Shown: positions 1 to 64,000 of the stretch, piece after piece
Position numbering within the stretch: position 1 is the first letter of the stretch
How the letters are laid out: the number at the start of each line of letters is the position of its first letter
Notes under the pieces: model-generated
Seen by the model: only the letters and a program-made list of their open reading frames with translations
What the model was told of the DNA's origin: nothing
Database searches by the model: none
Source: an uncultured Bacteroidales bacterium
GTDB taxonomy: Bacteria; Bacteroidota; Bacteroidia; Bacteroidales; Paludibacteraceae
Assembly (NCBI GenBank): GCA_902780235.1
Contig: CACZEL010000004.1
Location: forward strand, 9,402 to 73,401
Length of the DNA: 64,000 nucleotides
Direction of reading: 5' to 3'
Made by a program: the position numbers and the translations under genes

Positions 1-793
1 TACCCCGTGTTACTCTGCGCGAACGTCTTCTCGTCGTTCACCGTCACACGCAGCGCTTGCAACTGATCCAGCAACTTATGCTTGTCCAAAAACTCGATAT
101 AATCGCGGCAGTACTGCTCATGTGTATAATCGGCATAACGTGCATTCACTGCACAATTCTCTTTCTTCGCAAATATCGCACTCACCAGCCGGAAGAACTC
201 CCTCCAATTGCTGTTGTCGTCGATGTTTGCCTTCAGCGATGTACGCGAAATCAGACTCGCCGTCTCCACGGCCATGGCCCAACTGTGCTCCAATCGCGTC
301 CGTATCTGCAACTCCACACGCAGTCCGTCATAATCCGCATTCTCCGAGTGGTATTTATATACGTAATGGATACTCCGGTAACCGCTATCTTTCGGCTCGA
401 CGATGTAGTTGTTCACTTTCTCCAACTCAAAATGTGCCGGACTATACGTTGCCATTGCCGCTTCACATGCATGCAGATCCTCCAGCGTCTCAAACACAAA
501 CCGCGCACCGCCTATATCCTGCAATCCTCCAAGCCGCATACCGGTTGCCTCGTTGTTACGAAGCTTCTCAATGATCGATGTCATTCGCTTGATACGCTGC
601 GAGTAGAAAGCATACTTTACGTTCTGCTGAGCCAGATAGGTGGTCAGGCTCTCCACAAACTCACGAAGTACCGGCAAATGAGTCATTCGCCAGTCGCTGA
701 CTATCTGTATCGCCTCCGAACGCTTGAAAGCATCCACTCCTTCGGCATACAAATACGTACCTACTCTATTTAAATTACTCCGTGAGTATTTCA
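1..793 (-). CDS. RelA/SpoT-domain (small alarmone synthetase / toxSAS-like) nucleotidyltransferase, C-terminus cut by the window edge
   Basis: Absent from the supplied track because there is no stop in the window. My translation from ATG 793-791 gives MKYSRSNLNRVGTYLY...RIKRMTSIIEKL...DIGGARFVF...GYRSIHYVYKY...VELQIRTRLEHSWAMAVE. This shows the G-loop, GYRS[IL]H and QIRT..H.WA motifs of the synthetase fold. The frame is open to position 1. Confidence 0.75.
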
Positions 794-808
794 TATCTTT
801 TTGTATCT

Positions 809-957
809 ATATTTTCACGCTCTCACACGCACGGACGTAAGCGGCGCGTATAAAAGCGCCGCAAAGTTACTGCTTTTTTGCGACATACACAAGAGTTTAG
901 GGGTAAAAAAGAACAAAAATATTATTTTTGTAAAGAAAAGATAGCAAAATCGTAAAA
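809..957. repeat. About 150-nt promoter-leader module, copy 1 (copy 2 at 13679-13828)
   Basis: Near-identical run TATATTTT..CGCTCTC....CGCACGGA.GTAAGCGGCGCGTATAAAAGCG.CGCAAAGTTACTGCTTTTTTGCGACATACACAAGAGTTT, then ..TTTTTGTAAA.AA.AGATAGCAAAATCGTAA. Same orientation in both copies. Confidence 0.85.
862..893 (-). promoter_or_regulatory. Bacteroidota sigma-A-type promoter for the RelA/SpoT-like gene
   Basis: The minus strand reads CTTG-N20-TAACTTTG, matching the -33 TTG / -7 TAnnTTTG consensus. Confidence 0.65.
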
Positions 958-960
958 AAT

Positions 961-1002
961 GATTAGAGATTTTCGATTAGAGATTTTCGATTAGAGATTT
1001 TT
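961..1002. repeat. Tandem repeat block
   Basis: GATTAGAGATTTTC x3, direct. Confidence 0.9.
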
Positions 1003-1151
1003 ACGACAACAGGGAAAGAGGGTTTTGGAAAATGTTGAATATGAAATGGATAGATTGGGTTTTGCTGTTGCAGGGGACAAAAAGGCCAATAAGGGGATAT
1101 ACGAAAAGAGTTTGGAGGGGCGCTTATATTTGCAGTAGATTTCGATTTTTC

Positions 1152-1201
1152 CGAGATCACGAAATAACGAGATCACGAGATAACGAGATCACGAGATCAC
1201 G
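1152..1201. repeat. Tandem repeat block
   Basis: CGAGATCACGA(A/G)ATAA x2, then CGAGATCAC x2. Lies just upstream of ATG 1233. Confidence 0.9.
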
Positions 1202-1232
1202 AAAAATTTTTAACCAATTAAATTTTATCATT

Positions 1233-2480
1233 ATGCTTAAAAACCTTAATTCGATGGAGGGACAGGAAGACCTCCGCATCGTCGAGCATCTCGACATGCA
1301 AAAACTCCCTGAGAGTGTACAACAGATGATCTCGCTGGCTTCGACGCCCGAAGAGCAGGACATTATCCTGATGGCTACGCTTGCGGCGGCGAGCGCGTGC
1401 GTACCGAATCTGTATTTTAATTATGGTCCGACGGGCAAGAAGTACTACGCGAACCTGCAATGTTTCATCTTGGCGGCTGCGGCTTCCGGTAAGGGTATCG
1501 CGAACCAAGCATTAGAGATGGTACGCGTGATCGACGAGCAGTATCCGATGCTGATTGCGGGCGACAGCACCTTAGCGGCATGGTATAAAGCGCTGGAGGA
1601 GCAGGGCGGTGTCGGATACATGCATGAGAGCGAAGGAAGCGTGATCACCGACATCTGGCGCACGGCGGCGGCGAACTACAACACAGCGCTCCGTAAGGCT
1701 GCCGAGCACGAGGCGATCAGCCGTAACCGCGTCAAGGGAGCTTCGGAGATCAAGAACCCGCGCCTCTCTATGCTCCTTACAGGTACATTCGGTCAGTACA
1801 AAGCCTTGGTGCCAAGTGTGGAGAACGGATATTTCAGCCGTCTGCTGACGGTCGTTATCCGCGGCTCGAACGGCTTTGACAAGCGATATGTCTCGTCCAA
1901 AGGCGGACAGAGCGCGATCCCGAAGATAGTTGGACAGCGGCTCTTGCGGACATACGAAACCTTAATGAACGCAGGCGAGCGCGAATGGAGCCTCACAGAT
2001 GCGCAGAAAGAGCGGCTGGGTGAACACCTGGAGACGGAGTACGAGACGCTCATCGGGCTGCTCGGCGATAATTTCCATTCGGCGGTGATACGAATGGCGG
2101 TACAGATTGAACGGATCGCGATGATCTTAAGCGCCCTTAGATTAACGTCGTCTGTTGTGCCGGATGACATCCGGCTGGACTGTTCCGACGATGACTACGA
2201 AACCGCCGAAATCATCGGAAACCGTCTCCTCCTTCACATGGCTGCAGCCTATCGCCTCATCGACGGCGATGCCCAAGACCTCGTTCCCGACATCAAACCC
2301 CTCGACCAACGCCGTGTTCTCTTCGACCAACTCAAAACCGAATACGCCCATAAAGAACTGGTTGCAGAAGCCAAAGCACAGGGCATTTCTGCCAGAACAG
2401 CCTTTCGATGGAACGAAAAATGGCTTTGCGAAGGCCTCATTACAAAGGCAGAATACGGCGTATATCGAAAAGTAGGATGA
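1233..2480 (+). CDS. DUF3987-like P-loop protein (mobile-element replication/helicase-like)
   Basis: Track ORF 1032-2480 trimmed to ATG 1233, because the upstream part only reads through the repeat block. LASTPEEQDIILMATLAAASACVPNLYF...ILAAAASGKGIANQ resembles DUF3987 proteins of Bacteroidota integrative elements. The family call is from memory. Confidence 0.55.
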   Translation: MLKNLNSMEGQEDLRIVEHLDMQKLPESVQQMISLASTPEEQDIILMATLAAASACVPNLYFNYGPTGKKYYANLQCFILAAAASGKGIANQALEMVRVIDEQYPMLIAGDSTLAAWYKALEEQGGVGYMHESEGSVITDIWRTAAANYNTALRKAAEHEAISRNRVKGASEIKNPRLSMLLTGTFGQYKALVPSVENGYFSRLLTVVIRGSNGFDKRYVSSKGGQSAIPKIVGQRLLRTYETLMNAGEREWSLTDAQKERLGEHLETEYETLIGLLGDNFHSAVIRMAVQIERIAMILSALRLTSSVVPDDIRLDCSDDDYETAEIIGNRLLLHMAAAYRLIDGDAQDLVPDIKPLDQRRVLFDQLKTEYAHKELVAEAKAQGISARTAFRWNEKWLCEGLITKAEYGVYRKVG

Positions 2481-2560
2481 CAAAGTGACAAAGTGGCAAA
2501 GTCTAAACAATGCTAATGTGCTTATTTACAGTAACTTTGTCAACTTTGCCACTTTGCCAC
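2479..2560. repeat. Inverted tandem-repeat block (hairpin-capable)
   Basis: GACAAAGTGACAAAGTGGCAAAGT at 2479-2502 faces ACTTTGTCAACTTTGCCACTTTGCCAC at 2534-2560 across a loop of about 30 nt. It starts inside the stop codon. Confidence 0.85.
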
Positions 2561-2599
2561 TCAAATTCTTCTTTCATTAGGTCGGATGCCATCCGACGT

Positions 2600-2638
2600 C
2601 GGTCCCTTATCGGTCCCTTATCGGTCCGTTATCGGTCC
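2600..2638. repeat. Tandem repeat block
   Basis: CGGTCCCTTAT 11-mer, about 3.5 copies. Confidence 0.9.
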
Positions 2639-2726
2639 ATTTACGAGGTAATCCTAGACCATTGCCGGTATAATCGCGGTACCATCTTCCGACCATTACG
2701 GACATCCCAGTCCCCTAACTAAGATA

Positions 2727-2763
2727 TTCATTATTAATTATTCATTATTAATTATTAATTATC
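2727..2763. repeat. AT-rich tandem repeat block
   Basis: TTCATTATTAATTA x2 plus TTAATTA, ending 3 nt before ATG 2767. Confidence 0.8.
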
Positions 2764-2766
2764 ACT

Positions 2767-3201
2767 ATGGCTATTGCAAAATTAGCAAATGGAATCGATG
2801 AACTTCACGGCGCTATAGACAGCGTCAAAGAAGGCAAAAAAAGACGCGCACGTCTCGTATGTCGCTGGCGCCCACAAGGCCCGCAATCCTATGCACCTGA
2901 CGGCAGCAAGTTACACGAACTCTTTTATATGCGTTTCCCGGAAGGACCTCGTTCGGAAGGCTACCAACGCAACTTCAACATGATCTTAGCCGCGCAGCGG
3001 ATGGCGCATGATATCGAGCGGGTATGCTATCATCCGGAGGAGTTCGGCGAGGAAGATATTGCACAGGCGAAGATCTGGCAGGAGAAGTACGCGGAGTACT
3101 TGAAGACGATCCCAAAAGGTAGCAACTGCTACAAGCACTTCTACGGCTGGATGTTTACGGAGATTTATCTGGGGATGAGGAATGAAAGAATGAAGGAATG
3201 A
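2767..3201 (+). CDS. Hypothetical protein (144 aa)
   Basis: Clean ATG ORF with no family recognised. The last codons (..RNERMKE*) are encoded by the 8-mer repeat block. Confidence 0.4.
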   Translation: MAIAKLANGIDELHGAIDSVKEGKKRRARLVCRWRPQGPQSYAPDGSKLHELFYMRFPEGPRSEGYQRNFNMILAAQRMAHDIERVCYHPEEFGEEDIAQAKIWQEKYAEYLKTIPKGSNCYKHFYGWMFTEIYLGMRNERMKE

Positions 3202-3242
3202 AGGAGTGAAAGAATGAAGGAGTTAGGGATTAGGGATTAGGA
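3173..3242. repeat. Tandem repeat block between convergent genes
   Basis: AATGAA(A/G)G 8-mer x5, then ATTAGGG heptamer x3. It contains the stop codons of both flanking ORFs. Confidence 0.9.
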
Positions 3243-4396
3243 GTTTGAAAGCGGAAGAAACCCATAGCTTCGAGCGCTATGACTTCGTCTCGCACTTCCG
3301 GGGTATAGCGGCCATGATCTTTCATAGCGCGCTGGAATTGCGAGGCGTTGTTACGCTCCATGTAATTGATTTTGAGGTGTTCGCTGAGCCACTGGCGCAT
3401 GTCCTTGTCGGAGCATTTGCGGCGGATATAACCGAGTTGGCGCATGGCATAGACGGCGGCAGTGAGGTCGCGGAAATGGGCGGGATGCTGCTCGGCAAGT
3501 TGGAGATGATAGAGCAGATGCTCCTGCACATTCTCCGGCACATCATCTGACCAGAAACGAATGTCTTTCTTAGGCAAGAGACGATCGGTAAGGAAGGAAG
3601 TCCATTCTTTTTGCCATCGATTCCATTCTTTTTGTTCGGAAGGATTCAATTGGTTGATTTCATCAGAGAGAAAAGCCCAGTCGGTTTCTTGCGCGAAGAT
3701 GTATTTGCGATCGGCGGAAGTGATTTTCGCACCGGGGATTTCCTGCTTCATCGCCACATATTCATCGGAGAGCCAGTGAAGGTAGCGCTCCATGATATCG
3801 GCAGCTTTTTCGCCTTCGAAGAAGAAGGTCGGCGCCTCCGTCTCATCGGGCATATCGGCCATTTGGATCACAGCCGGGGCATCTGTCCAATCGGTCTGGA
3901 AGTAACGTTGGCGGCGCGTCTCCACACGGGCGGCATCAATAAGCCACTGGGGGAAAGGCGTTTTCCAAGGCATGACGTCCCATATGTGTTCGCGGAAGGT
4001 GACAAGGACCAAATGCTGCATGTACGCGACGGTAAGGCTTATTGCCAGATAGAGCAGACGGTTGTTGGGGCAAAGGTCATTGAGCGAAGTCGAACCGAGG
4101 GTGAACTGGACGTAGTTATCGCGTAGTTGGTTGACTTCAGCGGAGAGATAACCCCAATCGTCTCGGCGCACCTCTTTCTCATAGCGCGCGAAGAACTCCG
4201 CCTGTTCGGCATCGGTATCGAGGGCTATTTGGCGGGCATCGCCTTCGTCAGTATCGACGATGAGGGCCGCAAAGATAGATGCCGCGAGAAAACCGCGCAA
4301 CTCGATGGTCGCGCCGTCCTCCGGCGTATAGATGAGGGTATGGTTCTCATAACGCGTATGCGTATCGATGATATAGTTGTCTAAGAGTTTAGGCAT
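3230..4396 (-). CDS. Hypothetical protein (388 aa), downstream of the XRE regulator
   Basis: Long ATG-initiated ORF, acidic and Trp-rich, with no motif I recognise. The antisense ORFs in the track are shorter and compositionally odd. Confidence 0.5.
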   Translation of the reverse strand: MPKLLDNYIIDTHTRYENHTLIYTPEDGATIELRGFLAASIFAALIVDTDEGDARQIALDTDAEQAEFFARYEKEVRRDDWGYLSAEVNQLRDNYVQFTLGSTSLNDLCPNNRLLYLAISLTVAYMQHLVLVTFREHIWDVMPWKTPFPQWLIDAARVETRRQRYFQTDWTDAPAVIQMADMPDETEAPTFFFEGEKAADIMERYLHWLSDEYVAMKQEIPGAKITSADRKYIFAQETDWAFLSDEINQLNPSEQKEWNRWQKEWTSFLTDRLLPKKDIRFWSDDVPENVQEHLLYHLQLAEQHPAHFRDLTAAVYAMRQLGYIRRKCSDKDMRQWLSEHLKINYMERNNASQFQRAMKDHGRYTPEVRDEVIALEAMGFFRFQTPNP

Positions 4397-4493
4397 CTTT
4401 ATAATTCTGCTCTAACTATATTCAACTGTTTTTGTATCGGCTGTTTCATCCAATCGGGAATAGAATCTCCGACATAGTCGCCAAATCGCGAAA

Positions 4494-4820
4494 CTAACTA
4501 CGTCGTGGGCGAATACGTTTTGGTACTTTCCCTAGCAACTTGGCAATAAGCAGCGGACTAATCACCGCTTGGGTCTCAAAGTTATTAAGAATCTCCAATT
4601 TATTGAGCACACGCAGCATCGCTACGACGGACTCCATCTTCATTCCTTTCCCATTCTCCACCTGCGTGACTGTCGAACGGGATACACCTGCACGTTCCGC
4701 CAACTGCTGCTGACTCAATCGCGCGTTGATCCGCATCTGCCGCATCTGGTTGCCCACATACTGCAGCAGCGCCTCATTGGTCATAAAATAGTCTATCATA
4801 ATGATTGTTTTTTCATGCAT
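4494..4820 (-). CDS. XRE/Cro-C1 family helix-turn-helix transcriptional regulator
   Basis: LSQQQLAERAGVSRSTVTQVENGKG is a canonical HTH_3 motif. Confidence 0.75.
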   Translation of the reverse strand: MHEKTIIMIDYFMTNEALLQYVGNQMRQMRINARLSQQQLAERAGVSRSTVTQVENGKGMKMESVVAMLRVLNKLEILNNFETQAVISPLLIAKLLGKVPKRIRPRRS

Positions 4821-4870
4821 TAAATGCAGTTTTTATACTTAATGATTGTTATTCCAATCAAAATCCGCCG

Positions 4871-4902
4871 CAAAAGTACTGCTTTTTTTTGATATATGCA
4901 AG
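4871..4902 (-). promoter_or_regulatory. Promoter for the XRE gene
   Basis: The minus strand reads CTTG-N20-TACTTTTG. Confidence 0.65.
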
Positions 4903-4918
4903 AAAATTCGTGGAATTT

Positions 4919-4952
4919 TCAGTTGAAAGTTGAAAGTTTAGAGTTTAGAGGT
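4919..4952. repeat. Tandem repeat block
   Basis: AGTTGAA heptamers followed by AGTTTAG heptamers. Confidence 0.85.
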
Positions 4953-4953
4953 A

Positions 4954-4984
4954 TAAAAATCGCCTCAGGGGAAGCGATTTTTAT
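4954..4984 (-). terminator. Hairpin plus T-run after the ATPase gene
   Basis: AAAATCGC-loop-GCGATTTT with flanking A/T runs. Confidence 0.45.
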
Positions 4985-5030
4985 CGATTAGGGATTAGTG
5001 ATTTTCGATTAGGGAATTAGGGAGTTAGTG
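4985..5030. repeat. Tandem repeat block
   Basis: CGATTAGGGATTAG / GATTAGGGAATTAGGGAGTTAG (GATTAGG family). Overlaps the stop of the ATPase gene. Confidence 0.85.
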
Positions 5031-6158
5031 TTGTTTCAACCAAAGCGCAAAGAACTTCTCATATACCACATATGCGCCATCATCGTTTTGATAGAGTAGC
5101 TCCTTCTCCATCAGATTCTGTATTGCACTGCGAACTGTGCTATACGCTCCGAGTTGGTGCTTTTGAAGGAACACATTACTACCCGGCTCTTTGACGCCCC
5201 CTTCTTTCGCTACAGCTCGCAGCACTTGCAGTTGGCGATCGGTGATAAGACGAGAAATCATCTGATAAGAAGGCGCTTCCTCAAGCAAGATCTGGTTGAG
5301 GGTCATCAGTACCCTATTATAATCGATCTGCTCCACTCCGCTCTGATAGAGGCGGTTCAGCAGACTCTGAATATTCCATGTATAACCATCCACAAGCGTG
5401 TATAGGTCATGGAACGTATCTGCGGACATGTGTTGACCATGCGCGGACAGATGTTTAGCGGCAAAAGCATAATATACTTTCTCGTCAATCACATTGATAT
5501 GCATCATCTGCGTACTGCGGTAGAAAGGACGCTTAGCGGAAGAGAACATCTCGGCCATGATGTGTTTCTTGCTGCCAGAGAAAATAAAATGCACATTACG
5601 CAACTGCTGGATATAGGTGCGCAATAAAGCCTCCATCTTCACATCCGTATATTCCGCTATTGTCTGAAACTCATCAAAAGCCACATAGCAAGGGGTAACC
5701 GATTTCTCCAAGTATGCAAAGATCTGCTGCAAAGTCCATTCTTCGCGTTGGGGCTGAATATCTATGGTACATTGCGGCATGCCGCTAATAGGGTCAGCCC
5801 CGAAGACCGGACGTAGGGCACCAAAGAAATGGGTGATCTCCGACCATACCTGTTCAGAAAAGGGTGTGATACGTTTGGTCAATACTTCTTGCGCAAAGAG
5901 TTTAGTGAACTCTTGTAGATTAGAGGTGCTATAGAGATCCACATAAAAACACTGCACCTCCTTCGGATTCAGACTCCGAAAGAAATGCTGAATCAATCCC
6001 GTTTTTCCTACACGACGGGGACTGCTCAGCGTCACATTGCGGCCATTGACCAGCGCTCCAGCCAGCTCTTTAGTCTCCTCATCACGATCACAGAAATACT
6101 CCGGCCCCATGTAGGAGGTAATAGAAAACGGATTAAAAACGGTCTCTCTATTTGCCAT
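5025..6158 (-). CDS. AAA+ ATPase of the archaeal-ATPase/DUF234 type
   Basis: FCDRDEE...NVTLSSPRRVGKTGLI (Walker A), ..VAFDEFQ (Walker B-like) and a winged-helix-like C-terminus. ATG 6158 is preferred over the TTG 6164 used by the track. Confidence 0.75.
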   Translation of the reverse strand: MANRETVFNPFSITSYMGPEYFCDRDEETKELAGALVNGRNVTLSSPRRVGKTGLIQHFFRSLNPKEVQCFYVDLYSTSNLQEFTKLFAQEVLTKRITPFSEQVWSEITHFFGALRPVFGADPISGMPQCTIDIQPQREEWTLQQIFAYLEKSVTPCYVAFDEFQTIAEYTDVKMEALLRTYIQQLRNVHFIFSGSKKHIMAEMFSSAKRPFYRSTQMMHINVIDEKVYYAFAAKHLSAHGQHMSADTFHDLYTLVDGYTWNIQSLLNRLYQSGVEQIDYNRVLMTLNQILLEEAPSYQMISRLITDRQLQVLRAVAKEGGVKEPGSNVFLQKHQLGAYSTVRSAIQNLMEKELLYQNDDGAYVVYEKFFALWLKQH

Positions 6159-6231
6159 AATCAACTGATTTTATGCATTATAGTCGTAGCGAAATTTTCG
6201 TCACACTTTTTTCGTCACATAAATTTCGCTG

Positions 6232-6263
6232 CAAAAGTACTACATTTTTTTGATATATGCAAG
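6232..6263 (-). promoter_or_regulatory. Promoter for the ATPase gene
   Basis: The minus strand reads CTTG-N20-TACTTTTG. About 30 nt are nearly identical to the XRE promoter. Confidence 0.65.
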
Positions 6264-6270
6264 TGTTCGT

Positions 6271-6311
6271 AAAAAAAAATCGCACATACGCTTGAACGTA
6301 CATGCGATTTT
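6271..6311 (-). terminator. Rho-independent terminator after the giant gene and the small ORF
   Basis: The minus strand reads AATCGCATGTACG-TTCAAG-CGTATGTGCGATT followed by T9. Confidence 0.7.
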
Positions 6312-6315
6312 CGAT

Positions 6316-6471
6316 TTAAAAGACCGGTGTGCGGTGACGACCGGGAGCTCCCGGATGGGGAGGTACCGGTGTAGGATCCGGAGTAGAAGCCGGACTGCTA
6401 TCCAACAAGCACTTACTCAAATTGATTGTCTCCACCTCCATAAGGGGAGCTGTATATATTTTCTTTTCCAT
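6316..6471 (-). CDS. Candidate small ORF (51 aa) with a proline-rich tail
   Basis: Below the track cutoff. My translation is MEKKIYTAPLMEVETINLSKCLLDSSPASTPDPTPVPPHPGAPGRHRTPVF*. It starts 12 nt after the giant gene's stop, follows AAGGAG, and sits directly upstream of the terminator. Confidence 0.3.
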   Translation of the reverse strand: MEKKIYTAPLMEVETINLSKCLLDSSPASTPDPTPVPPHPGAPGRHRTPVF

Positions 6472-6483
6472 AATTCATTCTCC

Positions 6484-9400
6484 TTATTTTACGAGTTGAC
6501 CATCGATAGAATAAACCTTATCACCACGGATAATGAAGACTTGATTGTCGATCAGTACCTTCTTCGTCTCACCTTGAGCATCAACAACTGCTTCATCCAT
6601 ACCGGTAGTAGTTTGCGGCGCGTTCTTCACGCTAATACGCAGACCATAGTTCGCATCGGTGCCTTTCTGGAGTTCAGCCGTGTAAGCGTCCTCAGAGAGG
6701 TTCCAAATAGCTTCTCCGTTATAGGTCAGATAGAGGGTATGATCCTCAGAAGCTTTCTCCTTTTCGATAGCAATCGAGTACTCACCGGCCCTCGGAGCGA
6801 AGATGCTCAGCGGGAACTCAGCTACGCTGTTGACCGGAGCCATCGTATTCATACAGAGTTTCGCATCATAGCGATTTACCCACATCTGTGCCACCTTATC
6901 GCTTACACCAAATTTCAGCACATCCTGACCTATGGTATAGGTATCTGCCTCTTTGTCTTCATTCGCGTTGATGAAGAGACGATCCTGCATTCTACCATAG
7001 GAAGCAATCTCTACCTGATATTCTGCGTTCAAAGTCTGAGCGGCTTCATTGCGGCGAGCCGGAGCAGGAGCAGGAGGTGTGGTAACAGCCGTTGCTGATC
7101 CGTTATTCGTAGCTTGTACGAAGATCGGTTTCGCTACAATCAGTTTGTTGCTCAATGCAACCGCCTCGTAACTCTGTGCATCGGCATTGAATACTTGACC
7201 TACCGTAGCACCGGTATTGCTCAAGTAAGCATAGAAGATAGCCGGGTTGGCGATACCATTCCAGTTAGCGTCGGCTGGTGCTGCTGAATTAAATGCAGCA
7301 ACGCCGGTAGATGTATTCAAGATCGGAGCACCTGCTTTCTTCGGGAAGCGGAGTACCGATGCGTCGTTCGCCAGATAGAGCATGTAGAGACGACCCGGAA
7401 CGAGTACATCACTATTCGACAGATACTTCCAGCAAGCGTCCACCTTACCTTGTGCTGCACGAACCGATCCGTCGTAGTAAGCAAGGTAGTTACCGCTATT
7501 CCAAGAGAGCGGAGAACCATTTGCTGTAATCATACCAGCCGTTACCTGCCAAGGCACTGCCACAGCATACCACTTGCCGGCCGTGAATGTACCCGTGAGG
7601 TCATAGTAGCAATCACCTGTCACATTGAGCAGGTTTACACCTGTCAACTGACCGGATACTGTACCATTGGAGTTCAAAATCAATTGATTCACTGTAGTAG
7701 CCTCAACAATGTTCTGTGCCTGACCCAAGCCAACCTCCATGACAACCTCTTGAGCAGCAAAGTGCGCATAGTAAGATACGCTAGCGGTTGCTTTCGGTGT
7801 CATGTTGTTCTTATAGAACATACCGGCACCATTAGCCTCTGTGGTCCAACCGTCGAAGGTATATACATATTGAGTCGAAGCGGGTTTAGTCGGTATCTCA
7901 CCCGTGTAGATAGTAGCGGTATTCGCTTTCTGACCAACCTCAGCCAATATGGTATTTCCGTCGAAGCTCTTCCAAGTGATGGTATAATCAGGATTTGCTA
8001 CAGTAAAGTTAGCTACTAGGTTAATGTCAGCAGTAATCGTTGCAGGAAGGTCACTTACCGTATTGCCATCTTTATCAGTCCAATTGGTAAAGGTATAACC
8101 ATCGTTGTCCGATCGTGAGATAGAGATAGCTGTACCATAATCAAATGTACCTGCTCCCGAGAATGTACATGCGCCGGAAGGATTCGCCTTGAGCGTAACG
8201 GTGTATTTATTCGTAGTAGCGTCAAATACGGCAGTATAATTAGCATCTGCCATTACCGTTTGGATCTGCGGGGTCCATCTGAGTGCATAGGTGTATTGCG
8301 CTGTTGCTGCCTTAGTCGGAAGTTCCGAGCAAACAGGTGTCTCACCGTATTGATACTGATGACTCTCGATGACATCTGCAGGAGTATTCGGATCACCATT
8401 CTCTTTTACGAACTTAACCGTATATGTCTTTGCTACTTCTGCATAAATAGCGGTGTACGACTTGATGCTGGTAGCAGAAACTTCTTCCAATGCCGGTGAC
8501 CAATGGTCGAAGACATAGGTAAACTCACTTGTAGCCGGTTTGCTATTCGGCGTGGCTTCAGTATATTCCGGCATTGCACCTACAGCTACATTACCTTGCT
8601 GCAGTACCGTAGTACCATTATAGTCATAGAACGTCACCTGATACTCCGTAGGCGGATTCTCAAGCCATGAAGCGGTATATGTTGCATCGCCTGTTACAGC
8701 AGCAATAGCCGGAGTCCATTGGAGTGTGTGACCAACCTTTGTCGGCACATTTTCGCAAACAGGAATCTCATTGTGCGTCAAGAAATGACGCTCAATCTCC
8801 GTACCACCTTCATTTTGGAAGATGATGGTGTACATACGCGGCTTCTCCGTATAAGTGGCCGTATAGGTTACATTGCTCGTCACAGGACCGAGAGCAGGAG
8901 CCCAACCGGTGAAATCATAGGTATAGTCGATGTTTGCTTCACGGGTCGGGTTAGTACCGAGGAATTCAGCCATCGTACCATATTTAACATAGTACTCGTC
9001 AACAAGCGCACCATTGAACGCAGCTGTTTGGATTATGTCGCCATTCCAGTTCTTCCATGAAACCGAGAACATCTGTTCCCTCCACATCTCGAAGTCATCA
9101 TCCCAATAATAATACGTGTCATTATCCGGATGGATACAATGGTAGAGGTTATCTTTCTTCTCTACTTCCCACCACTGATCACAAATACCTAAATTGGTAG
9201 TCAATATAAAGAGTCGACCGGCACCGGCTGCATCGCTGTAGGTATGGTCACTATTACCAACCATCTTTTCTCCATCCCAGGTAGCATTGATGGCTACATA
9301 CTCTTGTGGTTTAGCATAATACGTATCATAATCATCCTTCATGAAGCAGTTATCTTCTGCTACTTCGAAAATATTCCATACATTATCCGTATAGCAGTAT

Positions 9401-12400
9401 GCATCACCGGCTTCAGCAGTGCTCGTATTAGCAAATTCTGGCTCCGCCACGCCGTTTTTCAATTTAGCAGGGTAGAATGTTTTCGATTGATATGTACCGA
9501 CACCTTCTACCTGATATACAGTTCTTGTTCCTGCTTCTTCTGCATCCTCATTAAAAATAAACGTACCTGCATCCTCGTTATTAGAGAAGATATTTGCTCC
9601 GCCTGCCGATGTATAAACAAATCCGGTAGCCGTTGTGAAAGTACCACGCACATTGATTGCGGCTGAAGCCGGTTTGGTTTGCTCATTGCGCACATCCGGT
9701 TTGCCCGGAGTAGTTCCACGTCCTTCCCAGCTCGGAGAGTAACGAACGGTCTTGGTGTAAGCCTTATCAGAACGCGTTTTCCACTCATCTGTTTGTTCTA
9801 CGTAGTACACCTCATTGCAATAGGCATACTTATCCCAATCATCCGCATCATAGACATAGAGGGCTCCGGTATGTTCCGCATCATTATTGTCTTTGGCTAC
9901 ACTAACGGTAGATTCTTTATCTACCTCCACTTCTGCTCCCGGAAGCAAATTGGTATTTTGTTTAAAGTCCATCGTTCCGGAAAGCAGATGAATCTTCATA
10001 TTGTTTGTTAGCGGCAAGTCAAAGTTAGCAGAATTAAGGCGTATAACTACCTTACCAAATGATGGTCCCAAATCGACATTACCCATGTCCAACACCATCG
10101 AACCTATATGCGCACCACTATTAATATCATATACCTGTATATCATTCTCTGCATCATACCATTTGCGCACCCATGTATTATCTGCATCGGCTGCAATATC
10201 CATTAAGAAGATGGCCTGATGCTGACCACTCACTCCGACTACCGCTATATCCGTGGCGGCCATAGAGATACTCAACATTGACAAACCTTCAGATACCGCA
10301 GCAGATCCGGAAAGGACAGCTCCGGGATGATACTTGACAGGTGATTCCACATTCTGGATAAAATACTGCGTGACAGGGAAAATCTTATAACCGCTATCAT
10401 CGCTTTTTACTCGATCCCATAAAGCTGCTGATACCTCATCTTGTTTTACCAATCCTGTGATACGCACAGATGTCATTGCTCCTTTCCAGTCACCCATTTG
10501 GAACATCTCTCTAACTTTGGAACCACGACGTGCATCTGTTTCACCCTTACCTGTCATGAATCCCCATGCGCGGAGTTCAGAACCGGATTGCAAAGTCATT
10601 TTACTTCCTTCTTCCATTACCAAATGACCGTAAGGCCCATAGGGTTGAGAGGTATATGCCTCATTGCTGGCAAATTGCGAGCAAGTCATTTCTATTTTAC
10701 CGAACACATCCATATTTACACCGGTAGCAAATGTCAAACGACGGAACTCCGTAGGTTGCACATAAGGTGTTGCGGCATTCACATCATTGAATATCACACG
10801 CGGAGCCGACATATTCACCTCTGTCTGTGTATCACTCATCGGCACTATAATGGTTGCATTGGCAGGGAGTGTGTAATAACCGGCAGGTAACACATAATCA
10901 TTGGTCATAAAAATAACGATACCCGCTACACCCGGGTTATTGTTCGCATACGCCAAGGCGTCTTCCAATTTTGCGTAAGATGTTGTACCGATACGGCAGA
11001 CTCCGACACCATTCGCCGTTGCAGATTCTTTCGTACCCAAGAAATGACGATATCCTTCGTTATACTCTACACCGGCAGAAATCAACAACTCGGTTTTACC
11101 TTCCGTCGAGACTCCATACTCTGTACTTGTAAAGAAACCGGATGTAAAGTCAATCGTACCATTCAACGGAGCACCAAACTTACCGCACTCAACAGTCAAT
11201 GTACCACCCACACGTTGAGCAGAATAGGTTCCACCTGAAATAGCAGCCAATTTTTTCACGGTAGCGGTACCGGCCGTCATTTTCAAACCACAAGTAGTAC
11301 CATTAATCCTACCACGATTGATGGCAGCCGTTCCTCCGTTGATCGTAATCGCCGTTTCTCCGGCAAAGGTTCCGTTGTTAACGATAAGTGTACCATTTGA
11401 AGTCAATCCTCCGGCAATAGAACCTTGAGAAGCCGTCATCGTACCGTTGTTAACTACGGCACCGGTAATGGTAGCACCGTTCTGCTCCGCTACTGCTCCA
11501 TTGGCAATAGATAGCGAAGCAAAAGTTCCGCCATTGAGTATGAGGTTACCTCCGGTTAGGGATAAAGCGCCTCCGTTTCCGCCAAATTGGCTGAATGCGA
11601 TCGTTACCTGACCACCGGAAACCAAAATGCCATTAACCGTATTACCATTCAAATCGAGTGTAATAATCTTGTCGGAGAAGGAAAGTCCTTCGCTTACCGT
11701 CGTGTTGAGCTTCAAAATCGGATTGGTATAACCACTTACATCTACCGCTAATAATTCAGCCAATGTGGTCAGCTCTGTTTCCATCGGAGTATTGCCATCA
11801 AACAAGTAAGCCTCTGCCGGATTCGGATCCAAAGCGTTCACGTTTAATGACACACCTACATTGATAGAGTTCTCGCCTGCTATCTTGAGCGTCATCGTAG
11901 TGTTTTTAACACCATACTCCACATTGGCAGGCACCGTATAGGTAACCGGAATCGTCAATCTCGTTCTTTGCGCTGAAGGCACTGCTCCCGGTGCAGAGAT
12001 AAGTTCACGATTTGCCAAGGCGGTAGCCAGATCATAAGACCAATCAGAGGGATCATTGGAGAATGTAAAGGTAGCAAAATCAGACGCATCTAAAGCTGAC
12101 GCATCTCCTATCACATCCACCGTAACATTAATCGTTACAGTATTTCCCGCCTCAGCCTCCACATTGGCACCTGATGCACTCGCATTGTCAAATGTGTATT
12201 TGGAAAAAAGAGCATTTAAAACGTTAGGTGCAGCACTAACTGTCTGTATCAATTCGTAAAGATTGTATCCATCTGCCTCGTCATCACCGGTAACTGTTTT
12301 CGTATGAGCGCTATTAGGAAGCACCCTATAACAAGGACTCTTCTCGGGAGAATAGATAGCGCATTGGGTGCCGGCACACACGCTCTCATCAGGATAGGGA

Positions 12401-12924
12401 AACGCATTAATTTTGCTGGTCCAAATTGCATGCTGCTCCCATGCTGTCAATCCATATCCGCCCATTGTTCCTCCCAAAGAAATAGCCCCTTCGGGATTAA
12501 ACGTCCATTCCGCTAAATAGGAACCATTGGCAGGTCGCGCTTCCGGATAAAAATAGGCATACTCCGTCATAAACAATTGGGGATCAGCAGAGTTTCCCAT
12601 CCATGCGAAACCATGATTGAGAGGATAACCCATGGGGCTTTGGGGATTTTGTACCGTAAAGCCAATCAACTGAGCAGTTTCGCCAAATTCCGTTGTGTTA
12701 GTGAGCCCCAGTTGCGGATTGATAAATTGGGAATTCTCCATCGGATAACCATTCACATCCAATAGATTCAACTTTACCGTACCCGTTCCCAGAGAATTTC
12801 CATCCTTTTGGGCTTTCAGAGCAGTCATCCAATAAGTTGGAGTAAATTGCGCCCATGCGACATTCGTACTCATTGAGAGCACAAAGAGCAGCATAAATAC
12901 TTTTAAAAATAATTTTTTCATCAT
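6484..12924 (-). CDS. Giant secreted surface/adhesin-like protein, T9SS cargo (2146 aa)
   Basis: Signal peptide MMKKLFLKVFMLLFVLSMSTNVAWAQ. A Gly/Asn/Thr-rich parallel beta-helix-like region (..NGGTFASLSIANGAVAEQNGATITGAVVNNGTM..). About 7 Listeria-Bacteroides (Flg_new-type) repeats (..YTFDGWT.., ..GYTFTNWTD..). The C-terminus, ..KKVLIDNQVFIIRGDKVYSIDGQLVK, is typical of a T9SS sorting domain. Confidence 0.85.
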   Translation of the reverse strand: MMKKLFLKVFMLLFVLSMSTNVAWAQFTPTYWMTALKAQKDGNSLGTGTVKLNLLDVNGYPMENSQFINPQLGLTNTTEFGETAQLIGFTVQNPQSPMGYPLNHGFAWMGNSADPQLFMTEYAYFYPEARPANGSYLAEWTFNPEGAISLGGTMGGYGLTAWEQHAIWTSKINAFPYPDESVCAGTQCAIYSPEKSPCYRVLPNSAHTKTVTGDDEADGYNLYELIQTVSAAPNVLNALFSKYTFDNASASGANVEAEAGNTVTINVTVDVIGDASALDASDFATFTFSNDPSDWSYDLATALANRELISAPGAVPSAQRTRLTIPVTYTVPANVEYGVKNTTMTLKIAGENSINVGVSLNVNALDPNPAEAYLFDGNTPMETELTTLAELLAVDVSGYTNPILKLNTTVSEGLSFSDKIITLDLNGNTVNGILVSGGQVTIAFSQFGGNGGALSLTGGNLILNGGTFASLSIANGAVAEQNGATITGAVVNNGTMTASQGSIAGGLTSNGTLIVNNGTFAGETAITINGGTAAINRGRINGTTCGLKMTAGTATVKKLAAISGGTYSAQRVGGTLTVECGKFGAPLNGTIDFTSGFFTSTEYGVSTEGKTELLISAGVEYNEGYRHFLGTKESATANGVGVCRIGTTSYAKLEDALAYANNNPGVAGIVIFMTNDYVLPAGYYTLPANATIIVPMSDTQTEVNMSAPRVIFNDVNAATPYVQPTEFRRLTFATGVNMDVFGKIEMTCSQFASNEAYTSQPYGPYGHLVMEEGSKMTLQSGSELRAWGFMTGKGETDARRGSKVREMFQMGDWKGAMTSVRITGLVKQDEVSAALWDRVKSDDSGYKIFPVTQYFIQNVESPVKYHPGAVLSGSAAVSEGLSMLSISMAATDIAVVGVSGQHQAIFLMDIAADADNTWVRKWYDAENDIQVYDINSGAHIGSMVLDMGNVDLGPSFGKVVIRLNSANFDLPLTNNMKIHLLSGTMDFKQNTNLLPGAEVEVDKESTVSVAKDNNDAEHTGALYVYDADDWDKYAYCNEVYYVEQTDEWKTRSDKAYTKTVRYSPSWEGRGTTPGKPDVRNEQTKPASAAINVRGTFTTATGFVYTSAGGANIFSNNEDAGTFIFNEDAEEAGTRTVYQVEGVGTYQSKTFYPAKLKNGVAEPEFANTSTAEAGDAYCYTDNVWNIFEVAEDNCFMKDDYDTYYAKPQEYVAINATWDGEKMVGNSDHTYSDAAGAGRLFILTTNLGICDQWWEVEKKDNLYHCIHPDNDTYYYWDDDFEMWREQMFSVSWKNWNGDIIQTAAFNGALVDEYYVKYGTMAEFLGTNPTREANIDYTYDFTGWAPALGPVTSNVTYTATYTEKPRMYTIIFQNEGGTEIERHFLTHNEIPVCENVPTKVGHTLQWTPAIAAVTGDATYTASWLENPPTEYQVTFYDYNGTTVLQQGNVAVGAMPEYTEATPNSKPATSEFTYVFDHWSPALEEVSATSIKSYTAIYAEVAKTYTVKFVKENGDPNTPADVIESHQYQYGETPVCSELPTKAATAQYTYALRWTPQIQTVMADANYTAVFDATTNKYTVTLKANPSGACTFSGAGTFDYGTAISISRSDNDGYTFTNWTDKDGNTVSDLPATITADINLVANFTVANPDYTITWKSFDGNTILAEVGQKANTATIYTGEIPTKPASTQYVYTFDGWTTEANGAGMFYKNNMTPKATASVSYYAHFAAQEVVMEVGLGQAQNIVEATTVNQLILNSNGTVSGQLTGVNLLNVTGDCYYDLTGTFTAGKWYAVAVPWQVTAGMITANGSPLSWNSGNYLAYYDGSVRAAQGKVDACWKYLSNSDVLVPGRLYMLYLANDASVLRFPKKAGAPILNTSTGVAAFNSAAPADANWNGIANPAIFYAYLSNTGATVGQVFNADAQSYEAVALSNKLIVAKPIFVQATNNGSATAVTTPPAPAPARRNEAAQTLNAEYQVEIASYGRMQDRLFINANEDKEADTYTIGQDVLKFGVSDKVAQMWVNRYDAKLCMNTMAPVNSVAEFPLSIFAPRAGEYSIAIEKEKASEDHTLYLTYNGEAIWNLSEDAYTAELQKGTDANYGLRISVKNAPQTTTGMDEAVVDAQGETKKVLIDNQVFIIRGDKVYSIDGQLVK

Positions 12925-13068
12925 ATCTTTTGTTTTTTATGTTAGTTTCTTATCTCGATTCTCTCGAACGATTATTGCTTAATCCAATCTTCTTATTTCG
13001 TTGCAATCAAACGATTATTGCTATTTGCTTGTCGGTCAAAAATTACCAACAATGATCCAAAAAATTTC

Positions 13069-13410
13069 TTAGAATATCGATTCTATAATTTTATCTACTA
13101 TTTCATTGAAATATTGTTCCTTAATCGTTCCTATTCGGCGCATTACATCGCGCTCCACATATCCGGCAATAATCTGACATTTCACGCGACTTGGCTTTGA
13201 GAATGTAAAACCATCAACCATATAATCAGACAACTCATACGCATATTGCGGATTAAGCAACCGATTGGATGTGATAAGCACCAAATACATCAAGCCAAAT
13301 TCATCTTCTTGCAAATCATCGTTTGACACAATGATAGCCGGATGCACTTTGAAAGTACCATCCGCAAATTGGAAATTGACTTCTACGATATCTCTTTGAT
13401 GGTATTTCAT
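13069..13410 (-). CDS. MazF/PemK-like toxin (type II TA)
   Basis: RDIVEVNF.F.DG..KVHPAIIVSND...VLITSN...KPSRVKCQII..V fits the PemK SH3-like fold pattern. ATG 13410 overlaps the upstream stop as ATGA. Confidence 0.65.
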   Translation of the reverse strand: MKYHQRDIVEVNFQFADGTFKVHPAIIVSNDDLQEDEFGLMYLVLITSNRLLNPQYAYELSDYMVDGFTFSKPSRVKCQIIAGYVERDVMRRIGTIKEQYFNEIVDKIIESIF

Positions 13411-13616
13411 ACGCAACGAGCAATAATATCTGACATACTCCGTTTAGAGTGTTCCATAAACGCTTGCGTCAACTCACGCTCCTCACGAATTTCCACCTGA
13501 GAAGGGACCTGAGATTCCATAGCGACTTGCGTAAACAAACCGGTCGCCATCAATGCCGCCATCTTGCGACGAGCAAGAGCACTGCTCTGATCGTATTGTA
13601 ATGTTACCGTACACAT
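13407..13616 (-). CDS. Putative cognate antitoxin (69 aa)
   Basis: Small ORF translationally coupled (ATGA) to the PemK-like gene. Family not recognised. Confidence 0.5.
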   Translation of the reverse strand: MCTVTLQYDQSSALARRKMAALMATGLFTQVAMESQVPSQVEIREERELTQAFMEHSKRSMSDIIARCV

Positions 13617-13678
13617 ATCTTTTTGATTTTTATGTTTGTTTCTATTTTGATCTGTTCAATCTGTCTAATCTGTGGGCT

Positions 13679-13828
13679 TATATTTTTGCGCTCTCGTGCG
13701 CACGGATGTAAGCGGCGCGTATAAAAGCGTCGCAAAGTTACTGCTTTTTTGCGACATACACAAGAGTTTTACGATAAAAATGCAAAAATATATGCTTTTT
13801 GTAAACAAGAGATAGCAAAATCGTAAGA
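13679..13828. repeat. About 150-nt promoter-leader module, copy 2
   Basis: See 809-957. This copy has about 55 extra nt between the module and the ATG, including CTGTTCAATCTGTCTAATCTGTGG. Confidence 0.85.
13733..13764 (-). promoter_or_regulatory. Promoter for the TA operon
   Basis: The minus strand reads CTTG-N20-TAACTTTG, identical to the box at 862-893. Confidence 0.65.
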
Positions 13829-13902
13829 TTTGTCACCTCATTGAGCAAGCCGTTAATGGAGTTTCCAAGACGCAAACAATAGCAAAATAGAACATTTTTC
13901 TA

Positions 13903-14664
13903 TTATACTCTTCGTTGGTAGTGATAGTTGTCGTACTTATCGTTCTTGGAGCTGTCGAGGCGTTGGCGGAAGCCGAGTTTGGACTTGATCTGCATCCAGA
14001 GTTCACCGGGTTCGCGCCAGTTCGTTTTCTTCCAATAGAGGATCAGTAGCCAGCCGAAGAGCATGCCACCGAGGTGGGCGAAATGTGCAACATTATCAGC
14101 CGTTAGACCGGCTACGGAACCGAGGCCGGCAAAGAGTTCGATCAGGGCATATATAATAACGAATATACGCGCGCGAATAGGGATGGGGATGAAGAGGATG
14201 TACATCGGCACATCGGGATAAAGCCATCCGAAAGCGAACAGGATGCCGAACACGGCGCCTGAAGCACCGATAGTATTGAGCATCCGCGCATAATACACGA
14301 TAGACGCCGGATCGTAAGAGCCGGCCATGTTGTTAAGCATCATCATCCATACCAGTTCCTGGATCAATGCCGCTCCAAGACCGCAAACGAGGTAATAAAG
14401 CGAGAACCGTTTGGAACCCCACTCTTGCTCAATCATGGGCGCAAACATCCAGACAGCGAACATATTAAAGAAGATATGGCTGAAGTTCGCATGGAGGAAC
14501 ATATAGGTGAACGGTTGCCACCAATGGAAAGACGATGCGGAGACATAATGGAGTCCGCAGAGGGTGTTCAGATCGATACCGTAACGCTGCAGGATCGCAG
14601 CGAGGAAGTAGATACAAAAATTTGCTATCAGCAAATAGCGGGTTACTGTTGGTAAATTTCTCAT
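13903..14664 (-). CDS. Rhomboid family intramembrane serine protease
   Basis: Multi-TM protein with GASGAVFG (catalytic Ser) and HLGGMLFGW (His). ATG 14664 is preferred because the track's GTG 14673 overlaps the -7 box. Confidence 0.85.
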   Translation of the reverse strand: MRNLPTVTRYLLIANFCIYFLAAILQRYGIDLNTLCGLHYVSASSFHWWQPFTYMFLHANFSHIFFNMFAVWMFAPMIEQEWGSKRFSLYYLVCGLGAALIQELVWMMMLNNMAGSYDPASIVYYARMLNTIGASGAVFGILFAFGWLYPDVPMYILFIPIPIRARIFVIIYALIELFAGLGSVAGLTADNVAHFAHLGGMLFGWLLILYWKKTNWREPGELWMQIKSKLGFRQRLDSSKNDKYDNYHYQRRV

Positions 14665-14672
14665 AACGGGCA

Positions 14673-14680
14673 CAAAATTA
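14673..14680 (-). promoter_or_regulatory. -7 box for the rhomboid gene
   Basis: The minus strand reads TAATTTTG, 8 nt upstream of the ATG. There is no well-spaced -33. Confidence 0.45.
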
Positions 14681-14773
14681 CTGCTTTTTTATGAAATATT
14701 CATACAAAAAGTACACCAAATTGACAAAAAAGTGATTTTTTTTGCAAAAAATGCATTTTTTTTGCCTAAAATA

Positions 14774-14804
14774 TTTGGTATATAAAGATTTTTTTGTAAT
14801 TTTG
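14774..14804 (+). promoter_or_regulatory. Promoter for the HU gene
   Basis: TTTG-N19-TAATTTTG. Confidence 0.65.
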
Positions 14805-14867
14805 CAGTCGTTATTCCGTTTAAGGAACAAAAAGTTCACATTATTAATAACTAAAAAAACAAAAGTT

Positions 14868-15131
14868 ATGAACAAATCAGCTCTTATTGAAGCAGCAGCA
14901 GCTAAGGCTCAAGTAAGCAAAGCAGATGCAGCTAAAGTTATCGACGCAGCTCTTGAGGCAGCTGTAGAGGCAGTTAAGAAAGGTGAGGGTCTTCAACTCG
15001 TTGGTTACCTCTCTATCGGTGTAGCTAACCGTGCTGCTCGCGTTTCGAAAAACCCGCGCACCGGTGCTGTTGTAAACGTTCCGGCAAAGAAGGTTGCTAA
15101 AGCTAAATTGGGTGCTAAATTCGCTCTCTAA
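14868..15131 (+). CDS. hup: HU family DNA-binding protein
   Basis: MNKSALIEAAAAKAQVSKADAAKVIDA...RNPRTGAVVNVPAKKVAKAKLGAKF. Track ORF trimmed to ATG 14868. Confidence 0.9.
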   Translation: MNKSALIEAAAAKAQVSKADAAKVIDAALEAAVEAVKKGEGLQLVGYLSIGVANRAARVSKNPRTGAVVNVPAKKVAKAKLGAKFAL

Positions 15132-15151
15132 TTCGGCCATGTAGCTTCATA

Positions 15152-15186
15152 AACGAGTTGCTCATAGCGGGCAACTCGTTTTGTCT
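15152..15186 (+). terminator. Rho-independent terminator after hup
   Basis: ACGAGTTGC-loop-GCAACTCGT followed by TTTTGTCTGTTT. Confidence 0.7.
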
Positions 15187-15200
15187 GTTTATTTAAAACA

Positions 15201-15320
15201 TTAGCTGTTAGCCGTTAGCTGTTAGCAATTTGCCGTTAGCCGTTAGCTATTAGCCTAAAAAGCCAATAGCCAATAGCCAATAGCTAAATGCCAATAGCCA
15301 ATAGTTAAAAGCCCAAAGCC
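15201..15320. repeat. Polarity-switching heptamer block (GCTGTTA family)
   Basis: TTAGCTGTTAGCCGTTAGC.. changes at about 15256 to ..GCCAATAGCCAATAGCC.. . It ends 8 nt before the adk ATG. Confidence 0.9.
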
Positions 15321-15328
15321 AAAATATA

Positions 15329-15907
15329 ATGTTAAACATTATTCTATGCGGAGCCCCGGGTAGCGGAAAGGGCACGCAGTCGGCATTCATTGCCCAGAAA
15401 TATGGCGTACAGCATCTCTCGACTGGAGATGTGTTGCGCGCCGAGATCGCTACAGGAAGTGAGTTAGGCAAGCAGATCGATGCCATCATTTCCAAAGGAA
15501 ACCTCGTTCCGGACGAGATGATGTTAGGCGTTATCGAGAACTATATCGCCAACCTGCCGGCGGACTGCAAGGGTACGATTTTCGACGGTTATCCCCGTAC
15601 TGTATCACAGGCAGAATCGCTGGATAAACTGCTCAAGAAATACAACATGGAAGCCATCATGATCGACCTGATGGTGGACGAGCAGCTACTGATCCAGCGT
15701 CTGATTGAGCGCGGTAAGGTAAGCGGACGCGCGGACGATAACCTCAATACGATTCGTCACCGCATCGCAATCTACCACAACCAAACAGAACCTATCGCCC
15801 ATTATTATCTGCATCACGGCAACTACTGCCCGGTGAACGGCAACCACACCATGGCCGACGTTTTCCTGCAGATAATGAAAATAATTGACAATTACATTAG
15901 CCGTTAG
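15329..15907 (+). CDS. adk: Adenylate kinase
   Basis: MLNIILCGAPGSGKGTQS..., short-LID type. Confidence 0.95.
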   Translation: MLNIILCGAPGSGKGTQSAFIAQKYGVQHLSTGDVLRAEIATGSELGKQIDAIISKGNLVPDEMMLGVIENYIANLPADCKGTIFDGYPRTVSQAESLDKLLKKYNMEAIMIDLMVDEQLLIQRLIERGKVSGRADDNLNTIRHRIAIYHNQTEPIAHYYLHHGNYCPVNGNHTMADVFLQIMKIIDNYISR

Positions 15908-15948
15908 CTGTTAGCCATTAGCTAATAGCCAGAAGCTAAAAGCCAAAG
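15897..15948. repeat. Heptamer block (GCTGTTA family)
   Basis: TTAGCCGTTAGCTGTTAGCCATTAGCTAATAGCCAGAAGCTAAAAGCC. It supplies the adk stop codon. Confidence 0.9.
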
Positions 15949-15958
15949 TAAAACTATT

Positions 15959-17131
15959 ATGACTAATTTTATCGACTACGTCAAGATCTATTGCCGCTCG
16001 GGAAAGGGTGGCGCAGGATGTATGCACCTTCATCGCGCGAAGTACCTGCCGAAAGGCGGACCGGACGGCGGTGACGGCGGTAAAGGCGGGTCGATTATCC
16101 TGCGCGGAAACCGTAACCTCTGGACGCTGCTGCATCTGAAGTATCAGAAACATATCATGGCCACGGACGGAGGCAAAGGTGGTCAGAGTCGTTCGTTCGG
16201 TAAGGACGGCGAGGATAAGATCATCGAGGTTCCGTGCGGCACGGTCGTTTACGACGGCGAGACGGGTGAGTTCATCTGCGAGGTCAAGGAGCATAACGAG
16301 CAGGTGGTGCTGCTCAAAGGTGGTCGTGGAGGCTTAGGCAACTGGCATTTCCGTACCGCCACCAATCAGGCACCGCGTTATGCCCAACCCGGCGAACCGG
16401 CGCAGGAGCGCACCGTCATCATGCAGCTCAAAGTGCTGGCCGATGTCGGTCTGGTCGGTTTCCCGAATGCAGGTAAGAGTACGCTCTTGAGCGTCGTTTC
16501 TGCCGCCAAACCGGAGATCGCCGATTATCCGTTCACCACCCTTACCCCGCAACTCGGCATCGTCTCGTACCGCGACGGACGGTCGTTCTGCATGGCCGAT
16601 ATCCCCGGTATCATCGAGGGTGCCAGCGAAGGACGAGGTCTGGGTTTACGATTCTTGCGACATATCGAGCGCAACGCCGTGCTGCTGTTCATGGTGCCCG
16701 TCACAAGCGACGATATCGTCAAGGAATACAAGATCCTGCTTAACGAATTGGAGCAATACAACCCTGAGTTGCTCACCAAAGCACGTATCTTAGCCATCAC
16801 GAAAATCGATGCGCTCGATGAGAAAGAACTCAAGAAAAAGAAAGCCTCCAAGAAACTGCAGAAACTGGATCTGCCGGTGGTTTTCATCTCGTCGGTAGCC
16901 GGCGAAGGTATCGACGAACTCAAAGATGCGCTGTGGGTTGAACTGAACAAAGAGCAGAACCAAGTCATCGAGATCAGCCATGCGCCGATTGACGTCCGAA
17001 TCAATGAGGAAATGAGCGCTTCGCTCAATGATGAAATGATGGTTGAAGACGAAGAAGGCACGATCTATCTCAACGAGGTAGAAGAAGAATGGGATCTCGA
17101 TAAGTACAAAGGTATTGGTTGGGATGAGTGA
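15959..17131 (+). CDS. obg: GTPase Obg/CgtA
   Basis: Gly-rich Obg fold ([12 protein letters not shown]) followed by G-domain motifs GFPNAGKST and DIPG. Confidence 0.95.
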
Positions 17132-17166
17132 ATTGGCTGTTAGCTGTTGGCTGTTAGCTGTTAGCT
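17132..17166. repeat. Heptamer block, left flank of four-helix-bundle gene A
   Basis: ATTGGCTGTTAGCTGTTGGCTGTTAGCTGTTAGC, starting right after the obg stop. Confidence 0.9.
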
Positions 17167-17179
17167 TATTTATTAGGGG

Positions 17180-17545
17180 ATGAGAGATTTTAGAAAATAT
17201 CGAATTTGGCAAGATGCTATATCTATTACCAATGATATATATAGTATAACAGATTCATTTCCCAAAAATGAAACATATGGATTGTCTAATCAACTGCAAC
17301 GAGCTGCTGTTTCTATAGCCTCCAATATTGCTGAAGGTGCTTCTCGTGAATCTGCAGTTGAATTTGCTCATTTTTTAGAAATCGCTATTGGATCGGCTTT
17401 TGAGGTTGAGACTCAATTGACAATTGCATTCCAACGACACTATTTATCATTGGAATCATTTCAAAAAATAATATCTTCTTTGCAAGAAGAAGAGAAAGGA
17501 ATCAACACCTTTATTCAGACATTAAAGCCAAAAGCTAATAGCTAA
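17180..17545 (+). CDS. Four-helix-bundle protein, 23S rRNA-intervening-sequence / Avd family (copy A)
   Basis: ..YGLSNQLQRAAVSIASNIAEGASRES..EFAHFLEIAIGSAFEVETQL matches the family signature. The C-terminal ..KANS* is encoded by the repeat. Confidence 0.85.
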   Translation: MRDFRKYRIWQDAISITNDIYSITDSFPKNETYGLSNQLQRAAVSIASNIAEGASRESAVEFAHFLEIAIGSAFEVETQLTIAFQRHYLSLESFQKIISSLQEEEKGINTFIQTLKPKANS

Positions 17546-17554
17546 TAGCTAAAG
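17531..17554. repeat. Heptamer block, right flank of gene A, opposite polarity
   Basis: AAAGCTAATAGCTAATAGCTAAAG. It contains the stop and ends 5 nt before the ClC ATG. Confidence 0.9.
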
Positions 17555-17558
17555 TAAA

Positions 17559-19370
17559 ATGCGAAGCACCTTTTATGATAGAATGATCGAGTGGCGGGAA
17601 CGTCATATCAGCGAGAAGCATTTGGTGCTCTTGTTGTCATTCTTCGTAGGTGCTTTCTCTGCCGCAGCGGCAGCGCTGCTGAAATCCTTCATCCACCTTA
17701 TCCAATGGTTCGTAGAGAACCATCTGATCGCCGGCGGCCATACATGGTGGTACCTCATCACGCCGGTCATCGGTATCACGCTGGCGGCCTTGTTCGTCAA
17801 ATACGTGGTGCGGGACGATATATCGCACGGTATCACGAAAATCCTCTACGCTATCTCTCAGCGCAAATCGATCATCAAAGCGCATAACATGTGGTCTTCT
17901 GTGGTCGGTTCGGGTCTGACGATCGGTTTTGGTGGATCAGTCGGAGCCGAGGCACCTATCGTGCTGACGGGTGCAGCCATCGGTTCGAACCTCGCCAAGG
18001 CTTTCCGCTTGGATCAGAAGACGATGATGCTGATGATCGGTTGCGGTGCAGCCGGCGCGATAGGCGGTATCTTCAAAGCCCCTATAGCCGGTTTGGTCTT
18101 CACGCTCGAAGTGCTGATGATGGACCTGACGATGACGTCTGTGGCTCCGCTGCTGATCTCATCCGTCACGGCCACCGCTATCTCGTATATCCTCACCGGC
18201 ACCGATCCGATGTTCCCCTTGGATGTTGAAGAGCCGTTCTTAGTCCAACGTATCCCGTGGTACCTGATATTAGGCGCAGTATGCGGTCTGGTGAGCCTTT
18301 ATTTCACCCGCGGCATGAACCGTCTGGAGCAGTGGATGAAGCATAACATCCGCTCGATAGGCATGAAGATCCTTGTGGGCGGCGTGACGCTGAGTCTGCT
18401 CATTTTCCTTTTCCCTCCTTTGTATGGTGAGGGATATGATGTGATACGCCAGTTGATCAACGGCGACAGCATCAGTGCGCTTAAGAATAGCCCGATGGAG
18501 ACCTATATGCTCTCATCGGACAACGCGATCCTGCATTCGAAATTCAACACGCAGCTGGTGATCGTGATCTATTTCGCGGCGATCCTGCTGCTGAAGATCG
18601 TAGCCAGCGTAGCCACCAACGGCGGAGGCGGCGTCGGAGGTATCTTCGCTCCTTCGCTTTTCATGGGTGCTATCGTCGGTTTCGTGACCGCGCGTATCAT
18701 GAACATGTCGGGTCTGCTGGTGCCGGAGACCAATTTCGCCTTGGTAGGCATGGCAGGTCTGATGTCCGGTGTGATGCATGCGCCGCTGACAGGTATCTTC
18801 CTCATCGCCGAACTGACGGGCGGTTATCACCTGTTCATGCCGCTGATGATCGTGAGCGTCATCTCGTACCTGACGATCATGCTGTTCGAACCCCACTCTT
18901 TGTACGCCATGCGTCTGGCGCAGAAAGGTGAGTTACTCACGCATAACAAAGACCGGAACGTGCTGACGCTGCTCAAGATGGACAGCGTCTTGGAGACTGA
19001 TTTCATCACGATCTTCCCCGAGATGACCTTGGGCGAATTGGTGAAGGTGATCAGCGAAAGCAAACGCAATATTTTCCCCGTCATAGACCAGAAAGGGCAT
19101 CTAAAAGGGATCTTGCTCTTGGACGAAGTACGCAATATCATGTTCCAACCGCGTCTGTACAAACGCTTCACGGTAGGACAACTGATGACCTCCCCTGCCG
19201 CGGTCTTGCGGTTCGACCTACCGATGGAAAAAGTGATGGAGATCTTCGAAGACACGGGTGCCTGGAACCTGCCGGTAGTCGATCAAGACCGACGCTATCT
19301 GGGCTTCGTCTCCAAATCCAAGATCTTCAATTCCTACCGCCACGTGCTGGTTCACTTCTCCGAAGAATAA
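17559..19370 (+). CDS. ClC family chloride channel/antiporter with C-terminal CBS pair
   Basis: GGSVGAEAPIV and GGIFAPSLFMGA ClC motifs, about 10 TM segments, and a CBS-like tail. Confidence 0.9.
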   Translation: MRSTFYDRMIEWRERHISEKHLVLLLSFFVGAFSAAAAALLKSFIHLIQWFVENHLIAGGHTWWYLITPVIGITLAALFVKYVVRDDISHGITKILYAISQRKSIIKAHNMWSSVVGSGLTIGFGGSVGAEAPIVLTGAAIGSNLAKAFRLDQKTMMLMIGCGAAGAIGGIFKAPIAGLVFTLEVLMMDLTMTSVAPLLISSVTATAISYILTGTDPMFPLDVEEPFLVQRIPWYLILGAVCGLVSLYFTRGMNRLEQWMKHNIRSIGMKILVGGVTLSLLIFLFPPLYGEGYDVIRQLINGDSISALKNSPMETYMLSSDNAILHSKFNTQLVIVIYFAAILLLKIVASVATNGGGGVGGIFAPSLFMGAIVGFVTARIMNMSGLLVPETNFALVGMAGLMSGVMHAPLTGIFLIAELTGGYHLFMPLMIVSVISYLTIMLFEPHSLYAMRLAQKGELLTHNKDRNVLTLLKMDSVLETDFITIFPEMTLGELVKVISESKRNIFPVIDQKGHLKGILLLDEVRNIMFQPRLYKRFTVGQLMTSPAAVLRFDLPMEKVMEIFEDTGAWNLPVVDQDRRYLGFVSKSKIFNSYRHVLVHFSEE

Positions 19371-19372
19371 AC

Positions 19373-19403
19373 AAAAAATCCACTCGATTGAGTGGATTTT
19401 TTT
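19373..19403 (+). terminator. Rho-independent terminator after the ClC gene
   Basis: AAAAAATCCACTC-GATT-GAGTGGATTTTTTT. Confidence 0.8.
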
Positions 19404-19404
19404 G

Positions 19405-19475
19405 TAGCGGGACCCAGGATTGAAATAATCGTGCCCTCGTGGCTAAGAACTTGGGACCTCATGATTCATAATCAT
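19405..19475 (-). pseudogene. tRNA-Met 3'-half remnant
   Basis: The 23 nt TTGTAGCGGGACCCAGGATTGAA are identical to the 3' end of the tRNA at 19510-19583. A 25-nt insertion follows, then an anticodon-arm copy whose loop triplet is inverted. There is no 5' acceptor or D arm. Confidence 0.6.
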
Positions 19476-19477
19476 AC

Positions 19478-19509
19478 GAAAGAAACCACCCTTGCGAGTG
19501 GTTTCTTTG
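19478..19509 (-). terminator. Hairpin immediately 3' of tRNA-Met
   Basis: AAGAAACCAC-loop-GTGGTTTCTT. Confidence 0.5.
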
Positions 19510-19583
19510 TAGCGGGACCCAGGATTGAACTGGGGACCTCATGATTATGAATCATGCGCTCTAACCAGCTGAGCTATCCCGCC
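19510..19583 (-). tRNA. tRNA-Met (anticodon CAU); a lysidine-modified tRNA-Ile2 cannot be excluded
   Basis: The reverse complement is GGCGGGATAGCTCAGCTGGTTAGAGCGCATGATTCATAATCATGAGGTCCCCAGTTCAATCCTGGGTCCCGCTA. It folds as a cloverleaf by hand with loop TTCATAA. The anticodon stem lacks the initiator 3xGC. No CCA is encoded. Confidence 0.85.
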
Positions 19584-19587
19584 GCGC

Positions 19588-19665
19588 TTGGCTATTAGCT
19601 GTTAGCTTTTAGCCGTTAGCAGTTTGCTTTCTGCCAATAGCCAATAGCCAATGGCTAACAGCTAT
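19588..19665. repeat. Polarity-switching heptamer block inside the tRNA-Met leader
   Basis: TTGGCTATTAGCTGTTAGCTTTTAGCCGTTAGC ... GCCAATAGCCAATAGCCAATGGCTAACAGCTAT. The outer 11 nt are perfectly complementary. Confidence 0.9.
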
Positions 19666-19681
19666 TTGTCAAAAGCGGGTG

Positions 19682-19713
19682 CAAAAGTACTGCTTTTTTC
19701 TGACATACGCAAA
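19682..19713 (-). promoter_or_regulatory. Promoter for tRNA-Met
   Basis: The minus strand reads TTTG-N20-TACTTTTG, about 90 nt upstream of the mature 5' end. Confidence 0.65.
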
Positions 19714-19757
19714 TTTTTTGCCATTTTTTTTGCATTTTTAGGCAAAAAAGTGCAAAA

Positions 19758-20705
19758 TCAGGCTACATTGAACTGACTTCCGCCGATAAACTCACGCAGA
19801 ATAGAGGTGCGCGGAATATAAGACGCTTCGAGTCCTTCGAAGAAACTGAGGTAGAAAAGGAGTCGTTTCGCCACCTCATATTCCTTGGAAGAAGCAGGAA
19901 CGGTCTGCAGCGCCACTTCCACCGCATAGCGGATCGCCGGCAGTTCGTACATCATCGAGGTATCGAAGCGGGCATCTGCCTCTTTCTTGAACGGTTCAAT
20001 CCATTTCTTCTCCCCTGCACGCACAGAAGGCCAGTTGGCAATGGTCTGCTGCGGACTCTTGCCACGCGTACGGAAATCGCGACTCATGCGGCGCAGCAGA
20101 CGATGGACGTGCGTCGGGATCCATTTATGTCCGTCCAGCGACACGGGACTCATCGGCGAAGCGAAGATCTTGTACTTACATGCCGGATCGATATGCTCGG
20201 TCAGGATCGGATTGAGCGCATGGATACCTTCGATGACCATGATGGTGTCGGGTTCCAGTCTGAGCGTATCGCCCAAGTACTCCCGTTTCTCTGCCGCAAA
20301 ATTGAAGGTAGGCAACGCGATCTCCTTGCCGTCAATCAGGGCCTTCAGATCCGCCTCCAGTTGTTTGATATCCAATGCATAGACGGACTCGTCATCGCGT
20401 TTACCGTTCTCATCGCGGGGAATGAGTTCGCTATTCAGATACCAGTTATCAAGCGACAGAGCCACCGGCTGTTTGCCTTGCGCCAGCAGTTCGAGGCATA
20501 GTTTATGACTGGTACTCGTTTTTCCGCTCGAAGAAGGTCCGGCAATCAGCACGACACGTACCTCCGGGCGCGAACAGATCTTACGCGCGATACGCGCGAG
20601 CTGGTCATGATGGTACTTCTCTCCCATCGCCACCAGTTCGGCAGCATGACGGGACTCAATCATCTCATTGATATACGCCACACGGCGTTTCTCTCTGTTT
20701 ATCAT
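19758..20705 (-). CDS. Uridine-kinase/PRK-family nucleoside kinase-like protein
   Basis: VVLIAGPSSSGKTSTSHKL P-loop, ..IMVIEGIHALNP.. . The start overlaps the priA stop (ATGA). Confidence 0.7.
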   Translation of the reverse strand: MINREKRRVAYINEMIESRHAAELVAMGEKYHHDQLARIARKICSRPEVRVVLIAGPSSSGKTSTSHKLCLELLAQGKQPVALSLDNWYLNSELIPRDENGKRDDESVYALDIKQLEADLKALIDGKEIALPTFNFAAEKREYLGDTLRLEPDTIMVIEGIHALNPILTEHIDPACKYKIFASPMSPVSLDGHKWIPTHVHRLLRRMSRDFRTRGKSPQQTIANWPSVRAGEKKWIEPFKKEADARFDTSMMYELPAIRYAVEVALQTVPASSKEYEVAKRLLFYLSFFEGLEASYIPRTSILREFIGGSQFNVA

Positions 20706-22681
20706 ATAGGGTCAATATCAATAATAATTTTCACGTTTTTATTCGATGGAACCGACCAAACTTGATCAATCGCTTCCTGCAATCGCCGTTTGGCTTCAGC
20801 CATATTGGCAGTCGATTCAATACGCAGGGTCAGTTCGCGGATATAATAGGCTTGCACGCGTTCCACGGATGGAATAATAACCGCAGAGATGCGCCTACCG
20901 AAGATCTGGGACAGGTAAGCCTGCAACTGCGTCGCCGTGGCATGTGCCAGCGGCTGTTTGGAATGACGCATCTGGATACGAATCATCCGATGAAATGGGG
21001 GATAATGGAACATTTGGCGTTCCGCTAATTGCTGGTTATAGAGCGCGATATAATCATGTTCCCGCACCATCTGCAGCACCTTATTGGAGGGATCAAAAGT
21101 CTGAATCCACACTTCCCCTTTGGTACCTTTGCGTCCTGCCCGACCTGCTACCTGCTCCAGCATCTGGAACGCCCGTTCGTACGCCCGGAAATCGGGTTGG
21201 TTAAAGAGCGGATCGGCATTGAGCACCGCTACCAAGCGTACATCATCAAAATGTAAACCCTTGGTCACCATCTGCGTACCGACTAAGATGTCGCATTCAT
21301 GGTTGGCAAAGGCATTGATGATATCCTGATACGCGGACTTATTCCGCGTGGTATCCAGATCCATACGCAGCACCCGTGCCTCGGGGAAGAGCGTCTGTAT
21401 CTCATCTTCGATGCGTTCGGTACCGATACCGATGGCTTTGAGTTCACCGCCACATTGCGGACAAACGGCTGGTACGGCAGTATGATAACCGCAGTAATGA
21501 CACCGCATCTCCCGCGGATGCAGATGGAGCGTCATCGGCACATCACATTGGACGCAACGAGGCGGTTCGCCGCATTGCATGCACTGGATCTGCGGCGCAT
21601 AGCCGCGTCGGTTCTGAAAGAGAATAACCTGTTTATGATCCGCCAGACATTGCCGTATACGCTCTACGAGCGGATCGGAGAAATGCCCATACATCTCCTT
21701 GCGCTCATACTGCCGCTTAAGGTCAATCAGTTGGATGTCAGGTAACTCGACCCCACCGAAACGTTCGGTAAGGGAAACCAATCCATACACCCCTTTCTGC
21801 GCCAGGTAATACGACTCGATGGAAGGCGTAGCCGTGCCCAAGAGCACTTTGGCCTTATGCAGTTGCGCCAACATGATCGCTGCCGCACGGGCATGATAAC
21901 GAGGATTCGGTTCTGCCTGCTTATAACTGGGTTCATGCTCTTCATCCACGATAACAAGACCGAGATCTTGTATTGGCAAAAAGATTGCACTACGGGCGCC
22001 AATTACTACGTAATTAGTTGAAAGTTGAAAGTTCTGCCGATCTGCTGACGCCGTATGGAAAGTTGAAAGTTTTTTATATCTCACCTCCCGTTCGGCATCG
22101 GTGAAACGGCTGTGATAGACGATGAGCCGATCGCCGAAGATGGTCTGTAGACGAGAGGTGAGTTGGGTAGTCAAAGCGATCTCCGGCACCAGATACAGCA
22201 CGTTCTTGCCCGCCTCCAACTGCGCCTGAATCAGATGAATATATATATCCGTTTTGCCTCCGGACGTCACCCCATGCAGCAGCACGATATCCTTACCCGA
22301 ACGCCAAAAAGTCTCGATTTCATCGGCACTTTTCGCTTGTGCCGGCGATAAGTCATGCATAGGTTCGATAGGACCCGTATAGGGTGCAAGCGCCTTACGT
22401 GCCCGTTTGGGCGGGTCAGTGAGTCGTTTATCCAAACCACCGGGCAAAGCCGCAGCCATCACTTCACCCAAAGAGCACATGTAATAACGGCTCATCCATT
22501 GCCATAAAGCCAACTGCTCCCGCGTAACGACCGGCGCCGTATCGACTACAGACAGGATCGGGCGTATCTTATCGGCAAAAGCCGGTTCGATGGGTTCTGT
22601 ATGTTCGCGCAAAACCACCCCTCGCAGTTCTTTCTTGAGTAGCGGCACGATGACGCGTGTACCCGGCGCAGGTATAGACAA
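20702..22681 (-). CDS. priA: Primosomal protein N' (replication restart helicase PriA)
   Basis: LHGVTSGGKT (Walker A), IVDEEH, a Cys4 cluster (CVQCDVP..CHYCGY..CPQCG), QMVTKGLHF and GRAGR. The conserved N-terminus continues upstream of TTG 22681 to about 22750 with no canonical start codon (see findings). Confidence 0.9.
   Translation of the reverse strand: MSIPAPGTRVIVPLLKKELRGVVLREHTEPIEPAFADKIRPILSVVDTAPVVTREQLALWQWMSRYYMCSLGEVMAAALPGGLDKRLTDPPKRARKALAPYTGPIEPMHDLSPAQAKSADEIETFWRSGKDIVLLHGVTSGGKTDIYIHLIQAQLEAGKNVLYLVPEIALTTQLTSRLQTIFGDRLIVYHSRFTDAEREVRYKKLSTFHTASADRQNFQLSTNYVVIGARSAIFLPIQDLGLVIVDEEHEPSYKQAEPNPRYHARAAAIMLAQLHKAKVLLGTATPSIESYYLAQKGVYGLVSLTERFGGVELPDIQLIDLKRQYERKEMYGHFSDPLVERIRQCLADHKQVILFQNRRGYAPQIQCMQCGEPPRCVQCDVPMTLHLHPREMRCHYCGYHTAVPAVCPQCGGELKAIGIGTERIEDEIQTLFPEARVLRMDLDTTRNKSAYQDIINAFANHECDILVGTQMVTKGLHFDDVRLVAVLNADPLFNQPDFRAYERAFQMLEQVAGRAGRKGTKGEVWIQTFDPSNKVLQMVREHDYIALYNQQLAERQMFHYPPFHRMIRIQMRHSKQPLAHATATQLQAYLSQIFGRRISAVIIPSVERVQAYYIRELTLRIESTANMAEAKRRLQEAIDQVWSVPSNKNVKIIIDIDPI
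22014..22075. repeat. Repeat-core-repeat insertion inside priA, in frame
   Basis: AGTTGAAAGTTGAAAGTT - CTGCCGATCTGCTGACGCCGTATG - GAAAGTTGAAAGTTTTTT. It encodes ..LSTFHTASADRQNFQLSTNY.. . Confidence 0.85.
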
Positions 22682-22742
22682 ACCCTCCGGAACGCTATAG
22701 GTATAACAATCCCGAAGCGCTAAAGGTAATATGATATCAACG

Positions 22743-22786
22743 TAGTTGATAATTGATGATTTCTGATTTATGATTTTTGATTTTCC
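22743..22786. repeat. Tandem block at the tdk/priA junction
   Basis: GTTGATAATTGATGATTTCTGATTTATGATTTTTGATTTTCC (TGATTGA family). It contains the tdk stop. Confidence 0.85.
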
Positions 22787-23367
22787 TCATTAGCCAGTGC
22801 TCTATTGTAGCACTCGCGGCAGAGGGGTTCGTAGCTGTCGGTCTCTCCTAAGAGGACGCGTTTCTCGGAAGCTACCAGACGATGGCTGACATACGCCAGA
22901 TCACCGCATTGCACGCAGATCGCATGGGTCTTGTACACATCATCGGCAATCGCCATAAGGGCCGGCATCGGACCGAAGGGTACACCGCGGAAGTCCATAT
23001 CCAGACCGGCACAGATGACGCGGATACCGCGATCAGCCAGTTGCTTGCATACATCAACGATACCCATATCGAAGAACTGCGCCTCATCGATACCCACTAC
23101 ATCGATATCATCGACCATGAGCAGAATATTCTGACTGCTATCAACAGGTGTCGATTGAATCACATTACGGTCGTGGGAGACGACATCCTCTTCGCTGTAC
23201 CGCACATCGATCGCGGGTTTATAGATCTCCACACGCAGTTTGGCAAACTTAGCGCGTTTCATACGGCGGATGAGTTCTTCGGTCTTACCGCTGAACATCG
23301 ATCCGCATACTACTTCAATCGAACCCTTACGTAAACTCGGGCCTTTGGTGTCTCGTTCGGAAAACAT
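22768..23367 (-). CDS. tdk: Thymidine kinase
   Basis: [23 protein letters not shown] and C-terminal Zn-binding Cys pairs. Track ORF trimmed to ATG 23367, because the upstream part reads through a repeat. Confidence 0.9.
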
Positions 23368-23370
23368 AAA

Positions 23371-23408
23371 ATTATTTACTATTTGGTCATTTACAATTTG
23401 ATCATTTA
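23371..23408. repeat. Tandem block at the AAA/tdk junction
   Basis: ATTATTTACTATTTGGTCATTTACAATTTGATCATTTA. Confidence 0.8.
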
Positions 23409-26400
23409 AGCACCAAAACCGATATGGTTGGAAGGAATCTGTTTCCATTTGATGGAAGTCACATCCTCTTTGGTTATCTCATGCTTCGTCTCCTCTTTCT
23501 GAGCACTCATCCGCAAGTCGGTTGCCGATGTGATGGCCGTATAGAGATGGCGTATGGTGCGTGCATTCGCAAAACCGGTACTGCGATTAGAGCATAGTGT
23601 CCGGATACGTTCCAGCACCTCTTCCGCCGCTTCATCGGTGATCGTATAACCGTTTTTGGAGAGGCGCTGCCGTAAGATCGCCATCAGTTCATCGGCCGTA
23701 TAATCGGCAAAATGCAGCACGGAGGTAGAGAGCGGCATGTCGATCGGCGATTCCGGGAAACGGGTGTCATCCACGGCGATGACGAAGGCATACGAACCCG
23801 GCATCTCTGCTGTGAGCGAGGTCAGTTTGCAGCGCAACCACTGGACATTGATATGACTGTTCGCCACATCGTCCAAGTCAATGAAGAGCAATCCTTGTCC
23901 GGACTGCTTCATGGTGTCGCGCAGGATACGGTCGATATCATACGAGGTCCACGTGCCGTTAGCCGTCTGCGGCATACGCAGTTGCGTCATCCGGTCGGAA
24001 GAAAGCAGATGGAACGCATACAGTATCTGCGCCAAGATGCCGGCTACCGAACTCTTACCCGTTCCTGTCGCACCGGTGAAGGTCCACTGCAGCGGAATCG
24101 TCTCATTCAGGTCCTCCCCTTGCTGTTGCTTGGTGCGCGCCAGCGAGACCATATTATGCAAGGTCTGCTTCACCTGCTCCAGTCCCACCATCTCGTCCAA
24201 CTGCTTGAGCGCCTTGTTCAGTGCGGTTTCATCGACTGCATAATCCGTATTATCCACCGTCACCGGTATATCCGCCGCTTCGATACGCGAGAGCAGTTGG
24301 GGCGAAACGGTACCGCCTTCGAGACCCAAGACACGACAACTCATGTTCGGTATGATCTGCGAAGAGATGAGACGCGTGATGAAGCGGGCGTTACCGAAAT
24401 GCTGACGGCTCTTCTTGGACGTATGCTCCATCTCCCGATGAACGAGTTTGCGCAGTTTCTTCATCGCCTCATCAGAAAGCGTATATCCGCTGCTTTGGGC
24501 AGTAAGAACAGCTATCTCCATCAACTCCTCTTCGGTATAATCTTCGAAATGGAAAGTATAGGGGAAACGGGATTTCAGACCCTTGTTGGAATGCAACATT
24601 TTCTCCATTTCATCGGGATATCCGGCAAGGATGATGATCATGTCCGTGCTCTCTTTACTGAGCTCTTCCAGCAAGCAGTCCAGCACTTTCGGACCAAAAT
24701 CTTTCTTGTCATCCGGATCCGCCACCAGGGTATAGGCCTCGTCGATAAAGAGAATATTCCCATGCGCCTGCTGTAGATAGCGTTTGGTATTGTCTTCGGT
24801 GTCACCGATATATTGTCCGACCAGTTTTTTCCTATCCACCGCAATGACCTGTCCGGTCTTGAGGATGCCAAGCGAAGCGTATATCTCTCCCAACAGGTTA
24901 GCGACGGTCGTCTTGCCCGTTCCCGGATTGCCGGTGAAGATCATATGCAGCGGAGGCATGGTCGCTTTGAGTCCGTTCTGTCGGCGCAGCTGCGCAAAAC
25001 GAACGAGGTTAAGGTGCGACTCAATATTGTATTTGAGTTTCTTCAACCCCACCAGTTCGTTCAGTTTATCCATCGACATCTGGTATCGTCCCACCTGCGG
25101 ATGCGGTACATCTTCGGCCTTGAGTTCACTCAGCATCTCTTTGGTATGGAGCAGTTCGGAAGTATCGTTCACCACACGCATGGACATATTCATGACCATG
25201 GTCTCAATCAGTTTGGTCACAACCGATGTGGTGGCATTCGGTTGTGAAGAAAGGTACGATTTCATCGCAACTTTTGCGTCCTCAGAAAGGATAAAACCAC
25301 CTGCTTTGCACTCCCGTTCGGCGATGTCAATCATCTGATCCAAGTTGAGTGTCGGCAGCCGGTATATCTGCCCGATACAGGCTTCGAGGTTAGCGGTAGC
25401 CAAGAGTTGCGAGATACGTTCCGGCGTGTCCGCCAAGACCACACAGGTATCGTGTCGGTTCTCTTGTATCAGGCGCACCAATGACTCTACCATGGCGTTC
25501 TTGTTCCCACGCGTTTCGGTCGCAATCATCGAGGCGGCATTCTCAATATAGAGCATACCTCCGCCTGCAATACTGAACTCCGACTCCAAAGAGGACATTT
25601 CCGACCATTGTGCGGCATCCTCGACATGCAGTTTGCCATCGGAGATAAACCCGTTCTGCACATAATAATCGAACAAGACCTGGGCGAAAGCCGTTTTACC
25701 AGATCCTTTCTCTCCCATGACAGCCGCATGCAGATTGATCGGCACGGTCACCAAGTTCATCGCCTGACGTTGCTCGTTGAATAGTTTCTGCTGCGTGAGC
25801 GTAGCCATCTGGCTATACACCGAATCCATTCCTACCATCGTCGAATCTACCTTGAGCGACTTCGTCTTGGCCGGAACGACATTGATATACTGAATGACCG
25901 GTTCACCAATATACGAATCCTGCTTCTTCCGCAAGCGGAAAGCCACATAATAGCGTCCGCAATCGAGCGCACGGTTCTCCTTACGAATCACGTCTATCAG
26001 CACATACACCGACTCCGGATTGGAACGGGGAATAACGATATCTATCTCATGATCAACGGGATGCAGTTTAACAATATCACCTGTCGGATCCCGATAAAAG
26101 AAAAAGAACTCGAGGGTGCAAGGGGTGTCTTTTTTCTCTGCCTCAAAGAGCATCAGATACCGCACTCCTTTGCCTTTGGCTTGCGGATAAGAGGCCACTT
26201 CGGGGACATTATCATCTTCCTTGTAGCAGTATTTCAAACCCGTGGCATAGATGATCCCGTCCTCATCAAATCGGCCGGAGGGACCACCCCATTCCATCTT
26301 ATGCTCAAACTCAATCTTACTGATCTGCTCGATGATCTGCACGTCATCCCAGGGTTCATAGAAAGCCTCATCGAGCGTCCGATCTGCATCGCTGTCTTGC

Positions 26401-26483
26401 GGGGTATCGGAAAGGCACAGATCGATCTCTATCTCCTCATCCGTCTGTTTACGGAAAAACAATTTACTGTATATATCGTTCAT
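23406..26483 (-). CDS. Large AAA+ ATPase with three CbxX/SpoVK-like ATPase modules (1025 aa)
   Basis: Three P-loops: [32 protein letters not shown] (followed by LFIDEAYTL) and [16 protein letters not shown] (followed by LFIDLDD). The N-terminal domain of about 230 aa is unrecognised. Confidence 0.8.
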
Positions 26484-26498
26484 GGTAATATAGAAGGC

Positions 26499-28214
26499 TT
26501 ATTCATTCAATTTGATGTCCTGCGCGTTCATCTGCAGGGTCGAACGACCGCGATAGGTGTTCTCCTCCAGATAGAAGCAGATATCGATACTATTGCCGTT
26601 CTGCAGATGCTCGGCTTTGTCCCCTTGACCGAAAGCGATACCGTCCATGGCCACGATGCGGTCCGTCAGATCCAGATGCAGATGACGTCCCTCACTCACG
26701 GCACGGGTGCTGCGGTTATTGATCAGATGGCGGCAGAGAAAGAGCGGTCGCTCATTGCCCGGACCGAAAGGCTCAAGGCATTGCAGGATCTTGTACATCT
26801 TCCAGTTCATGTCGCTCAGCTCCACCTCGGCTTCGATGTCGAGTGTCGGCACTTGCTGTTCGGGCGTGATATGCGCCGCTACGTACTCTTCGAACCGCCG
26901 TTGGAACTCCGGCAGATCTTTTCGATGCATACTCAGTCCGGCAGCGAACTTATGTCCGCCGAAATTGGTAAGCAGATCCCGACAAGAGTCGATGGCAGTG
27001 TATATATCGAAGTCACTTACCGAACGGGCACTACCGCTGATGATATCATCATCTCCGGCTGTCAACACGATCGTCGGACGGTAATAGGTCTCGGTTAGAC
27101 GGCTGGCCGCAATGCCCACGACGCCTTTATGCCAATCCGGCGAGAAGACCACCGTCGTATGTTTGGTCGCATTCATCGGATCTTGCTGCAGTTGCTCCAG
27201 CGCCTCGTCGGTTGTTTTCGTATCTTTATCCCGCCGGTCCTGGTTATAGGAATCGATGTCTTGCGCAAAGCGCAAAGCGGCCTCTGCATCATCGGTAATG
27301 AGCAGTCGCACGGCTTCTGCCCCACTCTTGATACGTCCGGCTGCATTGATACGCGGACCGAACTTAAAGACCAGATCGCTCATGTTCACCGTCTTACCTT
27401 CGATACCTGCCACTTTCATGATCGCTTGCACGCCTACGGAAGGCGACGCATTGAGTGCACGGAGACCGTAGAAAGCAAGGATGCGGTTTTCTCCCGTCAA
27501 CGGCACCACATCCGACGCGATAGACATCGCCAGCAGCGGCAAGAGACGATAGACCTGCTGCATGGGTAGCAGACGCCGTTGGGCGTATGCTTGCACCAGC
27601 TTGAAACCGACACCGCACCCGCTCAGTTCCTTATACGGATAATGGCAGTCAGCCCGTTTCATGTTCAGCACGGCTACTGCTTCGGGGATGACATCTCCCG
27701 GCGTATGGTGGTCGCAGATGATGAAATCCACACCAATGGACTTGGCGTATTGCATCTTCTCCACCGACTTGATACCGCAGTCGAGCGCAATGACAAGCGT
27801 ACATCCTTTCTCTTTGGCAGTATCGATACCCTTGGTGGAGATACCATATCCCTCCGTATAACGGTCGGGGATATAATAAATGAGATTATCTGTCTGGGTC
27901 TTGAGGAACGAATACATCAGGGCTACGGCAGTAGTACCGTCCACATCGTAATCACCATAGACCATGATCCGTTCGTGATTATCGATAGCCTGACAAAGAC
28001 GGTCCACTGCTAAGCCCATATCGCGCATGAGGAAGGGATCATGCAAGCTGTCCAGCGACGGCCGGATATACGACCGCGCTTCGGCTGCGGTACGGATACC
28101 GCGTCCCGCCAAGATACGTCCTGCCACCGGACTGATCTCCAGTTCGGCACTCAGACGCTCAGCCGCTTGCTGCTCCTCCTGCGTCAATTCTTTTATTTTC
28201 CAGTTAATATCCAA
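26499..28214 (-). CDS. recJ: Single-stranded-DNA-specific exonuclease RecJ
   Basis: DHH motifs (GDYDVDG, DCGI, ICDHH) and the DHHA1 motif GGHKFAAG. TTG start 7 nt after the upstream stop. Confidence 0.95.
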   Translation of the reverse strand: MDINWKIKELTQEEQQAAERLSAELEISPVAGRILAGRGIRTAAEARSYIRPSLDSLHDPFLMRDMGLAVDRLCQAIDNHERIMVYGDYDVDGTTAVALMYSFLKTQTDNLIYYIPDRYTEGYGISTKGIDTAKEKGCTLVIALDCGIKSVEKMQYAKSIGVDFIICDHHTPGDVIPEAVAVLNMKRADCHYPYKELSGCGVGFKLVQAYAQRRLLPMQQVYRLLPLLAMSIASDVVPLTGENRILAFYGLRALNASPSVGVQAIMKVAGIEGKTVNMSDLVFKFGPRINAAGRIKSGAEAVRLLITDDAEAALRFAQDIDSYNQDRRDKDTKTTDEALEQLQQDPMNATKHTTVVFSPDWHKGVVGIAASRLTETYYRPTIVLTAGDDDIISGSARSVSDFDIYTAIDSCRDLLTNFGGHKFAAGLSMHRKDLPEFQRRFEEYVAAHITPEQQVPTLDIEAEVELSDMNWKMYKILQCLEPFGPGNERPLFLCRHLINNRSTRAVSEGRHLHLDLTDRIVAMDGIAFGQGDKAEHLQNGNSIDICFYLEENTYRGRSTLQMNAQDIKLNE

Positions 28215-28216
28215 AA

Positions 28217-28240
28217 CCTTTCACTTTTCACCTTTCACCT
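28217..28240. repeat. Heptamer block at the hydrolase/recJ junction
   Basis: CCTTTCACTTTTCACCTTTCACCT (complement of the GAAAGGT family). Confidence 0.85.
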
Positions 28241-29027
28241 CGTATTCGTCCGCTTCCTGCCATTGTGGCAACACTTCCCTAAAATGTCTCAGTTTTTCGA
28301 TGGACAAGTCCACGATCTTCGTGCCTTCTTCGTAGTCCTCGAAGCCTGCTACATCCTTGAGCCATGTGTCGTACGCCGCCGAATGCCCGTTATAATCGAG
28401 TTGCAGTCCGTCCGTACCGACCATATTGACGCCGATGCCGTAACAGTGGTTCTCCGCTGCACGGGCTGCCAAGAGTGCATCCCAGTACTGGATTCGTATC
28501 GTCGGCCAGCATGCCACTACGATCAGGATGTCGTACAAGTTATGCTTATCCTGCCTCAGCCACACCGGAAAACGCAGGTCGTAGCATACTGCCAAACGGA
28601 TCTTGACCCCGCGATACTCGAAGATCTTCCGTTCCTGACCTGGCGTGAAGAACTCCGCTTCCCCACCGCTCGCATACAGATGATGCTTGTCGTAATACTG
28701 CGGCGCGCTATTAGGCGAGAAGAGAAAACCGCGGTTTCGAAGTCCGCTAACCCTTTCATCCCCTAATCCGCTAACCCTTACGATCAACGAGCCCACGATA
28801 GCGAGGTTATACTCATCCGCCATCCGTTGCAGTGCTTGGCATGTCGGTCCGCTTTCCCACGGTTCTGCCAACCCGGGACGGTCGGTACAGAAACCCGTAC
28901 TGAACATCTCCGGCACAACGGCGATGTCCGCCTGACCGGCTATCGCCCGCAGACGTTCGTCCAGCAGACCTATGTTCGCTTGCGGATCTGCCCAAACAAT
29001 CGGATATTGGAGAAGAGCGATTTTCAC
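28221..29027 (-). CDS. Carbon-nitrogen hydrolase (nitrilase superfamily, YafV/omega-amidase-like)
   Basis: MKIALLQYPIVWADP..., VVPEMFSTGF (Glu), YDKHHL (Lys), LAVCYDLRFP (Cys). Confidence 0.85.
   Translation of the reverse strand: MKIALLQYPIVWADPQANIGLLDERLRAIAGQADIAVVPEMFSTGFCTDRPGLAEPWESGPTCQALQRMADEYNLAIVGSLIVRVSGLGDERVSGLRNRGFLFSPNSAPQYYDKHHLYASGGEAEFFTPGQERKIFEYRGVKIRLAVCYDLRFPVWLRQDKHNLYDILIVVACWPTIRIQYWDALLAARAAENHCYGIGVNMVGTDGLQLDYNGHSAAYDTWLKDVAGFEDYEEGTKIVDLSIEKLRHFREVLPQWQEADEYEVKGEK
28742..28780. repeat. Repeat-core-repeat insertion inside the hydrolase gene, in frame
   Basis: CCGCTAACCCTT - TCATCCCCTAAT - CCGCTAACCCTT. It encodes ..VRVSGLGDERVSGL.. . Confidence 0.85.
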
Positions 29028-29028
29028 T

Positions 29029-29058
29029 TTAGCTGTTAACTATTAGCTGTTGGCTATT
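29029..29058. repeat. Heptamer block at the floA/hydrolase junction
   Basis: TTAGCTGTTAACTATTAGCTGTTGGCTATT. Confidence 0.85.
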
Positions 29059-30031
29059 TCTTTTTCTTTTCCGTTCCGGTACCGGCTATATTCTCACGCA
29101 TGGCGGTATCAGCCTGCATGTTCTGCATGCGGTAATAATCCATGATACCGAGGTTGCCGTTACGGAAAGCCTCCGCCATCGCTTGCGGCACGAGTGCTTC
29201 AGCCTCAATCACTTTGGCACGTGCTTCCTGCGCCTTCGCTTTCATCTCCTGCTCTTGGGCAATGGCCATCGCACGACGCTCTTCGGCTTTGGCTTGCGCA
29301 ATATTCTTATCCGCCTCCGCCTGATCCATCTGCAGTTGGGCACCGATATTCTTACCTACATCAATATCCGCGATATCGATAGACAGGATCTCAAACGCCG
29401 TTCCGTCATCCAATCCTTTGGAGAGCACTAATTTACTGATGGAATCGGGGTTTTCGAGCACTTGTTTATGGCTCTCAGCACTACCGATCGAGCTGACGAT
29501 ACCTTCACCTACACGGGCAAGGATGGTGTCTTCACCGGCGCCACCAACGAGTTGGCGGATGTTTGCACGAACCGTCACACGGGCTTTGGCGATCAACTGA
29601 ATACCGTCTTTGGCTACCGCAGCTACCGGCGGCGTATCAATCACGCGAGGGTTAACAGACATCTGTACGGCCTCGAACACATCACGACCGGCAAGGTCAA
29701 TCGCCGTAGCCATCTGGAAAGAGAGGTCGATACCGGCTTTGGAAGCCGATACGAGAGCATGTACCACACGCTCGATATGCCCTCCGGCGAGATAGTGCGC
29801 TTCCAGACCGTCACGCTTCACCTCTACCAGACCCGCCTTGTGCGCCTCGATCATGCAATTGACGATCTTTGCAGGCGGCACCTTACGGATGCGCATCAAG
29901 AAGAGCTGTACCAAACTGATATGTACTCCGCTCACGGCTGCGTTGATCCACAGCATGAAAGGTACATAATAAAAGAAGATGATCAGGCCGATACTAATCA
30001 GCACAATCAGAATTACATTTAAAACTTCCAT
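29054..30031 (-). CDS. floA: Flotillin-like protein FloA (UPF0365/YqfA, SPFH)
   Basis: N-terminal TM segment, ..[24 protein letters not shown].. and an Ala/Glu-rich coiled-coil tail. Confidence 0.85.
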
Positions 30032-30039
30032 GTTATTTA

Positions 30040-30357
30040 TTATTTGTCATTATCCTCTTTCTTGAGTTTGTTGTTCGCCAACTCGACATGGCTGTCGATC
30101 TTACTGTCCAACGCCATCTTATCAAGCGCTTTACTGCGCAAGAAACCCCAGATAGCCAGACCGGACACCAGCAAGCATGCCGCCAAGGTGATGTAACCGG
30201 CAATATGACCTATCTTGATCCATGCCAACACCACGGCTCCGACTAAGGCAGCGAAACCGCCTATTCCTGCCACGCCGAAACCCGGCAGAAGGAACATCTC
30301 CATTAATAATAACGCGACGCCCGCGAGCACTAATAATACGACTAAAAAAACGTTCAT
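30040..30357 (-). CDS. NfeD-like membrane protein
   Basis: Three hydrophobic helices (..[12 protein letters not shown]..), directly upstream of floA as in nfeD-floA pairs. Confidence 0.6.
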
Positions 30358-30405
30358 GCAAGTATTTTATTAAAAATTTTTCAACTATTTTTTCAAAATC
30401 GGCTG

Positions 30406-30437
30406 CAAAGATACAAAATATCTTTGATATACGCAAG
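30406..30437 (-). promoter_or_regulatory. Promoter for the nfeD-floA... minus-strand array
   Basis: The minus strand reads CTTG-N20-TATCTTTG. Confidence 0.6.
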
Positions 30438-30450
30438 CGAATAAAAAAAA

Positions 30451-30482
30451 TTTGCACAAATAAATTAATTATACTACTTTTG
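30451..30482 (+). promoter_or_regulatory. Promoter for topA
   Basis: TTTG-N20-TACTTTTG, divergent from the promoter at 30406-30437. Confidence 0.65.
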
Positions 30483-30518
30483 CAGCCGATTTTTTGGAGG
30501 GTACACCTTAAATATTAT

Positions 30519-30564
30519 AGTTGAAAGGTGAAAGTTGAAAGTTGAAAGAAGGTGAAAGGTAAAA
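30519..30564. repeat. Heptamer block in the topA leader
   Basis: AGTTGAAAGGTGAAAGTTGAAAGTTGAAAGAAGGTGAAAGGTAAAA. Confidence 0.9.
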
Positions 30565-30570
30565 TTGATT

Positions 30571-32886
30571 ATGAGTAAAAATTTGGTTATAGTAGAGTCA
30601 CCGGGTAAGGTAAAAACGATCAAGTCGTTTCTGGGAGATGATTTCAAAGTGATGAGTAGTCAGGGGCATATCCGTGACATCGAACCGAAAGGTAAAAACT
30701 CCTTAGGTATCGATCTGGAGAACGGATACCAACCAAACTACGTCATCGACGCCAACAAAGAGCGTCTGGTGGAAGACTTACGCAAAGAGGTCAGCAAGTC
30801 GGATGTCGTTTGGTTGGCTTCCGATGAAGACCGTGAAGGAGAAGCGATCGCTTGGCATTTATACGATGTATTGGGCCTGCAGAACAAAGAAACTCATCGT
30901 ATCGTTTTCTCGTCCATCACCAAAAGCGATGTCTTGGACGGAATCGCCCATCCGCGCGATATCGATTATAACCTCGTCGATGCCCAACAGGCACGTCGTG
31001 TGCTGGACCGCATCGTGGGATTTGAGTTGTCGCCTATCCTGTGGAAGAAAGTGACGACAGGTCTTTCGGCCGGTCGTGTACAGTCGGTAGCGGTACGTCT
31101 GATCGTGGAGAAAGAGCGGGAGATAGAGTCTTTCCGTGCTTCGTCCGCTTACCGCGTCTTTGCGGATTTCGTGGGCGCGAACCCGGGAGATGCATCAGTA
31201 CTCCGATGCGAACTGAACCATCGTTTCTCGCATAAGAAAGATGCGATTGAGTTCTTGGAGAGCCTCAACACGGCGCAGTTCATCGTTCGCGATGTACAAC
31301 GCAAACCCGTGACGCACATGCCGGCTCCGCCTTTCACGACCTCTACGCTCCAGCAGGAAGCGGCTCGTAAGCTCAAGTTCACAGTCTCGAAGACCATGCG
31401 TCTGGCTCAGTCGTTGTACGAGAGCGGAGCGATCACCTACATGCGTACCGACTCGGTCAACCTGTCCGCTTTGGCGCTGGCCACCAGCAAAGAGGTCATC
31501 GCAGACCAGTACGGCAAAGAGTATGTACATACCCGCCAATATCGCACCAAGTCCAAAGGGGCACAAGAGGCACACGAAGCCATCCGTCCGGCGTATATGG
31601 ACCGTCTCAGTGCCGGTACGACCAAAGATGAGCAGCGCCTGTACGAACTAATCTGGAAGCGAACCATCGCCAGCCAGATGTCCGAGGCACAGAGCGAGAA
31701 AACGACCATCGAGGTATCGATCCACGGCAGTAAGTACGCTTTTGTCGCTACCGGCGAGGTGATCACTTTTGACGGTTTCACACGCGTCTATGTCCAATCG
31801 ACCGACGAAGCGGAAGAAGAACGTCATCTGTTACCGGCAATGTCTCCGCGTGAGCGACTGAAACTGCAAAATGCCGAAGCGATCCAGACCTACGCCAAAC
31901 CGCCTTTCCGCTATAACGACGCAACGCTCGTCAAGCGTATGGAGGAACTCGGTATCGGTCGTCCTTCTACGTACGCCACCATCATCGACACCATCCAGCA
32001 CGTCAAATATGTGGAGAAAGGATCCGTTCCCGGTGTCAAACGCGACATCGCCATCCTCACGCTCAAGAACGGCATGGTCATCGAGAAACAGAAGAGCGAG
32101 ATGTACGGCGCGGATGCACAACGCTTCCTGCCTACCGACTTGGGACGCATGACCAATGATTTCCTCGTGGAGTATTTCCCATCCATCCTCAGTTATGACT
32201 TCACGGCGCATGAGGAGGAGCAGTTCGACCGCATTGCAGCCGGCAGAGCCGAATGGGTGGCTACCGTCGATCGGTTCTACAAGACTTTCCAACCGCTCTT
32301 GGCAGCCGTGCCGGCAGGCAAAGTGGAAGGACGGTTCTTGGGCAACGACCCGGAGAGCGGACAGCCCGTCATCGCGAAGATCAGCAAGATCGGTCCGTGC
32401 GTACAGATGGGGGACTCCGCGGATGCCAAACCGCGTTTCGCGAGTCTGAAGAAGAATCAGTCCATCTATACCATCACGCTGGCAGAAGCGTTGGATCTAT
32501 TCAAGACGGCATTGCCGATCACGTTGGGTGAGTTCGCCGGTCTGCCGGTAGTGGTAGGAGAAGGCAAGTACGGACCGTATGTACATTACGACAAGTATTT
32601 CATCTCCATTCCCAAAGGCAAAGACCCGCTGACGCTGAAGATGGACGAGGCGGTGGCACTCATCGCAGAGAAGCAACAGACCGCCACGCCGATTCACGAG
32701 TGGGGTGAGGTACAGGTACTCAACGGCAAATATGGCGCATATATCCATACTGCGGAAGGCAATTATCAGTTGCCAAAGAACCTCGATCCGCAGACCGTGA
32801 CCGAAGAGCAAGTTCGCGAAATTATGGCAAAAAACGAGCCAATTAAGCCCGGAAAACGCACTTTTAGACGAAAAAGTGCAAAATAA
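30571..32886 (+). CDS. topA: DNA topoisomerase I
   Basis: Toprim MSKNLVIVESPGKVKTI, ..DEDREGEAI.., active-site ..ITYMRTDS.. . ATG 30571 is preferred over the TTG 30565 used by the track. Confidence 0.95.
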   Translation: MSKNLVIVESPGKVKTIKSFLGDDFKVMSSQGHIRDIEPKGKNSLGIDLENGYQPNYVIDANKERLVEDLRKEVSKSDVVWLASDEDREGEAIAWHLYDVLGLQNKETHRIVFSSITKSDVLDGIAHPRDIDYNLVDAQQARRVLDRIVGFELSPILWKKVTTGLSAGRVQSVAVRLIVEKEREIESFRASSAYRVFADFVGANPGDASVLRCELNHRFSHKKDAIEFLESLNTAQFIVRDVQRKPVTHMPAPPFTTSTLQQEAARKLKFTVSKTMRLAQSLYESGAITYMRTDSVNLSALALATSKEVIADQYGKEYVHTRQYRTKSKGAQEAHEAIRPAYMDRLSAGTTKDEQRLYELIWKRTIASQMSEAQSEKTTIEVSIHGSKYAFVATGEVITFDGFTRVYVQSTDEAEEERHLLPAMSPRERLKLQNAEAIQTYAKPPFRYNDATLVKRMEELGIGRPSTYATIIDTIQHVKYVEKGSVPGVKRDIAILTLKNGMVIEKQKSEMYGADAQRFLPTDLGRMTNDFLVEYFPSILSYDFTAHEEEQFDRIAAGRAEWVATVDRFYKTFQPLLAAVPAGKVEGRFLGNDPESGQPVIAKISKIGPCVQMGDSADAKPRFASLKKNQSIYTITLAEALDLFKTALPITLGEFAGLPVVVGEGKYGPYVHYDKYFISIPKGKDPLTLKMDEAVALIAEKQQTATPIHEWGEVQVLNGKYGAYIHTAEGNYQLPKNLDPQTVTEEQVREIMAKNEPIKPGKRTFRRKSAK

Positions 32887-32907
32887 TTGCAAAAAAATGC
32901 AGAATTA

Positions 32908-32939
32908 TTTGGTCAATTCAAAAAAAAGCAGTACTTTTG
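32908..32939 (+). promoter_or_regulatory. Promoter about 210 nt upstream of tRNA-Pro
   Basis: TTTG-N20-TACTTTTG. Confidence 0.6.
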
Positions 32940-33151
32940 CACCCGCTTTCGATGGAAAGCCTCTGGTTTGATGGATTTTCAACAGCGAGAATTCACGCAG
33001 AGAGGAGATTGTTTTAAGGAGTAAAGGAGGGCTGGGTTCCCTGCTTTATGACTATCAAAACAACGAACTCTCAAGGGATTCCGAGGAGATTTGCGGAGCA
33101 AATTCGAGAAAATTTTGCTCGGCAAAATAATCGAAGCGAACTGAAAGTGAG

Positions 33152-33224
33152 CGAGAAGTAGCGCAGTTGGTAGCGCACTACGTTCGGGACGTAGGGGTCG
33201 GGTGTTCGAGTCACCTCTTCTCGA
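33152..33224 (+). tRNA. tRNA-Pro (anticodon CGG)
   Basis: CGAGAAGTAGCGCAGTTGGTAGCGCACTACGTTCGGGACGTAGGGGTCGGGTGTTCGAGTCACCTCTTCTCGA. Hand-folded cloverleaf with anticodon loop TTCGGGA. No CCA is encoded. Confidence 0.9.
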
Positions 33225-33227
33225 CAA

Positions 33228-33256
33228 AAAAGACAGTCAAACGGCTGTCTTTTTTG
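33228..33256 (+). terminator. Hairpin plus T-run after tRNA-Pro
   Basis: AGACAG-TCAAACGG-CTGTCT followed by TTTTT. Confidence 0.65.
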
Positions 33257-33284
33257 GAAAAAGGACAATTTAACATAGCAATAT

Positions 33285-34775
33285 ATGGCTAATTTTCAAA
33301 AACTGACTCCTCGTAGCGAGGATTACTCCAAGTGGTACAATGAACTCGTAGTGAAAGCCGATCTGGCTGAACAGAGTGCCGTTCGCGGATGCATGGTGAT
33401 CAAACCCTATGGCTACGCCATCTGGGAAACGATCCAGGCTGAACTCGATCGCCGATTCAAAGAGAAAGGGGTGAAGAACGCCTATTTCCCGCTCTTGATT
33501 CCGAAATCGTTCTTAAGTCGTGAGGCAGAACACGTAGAGGGTTTTGCCAAAGAGTGCGCCGTAGTGACGCACCATCGTCTGATGAACGATCCGAACGGCA
33601 AGGGTGTCGTTGTTGATCCGAACGCACGCTTGGAAGAAGAACTCATCATCCGTCCGACCTCCGAGACCATCATCTGGAGCACGTACAAGAACTGGATCTC
33701 GTCCTATCGCGACCTGCCTATCCTGTGCAACCAATGGTGTAACGTCATGCGTTGGGAGATGCGTACGCGTCTTTTCCTGCGTACGGCCGAGTTCCTCTGG
33801 CAGGAAGGTCATACGGCTCATGCTACCAAAGAGGAGGCAGAAGACTACGCCCGCGACATGCTAGACGTTTATGCCGATTTCGCAGAGAACGTGATGGCCA
33901 TTCCGGTTGTCAAAGGTGTCAAGAGCCCGAACGAGCGTTTTGCAGGAGCCCTCAACACCTATTGCATCGAAGCCATGATGCAGGACGGTAAGGCACTGCA
34001 AGCCGGTACAAGTCACTTCCTCGGTCAGAACTTCGCGAAGTCGTTCGATGTGCAGTTCCTCAGCAAGGAGAACAAATACGAGTACGTATGGGCAACCTCT
34101 TGGGGCGTATCGACCCGTCTGATGGGTGCGCTCATCATGACCCACTCCGACGACAGCGGTCTCGTTCTGCCGCCGCACTTGGCACCGATCCAAGTAGTCA
34201 TCGTGCCGATCTTCAAAGCCCCCGAACAACTGGCGGCTCTCATGGAGAAACTCAACCCGATCGCCGATCAACTCAAGGCGCTCGGCATCCGCGTCAAAGT
34301 GGATAGCGACGAGAAATACACGCCGGGATATAAGTTCGCAGACTACGAACTGAAGGGTGTGCCGGTTCGTCTGGCGATGGGCGGTCGCGACCTCGAGAAC
34401 AACACGATCGAGATCGCTCGTCGTGACACGCAGACCAAAGAGACCATCTCGTTGGACGGTATCGTGGAGAAGATCCAAGCGCTGCTTGAGGAGATCCAGA
34501 AGAACCTGCTCAAGAAAGCACTCGATTTCCGTATCGCCAACACCCGCGAGGTGAACACGTACGATGAGTTCAAAGAGGAACTGAAGAAAGGCGGCTTCCT
34601 GCTCGCACACTGGGACGGCACGGCAGAGACCGAGCAACGCATCAAGGATGAGACCAAAGCGACGATCCGTTGTATTCCTCTGGCTGACCTGCCGGGTCAT
34701 CACAACGAACCGGGCAAGTGCATCCTCACCGGAAAACCGTCCGCCGGACGCGTGATCTTCGCACTCAATTACTAA
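33285..34775 (+). CDS. proS: Proline--tRNA ligase (archaeal/eukaryote-like short type)
   Basis: Class II motifs (..IRPTSET.., ..[16 protein letters not shown].., ..[10 protein letters not shown]..) and a C-terminal ..GRVIFALNY. Confidence 0.95.
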
Positions 34776-34832
34776 TTGGCACGATATTTGTGCTTGCAGC
34801 TGAAAGCGGTCCAACAGTAAAAAGGTCTAACA

Positions 34833-35417
34833 GTGAAACGGTCTTTCAGCATAGCGATCTTATTGTTGGCAGTGGGCATAAATTTGTTCGCTGCCAAACA
34901 GTATATGGACTCTTGCATGCTGCGCGTGCAGGACGGCGATACGATGTATCTGGCGTATCTGCATGAGGTTTGGGTCTATCCGCCCATGCAGTTCAAGAAC
35001 AAGAAACAGGAGAAATTCTATTGGCGCACCGTGCGGGACGTCAAGAAATGCCTACCCTACGCCAAGATGATCACCGCCGACATGGCGTACGCCGATGCCG
35101 AACTCGCCAAACTGCCGGATACCAAAAGCCGCAAGAAATGGTGGCGTAACTTCGAGCGCAAGCTCTATAAGAAATACGAGAAAGATTTCCGCGACATGTA
35201 CGCCTCACAGGGCCTCATGCTCATGAAACTCATGGATCGCGAAACGGACAAAACCAGCTACCAACTCATCGAGCAGTACAAAGGCAAAGCCGCCGCGAAT
35301 TTCTGGCAGTTCGTTGCCAAACTCTTCAAGAACGACCTCAAAGAGGAGTACGACGCCTCCGACAGAGATCGCATCATCGAACGCGTCATCAACCTCGTCG
35401 AAGCCGGACAGCTTTGA
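34833..35417 (+). CDS. Secreted hypothetical protein (DUF4294-like)
   Basis: GTG start and signal peptide MKRSFSIAILLLAVGINLFA. The family name is from memory only. Confidence 0.5.
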   Translation: MKRSFSIAILLLAVGINLFAAKQYMDSCMLRVQDGDTMYLAYLHEVWVYPPMQFKNKKQEKFYWRTVRDVKKCLPYAKMITADMAYADAELAKLPDTKSRKKWWRNFERKLYKKYEKDFRDMYASQGLMLMKLMDRETDKTSYQLIEQYKGKAAANFWQFVAKLFKNDLKEEYDASDRDRIIERVINLVEAGQL

Positions 35418-35582
35418 CGAGTTTTACTCCCGATAAAATCTGCATACTTATATCCTTTTCATTTTTAGTGCTTTACAATCTACTTTTCGTATGCAATGCA
35501 CAAATTCAACGAAATTCCGTCCTTAGGTTCGCGAACGGCATAATTTTTGTAGGAGATATTAAACTAAAAAGAAGGAGAAGGT

Positions 35583-37166
35583 ATGAGTCGAATTCTGTGG
35601 GTTGACGACGAAGTGGATTTGTTGCAACCGTATATCATTTATCTGAAAAATAAGGGGTACGAGGTCGTTACCGCTTCTAACGGCGAGGATGCGCTTTATT
35701 TAGTCGAAAGTCAAAAGACCGCTTCGCTCAAAGACAAAAGCCATTTTGATATCGTATTCCTTGATGAGAATATGCCGGGAATGAGCGGATTGGAGACGCT
35801 GCAGGAGATCAAGAGGGTTCATCCTGAGTTGCCCGTGGTGATGATCACCAAGTCCGAAGAGGAGCATATCATGGAGCAGGCGATCGGTGAGAAAATAGCC
35901 GATTACCTCATTAAACCGGTGAATCCCAGCCAGATACTGCTGTGTTTGAAGAAGCATATTCATCAGCAGGAGATTGTGACCGAACAGGTGCAGCAGAACT
36001 ACCGTCAGGAATGGAGCGACATCTCCTATATGATCGATACGGCCTCGACGATCGAAGAGTGGCAAGCGATCGAGCGTACGCTGAGCAAATGGGATCTGGA
36101 GTTAGAGAACTCGCCTATGCGTTCGCTCATCGAAGATCAACGCACGCAAGCCAATGCGGCGTTTGCCAAGTGGGTGGCACGAAACTACGAGGATATAGTC
36201 GAAAGAAAAAAGACCGCTTCGCTCAAAGATGAAAGCCTTGTCATGTCGCAGGACGTGATGAAACATGCCGTATTTCCATTGCTGGACAAGGGGGAGAAGG
36301 TGCTGCTATGCGTGATTGATAATTTCCGTTATGACCAATGGAAGACCATCCAACCGCTTATCAGTGAGTTCTACACGATTCGTCATGAAGAGCAATATAC
36401 CTCGATTTTGCCGACGGCCACGCAGTACGCGCGCAATGCCATTTTCTCAGGTTTGCTACCGCTGCAGATCAAGGAGATGTATCCGCAATATTGGGTAGAA
36501 GAAGGGGACGAAGAGACCAAGAACCAATACGAGAAAGAGTTGGTTCAGACCCTGCTCGATCGGTATCGCAGGCGGGAGAGTTTCAACTATTGGAAGATCA
36601 ACGAGAGTGATTTCTGCGAGCGTGTGATCGGGCAACTCAAAGGCGTTCAGGCGCCGCTGAACATCGTGGTGCTGAACTTTATTGATATGCTGAGCCATTC
36701 GCGGACGGAGAGCAAGATGATGCGAGAGTTGGCGAACGATGAAGCCGCGTATAGAAGCTTGACTCTCAGTTGGTTCCGGCATTCGCCGACGTATGAGTTA
36801 CTGCGTCGCGCGGCCGAGTTGGGATTCACGCTCGTGCTGACGACCGACCATGGTACGACACGCGTGAAGAACGCCGTACAGATCATCGCCGATAAGAATA
36901 CAAACACCAATATCCGATACAAAGTAGGCAAAGCGCTGAACTGCAATTCGAAGAACGTGTTCTTCATCGAGCAACCCAAGCGGGTGGGTCTACCCTGCCC
37001 GAACGTGAGCAGCAGTTATGCCTTCTGCGCCGGCAGCGATTTCTTCGCGTACCCGAATCAATTTAATTATTACGCGCAATATTACCGCAACACGTTCCAA
37101 CACGGCGGTATTTCGCTGGAGGAGATGATAATTCCTTTGGTGACTTTGGAGCCAAAGTCACGTTAA
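35583..37166 (+). CDS. porX: PorX-type response regulator (CheY receiver plus PglZ/alkaline-phosphatase-like domain)
   Basis: MSRILWVDDE..., ..FLDENMPGMSGLE.., ..ADYLIKPV.., and a C-terminal ..TDHGT.. PglZ-like region. Confidence 0.85.
   Translation: MSRILWVDDEVDLLQPYIIYLKNKGYEVVTASNGEDALYLVESQKTASLKDKSHFDIVFLDENMPGMSGLETLQEIKRVHPELPVVMITKSEEEHIMEQAIGEKIADYLIKPVNPSQILLCLKKHIHQQEIVTEQVQQNYRQEWSDISYMIDTASTIEEWQAIERTLSKWDLELENSPMRSLIEDQRTQANAAFAKWVARNYEDIVERKKTASLKDESLVMSQDVMKHAVFPLLDKGEKVLLCVIDNFRYDQWKTIQPLISEFYTIRHEEQYTSILPTATQYARNAIFSGLLPLQIKEMYPQYWVEEGDEETKNQYEKELVQTLLDRYRRRESFNYWKINESDFCERVIGQLKGVQAPLNIVVLNFIDMLSHSRTESKMMRELANDEAAYRSLTLSWFRHSPTYELLRRAAELGFTLVLTTDHGTTRVKNAVQIIADKNTNTNIRYKVGKALNCNSKNVFFIEQPKRVGLPCPNVSSSYAFCAGSDFFAYPNQFNYYAQYYRNTFQHGGISLEEMIIPLVTLEPKSR
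35702..35742. repeat. 41-nt in-frame insertion in porX, copy 1
   Basis: AGTCGAAAGTCAAAAGACCGCTTCGCTCAAAGACAAAAGCC encodes ..ESQKTASLKDKSH.. . Confidence 0.9.
36197..36237. repeat. 41-nt in-frame insertion in porX, copy 2
   Basis: AGTCGAAAGAAAAAAGACCGCTTCGCTCAAAGATGAAAGCC encodes ..ERKKTASLKDESL.. . Confidence 0.9.
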
Positions 37167-37214
37167 ACAGTTAAGATGGTTTTACTGCGTAAAACGTTAA
37201 AAAGTTAAAATGGT
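37162..37214. repeat. Direct repeat pair with a central hairpin
   Basis: CGTTAAACAGTTAAGATGG .. GTTTTACTGCGTAAAAC .. CGTTAAAAAGTTAAAATGG. Confidence 0.6.
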
Positions 37215-37226
37215 GCTTCGCACGTT

Positions 37227-38030
37227 ATGTTCGATTTTATTCTTATAGCGATCAGTGTCCTGACGTGGAATACGGCGCGGATGGATTTTAAGCACAAGCC
37301 GGCAGAGAACGCTGTGCTGCAGTACCTGCTGACGCAGGATGCGGATGTGGTATGTCTGCAGGAGGTAGATGTGTATAAGGACGGGAAGTACCTGACTTTG
37401 CCGGACGTGAAACAATGTATGGGGCAGAAATATCCGTACTCGTATCTGGATTTCTCGGTCTATAACAGCCGGCATCAGTACGGCACGATGGTGTGGTCCA
37501 AATATCCGCTGATCAACAAGCAGAGCATCCATTATCAATCGCGAGGCAATCTGTCCAATCGATGCGACATCGTAGTAGGCAAGGACACGTTCCGATTGAT
37601 CAACAATCATTTAGAGTCGTATAGTTTCACGCCGGAAGACATCGCGGAAGCCGAAAAACAACGAAATTACGAAGGTATCCTCTCGTCGCTCAAACGGCTC
37701 AAAGCCAAATGGGAGAAAGCGGTGCCCTTACGCAACGAGCAAGCTAAGATCGTTCGTACGGAGATTGAGGCAAGTCCTTATCCTGTGATCGTGGTGGGTG
37801 ATTTCAATGCGCCGGCATGGAGTTTTGCTTATCAGCATATATCTGCCGGGCTGCATGATGCATGGAACAGCGTACATCCGTGGCAGATGGGCTTTACCGT
37901 AGAGAAACGCGGTTTGGGACTTCGAATCGATTATATCCTTTGTTCGGATCCTTTAGTTCCTGCCAAATGCGCGGTCTCTTCTTCCCATAGTTCCGACCAC
38001 AAACCCGTCATCGCCACTTTGGCATGGTGA
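37227..38030 (+). CDS. Endonuclease/exonuclease/phosphatase (EEP) family protein
   Basis: ..LTWNTA.., ..DVVCLQEV.., ..VVGDFN.., ..SDHKPV.. . Confidence 0.8.
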   Translation: MFDFILIAISVLTWNTARMDFKHKPAENAVLQYLLTQDADVVCLQEVDVYKDGKYLTLPDVKQCMGQKYPYSYLDFSVYNSRHQYGTMVWSKYPLINKQSIHYQSRGNLSNRCDIVVGKDTFRLINNHLESYSFTPEDIAEAEKQRNYEGILSSLKRLKAKWEKAVPLRNEQAKIVRTEIEASPYPVIVVGDFNAPAWSFAYQHISAGLHDAWNSVHPWQMGFTVEKRGLGLRIDYILCSDPLVPAKCAVSSSHSSDHKPVIATLAW

Positions 38031-38032
38031 GG

Positions 38033-39961
38033 TCATTTGACCCAACGCATGCAGAGCGGCGGAATCGTGACCGCCATCAGCAGAACGATGGCCATGCCGA
38101 TGAGGGTGACCGCACCCAACGAATGCATGGCGGGATGCACTGCGAAGATAAGGATTCCAATACCAATCAACATAATTAGCGCCGACAAAAGGATCGATTG
38201 CCGATATTGCGGCAGGATCTGTTTGCCGGTTCTTCGTTCGTACAGAAGCCCTTCCACAATGAAGATGGTATAGTCGTCTCCTTGCCCGAAAATGAAGGTA
38301 GCAAGGATGATATTGACTATGTTAAACTGCAAGTGGCAGAGTTGCATGATAGCCAGTATCCAAACCCAACTCAGCGCCATCGGCAGGAAAGCGATGAGCG
38401 CCAAAGAGAAACGCTTGAACGCCAGCCACAGGAAGACGAAGACGATGAGCGAGCAGACGAGACCGATATAATCGAACTCCGCGCTGAGACGCTCGGCAAC
38501 CTTGGACATGAGGGAGCTGACGCTATTGGCTATTGGCTCTTGGCTATTAGCTCTTAGTTTCTCATAGAACGGTTCGAAAGCATCTGGACGAAAACCGACG
38601 GCTTCGGCTTCTTCGCGGATGAGGGATATGAGCTCTTGGCTGTTGGCTATTGCAGGTCTGACCTGGCTATTGGCTATGGGCTCTTGACTATTGGCTATTG
38701 GCTCGAAGAGGGCCATGTCGGCGCGTTGCTCGTCGGTCATGAAGTTGATATGCGTCAAGTTGGCATCAAACCGGTCTTGCGGACGAAACCAGAGATACAA
38801 TCCTCCGATAAGAGTAAGGGCGAGAATAGTCCATTGACTGACAGCTATTAGCTTTTGGCTCTTGGCTATTGGCTTGATTTTGATCTCTCTTATCGGCGTG
38901 GGTTCGGCGGACATGAGATGAGGCAGAACGAAGACGCAGAAGAGGATCGTTCCGACCAACATGGCAGCCGCAAAGATACCGAGGTGACGGAGGGCGGTGG
39001 CATGCATGGGGATAAGCGCCATGAACGCACCGACGGTCGTGATATTGCCTACGATAAGGGGTGAGAGTACTTCATCCAATGTTTGCCGCACGGAGGTCGT
39101 ATAGCGCTGATGTACAAGCAGATGCAGCGGGTAATTGACGGCGATACCGATCAGGACACTACCGATACCCAGCACAACGGCGGAGACGGTAGGCGTGACG
39201 ATATGTAAGACGGCCATACCCATTAACCAACCGACAGAAACCGACAAGAGGATGAGCCACCAGTCTCTGCGACGCGGGAAAGCGTAAGCAAGAAGCAAGA
39301 TGATCAATACCGCCGAAAGAGAGATACAAAGGAGCGTGTCGGTCTTGATTCGACGTGCGTTACCTACGGCAATCACAGGACCTCCCGTCCAGCGTATCAG
39401 CAGATTCGGATAAAGAAGCGCCACCTCGTTCGTGATAGCCGTCAGCGAATCCACGAGAGCCGCGTTTTGCTTGGTTTCCGTACTGCCATATGGAGAATCG
39501 ATATACGCAAAGCTTTTATTAGTTGAAAGTTGAAAGTTGAAAGTTGAAAGGTCGATTAAACCCAAGGGATCTTGTTGGATGAGGGGGGCTAAGGCTGAAC
39601 CGCCGGGCGTAGAGAGGATGGCTTTATCGCGTAAGAGGGCGGCATGAACTGCTTCGCGCGTAAGGAGAGAATCGGGAATGTTGAAAGGTGAAAGGTGAAA
39701 GGTGAAAGGTGAAAGGTCGGATAAGGTGAAAGTGGATAGTGGATAGTGGATAGTGGAAAGACGATCTTCGATCGTATAGAGGGCATCTTCCCGTTCGTAC
39801 TCCTCTTCACCCTCGATGATCAGCACGATGCGCGCAGCCGATTGCTGGGCTTGCAGGCTGTCGATGGCTTGGCGCTCCTCCGCAGTGATCGGCAGAAAAT
39901 CCATGATGTCTTCGTCGTAACGCAAAGTAGCAGCCAAAGCGATGAGGATGCTCATCACCAC
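38033..39961 (-). CDS. MMPL/RND-like exporter (ApeM-like)
   Basis: Two clusters of TM helices. The conserved N-terminus (..ILLHIYDFFASHRAWLWIG..) lies upstream of GTG 39961 with no canonical start codon. Five repeat insertions are present. Confidence 0.7.
   Translation of the reverse strand: MVMSILIALAATLRYDEDIMDFLPITAEERQAIDSLQAQQSAARIVLIIEGEEEYEREDALYTIEDRLSTIHYPLSTFTLSDLSPFTFHLSPFNIPDSLLTREAVHAALLRDKAILSTPGGSALAPLIQQDPLGLIDLSTFNFQLSTNKSFAYIDSPYGSTETKQNAALVDSLTAITNEVALLYPNLLIRWTGGPVIAVGNARRIKTDTLLCISLSAVLIILLLAYAFPRRRDWWLILLSVSVGWLMGMAVLHIVTPTVSAVVLGIGSVLIGIAVNYPLHLLVHQRYTTSVRQTLDEVLSPLIVGNITTVGAFMALIPMHATALRHLGIFAAAMLVGTILFCVFVLPHLMSAEPTPIREIKIKPIAKSQKLIAVSQWTILALTLIGGLYLWFRPQDRFDANLTHINFMTDEQRADMALFEPIANSQEPIANSQVRPAIANSQELISLIREEAEAVGFRPDAFEPFYEKLRANSQEPIANSVSSLMSKVAERLSAEFDYIGLVCSLIVFVFLWLAFKRFSLALIAFLPMALSWVWILAIMQLCHLQFNIVNIILATFIFGQGDDYTIFIVEGLLYERRTGKQILPQYRQSILLSALIMLIGIGILIFAVHPAMHSLGAVTLIGMAIVLLMAVTIPPLCMRWVK
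38522..38557. repeat. In-frame heptamer block in the exporter
   Basis: GCTATTGGCTATTGGCTCTTGGCTATTAGCTCTTAG encodes ..RANSQEPIANS.. . Confidence 0.9.
38631..38705. repeat. In-frame repeat-core-repeat block in the exporter
   Basis: ..CTCTTGGCTGTTGGCTATTGC-AGGTCTGACCT-GGCTATTGGCTATGGGCTCTTGACTATTGGCTATTGGCTC encodes EPIANSQEPIANSQVRPAIANSQEL. Confidence 0.9.
38841..38875. repeat. In-frame heptamer block in the exporter
   Basis: ACAGCTATTAGCTTTTGGCTCTTGGCTATTGGCTT encodes ..KPIAKSQKLIAVS.. . Confidence 0.85.
39521..39552. repeat. In-frame heptamer block in the exporter
   Basis: AGTTGAA x4 encodes ..LSTFNFQLSTN.. . Confidence 0.9.
39680..39760. repeat. In-frame compound block in the exporter
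   Basis: GAAAGGT x5 followed by GGATAGT x3 encodes ..STIHYPLSTFTLSDLSPFTFHLSPFN.. . Confidence 0.9.
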
Positions 39962-40024
39962 AGCGCACCCGATCCACAGCCAAGCGCGGTGGGAGGCAAA
40001 GAAATCGTAAATATGTAATAAGAT

Positions 40025-40056
40025 AGTTTTCAGTGGTCAGTATTCAGTTTTCAGCG
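40025..40056. repeat. Block at the ligase/exporter junction
   Basis: AGTTTTCAGTGGTCAGTATTCAGTTTTCAGCG. Confidence 0.8.
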
Positions 40057-41373
40057 TTCGTCTATAAACTTAACGGGTTTACGACTTTTGGCAGGGAAAT
40101 TGATCTGCTGGATCACATCGGCAGGTAGAATCTCGACGATAGGCGCCACACGCAGACGCGAACGGAAATGGTCCTTGAGTTGTTTGATCGCTTCCTCGGG
40201 TTGGATGCTCTTATCGCGCAGGCTGATACGAACGATGACTTCGTCGGTACCGGCATCTGAATGACGCACTACCACCACATAATTGCCGACAAAAAGGGTG
40301 TTATCCAGCACATCATTGATAGCCGGCGGATAGATGGTCGTTCCTTTCAGTTTGATCATGTTATGTTTCCGTCCGATGAGCGGCGTAAGACGATACGAGT
40401 TCCGTCCGCATGCGCAAGGATCGGTCACCTTAGCCGCTATGTCACCTGTACGGAAACGGATAAGCGGCATGCCTTCTACGCCAAGGGTTGTGATGACGAT
40501 CTCTCCGGGTTGACCGTCCGGAACGGGTTGGTCATCCTCTCCGATGATCTCCACGATGATCAGTTCGGGGTGTACATGCCCGCCGCACGCGTGCTCACAC
40601 TCAGAGAAAGTAGCGGACATCTCGGTGGACGAATACGTAGCGTAGAGTTCCACTTCCGGCCATTTGTCATGGATCCGCTGACCGAGCAGGTTGAGGTTAA
40701 ACTGCTGATCGCGCAGTCCTTCACCGATACCGATGATCTTACGAATCGACGAATGGCGATAATCGATGTTATGCTGCTCAGCGTACTCGATGAGACGCAG
40801 GATGAAAGATGGCACGCACATGATGGCCGTCGGGTGCAGACGTTGGATCGTGTCCCACTGCAGTTCGGGGATACCGTTCCCCACACGAATGATGCTCGCG
40901 CCCATGCGACGGATACCCATCCAGTAAGCGAGACCCGCCATGAAACGTTTGTCCATCGTGGTCATGAGTTGAAGGATATCGCCTTTGTGTAAGCCGGCGC
41001 AAGCAAAGGACTTATGCTCGTTGTACGCCAAACGCTGCAGGTCCGATTCGGTACAACCGAACAAGACGGGTTCGCCGAGCGTACCCGACGTAGTGATATA
41101 ATCAATGATCTCCTCTTTGGGCACGCACAAAAAATCATCGTTGAAACGTTGCAAGTCCGCTTTCTCGGTGAAAGGCAGTCGCTGCAAATCCTCGATGGTG
41201 CGTATGGACGCAGGATCGATATGCTGCTCGGCAAACATCCGCTGGTAATAGGGCGAGTGTTCGGCTACATACGCGATCTGTTTGGTTAACGCTACTTCTT
41301 GAAAGTCGCGAATACGTTCTATTGATTCAAATTCGATATCCATTGTAGAAATTCGTTTTTCCATTGTCTGCAT
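40051..41373 (-). CDS. Phenylacetate-CoA ligase / coenzyme F390 synthetase family adenylating enzyme (ApeH-like)
   Basis: ..ITTSGTLGEPV.. (AMP motif), ..YSSTE.., ..FRTGD.. . Confidence 0.8.
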   Translation of the reverse strand: MQTMEKRISTMDIEFESIERIRDFQEVALTKQIAYVAEHSPYYQRMFAEQHIDPASIRTIEDLQRLPFTEKADLQRFNDDFLCVPKEEIIDYITTSGTLGEPVLFGCTESDLQRLAYNEHKSFACAGLHKGDILQLMTTMDKRFMAGLAYWMGIRRMGASIIRVGNGIPELQWDTIQRLHPTAIMCVPSFILRLIEYAEQHNIDYRHSSIRKIIGIGEGLRDQQFNLNLLGQRIHDKWPEVELYATYSSTEMSATFSECEHACGGHVHPELIIVEIIGEDDQPVPDGQPGEIVITTLGVEGMPLIRFRTGDIAAKVTDPCACGRNSYRLTPLIGRKHNMIKLKGTTIYPPAINDVLDNTLFVGNYVVVVRHSDAGTDEVIVRISLRDKSIQPEEAIKQLKDHFRSRLRVAPIVEILPADVIQQINFPAKSRKPVKFIDER

Positions 41374-42143
41374 TCTTCTGTTCCTTTAACCTCTGACGCA
41401 CCGAATCCATGTCCGCCGGTTTGGTACTGGATATACACATGCGGTACGGCATGGGCAGTAAGCGCGGAGTCGAGTAACTCAGAGTTCTGATATTTGACGA
41501 TCGGGTCATCCTGACAGTTGATCAGGAAGACCGGCGGACAATCGTCCGGTATATGTTTCTCGATCGAGAGCGAGTCCCGTTTGGTGCGGTTAAACTGTCC
41601 CCACACGCCCAAAGCGCCACGACGCGAGCGATGATGGGTGTATTTCTTATGACTCATCGTCACGACCGGATAGACAGGGCAGAGGAAAGAGGGTTTGTAT
41701 TCCGTTCGGTTATGGGTATAGGACATCATCGTGAGATGCCCTCCGGCCGAGAAACCCATCACGCCTATGCGCGCGCGATCAATATGTAAGGAGTCGGCAA
41801 GGGTATAGACATACTGCAGTGCCTGCTCGACATCCGTAAGCATATTGGGGTATTTATTGCCCAAACCGATGACGCGGTAGCCGATACAGAAGGCGCTGAT
41901 GTTCGCCACCCGGTACTTGAGCACGAAAGCATGGATACCTTGACTGCTCAACCACTCCGCCACTTCGCGTCCCTCGTGCTCCATGTCATGCCAGCAGTAA
42001 CTTCCACCCGGACAGACGATGATCGCCATACCTGTGTTACGCGTACTATCGGCGGGATAATACGTAAGACGTTGGCTTTTGGCTGTTAGCTGTTGGCAAA
42101 CGGCTATTAGCAGGAGAAGTATCAGTATTCGAAATCTTCGCAT
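41319..42143 (-). CDS. Secreted alpha/beta hydrolase (esterase/lipase-like)
   Basis: Signal-like MRRFRILILLLLIAV and nucleophile elbow GFSAGGH. Start set to ATG 42143. Confidence 0.75.
   Translation of the reverse strand: MRRFRILILLLLIAVCQQLTAKSQRLTYYPADSTRNTGMAIIVCPGGSYCWHDMEHEGREVAEWLSSQGIHAFVLKYRVANISAFCIGYRVIGLGNKYPNMLTDVEQALQYVYTLADSLHIDRARIGVMGFSAGGHLTMMSYTHNRTEYKPSFLCPVYPVVTMSHKKYTHHRSRRGALGVWGQFNRTKRDSLSIEKHIPDDCPPVFLINCQDDPIVKYQNSELLDSALTAHAVPHVYIQYQTGGHGFGASEVKGTEECRQWKNEFLQWISNLNQ
42071..42111. repeat. In-frame heptamer block in the hydrolase signal-peptide region
   Basis: GTTGGCTTTTGGCTGTTAGCTGTTGGCAAACGGCTATTAGC encodes ..LLIAVCQQLTAKSQRL.. . Confidence 0.85.
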
Positions 42144-44638
42144 AGGGCTTGAACTGTTTGTTGAGCGGTCATGACGACACCGCATAGACCGTGTAAGAAA
42201 ATATTCTGTCCCGAGAGATAGAATCCCTTGAGGCGGGTTCGCACCGATCCGACGGATTCGGACATACCGAACATCGCTCCTTCGGGCGAGAGATAATCAT
42301 CCCGATAGGTGAGCGAAGTGGAGGAGAAGATATCCTCCATCTGCGTCCGTATATCGGGGTAAATTTGTTCGATGAGATCGAGGGTTTTCTGCTCCTGAGT
42401 ATGCTTGAACGCTTCGTAAGCCGCATAGTCGTTCTTGCGGTTCTCATGCCAAGGTGCCAACTCATTATAATCGAGCGGCATGACCGTTTCAATCGTGCGT
42501 GCAAACGACTGATTCTTGGTCGCACAAGGCGTCATGACGAGAAGGTTGTGCTTCGGCATAAAATGTGTGACCGGATCGTAAGGCAGCGTATCGGGTTTGA
42601 GCCGGATATAGGTCTTGAACGAACCCAAGGTCTCCGGAGTAGAAAGGATACGATTGCGGGCGATGGTGCGGAAAAGCGGCAAGTCAGTCAGCCTCAGCAG
42701 TTGCTTGGGATGAAGAGTCGAGACGACCGTATCGAATTGATGATTGATAATTGATGATTGATGATTTGTGATTTGGAATTTGTCTCCTTCTCCCTTTAAG
42801 CCACTCACCTTTTGACCTGTCAAGATACGACCACCGTGGCGGGTGATGAAGAGGGCGAGATCATCGGCAAGTTGTTGCGAACCGCCCACAAAACGGTATA
42901 TACCTTGGTCACATTGCGCCCATTCGGCTTCGCCGATGAGCGATGCCGGCGCATGATCAACCGAAGTAGGCACGATGTTTGCTTCGATACCTAACGACTG
43001 CAGCACGTGCGTCACTGCCCCTTCCGGATGCAGACCGGAGAGGATATGCATGCCGGTGAGCCAGGTCTCGCCGTTGCGTTCATACGAATAGAGTCCGCCG
43101 CCATAAACAGGCAGTTGTTCGAATAGCGTCACCAGATAACCTTTTTGCGCCAAGAGAGCACCGCAAAAAAGCCCGGAAACACCGGCACCAAGGATAGCTA
43201 CAGAACGTCGGTTGGAATGCAGCAAGGCATCATAATGCATCTCCAGCGATTTGGTTTGTTTCTTATAGTTACGCCCGAAAGAAGCATCGTCGCAGGAAAT
43301 AGGAGGCAGGATATGCATGACGACATGCGCCGGCTTGAGAGCAAACTGCTTGCGCGAGATATAATCGCAAAGGCCCTCCAAAAGCAGAGGTTGGATCGGC
43401 AGATGAAGCAACCGCGCATAATAGGCTGCCCCACGATGGAAACGCCCGATCTCACCGGTCGCGGTACGTGTACCTTCGGGGAAAAGCATGATCGAGTACC
43501 CTTCTTCGGTCACCCGACGGATGAGCGTCTCTTTGGCAGCATCGTCCATGGAGAGCGGGAAGCAGTCCAACTTACGCGCCACGACATGGAAAATCGGGTT
43601 GTACCAGATATAATCTTTAACCATGATCGCCACCTTCGCCGTCTGCGAGAGGATGAGCATGATGTCAATATGCGACTGATGGTTGGCGATAATCACCGAC
43701 GGTTGGGCTCCCAATTCGATTTGATAGGGATTATCGATCGTGTAATGCAAGCCGGCCAAGAGACGACAGTAATGGTTCGCCAGACGCTGCATACGTCGGC
43801 GATAGATGGCCCTACTCCGCGCGTTCTCACCATGGATAGCGAAATAGATCAGCGTATAAGGCGTGACGCCAAACAGCATCGTCAAACCGAAATAGGCGAA
43901 GCAAACGACCGTACGCCAATACATATTGATATAGCCGAACAGCAAGGCACCGAGGCACAGGAAGCAGTTGAGGATCGAGATACGCGTGAAATCCCGAACC
44001 GGCCGAAAATGACTGACCCGCTGCTCCTTAGGCGGATAATAGACCCGAATAGGAACCGGTATCAAAGGCACGTTATGCCATGCGGCGAAAACGAGCAGTT
44101 CCAGTTCCGCTTCGTACCGGCTGGTAAGCAGAGGCAGACCGTACAATTGATGCAAAGGATAGATACGCATGCCCGTCTGGGTGTCCGGCAGATTGATCGT
44201 CGTTTGCAAACGGAACCAGAAATTCGAGAACCGGTTGGCAAACTTACTCTTACCCGACATGTTCTCATCCGTAAACTGCCGGCTACCGACGATGATCGCT
44301 TCGCGATGCAGATCCAGCGCACGCAGCATGAGGGGTATATCTTCGGGATAATGCTGTCCGTCGGCATCGATGGTCAGGGCATGGGTAAAACCCATCTCGA
44401 GCGCTTTATAAAAACCCGAAACGAGTGCTTTGCCTTTGCCTTGGTTACGCGTATGAGAGACGATGGTGACCGGAAAATCAAGCGTACCTAACAAAGCCAA
44501 GGTATCGTCTGTGCAACCGTCATCCACGACGATGATATCGCGTACCTGCTGATGCACGCGACGAACGACGTCAAGGATCGTACCGGCGTTATTGAAGGTC
44601 GGTATCAGGACACATATATGTGACGATGAAGGACGCAT
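42122..44638 (-). CDS. Three-domain fusion: GT2 glycosyltransferase, LPLAT (PlsC-like) acyltransferase and FAD-dependent (CrtI-like) oxidoreductase
   Basis: N-terminus ICVLIPTFNNAG..VVDDGCTDDT..DADGQH. Middle ANHQSHIDI (HX4D) and FPEGTRT. C-terminus VAILGAGVSGLFCGALLAQKGYLVTLFEQ..YGGG (Rossmann). Confidence 0.8.
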   Translation of the reverse strand: MRPSSSHICVLIPTFNNAGTILDVVRRVHQQVRDIIVVDDGCTDDTLALLGTLDFPVTIVSHTRNQGKGKALVSGFYKALEMGFTHALTIDADGQHYPEDIPLMLRALDLHREAIIVGSRQFTDENMSGKSKFANRFSNFWFRLQTTINLPDTQTGMRIYPLHQLYGLPLLTSRYEAELELLVFAAWHNVPLIPVPIRVYYPPKEQRVSHFRPVRDFTRISILNCFLCLGALLFGYINMYWRTVVCFAYFGLTMLFGVTPYTLIYFAIHGENARSRAIYRRRMQRLANHYCRLLAGLHYTIDNPYQIELGAQPSVIIANHQSHIDIMLILSQTAKVAIMVKDYIWYNPIFHVVARKLDCFPLSMDDAAKETLIRRVTEEGYSIMLFPEGTRTATGEIGRFHRGAAYYARLLHLPIQPLLLEGLCDYISRKQFALKPAHVVMHILPPISCDDASFGRNYKKQTKSLEMHYDALLHSNRRSVAILGAGVSGLFCGALLAQKGYLVTLFEQLPVYGGGLYSYERNGETWLTGMHILSGLHPEGAVTHVLQSLGIEANIVPTSVDHAPASLIGEAEWAQCDQGIYRFVGGSQQLADDLALFITRHGGRILTGQKVSGLKGEGDKFQITNHQSSIINHQFDTVVSTLHPKQLLRLTDLPLFRTIARNRILSTPETLGSFKTYIRLKPDTLPYDPVTHFMPKHNLLVMTPCATKNQSFARTIETVMPLDYNELAPWHENRKNDYAAYEAFKHTQEQKTLDLIEQIYPDIRTQMEDIFSSTSLTYRDDYLSPEGAMFGMSESVGSVRTRLKGFYLSGQNIFLHGLCGVVMTAQQTVQALCEDFEY
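42736..42776. repeat. In-frame block in the oxidoreductase domain
   Basis: ATTGATGATTGATAATTGATGATTGATGATTTGTGATTTGG encodes ..FQITNHQSSIINHQF.. . Confidence 0.9.
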
Positions 44639-44960
44639 TTACAGAATTGAAAGTTGAAAGGTGAAAGTTGAAAGATTTATCCCGTTCTCCGTTTTCGATA
44701 CAAAGGGTTACTTCCATGTCCGGCGTGATCGGTTGACGGAATTTCAAGTTACGGATTGCGTTGAAGCAAACCGTACTCCCGACAAATACACCTGCCAATT
44801 CTTCGGCTATCTGCACAAGAACAGCACCGGGTACAACCGGATGACCGGGAAAATGACCGGCAAAAATAGGGTGCGAAGGATTGAAGCGAATGACAAAAGT
44901 GCTTTGCTCTTTCGACTTTTGACTTTCGACGATATCATATAAACTATTTAACAGTGACAT
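44589..44960 (-). CDS. FabZ/FabA-like hotdog dehydratase
   Basis: ..HPIFAGHFPGHPVVPGA.. . The C-terminus reads through the block at 44646-44675 and overlaps the next gene by 50 nt. Confidence 0.7.
   Translation of the reverse strand: MSLLNSLYDIVESQKSKEQSTFVIRFNPSHPIFAGHFPGHPVVPGAVLVQIAEELAGVFVGSTVCFNAIRNLKFRQPITPDMEVTLCIENGERDKSFNFHLSTFNSVNASFIVTYMCPDTDLQ
44646..44675. repeat. Heptamer block at the dehydratase/GT2 junction
   Basis: ATTGAAAGTTGAAAGGTGAAAGTTGAAAGA is translated as ..SFNFHLSTFN.. . Confidence 0.9.
44907..44930. repeat. In-frame block near the dehydratase N-terminus
   Basis: CTCTTTCGACTTTTGACTTTCGAC is the complement of the GTCGAAAGTCAAAAG seen in porX. It encodes ..VESQKSKEQ.. 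. Confidence 0.8.
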
Positions 44961-45354
44961 TCTTAAATTCAATAATCGTGGTATCTCCGTTTTTTTCTAT
45001 CATCTCCACGCGCTGAGCGGCATGGGTTTTATCGTCCATGGTAACATTCACCGAACGAAAGAGTTTTTGGGACTCCCGCTGCATCCGTTCATCCTGCGTA
45101 TTCTCACCTGCAATAGATGCCATGATCATGCGCAAGAGACGCTGTACCTGCGGATTGACATTCGATTGTTTACCGTCTATCTCCCACACCAACGCCTGCG
45201 GCGAAGTATATTCCCATCGCATGTACTCCGGCGCACGGTAAGAGAGGTGGCCGGTGGATACCTGCGGTTCATTCATCAACGCTACTTGCTTCGTTTGCAC
45301 GAAATCCGCTTCCAGCGAAACGATGAGCGACAATATGAGTCCCAAAATATTCAT
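44944..45354 (-). CDS. LolA-like lipoprotein-carrier fold protein (ApeL-like)
   Basis: ..ADFVQTKQVALMNEP..GHLSY.AP..MRWEY.. . Short N-terminus. Confidence 0.6.
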   Translation of the reverse strand: MNILGLILSLIVSLEADFVQTKQVALMNEPQVSTGHLSYRAPEYMRWEYTSPQALVWEIDGKQSNVNPQVQRLLRMIMASIAGENTQDERMQRESQKLFRSVNVTMDDKTHAAQRVEMIEKNGDTTIIEFKNVTVK

Positions 45355-45364
45355 TTTATCATTA

Positions 45365-45715
45365 TTAATTGACCACCAAATAGCACCCCGCCATGATAAA
45401 GAGGATACCTAACCATTGTGTCCACGCGATATGCTCGTGGAAGACGAACATGGCTGCTATCATACCGAACACATACGCAAGGCTACTGAGCGGATAAGCC
45501 TGCGAGAACGACCAGTGCTTGAGGATGTACATCCACAGGATGCCGGCTGCCGTGAACGATATGCCGCAGGCGAGCCACCACCAGTTCGTCACTTGACTCC
45601 ACACGAACGCCCATGACCAGGAAACCGCACCCATCGCTTTGAGGGCGAGTTTCATGAAGAGCTGTCCTGCGCAGAGCAGCATGCTTTGTATGAGGGCTAA
45701 GAGAATCAGTTTCAT
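45365..45715 (-). CDS. Small 4-TM membrane protein (EamA/SMR-like)
   Basis: Four hydrophobic helices. ATGA overlap with the upstream KS gene. Confidence 0.55.
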   Translation of the reverse strand: MKLILLALIQSMLLCAGQLFMKLALKAMGAVSWSWAFVWSQVTNWWWLACGISFTAAGILWMYILKHWSFSQAYPLSSLAYVFGMIAAMFVFHEHIAWTQWLGILFIMAGCYLVVN

Positions 45716-47439
45716 AGCGTTATAATCGTTGCTTTAGCGATATTTTGGGTTTTCTCACCGATATGTTGCATTACCTTATCCCATGCTTCCACCTCTTCGT
45801 CAAACTCCAGCACGAGGGCGTTACGGATCAGACCTAATGCCATCTGCGATCGGATATCGGTCATCGCACACGCGAGCGAATCCTTGCCCTGCGAATAGGT
45901 GGCATTATAGCCGTGATTGCCGGTGAGGATCGCAATAAGCGAAGCGATCGTGTTATGCGTCGATTGGATGAAAGGCGTCGGTTTGAGTTGTTGCTCCTCC
46001 GAATCGATCATGTCCTGCAAGAAACGCATGGATTGCAACATACAACCGTACTGCGTTGCGCAAACGATGGCGTCAGGTTGGTCGATATGCGCCTCCTGCA
46101 TCGCTTTCTTCGCTGCCGCTACGATACGTCGGGTCTGCGGCGTCATACGACGAGCCTCAGCACCGTTGACAAAAGCACTCACCTCGGTATCATCCGAGAT
46201 CTCGATTTCTCGACATTTCGACATCTCGACCAAAGAAGCTACGCTCAGGTCTTTTCCTTCGGCACTGATGACTAACGAGGACTCGTTTCCACCAAAACCG
46301 AACGCATTGCAGAGCACATGATGCAGGGCTTGATGGCGCGTATGGGTAAGGGGTTGAATAAGCCCTTCGGCGGTCTGCGACCAATGCAGGTTAGCCGGAA
46401 TAAAACCATGCTGCATCGCCAGCACACATATCGCCGCTTCGAGTCCGCCGCTGGCCGAAGTGGTATGACCGGTGAGGGCTTTCGTACTGCTGACTGCAGG
46501 CATATGATCACCGAACAAACGGATCAGTGCGGCCGATTCCGAGAGGTCGTTATTAGGGGTCGCTGTACCGTGGGCATTGATATAATCGATGTCTTCGGGC
46601 TGCAGTTGCGCCATCTCCAATGCACCCTTCATCGCGCGATAGGCACCTTCGCCGTCGGCAGAAGAAGCGGTCTGATGGAAAGCATCGCAGGTATTGGCAT
46701 AGCCGTTGATATAACCTAAGATCTTCGCTCCACGGGCAAGGGCCTCCGCCTCCGGTTCGATCAGCAGATACCCTGCTCCTTCACCCAAGTTCAGTCCGTT
46801 CCGGTTCGCATCAAACGGTCGGCAAGGCTGATGATCAAGGATCATAAGCGTATTAAAACCGTTGAGATGGAATTTGCTCAGACTCTCTGCTCCACCCACC
46901 AAAGCTGCTTTCGCTTGACCCGTACGCAACAGGTTCGCTCCTAACATGATTGCATTGAGCGCTGAGGAACAGGCGGTGGAAGGCGTTGCGACGAAGCTGT
47001 TGGCTGTTGGCTCTTGGCTATTGGCTGAAAGGTGACGGACAATAGCGTTCGTCGATTCACCGGCTTCATGCAGATGAATATTCTCCGTGGCAAGACCTTG
47101 CTGGTAGTCCTGCCAATGCTGCTCGGTCAAGTCCATACCGCCGACGGTAGTGCCGCTGATAAATGCTATTTGCTGTTGGCTATTAGCCATTAGCATCGCT
47201 TCACGAGCGGCCATGAGACCTAAGAGGGACGTACGCGGCATAGGTTCATCGACACCGAGCATCTGTTTGAGTTCGGCGTCGGTATAGGGCACTTCCCCCA
47301 CCGGCAAGTCGGTATGAACGCTTTGCAACATACGCATCGCGCCGATACCGGAACGCTCATTCCGTAAAGCCTGCAGGGTCTCGGTGGAGTTGCATCCGAT
47401 GGCGCTGACCATTCCTATGCCTGTGATCGCAATACGCAT
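45712..47439 (-). CDS. Beta-ketoacyl-ACP synthase with a C-terminal extension (KS plus CLF-like tail)
   Basis: ..PSTACSSAL.. (active Cys), ..NAHGTATPNND.., ..GHTTSASG.., ..FGFGGN.. . Confidence 0.85.
   Translation of the reverse strand: MRIAITGIGMVSAIGCNSTETLQALRNERSGIGAMRMLQSVHTDLPVGEVPYTDAELKQMLGVDEPMPRTSLLGLMAAREAMLMANSQQQIAFISGTTVGGMDLTEQHWQDYQQGLATENIHLHEAGESTNAIVRHLSANSQEPTANSFVATPSTACSSALNAIMLGANLLRTGQAKAALVGGAESLSKFHLNGFNTLMILDHQPCRPFDANRNGLNLGEGAGYLLIEPEAEALARGAKILGYINGYANTCDAFHQTASSADGEGAYRAMKGALEMAQLQPEDIDYINAHGTATPNNDLSESAALIRLFGDHMPAVSSTKALTGHTTSASGGLEAAICVLAMQHGFIPANLHWSQTAEGLIQPLTHTRHQALHHVLCNAFGFGGNESSLVISAEGKDLSVASLVEMSKCREIEISDDTEVSAFVNGAEARRMTPQTRRIVAAAKKAMQEAHIDQPDAIVCATQYGCMLQSMRFLQDMIDSEEQQLKPTPFIQSTHNTIASLIAILTGNHGYNATYSQGKDSLACAMTDIRSQMALGLIRNALVLEFDEEVEAWDKVMQHIGEKTQNIAKATIITL
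46996..47035. repeat. In-frame heptamer block in the KS gene
   Basis: GCTGTTGGCTGTTGGCTCTTGGCTATTGGCTGAAAGGTGA encodes ..HLSANSQEPTANS.. . Confidence 0.9.
47165..47194. repeat. In-frame heptamer block in the KS gene
   Basis: GCTATTTGCTGTTGGCTATTAGCCATTAGC encodes ..LMANSQQQIA.. . Confidence 0.9.
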
Positions 47440-47696
47440 TATTTGGTGCGGTTAGCTTGGATATATTCCGCCATCGTGCGAACGGATTGGAAAATCGCTT
47501 TACCGGCTTTCGGGTCGGCTAATTTGATTCCGTACTCACGATCCATCAGCATGATCAATTCCAAGGCATCGATCGAGTCCAAACCAAGGCCTTCTCCGAA
47601 CAGAGGGGCATCGGTATCGATGTCTGCAGGCGTCATATCTTCAAAATTAAGGGCGTCAATGATTTGGGATTTCAGTTGTTCAATCAATTGTTCCAT
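47439..47696 (-). CDS. Acyl carrier protein
   Basis: ..LGLDSIDALELI.. phosphopantetheine attachment site. Confidence 0.85.
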   Translation of the reverse strand: MEQLIEQLKSQIIDALNFEDMTPADIDTDAPLFGEGLGLDSIDALELIMLMDREYGIKLADPKAGKAIFQSVRTMAEYIQANRTK

Positions 47697-48235
47697 ATAA
47701 TCTGTAATTTAGCATAAAAATTATTCGGTTCCGTACACTCGCACCAACCGGCGAGGATGGTTTGCGGGTTTGAAGGTTTGAGGTTGTTTGACATCGTTGA
47801 AAGAAGGATCTGTTCTAATTGCTCGGGGGCGTCGAGGATATAGAACGAGGTCTCTCCCTGGATATGATGGCGGATGGCGATCTCGCCGGTCACGATATTC
47901 GGCAAGGTATAGACGAATAACGCCGGGCTGGGATAATAGTTGCCATCCGAGATAGTTGCCAAATAGTCAGTATCGTTCTTGATACTGGCGCTGCGGTTTG
48001 CCAATATGATGGCTGTTGGCTCTTGGCTCTTGGCTCTTGGCTCTTTCAGCAGTATCTCTGCTGCAATAAAACCGAGACGCGAGAGAGTGTCCATCTTGAA
48101 GAATTTCGGATAGTCACCGGCGTAACGACGATAGAGTTCGACAAGCATCTTCTCGCCTGTCGTCTCCACGGCTATCGGTTGTCCGTTCAGCACTACCGAT
48201 GTCGGTCTGATCTCTATTTCGCTAACAACTTTCAA
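47684..48235 (-). CDS. KS-N-terminal-like accessory protein of aryl-polyene clusters
   Basis: Size and position are typical. No catalytic Cys motif was seen. Confidence 0.5.
   Translation of the reverse strand: MKVVSEIEIRPTSVVLNGQPIAVETTGEKMLVELYRRYAGDYPKFFKMDTLSRLGFIAAEILLKEPRAKSQEPTAIILANRSASIKNDTDYLATISDGNYYPSPALFVYTLPNIVTGEIAIRHHIQGETSFYILDAPEQLEQILLSTMSNNLKPSNPQTILAGWCECTEPNNFYAKLQIIWNN
48011..48044. repeat. In-frame heptamer block
   Basis: GGCTGTTGGCTCTTGGCTCTTGGCTCTTGGCTCT encodes ..PRAKSQEPTA.. . Confidence 0.9.
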
Positions 48236-48267
48236 ACTATCTCAAACTTTCAAACTATCTCAAACTC
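48228..48267. repeat. Junction block (TCAAAC family)
   Basis: ACTTTCAAACTATCTCAAACTTTCAAACTATCTCAAACTC. It spans the stop of one gene and the start of the next. Confidence 0.9.
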
Positions 48268-49252
48268 TTATTCGTATCGCTGCATTCACGCCTCCGAAGC
48301 CGGAAAGCATCTTGATACAATTTACCATTTTGTTATTTACCATTTTCTCATTGGCCTGCATGGCACAGAGGATCGTCTCCAGTACGCCGGCAGCCCCCAT
48401 CGTATGCCCGAAGAAAGGCTTGAGGGCCGAGATGGGCGTGTCTTGCAGTCCTGCCCGCTCCAATGCGATACGCTCCATATCGTCGTTATAAAGCGTTGCT
48501 GTACCGTGTACACCCACCAAATCGATGTCAGCAGGTGACAAGCCTTCCATCACATCCATCAGGCAGCGGTACGCACCTTCTCCCGTGCGACTCGGCGCAG
48601 AGATATGGTTCGCGTCGTTATGGATACTGCCGGCTTCCAAGGTCCAGAGGGGCTGTTGGCTATTAGCCATTGGCAGTTGGCTATAAACGATCGTGGCAGC
48701 TGCTTCGCCGAGGTTCAGTCCTTTGCGGTCGGGGCTGAAAGGCAGACAGGGTTCGGGCGACAAGGCCTTGAACGCCTGAAAACCGCTGACGATGAATTTC
48801 GTTTGAATATCGCATCCTACCACCACGGCATGTTGGTACATCCCGGCTTCCAAGAGACGCATCGCCGTTATCTGCGCACAGACACCGGAGGTGCAGGCAT
48901 TACTGACCACGATCGGTGGGTTCGGATTGCCGAAATGGTGCGCGATCATTTTTGCCGGCGTGATCAAGTCCAAGTTGTCGCCCTTGGTGGTCGAGAGAAT
49001 GAAGATCGTATCCTTCGAATTGGTGATTGGTGATTGGTTATTGGTGATTGCTTCTTCCACGCTTCGGATGCAAAGCGGCACAAAAGCCTGCGGCGTATCG
49101 AACAGCGAGGCGCAGAACGGTTCTACCGAATCGAACCGATCGGTATGGATCTTCAATCCGCTGCGACCTGCTTGCACCGCTTCGTAGTTCGCTTGCGAAC
49201 CATCACCAAGGGGCGAGATAATACTATGTCCGACGCAATAAACCATTTTCAC
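48260..49252 (-). CDS. Beta-ketoacyl synthase family protein
   Basis: ..VVSNACTSGV.. (Cys), ..GVHGTATLYND.., ..GHTMGAAG.. . The start may be ATG 49246. Confidence 0.8.
   Translation of the reverse strand: MKMVYCVGHSIISPLGDGSQANYEAVQAGRSGLKIHTDRFDSVEPFCASLFDTPQAFVPLCIRSVEEAITNNQSPITNSKDTIFILSTTKGDNLDLITPAKMIAHHFGNPNPPIVVSNACTSGVCAQITAMRLLEAGMYQHAVVVGCDIQTKFIVSGFQAFKALSPEPCLPFSPDRKGLNLGEAAATIVYSQLPMANSQQPLWTLEAGSIHNDANHISAPSRTGEGAYRCLMDVMEGLSPADIDLVGVHGTATLYNDDMERIALERAGLQDTPISALKPFFGHTMGAAGVLETILCAMQANEKMVNNKMVNCIKMLSGFGGVNAAIRIRV
48320..48352. repeat. In-frame block (CATTTAC family)
   Basis: ATTTACCATTTTGTTATTTACCATTTTCTCATT encodes ..NEKMVNNKMVN.. . Confidence 0.9.
48651..48684. repeat. 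In-frame heptamer block
   Basis: GGCTGTTGGCTATTAGCCATTGGCAGTTGGCTAT encodes ..LPMANSQQP.. . Confidence 0.9.
49019..49051. repeat. In-frame heptamer block
   Basis: ATTGGTGATTGGTGATTGGTTATTGGTGATTGC encodes ..ITNNQSPITNS.. . Confidence 0.9.
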
Positions 49253-49273
49253 ATTTGCGCATTTTCACATTTA
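49244..49273. repeat. Junction block
   Basis: CATTTTCACATTTGCGCATTTTCACATTTA. It supplies both the start and the upstream stop. Confidence 0.85.
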
Positions 49274-49666
49274 ATCGATAATCGCCAGTTTGAGGGTAGT
49301 GGTTGCAATCATCTCATCCGCCACCTTCGTCGTACACTCGATGAGGCTGATATTCATCACTTCCTGGACCAACACCACTTCGGTAGTCAGCGTCTCACCT
49401 ATCTTCGGCAAACGGTTTGCCTGCATCGTCTTCACGGCGCCGATGAAGCCTATCTTGTTTCCTCCGCAATAACCGGCCCGTACGGCACAGGTCTGCGCCG
49501 CATTCTCCATCAGTCCGGCTAAGGACAGATGACCGTTGGTCACCAAGGGGCAGCCTTCTCGGATCGTGAACGCACTGACCGCACGTTCGTTATTAACGCT
49601 CACCACTTCGTCAATGAAGACGAACGGCGGACGTTGGGGGATATATGTCTCAACTCCAGAAATCAT
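49271..49666 (-). CDS. Hotdog-fold dehydratase (ApeI/ApeP-like)
   Basis: ..PQRPPFVFIDEV.., about 130 aa. Confidence 0.65.
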   Translation of the reverse strand: MISGVETYIPQRPPFVFIDEVVSVNNERAVSAFTIREGCPLVTNGHLSLAGLMENAAQTCAVRAGYCGGNKIGFIGAVKTMQANRLPKIGETLTTEVVLVQEVMNISLIECTTKVADEMIATTTLKLAIID

Positions 49667-50525
49667 AAAAATTAAACCATTGGTAAGGGTACTGCATCAC
49701 GATCCGCTCCATGCTCTGCGCATAGCGGTTCGCCAGATCTTGTACCTGTTCTTTGCGGGATAGCGCGCTGTTGATATCCAACTGCTCACTGTAAACGCGA
49801 TAGGTCCTGTGGTCTTCTTTGATCACAAAAATGAGCAGTACCGGTTGTTTCATCGTCACGCAGATCTGGAACACGCCGGCCGGGAACTTAGCCTCCGCCC
49901 CCATAAAGGTGCATGTGAGGGTCGCATCATTGGTACAACGGTCACCGGCTACGGTGAGCACATCGCCCTGCTGCAGCACCTCGCTGATGCGGTAGATATG
50001 ACTCATGTCGTCCGGCATGACGGTGATCAAACCAATGTTATTGCGTTCCAGCACTTTCGCGCGATGCACCAGCACGACCGGTGACTCTCCGCCATAAGCA
50101 AGGATATGCATTCTCTTGTCCGGGGTAGGCAGGAAATAACCTGCCATCTCGGCATTGCCGACGTGGGAGAAGAGCATGATAAAACCTTGGGGATCATTCA
50201 CCCGACCGTAGTACAACTCGCGGTTTTCCACTTGTACATCAAACGGTTGACCGGCATAGACAGCGAATCGATCAATGATCGCCTTGCCGAAATGATAAAA
50301 AGAGCGATAGACATCCAAAGACGCCTGGATACGAGTGCGTCCGCGACGACGATGGAAGAGATACGATCCGTGGCGTTCGGTGCGACGAACGATGATATAC
50401 CAGATCAGCCAAAGGTGCATCAATCCATACGCCACACGGATATCCGTATGTCGTATAAGACTCACCAAAGCGCTCTGCATACCATGCGTACCGCCCGTCT
50501 TTCCGTTCCACGCCTGTTTAGCCAT
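49650..50525 (-). CDS. LpxL/HtrB-like lipid acyltransferase
   Basis: N-terminal TM segment and ..FSHVGNAEM.. (H..N.E acyltransferase motif). Confidence 0.7.
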   Translation of the reverse strand: MAKQAWNGKTGGTHGMQSALVSLIRHTDIRVAYGLMHLWLIWYIIVRRTERHGSYLFHRRRGRTRIQASLDVYRSFYHFGKAIIDRFAVYAGQPFDVQVENRELYYGRVNDPQGFIMLFSHVGNAEMAGYFLPTPDKRMHILAYGGESPVVLVHRAKVLERNNIGLITVMPDDMSHIYRISEVLQQGDVLTVAGDRCTNDATLTCTFMGAEAKFPAGVFQICVTMKQPVLLIFVIKEDHRTYRVYSEQLDINSALSRKEQVQDLANRYAQSMERIVMQYPYQWFNFYDFWS

Positions 50526-50764
50526 TAGAGGTGCGCCTCGATATAATCGTAAAAGTCCTGTAATGTCTTAACGGTCTTTAACTCTTCTGCCTTGGGTTTG
50601 AAGCCGAACTCGCGGTCAATCAGCACCACGATATCCACAAAATCCAAGGAGTCAATCTCCAGATCGCTCTTGAGCGATGCATCCGGAGTGAGAAGGCTCT
50701 CTTCAATCTCAAATTCCTCCACAAGGAGGTTGTTCACTTTCGCAATAATCTCTTGTTTTGTCAT
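50525..50764 (-). CDS. Acyl carrier protein
   Basis: ..LEIDSLDFVDIV.. . Confidence 0.85.
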   Translation of the reverse strand: MTKQEIIAKVNNLLVEEFEIEESLLTPDASLKSDLEIDSLDFVDIVVLIDREFGFKPKAEELKTVKTLQDFYDYIEAHL

Positions 50765-51885
50765 ATATGTTCTTTCAATTTACAAACGAGTATCGAGTGT
50801 CCGCCATTACCGATCCGGTCATGGATAGTCTCTATCTCCAAACCGGCTTCGAGGATAAGGCGGGTCATATCATCCGTGTTATACATCTTGCTGTTTCCAT
50901 TCGCCAACGCTGTAAAATAAAGGCTGGTCATGGTCAGACTCATCGCTGCCGGCACGTAATCCTGTCTGTCCCACAAAGTCTCCATGATATACACACGGTT
51001 GTTGGCATCGAGGATAGCGGCGGCGCGACGAAGGATAGAGACGATCTGCGTTTCGCTGAAGCAGTCGAGGAACTGCGACATCCAGATCACCTCGTATCGC
51101 TGATCGGTAGGAAAAGCGTTCTTCTCATCGAGGATATCCATTCCTACCCCATGGATACGCTCTGCGCCTGCTTGTCCGGCTGTCGCCTTCTGCATCAAGG
51201 CGATCTGTTGCGGCAGGTCGCATATCGTCACTTCGATATCCGGACTGCTTTGCACGCAGCGGAGGGCGAAACGACCCGTGTTACCGCCTACGTCCAACAG
51301 ATTCAACTGTTGGCTATTGGCTTTTAGCTGTTGGCGGATGATCGCCAAGGCCTCATCAAACGAGTGGTCGGAGTAATAATGGTCAAAACCGAACCAACTC
51401 TTCTGCACCTCTTCCGGCAGACTGCTGAGTCCTTCGTAGATCGTCGGCCAGGGTCCGAAATGCTTCAATCCTGCCGGACGACCCTGCTCGAGCGCTTCGT
51501 CCAGATGAAACCACCCTTCGTAGTTCACATCATGATTGAAGTCAATATCCGCCCGAATCATCGCGTCGCGCAACAAGAACCAACCGATCTTCGCCAAGCG
51601 ATAGGTCTCTTTGTCCGGATCGATGAGCACCATATGGGTCGTCAGCGCCGCTTCCATCAGACACTTAACGGCATAAGCGCTCAAGCCTGTCTGCTGCGCG
51701 ATCTGCGCCTGCGTCATCCCTTCGCGGTGATCGTTCAGCATCTCCAAGATACCGTATCGGATCATCAAGCGGCTAACCTGAAAAATGACCGATCCCCACG
51801 AATAGATATGCGCCATCTCCTGCGCCTGTTGCGCAGTAAAAGGTTCTTTGCTGAACGCGGTATGTAGGTTGTCAAATAAATGCAT
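50761..51885 (-). CDS. Class I SAM-dependent O-methyltransferase with an N-terminal dimerisation/wHTH domain
   Basis: ..LLDVGGNTGRFAL.. (motif I). Confidence 0.8.
   Translation of the reverse strand: MHLFDNLHTAFSKEPFTAQQAQEMAHIYSWGSVIFQVSRLMIRYGILEMLNDHREGMTQAQIAQQTGLSAYAVKCLMEAALTTHMVLIDPDKETYRLAKIGWFLLRDAMIRADIDFNHDVNYEGWFHLDEALEQGRPAGLKHFGPWPTIYEGLSSLPEEVQKSWFGFDHYYSDHSFDEALAIIRQQLKANSQQLNLLDVGGNTGRFALRCVQSSPDIEVTICDLPQQIALMQKATAGQAGAERIHGVGMDILDEKNAFPTDQRYEVIWMSQFLDCFSETQIVSILRRAAAILDANNRVYIMETLWDRQDYVPAAMSLTMTSLYFTALANGNSKMYNTDDMTRLILEAGLEIETIHDRIGNGGHSILVCKLKEHI
51305..51335. repeat. In-frame heptamer block directly before SAM motif I
   Basis: ..CTGTTGGCTATTGGCTTTTAGCTGTTGGC encodes ..QQLKANSQQLN.. 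. Confidence 0.9.
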
Positions 51886-51898
51886 TTACTAATTCACT

Positions 51899-51927
51899 TT
51901 GGCTATTAGCCATTAGCTGTTAGCTTT
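51899..51927. repeat. Junction block
   Basis: TTGGCTATTAGCCATTAGCTGTTAGCTTT encodes the FabF-like C-terminus ..KLTANG* and its stop. Confidence 0.9.
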
Positions 51928-53135
51928 CGTAAAACAATGGCGCTGTTCGTGCCGCCAAAACCGAAACTGTTACTTAAGACAGTCTGGAGCGGCGTCTCGA
52001 TCGTTTGGGTAGCCAGACGCAGATCGGCTGCACAGGGATCGACATGCTCGAGGTTGATGTTGGGCGCCACAAATCCGTGCTGCATCATCAGGATGCTATA
52101 CACCGCCTCACTGGCGCCGGCCATCCAGCACTCATGTCCGGTCATGGACTTGGTGCTGCTGACCCATGCCTGCTTGCCGCCGAAAAGGCGTGCGAGGGCA
52201 ATTGCCTCTTCTTCATCCCCTTGTTTGGTAGAAGTAGCATGGGCATTGACATAATCGATCTGATCGGCAGTGACACCGGCATCCGCCAACGCACGCTGCA
52301 TGGCGATGAACGAACCTTCGCTGCTCGGTTGCGAGATACCGCCTCCGTTGCTGGAGAATCCGTATCCGCATACCTCCGCAAGGATCGTTGCTCCACGAGC
52401 GACAGCGTGGTCGTAGTCTTCGAGCACCAAGGCTGCCGCACCGCCGCTGGGTACTAATCCGTTACGGTCGAGATCGAACGGCCTGCTGGCTTTGGTGGGT
52501 TCATCGACCCGCCCGGAGAACGTGCCTAAGGCATCAAAAGCAGCCATCGAGTACGGGTTCACCTCCTGCGCACCGCCCACCAGCACCATCTCTTGCAGCC
52601 CCTGGTGAATGAACATTGCCCCTAAACCGATCGAGTGGCTACCGCTCGCACAGGCAGCACTGACCGAGAAATTGATACCCCGCAGATGGAAGATCGTACT
52701 CAGGTTCATGTTCACCGTCGAGTTCATCGACTGGAAGATCAAACCGCTACCCAACAAAGCCGTGTCATGCTTCTCCAGCATCGTCTCGTGCATCTCCACC
52801 GTCGCTTGCGCCGTACTGTCGTTACCGAAGAGGATACCTACCTCGTGGTCCAACAGATACTGCTCCTCAATGCCGGCTTGCTCAAACGCTTCGCGGGCTG
52901 CCATATAGGCATACATCGCTTCCTGCGACATACCCGTTCGCAGACGACGATGCAAGAGGTTCTTCAGGTCCGGCGTCTCCACCATACCTGTCAGCGGACT
53001 GCGAAAACCGTACTCCTTGCGTGCCTCGTCATATCCGATACCGCTGCGTCCCATACGCAACGATTGAGTCACTTCCTCTTTATTCCGGCCGATACACGAC
53101 CAGATACCCATGCCTGTTACTACTACCCTTTTCAC
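51906..53135 (-). CDS. Beta-ketoacyl-ACP synthase II-like (FabF family)
   Basis: GTG start MKRVVVTGMGIW, ..SAACASGSH.., ..NAHATSTKQGD.., ..GHECWMAG.., ..FGFGGTN.. . Confidence 0.9.
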   Translation of the reverse strand: MKRVVVTGMGIWSCIGRNKEEVTQSLRMGRSGIGYDEARKEYGFRSPLTGMVETPDLKNLLHRRLRTGMSQEAMYAYMAAREAFEQAGIEEQYLLDHEVGILFGNDSTAQATVEMHETMLEKHDTALLGSGLIFQSMNSTVNMNLSTIFHLRGINFSVSAACASGSHSIGLGAMFIHQGLQEMVLVGGAQEVNPYSMAAFDALGTFSGRVDEPTKASRPFDLDRNGLVPSGGAAALVLEDYDHAVARGATILAEVCGYGFSSNGGGISQPSSEGSFIAMQRALADAGVTADQIDYVNAHATSTKQGDEEEAIALARLFGGKQAWVSSTKSMTGHECWMAGASEAVYSILMMQHGFVAPNINLEHVDPCAADLRLATQTIETPLQTVLSNSFGFGGTNSAIVLRKLTANG

Positions 53136-53165
53136 CTTTCAACTTTCACCTTTCAACTTTCAATT
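53128..53165. repeat. Junction block
   Basis: CTTTTCACCTTTCAACTTTCACCTTTCAACTTTCAATT. Confidence 0.9.
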
Positions 53166-53913
53166 ACCCCATTCCTCCTGCTACGGCAATGACTTGCCCG
53201 GTTATATAAGCCGCTTCGTCAGAGCAGAGAAAACTAACCAATGCCGCCACCTCTTCGGGTTGACCGAAGCGTCCGGCCGGGATGTTTTTTTTCAGTTCCG
53301 CCTCATCCAGATCGGCCGTCATGTCGGTGGCGATGAAACCCGGTGCGACAGCATTGACCGTCACTTTGCGAACCGCCACTTCTTTGCTCAGCGCTTTGGT
53401 AGCACCGATCAAGGCCGCTTTCGCCGCCGAGTAGTTCGCTTGTCCCGGCAGACCACTCACGCCCGAGATAGAGGCTATATTGACGATACGTCCTTTGCGG
53501 GCCCGAACCATCGCCGGCAGTACATGATGCGTGATATAATAGAGCCCTTCGGTCGTCGTATGCAGCACGTCGTGCCAGTCATCTTCACCCATAAAAACCA
53601 TCAGTCCGTCGCGACGGATACCGGCGTTATTGACGAGCACGGAGATATGTGCTCCTTCGTGCGCCGCATCCCATGCCGTCAAGGCCGCTTCAATCGCTTT
53701 GCCGTCTGCCACGTCGAAAGGCAGTAACTCTGCCGAACCGCCTGCCGCCTCGATAGCGGCTTTGGTAGCCTCAGCAGCAGAGGTGTTGCTATGGTAGTTG
53801 AGGATCACAGTGTAACCGTCTCTTGCCAAGCGTTCCGCGATCGACCGGCCTATTCCCCGACTGGCTCCGGTGACCAATGCGTAAGCAGTATTTACCATTT
53901 TGTCATTTACCAT
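53164..53913 (-). CDS. fabG: 3-oxoacyl-ACP reductase (SDR, FabG-like)
   Basis: ..ALVTGASRGIG.., ..NNAG.., ..YSAAKAA.. . The start codon lies in the repeat, and ATG 53898 is an alternative. Confidence 0.9.
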   Translation of the reverse strand: MVNDKMVNTAYALVTGASRGIGRSIAERLARDGYTVILNYHSNTSAAEATKAAIEAAGGSAELLPFDVADGKAIEAALTAWDAAHEGAHISVLVNNAGIRRDGLMVFMGEDDWHDVLHTTTEGLYYITHHVLPAMVRARKGRIVNIASISGVSGLPGQANYSAAKAALIGATKALSKEVAVRKVTVNAVAPGFIATDMTADLDEAELKKNIPAGRFGQPEEVAALVSFLCSDEAAYITGQVIAVAGGMG

Positions 53914-53916
53914 TTA
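53889..53916. repeat. Junction block
   Basis: TATTTACCATTTTGTCATTTACCATTTA is translated as MVNDKMVN. Confidence 0.9.
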
Positions 53917-55440
53917 AAATGTACGTAAGTAGCGTTCTATGTCAGCGATATCTTCGTAGAACGGTGTATCTTCGATGATCGTCGGCGTGATGGCGCGGAT
54001 GGCATCGTACTGCATTCTGGTAGCAGGAGCCAATTGGTCCTGAATACCAAGACAGTCCACCGCTTGCGCCAACGCCAGGTACAAGATCGCCAGCACCTGA
54101 TAGCAGTTGTCAATCACCTGCGCACACAGTTCGGCGCTGTTCGTACCCATCGAGACGATATCCTGGTTGTCGTTATTATTCGGAATAGAGTGTACGTAGT
54201 TCGGCATCGCCAAAGTCTGGCACTCCGCCGTCGTACTAGTGGCCGTGAACTGGCATGCCTGGATGCCGTAGTTCAGACCTAAGGTTCCTAAATTGAGGAA
54301 CGGAGGTAAGATACCGTTGATACGGTCATGGCAGAGGTAGTTCAGTTGTCGCTCACTGATCATCGCCAGACGCACCATCGCGATCTTCATCTTATCTGCT
54401 TCCAGCGATATGTAATCGCCGTGGAAATTACCGCCATGATAAACGTTCTGCGTTACGGGATCAACAATCGGGTTGTCGCTCGCAGCATTCAGTTCTTCTT
54501 CGATCACCATGCGGCTGTACGCCAGCGTGTCTGCGATCGGACCCAGGATCTGCGGGGCACAACGCAAGGAATAATAGGCCTGTACCTTGTCCTTGAACAC
54601 ATGCTGCCCTTCATCCATTAATCCGTTCACCCGTTCACCATTATACAACAAGTTCTCCCTTTTCTGCAGACGCTTGCTACCCTTACTGAGTTTACGCATC
54701 TGTTCGGCGATCAGGATCTGTCCGCCGTGCCGACGGGCCTCATTGAGCGGCGCCGCCATCAGGTCGTCATAACTGCCGGCTATCTCGTTCATCCATACAG
54801 CTGCCAGAGTAGCCCAATACAGCAGTTGTTCAGCGTTCATTTGATTGACCGCACTGATACCAGTCATCACGCTGGTTCCGTTGGTGCAACTCAGTCCTTC
54901 GCGCAGATGGATCGTCATCGGTTGCAACCCGCATTCGTCTAATACCTCTTTGGTGGGACGCCATGCGCCTTGGTAATGCACTTTTCCTTCCCCGATCAGG
55001 CACAAGGCGATATGGGCTAACTGCACCAGATCACCGCTGGCACCCACACTGCCGTGCTTGGGAATGAAAGGACAGATACCGCGGTTGATAAACTCCGTCA
55101 GCAGGTTCACCAACTCCGGATGGATACCGCTCTTGCATTGCGCGAACGAGCCCACGCGCGCGAGCATAGCCGCGCGTACAAAATTATCCTCCAGCGGTTC
55201 GCCCGCGCCTGTGGCGTGAGAGCGGATAATGTTATACTGCAACTCACGGAGATGGTCATCCGCTACACGCCACTGCGCCATCGGACCAAAACCCGTGTTG
55301 ATGCCGTATATCACCTTATCGCTAGAGAAACGCTGCAGAAAGGCAAAGCAGTCCGCTATGCCCTTCTGCGTCTCTATATCCCATTCCAAACGACCATTCC
55401 CATAGAGAATGTCGTGAATGAGTTCAATCGTGATTGTCAT
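53914..55440 (-). CDS. Aromatic amino acid ammonia-lyase (HAL/TAL/PAL family, MIO cofactor)
   Basis: ..GSVGASGDLVQLAH.. (Ala-Ser-Gly MIO triad), ..YGINTGFG.. . Confidence 0.9.
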   Translation of the reverse strand: MTITIELIHDILYGNGRLEWDIETQKGIADCFAFLQRFSSDKVIYGINTGFGPMAQWRVADDHLRELQYNIIRSHATGAGEPLEDNFVRAAMLARVGSFAQCKSGIHPELVNLLTEFINRGICPFIPKHGSVGASGDLVQLAHIALCLIGEGKVHYQGAWRPTKEVLDECGLQPMTIHLREGLSCTNGTSVMTGISAVNQMNAEQLLYWATLAAVWMNEIAGSYDDLMAAPLNEARRHGGQILIAEQMRKLSKGSKRLQKRENLLYNGERVNGLMDEGQHVFKDKVQAYYSLRCAPQILGPIADTLAYSRMVIEEELNAASDNPIVDPVTQNVYHGGNFHGDYISLEADKMKIAMVRLAMISERQLNYLCHDRINGILPPFLNLGTLGLNYGIQACQFTATSTTAECQTLAMPNYVHSIPNNNDNQDIVSMGTNSAELCAQVIDNCYQVLAILYLALAQAVDCLGIQDQLAPATRMQYDAIRAITPTIIEDTPFYEDIADIERYLRTF

Positions 55441-56930
55441 CGTTTATAGTTTTCCCACTTCGTATTACGCATGTCGCCGCTCTTGAGGAACTCCTCATGC
55501 ATAGCGAAGGCGCAACTTAACTCATGTTGTGTCTGACCGTGACGTGCGATCTTGAGGTAGTCCCGCAGCATCTCGCGATACTCAGGTGCTACACAGTTAT
55601 TGATGATCTCTTCAGCGCGCTGACGCGGACTCTTACCACGCAGATCGGCTACACCCTGTTCGGTCACCAGCACCTTCACGCTGTGCTCACTATGGTCGAG
55701 GTGCGTCACCATCGGTACGATGGACGAGATAGCGCCGTTCTTCGCCGTCGAAGCGGTGGTGAAGATAGACAGGTACGAGTTACGGGCGAAATCACCCGAA
55801 CCGCCGATACCGTTCATCATCTTCGTACCGCAAACATGCGTCGAGTTGACGTTGCCGTAGATGTCTGCTTCGAGCGCCGTGTTGATGGCGATGATACCCA
55901 AACGACGGGCGATCTCCGGACTGTTGGACGTCTCTTGCGGACGAAGCAACAACTTGTCACGATAGAAATCAAGGTCAGCCAGTACTTCTGCCATCTTGCT
56001 CTCTACCAGACGGAGAGAGCATCCGCTCGCGAACTTACAATGTCCGGCTTTGATGAGATCCACCACGCTATCCTGGATCACCTCCGAGTACATCTCAAAG
56101 GGCGGGATATTGGGGTTCTTGCCCAGTTCGCCAAGGACCGCATTCGCTACGTTTCCTACACCCGATTGGATCGGCAAGAAGGAAGCCGGGATACGTCCCG
56201 CTTTCATCTCTGCCTCCAGGAAAGCCGCTACGTTGGCGCCGATCTTAGCCGTCGTCTCATCTACCGGCGTGAAAGCCGGGATCTCATTTGGACGGTTGGT
56301 CTTCACCACCGCTGCGATCTTCGCCGGATCCACTTTGATATGGTCCGAACCGCAACGATCCGATGGCTTATAGATCGGGATCTCGCGACGGCAAGGAGGA
56401 TCAAGCGGCTCATACAAGTCATGCATGCCACGCATCGAAGCGGGGAACATCTCGTTTAACTCGATGATGATCTTATCCGCCAAACGACAGATGGTCGGCA
56501 TGATACCTACACCGGCAGCCGGAACGATCGTTCCGTCTTCCCCTACATACGATGCCTCGATGATCGCCCAGTTGGGCTTCGGAAGGAATCCGTAACGCAG
56601 GTCCTGCGGCATATGACTCAGGTGGCCGTCGAAATAGTGCGTTCCTTCGGCATTGATCTCGTCACGCATCGACTTGTTCGATTGGTACGGCGTACGGAAC
56701 TCGACCGCGTGAGCGCGTGCTAACGCACCGTCACAACTGTCACCCATCGACGCACCGGTCTCCAGACCTACACGGAAAGGAATACCCTGCTCGTGCAGAC
56801 GCTCTGCGCGTTGTGCCAAAGCAAACGGCACTGCCTTGGGCACTCCGGTAGCAGTAAAACCACCGAGACCCAAGACATCACCATGTTGTATTAATTCGGC
56901 AGCTTGCTCTGCCGACATGTATTTTAACAT
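55437..56930 (-). CDS. Acetyl-CoA hydrolase/transferase family protein (succinate/acetate CoA-transferase-like)
   Basis: ..GDVLGLGGFTATGVPKA.., ..IAINTALEADIYGNVNS.., ..GIGGSGDF.. . Start set to MLKYMSAEQ, because the track's N-terminus reads through a repeat. Confidence 0.85.
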   Translation of the reverse strand: MLKYMSAEQAAELIQHGDVLGLGGFTATGVPKAVPFALAQRAERLHEQGIPFRVGLETGASMGDSCDGALARAHAVEFRTPYQSNKSMRDEINAEGTHYFDGHLSHMPQDLRYGFLPKPNWAIIEASYVGEDGTIVPAAGVGIMPTICRLADKIIIELNEMFPASMRGMHDLYEPLDPPCRREIPIYKPSDRCGSDHIKVDPAKIAAVVKTNRPNEIPAFTPVDETTAKIGANVAAFLEAEMKAGRIPASFLPIQSGVGNVANAVLGELGKNPNIPPFEMYSEVIQDSVVDLIKAGHCKFASGCSLRLVESKMAEVLADLDFYRDKLLLRPQETSNSPEIARRLGIIAINTALEADIYGNVNSTHVCGTKMMNGIGGSGDFARNSYLSIFTTASTAKNGAISSIVPMVTHLDHSEHSVKVLVTEQGVADLRGKSPRQRAEEIINNCVAPEYREMLRDYLKIARHGQTQHELSCAFAMHEEFLKSGDMRNTKWENYKR

Positions 56931-56931
56931 T

Positions 56932-56975
56932 TTCTTATTTTCGCATTTTTTCATTTTCTCATTTTCTCATTTAAG
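56932..56975. repeat. Left flank block of four-helix-bundle gene B
   Basis: ..CGCATTTTTTCATTTTCTCATTTTCTCATTTAAG. The inner 14 nt, CATTTTCTCATTTA (56960-56973), are a perfect inverted match to 57356-57369. Confidence 0.9.
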
Positions 56976-57353
56976 CTATGACGCTTGAGAAGGAATGATA
57001 TCTCGCTTTATTTTGAACGTACTAATAGATTTAGTAGTTATTTTACACAACTCTAAACATTCGTCATAAAGCGGCTGCACTCTGGATTTTGGAAGCATCT
57101 CTGTTTCCATAATGATATCTAACCAATGTGCTGTTTCATCTATTTCCTCTTCCACTATCTTTAACTTATTCACAAAATCTTTTTCAGATTTAGCTAAACA
57201 AGCAGCTCTATAATTAGCAGCAGGGGACGTTCCTGAACGAACTATTTGACGCGCAATTGCCCAAGCCGATATGGTATTAGGCATAGCATCTACCATTCTA
57301 ATAATCCTTATAGAAAAGGCACGGAAACGTTCTTTTAATTCATCTTCCTGCAT
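56976..57353 (-). CDS. Four-helix-bundle protein, 23S rRNA-IVS / Avd family (copy B)
   Basis: ..IARQIVRSGTSPAANYRAACLAKSEKDFVNKLKIVEEEIDETAHWL.. . Confidence 0.85.
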   Translation of the reverse strand: MQEDELKERFRAFSIRIIRMVDAMPNTISAWAIARQIVRSGTSPAANYRAACLAKSEKDFVNKLKIVEEEIDETAHWLDIIMETEMLPKSRVQPLYDECLELCKITTKSISTFKIKRDIIPSQAS

Positions 57354-57394
57354 ACTAAATGAGAAAATGCGAAAATGAGTAAATGAATAAATGA
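57354..57394. repeat. Right flank block of gene B (inverted)
   Basis: ACTAAATGAGAAAATGCGAAAATGAGTAAATGAATAAATGA. Confidence 0.9.
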
Positions 57395-58393
57395 TTAGGC
57401 TTTGCCGTCAGAACCGAGCACGTTGATGATCTTGTGCTTGTAGAGCTCCTCCATCAGGTCACGAGCCGGACCGCAGTACTTACGCGGATCGAACTCACCC
57501 GGTTTCTCAGCGAAGACCTTACGAACAGCAGCGGTGAAAGCAAGACGGCTGTCGGAGTCGATGTTGATCTTGCAAACAGCACTCTTGGCAGCCTTGCGGA
57601 GTTGCTCCTCAGGAATACCTACTGCATCAGGCAGTTTACCGCCGTATTGGTTGATCATATCTACATACTCTTGCGGAACGGAAGACGAACCGTGCAGCAC
57701 GATCGGGAAGCCCGGCAGTTGCTCCATGATAGCGTCGAGAACGTCGAATGCCAAGGGGGGCGGAACGAGACGACCGGTCTTCGGGTCACGGGTGCACTGC
57801 TCCGGAGTGAACTTGTATGCGCCGTGCGAAGTACCGATCGAGATAGCCAAGCTGTCGCAGCCCGTACGGGTAGCGAAATCAACTACCTCTTCCGGTTTGG
57901 TGTAGTGGCTCACTGCAGACGATACCTCATCCTCAACACCTGCGAGCACGCCGAGTTCAGCCTCAACAGTTACATCGAACTGGTGAGCATACTCAACCAC
58001 TTTCTTGGTCAGCGCGATGTTCTCTTCGTACGGAAGCGAACTTGCATCGATCATGACGCTCGAGAAACCGAAGTCAACACAGCTCTTGCAGAGTTCGAAG
58101 CTGTCACCGTGGTCGAGGTGCAGACAGATCTGCGGATGCTCCCAACCGAGTTCTTTAGCGTACTCTACAGCACCTTGTGCCATATAACGGAGCAGGGTTT
58201 GGTTAGCGTAGTTACGCGCACCCTTCGATACCTGAAGGATCACCGGACTCTTGGTCTCAGCAGCTGCTTTGATGATAGCTTGGAGCTGCTCCATGTTGTT
58301 GAAGTTGAATGCCGGGATAGCATAGCCTCCCTTGATTGCCTTTGCGAACATTTCACGAGTGTTCACAAGACCTAATTCTTTGTAAGATACCAT
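57395..58393 (-). CDS. fba: Class II fructose-1,6-bisphosphate aldolase
   Basis: ..YAIPAFNFNNMEQ.., ..LHLDHG.., ..IGTSHGAYKF.., ..LHGSS.. . Confidence 0.95.
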   Translation of the reverse strand: MVSYKELGLVNTREMFAKAIKGGYAIPAFNFNNMEQLQAIIKAAAETKSPVILQVSKGARNYANQTLLRYMAQGAVEYAKELGWEHPQICLHLDHGDSFELCKSCVDFGFSSVMIDASSLPYEENIALTKKVVEYAHQFDVTVEAELGVLAGVEDEVSSAVSHYTKPEEVVDFATRTGCDSLAISIGTSHGAYKFTPEQCTRDPKTGRLVPPPLAFDVLDAIMEQLPGFPIVLHGSSSVPQEYVDMINQYGGKLPDAVGIPEEQLRKAAKSAVCKINIDSDSRLAFTAAVRKVFAEKPGEFDPRKYCGPARDLMEELYKHKIINVLGSDGKA

Positions 58394-58414
58394 AATGTTT
58401 AAAATTAAATTTTT

Positions 58415-58528
58415 ATGTTTGATGTTGTTTGATATTGTTTGACATTGTTTGACATTGTTTGATGTCGTTTGAGGTTGTTTGATCTTGTTAACGATCTCAA
58501 ACCTTCAAACTATCTCAAACCTTCAAAC
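58415..58528. repeat. Empty polarity-switching block (GTTTGA then TCAAAC)
   Basis: (N4)GTTTGA 10-mers x7, a switch at TTGTTAACGATC, then CTCAAACCTTCAAAC.. . The 28-nt core at 58486-58513 is identical to 63473-63500. Confidence 0.9.
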
Positions 58529-59603
58529 GACTTGCGTAGTGTCCACGAATCAGCACATGATGGTTGTGGATCGGGTTGGTCAGGAAATACTGACTCACTT
58601 CGGGTGTAGCCTTGATCCAAACCTGCGTACGGCAGAGGTTGGGCTCGAACTGACAACGCTCGAGTTCCACATCCACTGCTAACAAACGCTGCATGTCGCC
58701 GCTCATCTTGAGAAGCGTGTAGTCGCCTGTCGGCAGATCGCCGTGGATCGCTACACCGATACCCGACTCGAAATGCGTGGTGTACTCATGCTTCTCGGTC
58801 ATACCCAAGGGCAGCGTACAGTGCGCGAACAGCATCTCGCCGTCGGCTTGGATACGTGCCGGATTGACTTGGAAGCATAACTCACCCGTCAGACGCTTGG
58901 CGATCATCATCGTCAGCAGGGTCGGTATATCGCCTTCGCATGCTGCCGGAATACCTTCGTCATTGAGTTTGCTGAGCGCGATACAACCCGTGTTCTTAAC
59001 CGTGGTCAACAGGTCAAAACAACGCAGTGTCACGCCCTGCAGATCATATTGCTCCACAAGTTCTTTGAGACGCGCGTAGATAGCCTCAGCACCTTTCATG
59101 CCCGGATCCACCTCGCCCAATTTCGTCATCTCTTCGATCGCGATGTCCACCAATTCGATGTTCATCCGCTTCAGCACCTCGGTATAATTGACGCCCGATG
59201 AAATCAACCAATCGGACGGTTTACCGACAACGCCCAGACGCAGCGGTTGGTCGCTATGCAGCAATTTCTCCGAAGGCTGAATACTGACTACTGACGGCTG
59301 ATCACTGATCGCCAGATCGGTATCCTCCGCGTTCATCATCACTTTGCCGACCCCCTGATGCTGACGAACATAACTCAGGATCTCCAGCGAAGCGGCCAAG
59401 GAGTTACTATGCCCGCTGACCATCAGATAAACCGGTTGGCTCAGGTCAATCAACCCGTCTTCCACCAACTGAACGAACTTAGCCTCCGTTCCGCCGGTCA
59501 GAATAGCCACTACCTGATGGTCATTCAGAAACGCCTGCGGCAATTCAAACGGCACCGTCAGCGTCTCTTTATGCATCTCCGATGATAAAATATGCAAGAT
59601 CAT
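58515..59603 (-). CDS. L-arabinose/L-fucose isomerase-superfamily-like protein, paralog 1
   Basis: ..ACEGDIPTLL.. and C-terminal ..NHHVLIRGH.. resemble the AraA/FucI catalytic-domain layout. Substrate unknown. Confidence 0.5.
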   Translation of the reverse strand: MILHILSSEMHKETLTVPFELPQAFLNDHQVVAILTGGTEAKFVQLVEDGLIDLSQPVYLMVSGHSNSLAASLEILSYVRQHQGVGKVMMNAEDTDLAISDQPSVVSIQPSEKLLHSDQPLRLGVVGKPSDWLISSGVNYTEVLKRMNIELVDIAIEEMTKLGEVDPGMKGAEAIYARLKELVEQYDLQGVTLRCFDLLTTVKNTGCIALSKLNDEGIPAACEGDIPTLLTMMIAKRLTGELCFQVNPARIQADGEMLFAHCTLPLGMTEKHEYTTHFESGIGVAIHGDLPTGDYTLLKMSGDMQRLLAVDVELERCQFEPNLCRTQVWIKATPEVSQYFLTNPIHNHHVLIRGHYASRLKV

Positions 59604-60688
59604 TCTCTCCAGAATTTAGCAGCGTGATGACCCTTGATCAATACATGGTGGTCGGACAGCGGATTGGTCAGCAGGTACTGGCTCACGATAGGCGTGGACT
59701 GAACCCAGATCTGCGTGCGGCACATGTTCTGCTCATATTGGCATCGGGTCACTTGGACATTCACCGCCAGCAGACGCTTCATGTCGTGACTCAGCTTAAC
59801 CAAGGTATAATCGCCCGGCTCCACTTCGCCGTGGATAGCGACACCGATACCCGACTCGAAATGCGTGGTGTACTCATGCTTCTTGGTCATCTTCAGAGGT
59901 ATGGTACATTTCGCCAGCAGGATCTTTCCGTCCGGTTGGATACGTGCCGGACTACCCATGAAGGCCGGTTCGCCGGTCAGTTTACGGCAAGCCATCATCG
60001 TCAGCAATACCGGGATATCGCCCTCACAACCGGCTGCAATACCCTCGTCCTGCAACTTGCTGACTGCTACACAACCCGTGTTCTTCAGCGTCGTGAAGAG
60101 CTCGAAACAACGAACAGTGATACCGTCCAACTTGTATTTGGCGATGATCTCTTTCTCGCGCTCGTAGATGGCTTCTGCACCTTTCATACCGGGATCGACC
60201 TCACCGAGGCTTGCCATCTCGTCAAACGGGATATCCACCAACTCGCAGTTCATCGTAGCCAGCACGGCTTTGTAATCCACACCCGAAGCGATCAACCAGT
60301 CTTGCGACTTGCCGACTACACCGAGGCGCAACTTCTTCTCGTTCTTCAGCACTTTCTCCAGCGGCACGCGGGTAAGCGATGCGGTCTCGCTCTCATCTAC
60401 AAAAACCGTATCATTCGGATGCTGCATGATCTTCGCGATTCCGTTGCGCTGACGAATGAAACTCAGGATCTCCAACGCTGCCGGAAGAGAGTTACTGAAT
60501 CCGCCGACTAACAGATAAACAGGGCGCTTCAGGTCTATCTTCTTCTCGCGAACGAGATCCACGAACATAGCCTCTGTTCCTCCGGACAGAACGGCTACTA
60601 CTTGGTTTTCTTCGATAAACGAATCCGACACCTTAAACGGCACTTCCAATACCTCCGTGTGGAGTTGGGAACGTAATTTGTGTAACAT
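59600..60688 (-). CDS. L-arabinose/L-fucose isomerase-superfamily-like protein, paralog 2
   Basis: Collinear with paralog 1 along its full length. ATGA overlap. Confidence 0.5.
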   Translation of the reverse strand: MLHKLRSQLHTEVLEVPFKVSDSFIEENQVVAVLSGGTEAMFVDLVREKKIDLKRPVYLLVGGFSNSLPAALEILSFIRQRNGIAKIMQHPNDTVFVDESETASLTRVPLEKVLKNEKKLRLGVVGKSQDWLIASGVDYKAVLATMNCELVDIPFDEMASLGEVDPGMKGAEAIYEREKEIIAKYKLDGITVRCFELFTTLKNTGCVAVSKLQDEGIAAGCEGDIPVLLTMMACRKLTGEPAFMGSPARIQPDGKILLAKCTIPLKMTKKHEYTTHFESGIGVAIHGEVEPGDYTLVKLSHDMKRLLAVNVQVTRCQYEQNMCRTQIWVQSTPIVSQYLLTNPLSDHHVLIKGHHAAKFWRE

Positions 60689-60751
60689 GGTTCTATTATT
60701 TTATGGGTTTAACTGTTCTCTGTTTTTTAATCGTGTACATAAATGACGCCG

Positions 60752-60783
60752 CAAAATTACAAAAAAAATTTGATATGTGCAAA
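60752..60783 (-). promoter_or_regulatory. Promoter for the isomerase-like pair
   Basis: The minus strand reads TTTG-N20-TAATTTTG. Confidence 0.6.
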
Positions 60784-60819
60784 TTTATTTATAAATTTTG
60801 TAAAATTATGTGCAAAAAC

Positions 60820-60850
60820 TTGCATATATGCAATTTTTGTAGTACTTTTG
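60820..60850 (+). promoter_or_regulatory. Promoter for the CPBP gene
   Basis: TTG-N20-TACTTTTG, 4 nt before the ATG (near-leaderless). Confidence 0.6.
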
Positions 60851-60854
60851 CAGC

Positions 60855-61832
60855 ATGAAAAAGAATCTTTTCGTTCGTCTTATCACATGGCTCGCCATCA
60901 TGGCGGTGCTGACCTTGATAGCGATGGGGGCTTGGATGCTCCTTAGCGGGAACAGTCAGAGTACAGTCAGTCTCAAATGGCTGCAGTTCGTTCAGACGGT
61001 TGCTACTTTTTTAATCCCGCCTGTGCTCTGCGCTTGGCTGTGGGACGCCGATCGACGTCCCTTCGCGTGGCTTAAGATGGACAAGCGCGTCGATGGGTCG
61101 CTCTTTGCTTTGGCGGTCGTCCTCATGGTCTGCGCCGTACCGGCTATCAACCTCTTGGCGGATCTCAACAGCCGTATCACGCTGCCGGAGAGCATGGCGG
61201 CATGGGAGGCGAAGATGAAATCGATGGAAGCCGCAGCGGCAGCGCTCACCGAACGCTTCCTGCAAGTCGATAATCTCGGCGGACTCATCATCAACCTCGG
61301 TCTGATGGCCCTCCTTCCCGCCCTCTCCGAAGAACTCTCCTTCCGCGGCACCCTGCAGCAGCTAATAGCCAATAGCCAAGAGCTAAGAGCCAATAGCCAA
61401 CAGCTAAGAGCCAATAGCCAACAGTTAAGAGCCAAGAGCCAAGAGCTAATAGCCAATAGCCAACAGCTAATAGCCAATAGCCATATGGCTATATGGATCA
61501 CTGCTATTATATTTTCAGCGATACATATGCAATTTTACGGTTTCATCCCGCGTATGCTCATGGGCGCGATGTTCGGCTATGTCTTCGTCTGGACGGGTAG
61601 CCTGTGGGTGCCGATCGTCATGCATTTCACCAACAACGCACTCGCGGTTGTGGTTTACTACATAACAGCCAATAGCCAAGAGCTAATAGCCAATAGCCAA
61701 CAGCTAACAGCCAATAACCAAAATATCGCCGACACGATAGGTGCCGGCGATACATGGTGGTTAGGCGTCATCAGCCTGATCCTTACATCTCTGGGTCTAC
61801 TAATATTCTACCGCAGAACTCACAAGGAATAA
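60855..61832 (+). CDS. CPBP (CAAX/Abi) family intramembrane glutamic endopeptidase
   Basis: Motif 1 SEELSFRG, motif 2 FSAIH, motif 3 HFTNN. Two long repeat insertions lie in loops. Confidence 0.8.
   Translation: MKKNLFVRLITWLAIMAVLTLIAMGAWMLLSGNSQSTVSLKWLQFVQTVATFLIPPVLCAWLWDADRRPFAWLKMDKRVDGSLFALAVVLMVCAVPAINLLADLNSRITLPESMAAWEAKMKSMEAAAAALTERFLQVDNLGGLIINLGLMALLPALSEELSFRGTLQQLIANSQELRANSQQLRANSQQLRAKSQELIANSQQLIANSHMAIWITAIIFSAIHMQFYGFIPRMLMGAMFGYVFVWTGSLWVPIVMHFTNNALAVVVYYITANSQELIANSQQLTANNQNIADTIGAGDTWWLGVISLILTSLGLLIFYRRTHKE
61358..61496. repeat. In-frame 21-nt-period block between CPBP motifs 1 and 2
   Basis: Encodes IANSQELRANSQQLRANSQQLRAKSQELIANSQQLIANSH. Each 21-mer is three degenerate CCAATAG-type heptamers with the TAG removed. 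Confidence 0.95.
61664..61721. repeat. In-frame 21-nt-period block after CPBP motif 3
   Basis: Encodes ITANSQELIANSQQLTANNQN. Confidence 0.95.
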
Positions 61833-62517
61833 TACGTTTGCGAGCGCGGATGTCCAACTGACCCTGTGCAGGGATTTTTGCGTGACAACCTCCGCAGGAG
61901 TCACGTTCGATCTTAACAACAGCCAGACCGTTACGGGCATTCTTGCGGATACGCTTGAAAGCAGTCAGCAGACGCTCGTCGATCTTCTTCTCCAACTCCG
62001 TTGCTTTGAGAACGAGAGCCTCCGTCTTAGCTTTAGTCTCGGCTAAGATCTGGTCGAGTTCCGAACGTTTCTGGTTCAGATCCACCGTACGCTCCTCGAT
62101 ATCCTTCACGGTCTTTGTCTTCTCGGCGATACGTGCCTCCAACTCAGCCGTGAAATGTTTGATTTTGCGTTGCGATGCTTCGATCTCCAACTCCTGATAC
62201 TCGATCTCTTTGCTTAGGTTGTCGAACTCACGGTTGTTACGCACGCTGTTCTGCTGCTCTTTGTAACGCGAGATGGACGCATTGGCGTTCTCCGTACGTA
62301 CGCGGTGGTCAGAGATCTGCGTCTCGCACTCTTTGATGTCGTTCTCGATATTCACCAGACGGGTCTTGAGACCTTCCACTTCGTCGGCCATATCTTTTAC
62401 TTCTTGCGGTAACTCACCCGCCAATGCACGCAACTCGTCAATCTGCGAGTCCACTTGCTGCAATTCGTAGAGCGCTTTGAGCTTGTCCTCTACGGTTAAT
62501 TCTTTCGTTCTTGCCAT
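61783..62517 (-). CDS. Coiled-coil plus C4 zinc-ribbon protein (COG1579-like)
   Basis: Long heptad-rich N-terminus and ..CGGCHAKIP...IPCEFCGRIL. Lies directly upstream of nif3 on the minus strand; a nif3/Zn-ribbon pairing is common in my recollection. Confidence 0.75.
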   Translation of the reverse strand: MARTKELTVEDKLKALYELQQVDSQIDELRALAGELPQEVKDMADEVEGLKTRLVNIENDIKECETQISDHRVRTENANASISRYKEQQNSVRNNREFDNLSKEIEYQELEIEASQRKIKHFTAELEARIAEKTKTVKDIEERTVDLNQKRSELDQILAETKAKTEALVLKATELEKKIDERLLTAFKRIRKNARNGLAVVKIERDSCGGCHAKIPAQGQLDIRARKRIIPCEFCGRILVDPEM

Positions 62518-62530
62518 ACTATAATAGTTT

Positions 62531-62660
62531 TTTGTTTGACATTGTTGGATGTTGTTTGAGGTTGTTTGAGATCGTTTGAGATTGTTTGAGATTGTTTGAG
62601 ATCGTTTAAACCTTCAAACCTTCAAACTTCAAACTACCTCAAACCCTCAAACTTCAAACC
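62531..62660. repeat. Empty polarity-switching block (GTTTGA then TCAAAC)
   Basis: TTTGTTTGACATTGTTGGATGTTGTTTGAGGTTGTTTGAGATCGTTTGAG... switches at about 62607 to AAACCTTCAAACCTTCAAACTTCAAAC... . It contains the nif3 stop. Confidence 0.9.
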
Positions 62661-63409
62661 AAAATGGGACTTTTGTCCCTCTCACTAATGATGCATTTTA
62701 CGCCAAGGGGTTCGATCAGGTCGCGGAAGATCTCCCGTGCATGTCGCTCGCTGTACCAATGGTCGATATCGATGAGTCCGATGCGCCGGTCGGCGTCCTG
62801 AAACTCATGGTACTTGCAGTCTGCTGTCAGATACACATCCGCCCCTTGCTCGATAGCGGTATCGATAAACTCAGCCCCGCTTCCGCCACAAACGGCTACG
62901 GTCCGGATCAACTCCTTCGCCGGACGGGTATAACGGACGTACGAGCAGTCGAGCGTCTTGCGGATTTGTTCGATGAAATCGAGATAATTGACCGGTTCCG
63001 GCAGGCTACCTATCGCCCCTAAACCGCTCTCGGTCAATAATCGATAATCCCTAATCCCTAATCGTTCCGCCAGCCTCGTGTTGATCCCTCCAACCACCGA
63101 GTCAAGGTTCGTATGCGCAGAATAGATAGCGATATCATGCTTGATCGCCATCTCTACGACACGTGCCTGCGGCGTCTGACCGCAGACCTGCTTCAAACCG
63201 TGAAACAACAAAGGATGATGGGAGATAATGAGTTGACATCCATATTCAATAGCTTCACTGACCACATCTTCCGTGATGTCTGTGGTCAGGAGGACAGACG
63301 TAATGTCTCGTCCCGTGTCACCTACCTGCATTCCCGAGTTATCCCAACTCTCCTGGGCACTCCGTGGCGCTACAGATTCTATGCTATTGATAATGGCTCT
63401 TAAGAGCAC
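62654..63409 (-). CDS. Nif3-like dinuclear metal-centre protein (GTP cyclohydrolase I type 2 family)
   Basis: ..AQESWDNSGMQVG.., ..ISHHPLLF.., ..YSAHTNLD.., ..DHW.SE. . GTG start. Confidence 0.9.
   Translation of the reverse strand: MLLRAIINSIESVAPRSAQESWDNSGMQVGDTGRDITSVLLTTDITEDVVSEAIEYGCQLIISHHPLLFHGLKQVCGQTPQARVVEMAIKHDIAIYSAHTNLDSVVGGINTRLAERLGIRDYRLLTESGLGAIGSLPEPVNYLDFIEQIRKTLDCSYVRYTRPAKELIRTVAVCGGSGAEFIDTAIEQGADVYLTADCKYHEFQDADRRIGLIDIDHWYSERHAREIFRDLIEPLGVKCIISERDKSPILV
63036..63064. repeat. In-frame heptamer block in nif3
   Basis: AATAATCGATAATCCCTAATCCCTAATCG (complement of GATTAGG) encodes ..GIRDYRLLT.. . Confidence 0.85.
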
Positions 63410-63416
63410 TTAGTCT

Positions 63417-63541
63417 ACTGTTTGATATCGTTTGATATTGTTTGATGCTGCGCGTTTGATGTTGTTTGACGTTGTTAACGATCTCAAACCTTCAAACTAC
63501 CTCAAACAATCTCAAACTTCAAACTTTCAAACCCTCAAACC
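63417..63541. repeat. Polarity-switching block left of four-helix-bundle gene C
   Basis: GTTTGAT units, the TTGTTAACGATC switch, then CTCAAAC units running into the stop of gene C. Confidence 0.9.
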
Positions 63542-63927
63542 TTTTTAAACTTATTTCCAGTTATCTCTGCTTGTTTGAGATACTTTATCATATTAAATAT
63601 TTTTGACCCGATAGTTTTGGAGTCCTGAATTAAGGCTTTGCATTTGTCGTCTAATATATAACCCGCATCCAATGCTCTATATAATTGACTTCGCACCTCA
63701 CCACAAGAACCTTTTGAGACATACAAGAATTGTATAAATTCTTTTGTTCCCTCTCTCTCAAAACCTTCCGCAATATTGTCCATTATTGACCCCGCCGCAG
63801 CTCTTATTTGAGAGCAGAAACGTGTATCGCTTCTAAAATCTCGTGTTCTGGTAATTTGGTAGATTTCCTTACTAAAGGTACGAGCTAATTGCCATATTTC
63901 CAAATCTTCGAAATTACTAATAGTCAT
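63535..63927 (-). CDS. Four-helix-bundle protein, 23S rRNA-IVS / Avd family (copy C)
   Basis: ..LEIWQLARTFSKEIY..FCSQIRAAAGSIMDNIAEGFEREGTKEFIQFLYVSKGSCGEVRSQL.. . Confidence 0.85.
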   Translation of the reverse strand: MTISNFEDLEIWQLARTFSKEIYQITRTRDFRSDTRFCSQIRAAAGSIMDNIAEGFEREGTKEFIQFLYVSKGSCGEVRSQLYRALDAGYILDDKCKALIQDSKTIGSKIFNMIKYLKQAEITGNKFKKV

Positions 63928-64000
63928 ACCTCAAACCCTCAAACTTCAAACTATCTCAAACCTCAAACTTCAAACTATCTCAAACTACCTCAAACTATCT
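63928..64000. repeat. TCAAAC-family block right of gene C, running off the window
   Basis: ACCTCAAACCCTCAAACTTCAAACTATCTCAAACCTCAAACTTCAAACTATCTCAAAC... . Confidence 0.9.

Follow-up and report, generated by a model that had tools for sequence, protein, structure and literature searches.

A translated heptamer array with a portable 24-nt core in the priA gene of a rumen Paludibacteraceae bacterium

Comparison of a 64-kb stretch of DNA from a rumen Paludibacteraceae bacterium (64,000 nt, here called the window) with related loci revealed that its priA gene harbours an array of CTTTCAA heptamers which is translated in frame as part of a helicase loop, and that this array is split by a 24-nt core which is cleanly present or absent among relatives. 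In sister strains, an identical array-core-array cassette is found in a second gene on the same contig. The explanation we prefer, to which we assign a probability of roughly 0.6, is that the array sits in a tolerant loop of PriA and that the interruption would be copied into, or erased from, identical arrays by gene conversion over short homologies.

The array-core-array unit in PriA

The priA gene is located on the minus strand at 20702-22681; in the list of open reading frames it starts with TTG and encodes a polypeptide of 659 amino acids. Upstream of this start the reading frame continues with conserved N-terminal codons up to about position 22786, a segment that contains no ATG, GTG or TTG. 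Pfam models PF17764, PF00270/PF04851, PF18319, PF00271 and PF18074 all matched above their cut-offs, which gives a protein with 3'BD, DEAD/ResIII, Zn-ribbon CRR, Helicase_C and PriA_C domains, the two SF2 helicase lobes included. PriA structures in the PDB (4NL4, 6DGD and 8FAK) matched with E-values of about 1e-97 to 1e-99. The Walker A motif GxGKT (G137-T144) and the DEEH motif (D246-H249) are invariant across the PriA alignment, and the loop with array and core is placed between them.

The first-pass annotation of this DNA described a repeat-core-repeat of 62 nt at 22014-22075 in priA. The structure is real, but its extent is 60 nt (22016-22075; 18+24+18). Exact copies of GAAAGTTGAAAGTT are present at 22020-22033 and 22058-22071, with starts 38 nt apart, and the minus strand of the PriA ORF runs through the whole unit in frame as ..YKKLSTFHTASADRQNFQLSTNYVVIGARSA.., in agreement with the earlier reading. 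TRF found a period of 7 with 100% matches at 22016-22033. The flanks of the core are two parts of one (CTTTCAA)4.3 array that are in phase across it. All on the minus strand, the N-terminal half-array consists of 1.7 CTTTCAA units (22058-22069, encoding LSTF) and is in phase with the other half after removal of the core; the core, or rider, is CATACGGCGTCAGCAGATCGGCAG (22034-22057, encoding HTASADRQ, residues 209-216); and the C-terminal half-array consists of 2.6 CTTTCAA units plus AAT (22013-22033, encoding NFQLSTN). Together these form a 57-nt cassette (22013-22069, minus strand), composed of CTTTCAACTTTC, the 24-nt core and AACTTTCAACTTTCAACTAAT, which encodes LSTF-HTASADRQ-NFQLSTN (PriA residues 205-223).

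The residues between ..ER and VVxGxRS number 26 in the window protein versus 14 in about 45 other PriA sequences from Bacteroidia, which bears out the earlier view that a normally short loop in helicase lobe 1 carries extra sequence. PriA sequences from a scan of GTDB representatives, one of them a close relative (79%) and the rest distant, were used as length controls only. In a HMMER alignment to Klebsiella PriA (4NL4), 13 gap positions face the loop. An AF2 model with a moderate mean pLDDT of 64.8, read only for secondary structure and disorder near the loop, predicts coil at residues 208-224 with pLDDT below 50 at 210-221, flanked in helicase lobe 1 by a helix (195-207) and the strand VVIG (225-228). 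The insertion site is best explained as a disordered surface loop that tolerates extra residues. The loop would probably be functionally neutral. In the literature we found nothing on loop insertions in PriA, nor on in-frame heptamer arrays in Paludibacteraceae.

No second copy of the 24-nt core was found in the 64-kb window with 3 mismatches allowed. Searches with 15-mers and 2 mismatches gave no donor in the window, nor for the L022 and L081 cores in their own loci, and 11-mers gave no donor or template in 1.65 Mb of related loci. A scan of IMG/VR did not find the core, a scan of JGI metagenome contigs gave the exact core on a priA contig only, and a 70-aa peptide query for further filled alleles returned nothing useful. 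The priA element has no terminal inverted repeats, no hairpin and no inverted repeat within it, the core shows no recognisable recombination-site features, and the cassette folds with a minimum free energy of -2.6 kcal/mol, which is no better than that of shuffled sequences (z = -0.12). The idea that the core represents three decayed heptamer units was rejected, because the central 15 nt of the L081 core match the array at 2/15 positions in a base-by-base comparison and also because cores are conserved between lineages.

Filled and empty alleles

In the priA genes of two related assemblies (L088 and L089), which are about 94.5% identical to the window over a 14-kb aligned region around priA, the core is cleanly absent and the array is uninterrupted. 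Both read AAAAAA(CTTTCAA)4CTAATTAC, which is the window sequence minus exactly 24 nt, and no microhomology is present at the core junctions. The unit total of 4.3 in the empty allele equals that of the two filled flanks (1.7 + 2.6); since the empty allele has no copy less, the flanking copies of GAAAGTTGAAAGTT are not a duplication made on insertion, as the first-pass annotation had proposed. Slippage deletion was also considered as the origin of the empty alleles. It could remove 24+7k nt, with the frame kept only for k = 0, 3 or 6, and it was rejected since k = 3 would leave 1.3 units and 4.3 are observed.

The filled allele accounts for 23 of the 25 priA variants, with a cassette in L101 that is identical to that of the window at 57/57 positions, and most relatives have an 18-residue loop of pure array. 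Pure-array loops of 18 and of 25 amino acids both occur (P0065, P0022). The diversity of loop alleles is extreme, with the remaining PriA protein 95-99% identical. Between L090 and L084, 30 of about 88 differences fall in two 60-nt bins at the PriA loop, and the differing stretch measures roughly 65-100 nt.

A sister array without core, (CTTTCAA)4CTAAT encoding LSTFNFQLSTN, is found in the window at 39518-39550 on the minus strand, within an MMPL-like ORF (38033-39955). Its orientation and reading frame are those of the priA array, and it is identical at 33/33 positions to the empty priA array of L088. Filled copies of this site surfaced only through a comparison of 90%-cluster members from neighbouring genes. 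In L093, L094 and L095, three sister strains with 96.8% identity to the window across 22 kb, the MMPL-like gene contains the identical 57-nt cassette (57/57) in the same frame, and the array is also filled with the identical core in P0210, P0213, P0219 and P0246. The flanks of the filled site differ from the window by 0-2 positions per 100 nt in four bins upstream and in the two bins immediately downstream. The priA and MMPL-like cassettes on one contig are 17,487 nt apart in the same orientation; their identity stops exactly at the array ends, with unrelated outer flanks. The putatively transferred segment is flanked by shared repeats of 12 and 21 nt, in donor and recipient alike. These observations, a core that is cleanly present or absent and an identical copy in another gene, uphold its description as a portable unit. 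From the sequence comparisons, the priA copy appears to be the older and the MMPL-like copy the recent one.

A further site is the array KPIAKSQKLIA in the MMPL-like gene (38844-38874, minus strand), which bears a core in other lineages and there reads QIKN-(H/Q)HGSADRK-KSKITN (P0348, P0362). The filled P0362 and the empty P0357, which is 7 amino acids shorter, are 97.2% identical. Clean filled and empty alleles are thereby seen at three sites, and the core copies comprise two identical ones on one contig and a related one at the third site in other lineages.

Cores occur in three PriA lineages. Diverged forms are HGSADRQ in L081 (21 nt) and HTFRSFSAGDK in L083 (33 nt), the latter in phase by an exact-periodicity test and the former by inspection, its flanking units being imperfect; each has an empty counterpart of the matching unit type. 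Over the five core codons that the window and L081 share there are three differences, all synonymous. Homologous cores are flanked by different units in different lineages (CTTTCAA, AAATCAC and CTATCAA), and in each of three filled/empty pairs both alleles contain the same number of units. The earlier annotation regarded a similar loop in relatives lacking junction repeats as evidence against an insertion. The outcome of this check is mixed: L081 and L083, with their homologous cores, do have junction repeats, of a different unit, and the pure-array loop is what most relatives have.

Heptamer arrays across the window

When up to 2 mismatches are allowed, the 14-mer GAAAGTTGAAAGTT matches the window at 22 places, versus 0.39 expected. 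Some 42 heptamer arrays are present in the 64 kb, built from the CTTTCAA unit and other 7-mers and belonging to several unit families; exact CTTTCAA-unit arrays number seven, both priA halves counted. This corresponds to 0.66 arrays per kb as compared to about 0.02 for the 58 comparison loci poorest in repeats. The density per 10 kb is 17.8 outside long ORFs and 2.7 inside, where 14 of the approximately 42 arrays are located in frame. Compared with other Bacteroidia loci, arrays within genes are about 70 times as dense, and Pfam domain matches span those in-ORF arrays that were checked. A family of heptamer arrays that saturates this rumen Paludibacteraceae genome is the best explanation of these numbers.

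Four-unit arrays of identical sequence are found again at unlinked sites, which include coding DNA, non-coding DNA and viral contigs. A GAAAGTT array is intergenic at 4921-4938, a GAAAGTT/GAAAGGT array lies directly upstream of topA (30519-30548), where the window and L093 differ by 17 nt, and another one is in frame in a FabA/ApeI-like ORF (44645-44674, SFNFHLSTFN). The latter is identical at 30/30 positions to an intergenic copy on the other strand at 53136-53165. A larger mobile element carrying the array was rejected, as the flanks of the GAAAGTT arrays share only a few bases. Variation of the kind seen in the PriA loop is also found at arrays in KAS, in the MMPL-like gene and in a small ORF; other length changes are a 21-nt (three-unit) difference at 28215 between the window and L088 and an additional 7 amino acids in relatives of the ORF at 47684-48148. 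Heptamer arrays are the main source of strain-to-strain indels here.

Origin of the interruption

In the explanation we favour, a (CTTTCAA)4.3 simple-sequence repeat is read in frame within a surface loop of PriA that is predicted to be disordered, and the 24-nt in-frame interruption HTASADRQ splits it and is not bounded by a target duplication. The interruption would ride in the array, and other identical arrays of the chromosome would gain it by copying or lose it by erasure. The likeliest route seems to be gene conversion between non-allelic sites, or template switching, in which the array halves (12 and 21 nt) act as homology arms; both this mechanism and its direction are inferred from the comparison of sequences. 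The loop also changes through slippage over three units (21 nt, 7 aa) and, from one strain to another, through replacement of short allele tracts. The interruption may protect priA, in that it would divide a frameshift-prone array into pieces too short to slip. Against conversion, arms of 12 and 21 nt are short for a RecA-type process, and the occurrence of cores between different unit types means that simple conversion between identical arrays falls short as an explanation.

A small transposable insertion, with GAAAGTTGAAAGTT as the target-site duplication from integration, would account for direct 14-nt repeats around a unique core and for a core at more than one locus. It is nevertheless very unlikely: the empty sites hold the full array, with an equal unit total at priA and the MMPL-like gene, so that nothing was duplicated; the element has neither inverted termini nor structure (z = -0.12); 24 nt are too short to encode anything; and CTTTCAA heptamer arrays occur at six or more other places without the core. 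Even less credit can be given to an assembly or sequencing artefact across short repeats, which metagenome assemblies might produce. At 57 nt, the cassette is exceeded in length both by the assembly k-mers (k141 contigs) and by the reads, three independent assemblies show the filled MMPL-like site and two the empty priA site, and the same loop, filled, occurs in more than 20 PriA protein variants from independent assemblies and is hence not an assembly artefact. A dedicated enzyme system is improbable, though less so; it would comprise a recombinase or nuclease that acts in trans on heptamer arrays, which it recognises, and that relocates the 21-24-nt rider, possibly along with four-unit arrays, in a site-specific manner. 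It would fit the constant insertion point between units 2 and 3 at three sites with three unit types, the clean events without microhomology, the identical four-unit arrays at unlinked coding, non-coding and viral-contig sites, and arms that are very short for homologous recombination. However, a candidate enzyme was neither identified nor linked, the known sites number only two or three, the core lacks recognisable features of a recombination site, and array-templated conversion predicts all these observations as well.

Another possibility, which we consider doubtful but deserving more weight than an enzyme, is that the core is a relic of a native turn of PriA on both sides of which arrays grew, the empty alleles being deletions and the MMPL-like copies secondary or unrelated. 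At this position the PriA proteins of outgroup Paludibacteraceae read ..VLNHSAGQVVVG (L005) and ..VLNHGPGRLVVG (L004), residues that resemble NH-HGSADRQ, SAGDK and SADRQ; cores occur in three PriA lineages, and the differences between lineages are synonymous only. Independent growth on two sides would, however, give in-phase flanks only 1 time in 7, and slippage deletions would drop units and mostly shift the frame, whereas three filled/empty pairs agree in their totals. Nor would this account for the third site or for the identical cassette in another gene. As the ultimate origin of the rider, a native turn is compatible with gene conversion between arrays. It is rather unlikely that the loop diversifies adaptively as part of the PriA surface (for example for escape from phage or partner proteins) and that the core peptide is kept for its function. 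The extreme diversity at one loop of an otherwise 95-99% identical protein, the short-tract allele replacement, the exclusively synonymous core differences and the prevalence of the filled allele agree with this; yet similar variation is seen at arrays of unrelated genes (KAS, the MMPL-like gene, the small ORF), the core peptide is also present in a transporter-like protein, close relatives are viable with empty and other array types, and the loop is predicted to be disordered.

A broader proposal, which we put forward tentatively as it is supported to a clearly lesser extent than gene conversion in the PriA loop, is an undescribed type of loop remodelling in rumen Paludibacteraceae. Many genes would receive in-frame cassettes of a fixed length, about four units (30-33 nt), and a 21-24-nt coding rider (..SADRQ/K..) would hop between the cassettes of unlinked genes, by array-templated micro-conversion or with the help of a dedicated enzyme. 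If true, no smaller mobile coding module would be known, and its hosts would include essential genes, priA being one of them.

Relation to known systems

Bacterial heptanucleotide repeats are usually treated as intergenic with an unexplained role; in the present genome they form translated parts of conserved enzymes, one of them a replication-restart helicase. Copying and erasing of 24 nt between identical arrays 17 kb apart would turn dispersed micro-repeats into homology arms by which short coding segments pass from one gene to an unrelated one, and would, if so, offer a route to loop diversification as well as a frameshift risk in essential genes. For annotation, array loops uncouple the local sequence from the gene tree, and start codons can be erased, as at the 5' end of priA.

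The closest relatives of the arrays are the heptanucleotide LSSR of bacteria (Mrazek et al. 2007), as summarised in PMC4679880 and PMC4692102. Kindred heptamer repeats are the cyanobacterial STRR and the GGGAATC repeats of Xanthomonas and Nostoc, and TAACTGA repeats occur in Beggiatoaceae, cyanobacteria and some Bacteroidetes including Paludibacter propionicigenes. About four units is the preferred length in Xanthomonas and Nostoc according to Rehm et al. (PMC4692102). Similar to these repeats, the arrays described here consist of head-to-tail 7-nt units with one unit at many loci and a preference for about four units, vary in copy number among strains, and seem to be enriched in intergenic DNA beside starts and stops. 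The known repeats are reported to be intergenic and to be under-represented within genes; of the arrays described here, many are in frame inside conserved enzymes such as PriA, several unit families coexist, and one array type bears a portable 21-24-nt interruption.

Rickettsia palindromic elements (RPEs) are 100-150 nt long, palindromic and hairpin-forming. They were reportedly described by Ogata and co-workers in 2000 as selfish DNA inserted in frame in protein-coding genes. The two systems have in common a repeated in-frame module in surface parts of conserved proteins, which keeps the ORF intact and is present or absent among close relatives. In contrast to RPEs, the module found here is a 30-33-nt tandem array with or without an unstructured core of 21-24 nt, and seems to spread through array homology.

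In the mini-cassette gene conversion from pilS to pilE in Neisseria, a short coding segment is moved non-reciprocally under guidance of conserved repeats. The cassette shared by priA and the MMPL-like gene is likewise flanked by short repeats, with the wider flanks untouched. Here, 12 and 21 nt of heptamer array make up the arms. Silent donor loci are absent, no initiator is known, the two partners are normal expressed genes, and antigenic selection is not indicated. Finally, interruptions are known to stabilise expandable repeats, for example AGG in the CGG tracts of FMR1. In priA, too, a pure array is split by non-repeat sequence, slippage should decrease, and pure and interrupted alleles coexist in the population, but the interruption is a stretch of 21-24 nt instead of a variant unit and is common to unlinked loci.

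The interrupted heptamer array in priA

The priA ORF of the window (20702-22681, minus strand) is read as 659 amino acids with the complete PriA domain set, and its product hits solved structures of PriA (E about 1e-99). The names attached to near-identical proteins point to an uncultured Paludibacteraceae bacterium of the rumen. Between the Walker A residues (137-144) and the DEEH motif (246-249) of this ORF lies the feature, read on the minus strand as ..YKKLSTFHTASADRQNFQLSTNYVVIGARSA... The sequence quoted in the first-pass annotation is present, but at 22016-22075 and with a length of 60 nt. The additional protein sequence claimed there is real: the spacing from ..ER to VVxGxRS is 26 residues as compared to 14 in about 45 Bacteroidia PriA proteins, and 13 gap positions open at precisely this loop when the protein is aligned with PriA of Klebsiella. 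An AlphaFold model of moderate overall confidence shows a helix (195-207), coil (208-224) and a strand (225-228), with pLDDT <50 at residues 210-221; the feature sits in a surface loop on lobe 1 of the helicase.

At the priA 5' end (22682-22789, minus strand) an (AAATCAN)n array (22752-22783) extends into conserved N-terminal codons (..NYVDIILPLALRDCYTYSVPEG). No ATG, GTG or TTG occurs in the priA frame of the window from the upstream stop (22787-22789) to the TTG at 22681; PriA of sister strains begins MSGLIDIILP.... At 20702-20708 the stop of priA and the start of the next gene downstream, for a PRK-family kinase, overlap; in the related locus L088 a 42-nt spacer (11956-11995) separates the two.

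Exact copies of GAAAGTTGAAAGTT (22020-22033 and 22058-22071) lie on either side of a 24-nt core (22034-22057). The coding strand reads AAAAAA CTTTCAA CTTTC / core / AA CTTTCAA CTTTCAA CT AAT TAC, and removal of the core leaves 4.3 perfect CTTTCAA units. Arrays of this unit occur at six or more further places in the window (22 repeat matches observed, 0.39 expected), and no further core copy was found there with up to 3 mismatches allowed. The proposal that the flanks are a duplication made at insertion fails because two independent assemblies, the loci L088 and L089 (about 94.5% identity to the window in a 14-kb aligned region around priA), carry AAAAAA(CTTTCAA)4CTAATTAC, which is the window sequence less exactly 24 nt, with an equal unit total. 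The junctions lack microhomology, and neither inverted termini nor structure was found in the priA element. The flanks are one heptamer array and not a target duplication.

Variation of the PriA loop

In the clade with at least 79% PriA identity a loop of 18 residues, likewise encoded by heptamers, is the norm, for example ITNHQSPITNN, from (AATCACC)4, ISNVQSPISNN and LSTFNYQLSTN. Longer pure arrays, with 7 additional residues (3 units), are found in the protein variants P0065 and P0022. Array type can vary even between genes that are at least 95% identical. Between the loci L090 and L084, 30 of about 88 differences fall in two 60-nt loop bins; the differing stretch of roughly 65-100 nt takes in a few flanking codons, which fits short-tract allele replacement.

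Homologous cores are present in two other PriA lineages. That of L081 (CAT GGC TCT GCC GAT CGA CAG) lies between AAATCAC units and is in phase by inspection of the sequence, the flanking units being imperfect, while the 33-nt core of L083 (HTFRSFSAGDK) lies between CTATCAA units and is in phase in an exact-periodicity test. Each sits between units 2 and 3 of its array and has an empty counterpart of equal unit type and number. The window and L081 cores show 3 differences in five shared codons, all synonymous. At the loop position outgroup PriA proteins have ..NHSAGQ.. and ..NHGPGR.., which resemble the cores, and the native turn of PriA may conceivably be the ultimate source of the core.

An unrelated lineage, Bacteroidia bacterium MS499-65 (L022, PriA 45% identical), has an independent in-phase array-core-array structure in its PriA loop at about 10500-10560: AATTACG AATTACA AATTACG, 21 nt (AAACAACGTTCGGCGGTAGCC) and AATTACG. 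This locus is likewise rich in heptamer arrays.

The core in an MMPL-like gene

Comparison of 90%-cluster members for neighbouring genes revealed a second core site in the MMPL-like gene (38033-39955), the product of which reads ..LIDLSTFNFQLSTNKSF.. in the window and ..LIDLSTFHTASADRQNFQLSTNKSF.. in P0210, P0213, P0219 and P0246. In L093, L094 and L095, three independent assemblies with 96.8% identity to the window across 22 kb, this gene holds the identical 57-nt cassette (core plus both half-arrays) with the frame preserved, which bears out the suggestion that the core is a portable unit. The extra sequence and the portable core of the first-pass reading stand and the target duplication does not: what priA carries is a heptanucleotide repeat that is read in frame and interrupted by a portable segment. 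At the MMPL site the window has an empty 33-nt array (39518-39550), which matches the empty L088 priA array at 33/33 positions. Because the flanks of the indel differ by only 0-2 per 100 nt (four 100-nt bins upstream, two immediately downstream), the event was recent and local and not the import of a diverged allele.

On scaffold_327 of ERZ28653687 priA and the MMPL-like gene are both filled. The two copies share one orientation, match at 57/57 positions and are separated by 17,487 nt, and identity stops at the array ends. A third site is found in the MMPL-like gene of other lineages, where P0348 and P0362 read QIKN(H/Q)HGSADRKKSKITN and P0357, 7 amino acids shorter and 97.2% identical, has the empty form QIKNQKSKITN; this cassette is similar to the L081 priA cassette ITNHHGSADRQKSQITN. 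Of the variants observed, 23/25 at priA and 3/13 at the MMPL site are filled.

Heptamer arrays and other repeats in the window

Tandem Repeats Finder detected about 42 heptamer arrays in the 64 kb, besides 8- and 10-mers. This corresponds to 0.66/kb, whereas the 58 comparison loci poorest in repeats have about 0.02; against other Bacteroidia loci the density is about 30x. Tandem arrays of 7-, 8- or 10-nt units occupy nearly every intergenic region (for example 961-1001, 15201-15322, 19591-19652, 58416-58530, 61359-61721, 62532-62660 and 63419-64000), with the unit families AGCCAAT/TTAGCCG, GATTAGG, GAAAGTT/GAAAGGT, TCAAACC and CATTTTCT. Arrays hold most indels between the window and L093.

Fourteen heptamer arrays lie well within long ORFs, and Pfam domain matches span the intragenic arrays checked. 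The Rce1-like (CPBP) protease ORF (60855-61832, plus strand) has arrays at 61359-61483 and 61663-61721, giving a 41-residue insert (QLIANSQELRANSQ..) in PF02517 and a second of 20 residues, both inside or adjoining the domain. The unit AGCCAAT would yield TAG in one frame; at each third unit GAG or CAG stands instead, which gives the array a 21-nt period and keeps the ORF open. This speaks for translation of the arrays. Others lie in two ketosynthases, a GT2-acyltransferase-oxidase fusion, an O-methyltransferase and the MMPL-like protein.

The latter genes belong to an aryl-polyene-type biosynthetic cluster (38033-53111) with ApeI/FabA-like, two ketosynthase, LolA-like, GT2-acyltransferase-amine oxidase fusion, O-methyltransferase and MMPL-like proteins; L093 additionally has genes for an ApeP-like protein and an ACP. 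Most cluster genes contain in-frame heptamer stretches, the type and length of which vary between strains 97% identical, as at 47168-47186, where the window has ANSQ and L093 has (CCTTTCA)3.7. A 30-nt array with an identical alternating GAAAGTT/GAAAGGT pattern occurs on opposite strands at 44645-44674 and 53136-53165, one in frame in a FabA/ApeI-like ORF and the other intergenic; this recurrence suggests that arrays are copied as units. In IMG/VR, five viral contigs (L096-L100) carry (CTTTCAA)4-5 arrays of about four units in three contexts, and the 24-nt core does not occur in that database.

Additionally, a separate dispersed element, the intergenic motif GCAAAAGTACTGCTTTTTT, recurs at 4870-4892, 19672-19699 and 32918-32949 and looks like a terminator or promoter. 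Exact repeats of 39 nt (860-898 and 13731-13769) and 43 nt (58753-58795 and 59841-59883) were found, the latter common to two adjacent 362-residue ORFs (58515-59603 and 59600-60688) that are probably tandem paralogues. Between recJ and tdk the window, L088, L089 and L101 have a gene for a 1025-residue AAA+ protein (23406-26483, minus strand, in the window), which L081-L086 and L090 lack at this position.

Proposed mechanism and relation to known repeats

An array at one locus could serve as the template for repair or copying of an identical array at another, by non-allelic gene conversion or template switching, whereby a donor core would be inserted or a recipient core erased. Such copying would give clean gain and loss without duplication, in-phase flanks, equal unit totals and identity confined to the arrays. 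It is plausible from these patterns but unproven, with arms of only 12 and 21 nt, and it leaves related cores between different unit types unaccounted for. The main alternative is an enzyme-driven, array-specific process that moves the core. As for array-to-array conversion, the priA copy would be the older one and the MMPL copy recent, since diverged cores occur in PriA of distant lineages and the MMPL copy is identical to the priA copy of the same species. The interruption may benefit priA by splitting the 4.3-unit array into 1.7 and 2.6 units; a one-unit slip in the unbroken array would cause a frameshift.

We found no account in the literature of an in-frame heptamer form or of a common interruption; both the in-frame form and an interruption common to different genes appear new relative to known heptamer repeats. 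The latter are described as lying between genes and as scarcer than expected in coding sequence (PMC4692102, PMC4679880), unlike the 14 arrays located well inside long ORFs of the window.

Follow-up and report, generated by a model that had tools for sequence, protein, structure and literature searches.

The small dispersed repeats (SDRs) of Nostocaceae cyanobacteria are 21-27 nt long, encode no protein and are set in tandem heptameric repeats; several of them contain a small hairpin, orthologous loci may have or lack them, and the mechanism that mobilises them is unknown. The Rickettsia palindromic elements (RPEs) are 100-150 bp long, strongly palindromic and found in Rickettsia only; they lie in frame in many unrelated genes and are translated, and essential proteins tolerate them at permissive sites. 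The SDRs (SDR1-8) were reportedly described by Elhai et al. 2008 (Genome Res 18:1484), and the RPEs reportedly by Ogata et al. 2000. Heptanucleotide simple-sequence repeats include the LSSR, reportedly described by Mrazek et al. 2007, and the STRR of cyanobacteria. The SDR work is referenced in PMC5861425 and PMC3116915, the former reporting that SDR-like repeats were not found outside Nostocaceae, and the RPEs are mentioned in reviews (PMC10969869, PMC3184786). REP/BIME/REPIN sequences, which RAYT transposases mobilise, are GC hairpins of 20-40 nt between conserved flanks (PMC3116915, PMC3733652). Repeats of TAACTGA occur in Beggiatoaceae, Cyanobacteria and a few Bacteroidetes, with Paludibacter among the Bacteroidetes that have heptamer repeats (PMC4679880).

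The element studied here, two copies of which lie in the porX gene of the window (the whole stretch of DNA that was analysed, 64 kb), was compared with each of these systems. By description it is SDR-like in being a very short unit present at many unrelated loci (107 listed 18-mer copies) within tandem heptamers, and it differs from SDRs in belonging to Bacteroidota, in having a large share of its copies in frame in conserved housekeeping genes, and in forming a fixed 42-nt subfamily. It resembles RPEs in lying in frame in unrelated protein-coding genes (LigA, 14 residues; PorX), but it is only 23-42 nt long, its coding copies form no stable palindrome, and it is built on heptamer arrays. With REPs it shares shortness, dispersal, conserved flanks, covarying stems and the lack of target duplication; REPs, however, are extragenic, have a head (GTAG or CGTC) beside the palindrome and flank RAYT genes, whereas 36 of the 107 listed copies of this family were internal to long ORFs (others lay in intergenic DNA), the flanks were AGACC and TCAAAGA, a GTAG head was lacking, and the neighbourhood within 2 kb showed no RAYT-like gene. 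Its flanks, like 43 heptamer arrays of the window, consist of tandem 7-nt units varying in number and type between relatives; known heptanucleotide repeats are mainly intergenic, while about half of the arrays in the window were inside real genes, and in porX the element has in addition a conserved core that is not repetitive and that slippage cannot produce. The two porX copies were shown to belong to a widespread Bacteroidota family of very small dispersed repeats, and to our knowledge no smaller in-frame repeat of this kind is known.

The host gene had been called porX in the preliminary description, and this identification was borne out. [quoted passage not shown] An exact-protein look-up with the PorX of the window gave no match. 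The features are listed in Table 1.

Table 1. Coordinates of the porX gene, its two inserts and the related array in the window
Feature	Position	Strand	Sequence or product	Remarks
porX orthologue, host gene, intact	35583..37166	+	527 aa; receiver domain, three-helix bundle, PglZ domain	PDB 7pv7 match; PF00072 and PF08665
Copy 1, 42-nt composite	35701..35742	+	TAGTCGAAAGTCAAAAGACCGCTTCGCTCAAAGACAAAAGCC, encodes (L)VESQKTASLKDKS	net +9 residues (PorX alignments)
GC module of copy 1, 9 nt	35721..35729	+	GCTTCGCTC	within common 22-mer 35713-35734
Copy 2, composite	36196..36237	+	TAGTCGAAAGAAAAAAGACCGCTTCGCTCAAAGATGAAAGCC, encodes (I)VERKKTASLKDES	net +6 residues (PorX alignments)
GC module of copy 2, 9 nt	36216..36224	+	GCTTCGCTC	within common 22-mer 36208-36229
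Core-less heptamer array (GTCGAAA GTCAAAA GTCGAAA G)	44909..44930	-	GTCGAAAGTCAAAAGTCGAAAG	three heptamer units, same unit family as porX element

Copy 1 in its 41-nt form (AGTCGAAAGTCAAAAGACCGCTTCGCTCAAAGACAAAAGCC, 35702-35742) encodes LVESQKTASLKDKSH, and copy 2 (AGTCGAAAGAAAAAAGACCGCTTCGCTCAAAGATGAAAGCC, 36197-36237) encodes IVERKKTASLKDESL. The claim that two copies of about 90% identity stand in frame 495 nt apart was confirmed, as the two were identical at 37 of 41 positions, were separated by 165 codons, and lay in the same frame of the intact ORF, with an exact 22-mer in common. The 20-nt core had 2 exact matches in the window against 0.00 expected in shuffles, even at 3 mismatches, and by our own estimate the chance of any 41-mer pair in 64 kb matching at 37 or more positions would be about 1e-6. 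Both core copies of the window were in porX, a density of 2 per 64 kb, unlike DNA uptake sequences with their roughly 1 motif per kb genome-wide. Both porX copies recurred in independent ENA, NCBI and JGI assemblies (proteins P0001-P0010; JGI contig L137, with DNA 98% identical).

The PorX proteins of P. gingivalis and F. johnsoniae were without the inserts, and so were most of 120 orthologues (86-100% identity), in agreement with the earlier reading of the copies as inserts in the receiver and in the linker or PglZ region. In P. gingivalis PorX numbering, the insert of copy 1 falls between the equivalents of Asn49 and Asn50, within the alpha2-beta3 loop and 9 residues ahead of the phospho-acceptor Asp58, and that of copy 2 between the equivalents of Asp209 and Thr210, at the helix-bundle/PglZ boundary. 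Both sites varied in length and sequence among PorX orthologues. An AlphaFold model of the window's PorX, which was moderate (mean pLDDT 65, shallow alignment) and served for loop placement alone, put the inserts in coil with pLDDT <50 (residues 47-51 and 212-222). The insert in porX is probably translated as a hydrophilic, near-neutral lengthening of a loop rather than as a functional module of the regulator.

A scan of species-representative genomes with the 18-nt core gave at least 132 matches in at least 118 loci, and among the matches listed the 107 with element-type flanks included none in porX. Most of the matches listed came from rumen Paludibacteraceae/Bacteroidales and Crocinitomicaceae. 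The exact core was found across orders of Bacteroidota and perhaps also in Verrucomicrobiota and Gammaproteobacteria MAGs (L009, L090 and L027), no cyanobacterial locus occurred among the 118 listed, and single MAGs held at least 4-6 exact cores (lower bounds). In this family the 9-nt module GCTTCGCTC is embedded in an array of A-rich heptamers (AAAGTCG/AAAGACN), and the consensus of 113 copies was AAAGACA-AAAGACC-GCTTCGCTC-AAAGACA-AAAGAC. The Paludibacteraceae contained a fixed-length 42-nt form, TAGTCGAAAG-NN-AAAAGACC-GCTTCGCTC-AAAGA-NN-AAAGCC, and tandem forms with a 23-nt period were found at L045, L058, L070, L077, L112 and L115.

With the 41-mer pattern, 16 matches were obtained, all of them in ORFs and all read in the one frame [LI]VE[SR]xKTASLK[DE]xS, in RlmI-like, KsgA-like, DapB, LigA, HypB-like and GT-like (glycosyltransferase-like) genes and in porX. 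Compared with E. coli LigA, the LigA copy was a clean insertion of 14 residues (42 nt), the alignment gap of the KsgA-like copy was untidy, and alignment of the DapB copy to PDB homologues was uninformative because the loop varies in all of them. Conservation among RlmI orthologues is partly an artefact, as the search used the pattern itself. Hosts of 18-mer copies confirmed on Pfam were DapB, RimO/MiaB, Tex, DXS, MurF-Alr, LeuRS, BirA and flavodoxin. Local clusters were observed in porX (2 copies), in L131 (3 within 3 kb) and in L088, L067 and L093 (2 per gene).

The preliminary description had argued from the two near-identical copies for copy-paste rather than local slippage, and had named as evidence against copying an element unique to these sites or PorX orthologues generally having homologous residues at both. 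The element was found beyond porX and most PorX orthologues lacked the inserts, so that both tests failed against copy-paste. Dispersal stands, while the free-standing 41-nt unit opposed to slippage does not, since what is dispersed is a 9-nt GC module within slippage-type arrays, such as both porX sites already have in relatives.

Comparison of porX lineages showed that both insert sites are indel hot spots, occupied in close relatives by other heptamer arrays. The near-identical porX genes of the window, L121 and L144 differed in patches of about 85 nt at exactly insert sites 1 and 2. The site-1 copy was restricted to the window's clade (P0001-P0011, L136 and L137), with pure heptamer arrays or no insert in relatives; site 1 of L119, L125 and L145 read TAGTCGAAAGTCAAAAGTCGAAAG.., the left 16 nt being as in copy 1. 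Copy 2 was found in several lineages (L119, L120 and L122) with an identical 21-nt core, and because these lack the site-1 copy, the site-2 copy is the older one. In L124, site 2 consisted of (AAGTCGA)3 alone, between outer flanks that match those of the core-bearing alleles, which indicates a replaced patch and no simple indel. A simple 9-nt insertion of the GC module was accordingly rejected, L124 and L119 differing by a replaced patch (TCGAAAGTCG versus AAGAAAGACCGCTTCGCTC).

We favour the reading, with a probability of about 55%, that the porX inserts of this dispersed repeat family arose as patches copied from one heptamer array to another on the basis of homology, with selection as a filter. 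At each porX site, a short patch with the cassette would have been copied in non-reciprocally under the guidance of homology; short-tract gene conversion and replication template switching are candidate processes. The donor would have been a different member of the family, perhaps the older copy at a distance of 495 nt, and the target would have been a resident heptamer array of like unit type (AGTCGAA/AAAGACN), its units serving as homology arms. Selection would then have retained those copies that preserve the frame, are free of stops and sit in tolerant surface loops. In favour of this reading stand the dispersal of the family, the resident arrays and patch-wise differences at the porX sites, the local clusters, the conservation of the core, the coil placement of both inserts, the vacancy of the TGA-containing frame among the ORF-internal copies listed, and the lack of transposon hallmarks such as terminal inverted repeats, a significant fold, a target duplication or a recurrent neighbour gene within 2 kb.

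It is rather unlikely that the event was strictly intragenic, the older site-2 copy having been duplicated once into site 1 and the likeness to copies elsewhere being incidental. This would be a narrow version of the copy-paste idea of the preliminary description. Such a duplication agrees with the presence of the site-2 copy without a site-1 copy in three lineages, with the short distance between the sites, and with the local clustering of family copies. On this view the transferred piece would measure about 25 nt and differ from ancestral site 2 at 1-2 positions, as relatives already show the left 16 nt of copy 1 in their resident array. However, copy 1 was identical at 41 of 41 positions to copies in RlmI-like genes of other genomes (L012, L130-L143) and at 40 of 41 to the DapB copy. 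It is closer to these RlmI-like copies than to copy 2, and the two porX copies therefore need not derive from each other. L121 carries the site-1 copy without any site-2 copy, and the family spreads between unrelated genes, which also stands against a purely intragenic origin.

An equally doubtful alternative is a tiny non-autonomous mobile element moved in trans by a dedicated enzyme whose gene lies elsewhere, the candidates being a reverse transcriptase and an HUH/Y1 transposase like those of REP-RAYT or IS200/IS605. Such an enzyme would insert the element without target duplication after recognising the GC-clamped hairpin with its AGACC...TCAAAGA flanks. The composite 42-nt form keeps its length and termini at unrelated loci, the LigA insertion is clean, and exact cores occur across orders, all of which favour mobilisation. 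Relatives with the same flanks carried GC hairpins of differing sequence and perfect complementarity (27 cases), and the long-stem forms gave fold z-scores of -1.4 and -2.9. No target-site duplication or target consensus was found in 28 flank pairs, a result that fits HUH enzymes; terminal inverted repeats were also absent, the termini TAGTCGAAAG and AAAGCC not being complementary, and on these two grounds the element does not qualify as a MITE. Against mobilisation in trans, the element copies tested for folding, including those of porX, formed no significant or stable hairpin (z-scores -0.6, +0.4 and -0.9), and the site-2 alleles show a patch replaced inside a common array and no discrete insertion. 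Neighbour genes within 2 kb of the 107 listed copies (8-kb genome pieces) included no recurrent family and no transposase-like or RAYT-like gene, the clusters obtained being syntenic orthologues and generic ABC ATPases alone. The 3 matches in IMG/VR, none with the element flanks, were judged to be chance.

Less probable still is that the core is a functional cis-element under selection, either as a binding site in DNA or RNA or as a piece of a terminator, or that the peptide VESxKTASLKDxS is a selected short linear motif. The terminator idea is based on the opposite strand, which reads as a hairpin followed by GGTCTTTTGTCTTT. The 21-nt core was the longest identical stretch among four porX lineages whose genes are about 80% identical (54-60% at third-codon positions), and its conservation at site 2 exceeded synonymous expectation (P about 5e-4). 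Recent exchange of the whole site-2 segment was rejected as the cause, because the immediate flanks differ between lineages. A selected role is also consistent with the core being kept across orders, with the hairpin covariation in relatives, with the many copies at gene ends or in intergenic palindromes (among the matches listed), and with the frame bias of the 42-nt subfamily. However, ORF-internal copies among those listed were distributed over five frames (12, 9, 7, 5 and 3, with 0 in the sole frame containing TGA) and both orientations, so there is no single conserved peptide. The hosts are unrelated cytoplasmic enzymes, many close orthologues manage without the insert, and the density in the window is low. 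On Rfam, the window contained two tRNAs and nothing else, and 17 element-rich loci gave no match. The site-1 copies had 4 of 41 positions changed in L121 and 2 of 41 in L136, a decay at about the neutral rate that speaks against selection and implies that homogenisation is at best episodic.

That slippage and point mutation acted independently at the two sites, or that the copies are an artefact of assembly, is hardly credible, for although both sites are slippage-prone heptamer arrays, slippage does not explain the GC module and the identical 22-41-mers at dozens of unrelated loci, which effectively refute this reading, and the same sequence was present in the independent assemblies.

The homology-guided copying that we favour does not account for everything. 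Exact identity over 18-21 nt across Bacteroidota orders is not obviously explained by passive conversion alone, and the covarying hairpins between the same flanks, which passive conversion leaves unexplained, point to a structure-dependent function or an enzyme. A core more conserved than its host gene likewise suggests an unknown copying process or a cis-function. A bolder version, which we regard as possible but tentative, is that several Bacteroidota orders, and possibly other phyla, have a sequence- or structure-specific system that acts on heptamer arrays and actively writes or maintains there a conserved cassette of about 21-42 nt. It would be a natural installer of translatable peptide units in surface loops of essential proteins, and the arrays may be its footprints or its landing pads.

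If the family is as it appears, it is among the smallest repeats known to colonise protein-coding genes, affecting essential enzymes and proteins (LigA, KsgA, DapB, DXS, LeuRS and PorX) of abundant rumen and freshwater Bacteroidota. It would connect bacterial heptamer repeats with very small dispersed repeats and extend the latter beyond cyanobacteria to another phylum. The rapid variation in loop length, with near-identical porX genes differing only at the insert sites, is relevant to orthologue alignment, strain typing and MAG annotation. Since both sites can be placed on the structurally solved PorX of P. gingivalis and F. johnsoniae, porX is a tractable case.

Elsewhere in the window, a related copy had been proposed in a FabZ-like gene, here assigned as a FabA-like dehydratase gene (44589-44972, minus strand). 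The heptamer part of this proposal was upheld, the array being in frame and encoding VESQKSKEQ near the N-terminus, but the array lacks the GACCGCTTCGCTC core. Simple-repeat behaviour, that is head-to-tail 7-nt units whose number varies among relatives, was seen for the flanks of the porX element only. Other hairpins between identical heptamers in the window comprised one doubtful case and one clear case (38653-38665).

The window's porX reading frame, 35583..37166 (+), contained both copies of the repeat, each in frame. As the preliminary description stated, they were about 90% identical (37 of 41 positions, with an exact 22-mer in common) and lay 495 nt (165 codons) apart. Since 0.00 matches to the 20-nt core were expected in the shuffled window even allowing three mismatches, and since porX with both copies was also present in independent ENA, NCBI and JGI assemblies, the pair is genuine and not an assembly artefact. 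The frame encodes a full-length PorX orthologue (P. gingivalis PorX 7pv7, E=6e-190; F. johnsoniae PorX 8ted, E=4e-160) with the Pfam domains Response_reg and PglZ. For placement, alignment to 7pv7 was combined with the domain boundaries given in PMC9757075 (Pro7-Ile128 for the receiver, Ile129-Arg211 for the helix bundle, Pro212-Lys518 for PglZ; phospho-acceptor Asp58). Both copies were added residues relative to 7pv7, nine between Asn49 and Asn50 in the alpha2-beta3 loop (copy 1) and six between Asp209 and Thr210 at the bundle/PglZ junction (copy 2). The earlier assignment of copy 1 to the receiver domain held, and that of copy 2 to the linker or PglZ region was narrowed to the junction. In an AlphaFold model, consulted solely for insert placement (mean pLDDT 65), both inserts were predicted as coil (residues 47-51 and 212-222, pLDDT <50).

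Positions of the repeat copies and other repeat features in the window
Feature	Position	Strand	Description
Copy 1	35702-35742	+	41-mer in porX ORF
Copy 2	36197-36237	+	41-mer in porX ORF
FabA-like site	44909-44930	-	heptamer array (GTCGAAA GTCAAAA GTCGAAA), without core
Heptamer arrays, examples	15201-15322, 19591-19652, 38522-39757, 46996-47027, 61360-61721		
10-nt-unit intergenic palindromes	58416-58530, 62532-62660, 63419-63543, 63929-64000, 48227-48266		
43-nt intergenic family	851, 4860, 6221, 13722, 14662, 19671, 30395, 60741		

The porX copies are members of a dispersed family. Species-representative genomes scanned for the 18-mer GACCGCTTCGCTCAAAGA gave at least 132 matches at no fewer than 118 loci, where about 17 would be expected by chance in a complete scan (own arithmetic). 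Among the 132 matches listed, 25 were chance-like and 107 had element-type flanks; the latter came mostly from rumen Paludibacteraceae/'Bacteroidales' MAGs, Crocinitomicaceae, Fluviicola and other Flavobacteriales, several on separate contigs of one MAG. Hosts by Pfam among these matches included DapB, RimO/MiaB, Tex, DXS, MurF-Alr, LeuRS, BirA and flavodoxin, and several hosts held two inserts. None of the 107 listed lay inside porX, and one (locus L026) lay immediately downstream of it. When JGI metagenomes were scanned, the full pattern AGTCGAAAGNNAAAAGACCGCTTCGCTCAAAGANNAAAGCC matched 16 times, always within an ORF and always in the frame [LI]VE[SR]xKTASLK[DE]xS. An RlmI-like methyltransferase was the host on 6 contigs from at least 4 diverged lineages, and three hosts were KsgA-like; the others were porX, DapB, NAD-dependent DNA ligase, a HypB-like GTPase and a glycosyltransferase-like gene. 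Uniqueness to porX was thus contradicted by at least 107 element-type copies elsewhere and by the other JGI hosts. Compared with E. coli LigA, the ligase insert filled a clean 14-residue gap (LVEREKTASLKDKS). The LigA of JGI contig Ga0310696_10001291 had, beside the cassette, a second heptamer-type insert, LAVSDQQSAVS, which E. coli LigA lacks. In L036 (3907) and L063 (4002) the 42-nt form preceded, by about 10-15 nt, the start codon of a gene on the other strand, which recalls the TAACTGA heptamer repeats reported near start codons (PMC4679880). The exact 18-nt core also occurred with CAAGACA, AGAAGAC or AAAGAGN heptamer flanks in L009, L090 and L027, whose MAGs bear the labels Verrucomicrobiales, Akkermansiaceae and Competibacteraceae; either the element has spread between phyla or these contigs were mis-binned.

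Over 113 copies the consensus was AAAGACA AAAGACC GCTTCGCTC AAAGACA AAAGAC, a 9-nt GC module within an AAAGACN heptamer array. The porX copies are of the 42-nt form, a subfamily in which both termini keep a constant distance from the core: TAGT[CA]GAAAG lies 16 nt ahead of it and AAAGC[CA] 2 nt behind. Tandem forms with a 23-nt period were also present. The flanks AGAYC...TCAAAGA also surrounded perfect GC-clamped hairpins of varied sequence, with 27 cases of stem >=4 (for example GCGACGAAGTCGC, GCAGGCTTTGCCTGC, GCAGCGGAGCTGC and GCAGCCAAGTTTGGCTGC); good folds were obtained for these relatives and not for the porX copies. The 107 element-type copies listed were distributed inside long ORFs (36), near ORF ends (20) and in apparently intergenic DNA (51). 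Five frames were used by the ORF-internal copies among the matches listed (KTASLK 12, SLSEAV 9, DRFAQR 7, RPLRSK 5, FERSGL 3), and none of these 36 used the TGA-containing frame.

Tandem Repeats Finder detected 43 period-7 arrays in the window, with unit types including AGCCAAT, AGTTGAA, GATTAGA and ATTGATG. About half lay inside Pfam-confirmed genes, among them PriA, ketoacyl synthases, an O-methyltransferase, an Rce1-like protease, a FabA-like dehydratase and an MMPL-like protein, whose ORF (38033-39961, -) alone held seven. Translated examples were ANSQEPIANSQ, FNFQLSTN and ITNHQSSIINHQ. Read from sequence, each of the three frames of a pure heptamer array translates into one and the same periodic peptide of 7 residues, so that any stop-free unit can be inserted in frame provided that the overall length is divisible by three. 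The related copy previously reported in the FabA-like gene (then called FabZ-like) was such a heptamer array, and the core was absent from it. In the MMPL-like ORF, a perfect 13-nt hairpin (CAGGTCTGACCTG, 38653-38665, translated as VRPA) lay between two identical GCTATTG units; its layout, a hairpin within a heptamer array, is like that of the porX element, and its sequence is unrelated.

The copies are inserts in resident heptamer-array hot spots. Across 120 orthologues (86-100% identity), PorX length ranged from 509 to 540 residues, and the variation was confined nearly entirely to sites 1 and 2, the positions of the two copies. Alleles included none, SNIQSPISNQ, VESQKSKVERP and NDERLAINGP at site 1, and none, TDRFTDRVQNTDQVTRP, TEHRAQSTDQITRP and QPIANSQ at site 2. 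DNA of eight relatives confirmed that these are translated 7-nt repeats, as in TAGTCGAAAGTCAAAAGTCGAAAGTCGAAAGACC (L119, site 1), TAGTCGAAAGTCGAAAGTCGAAAGACGAAAGC (L124, site 2), AGTTGAA-type arrays (L121 and L144, site 2) and a TCAGNNN-type array (L144, site 1). The KTASLKD allele occurred at site 2 in several lineages, and the copy-1 allele at site 1 in the window's clade only. Core-bearing and array-only alleles differ by a replaced patch: at site 2, L124 has TCGAAAGTCG where L119 has AAGAAAGACCGCTTCGCTC, between identical outer flanks. The otherwise almost identical porX genes of the window, L121 and L144 were separated by ~85-nt patches at exactly the two sites. In the comparison of 35583-36300 with L121:10001-10740 and L144:125-830, the first 111 nt were 100% identical, followed by the two patches. 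Because synonymous sites within the patches had diverged too, allelic patch replacement through inter-lineage recombination at both hot spots is suggested.

The site-2 insert was found in four porX lineages (window, L119, L120, L122) with 54-60% third-codon identity. The longest four-way identical run across porX was the 21-nt core AAAGACCGCTTCGCTCAAAGA, and the next-longest were all <12. Conserved degenerate codons agreed across the four lineages in only 28% of cases, which gives a run of six a P of ~5e-4. Recent exchange of the site-2 segment was ruled out, as the immediate flanks differ between lineages. RlmI orthologues with 15-20% diverged flanking DNA all carried the exact 41-mer, a partly circular result for a set found with the 41-mer pattern. 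The site-1 copy had changed at 4/41 positions in L121 and 2/41 in L136.

The comparative anatomy suggests that another family member would serve as template for a short patch, which gene conversion or template switching would write, by homology, into an array that shares its unit type; selection would then screen for frame, lack of stops and loop location. Copies were clustered locally: porX holds two, a 3-kb stretch of L131 holds three, and several host genes hold two each. Transposon hallmarks were absent from the copies; no terminal inverted repeats were found in the element and no target duplication in 28 flank pairs. The covarying hairpins and the core identity across orders also allow, with lower probability, two alternatives: a dedicated structure-specific enzyme that moves or writes the element, or a cis-function of the core. 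Under homology-directed copying, copy 2 may have been the donor of copy 1, being close and older. A genome-wide pool appears at least as likely a source, since copy 1 is identical to the RlmI-like copies of other genomes and differs from copy 2 at four positions. The copy-paste idea stands as to a dispersed family at unrelated loci, and neither porX copy need be the direct source of the other. In L131, three 42-nt cassettes (994, 3157, 3985) lay <3 kb apart in three adjacent genes (DapB and two others), a second local cluster besides porX that was kept in at least three genomes (also L048 and L085).

The closest known system appears, by analogy, to be the small dispersed repeats of Nostocaceae, reportedly described by Elhai et al. 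in 2008 as embedded in heptamer repeats, as is the element here. Like Rickettsia palindromic elements, it is inserted in frame and translated; unlike them, it has neither their length nor their palindromic structure. Nor does it fit the definitions of MITE and REP. Such small dispersed repeats have been described as lacking outside Nostocaceae (PMC5861425), and MacGregor (PMC4679880) reported heptamer repeats as intergenic features of a few Bacteroidetes, Paludibacter among them. No published description of the element was found in the literature searched, no Rfam family matched it, and neither phage copies above chance in IMG/VR nor a recurrent neighbouring gene within 2 kb of the 107 copies was found.

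Other repeats were also present in the window. Arrays of a 10-nt unit (TGTTTGAGAT, ~7 copies) were directly followed by an inverted partner (TCAAACCT...), forming long palindromes between genes. An eight-copy intergenic family (..GCAAAAGTACTGCTTTTTT..GATATATGCAAG, 43 nt each) reads TTG...TAnnTTTGC on the other strand, which resembles the Bacteroidota promoter consensus. A minus-strand cluster at ~38000-57000 (ketoacyl synthases, FabA/ApeI-like dehydratase, GT2-acyltransferase-oxidoreductase fusion, O-methyltransferase, alpha/beta hydrolase, MMPL-like protein) resembles a lipid pathway of the aryl-polyene or flexirubin type, and most of its genes carried in-frame heptamer arrays.
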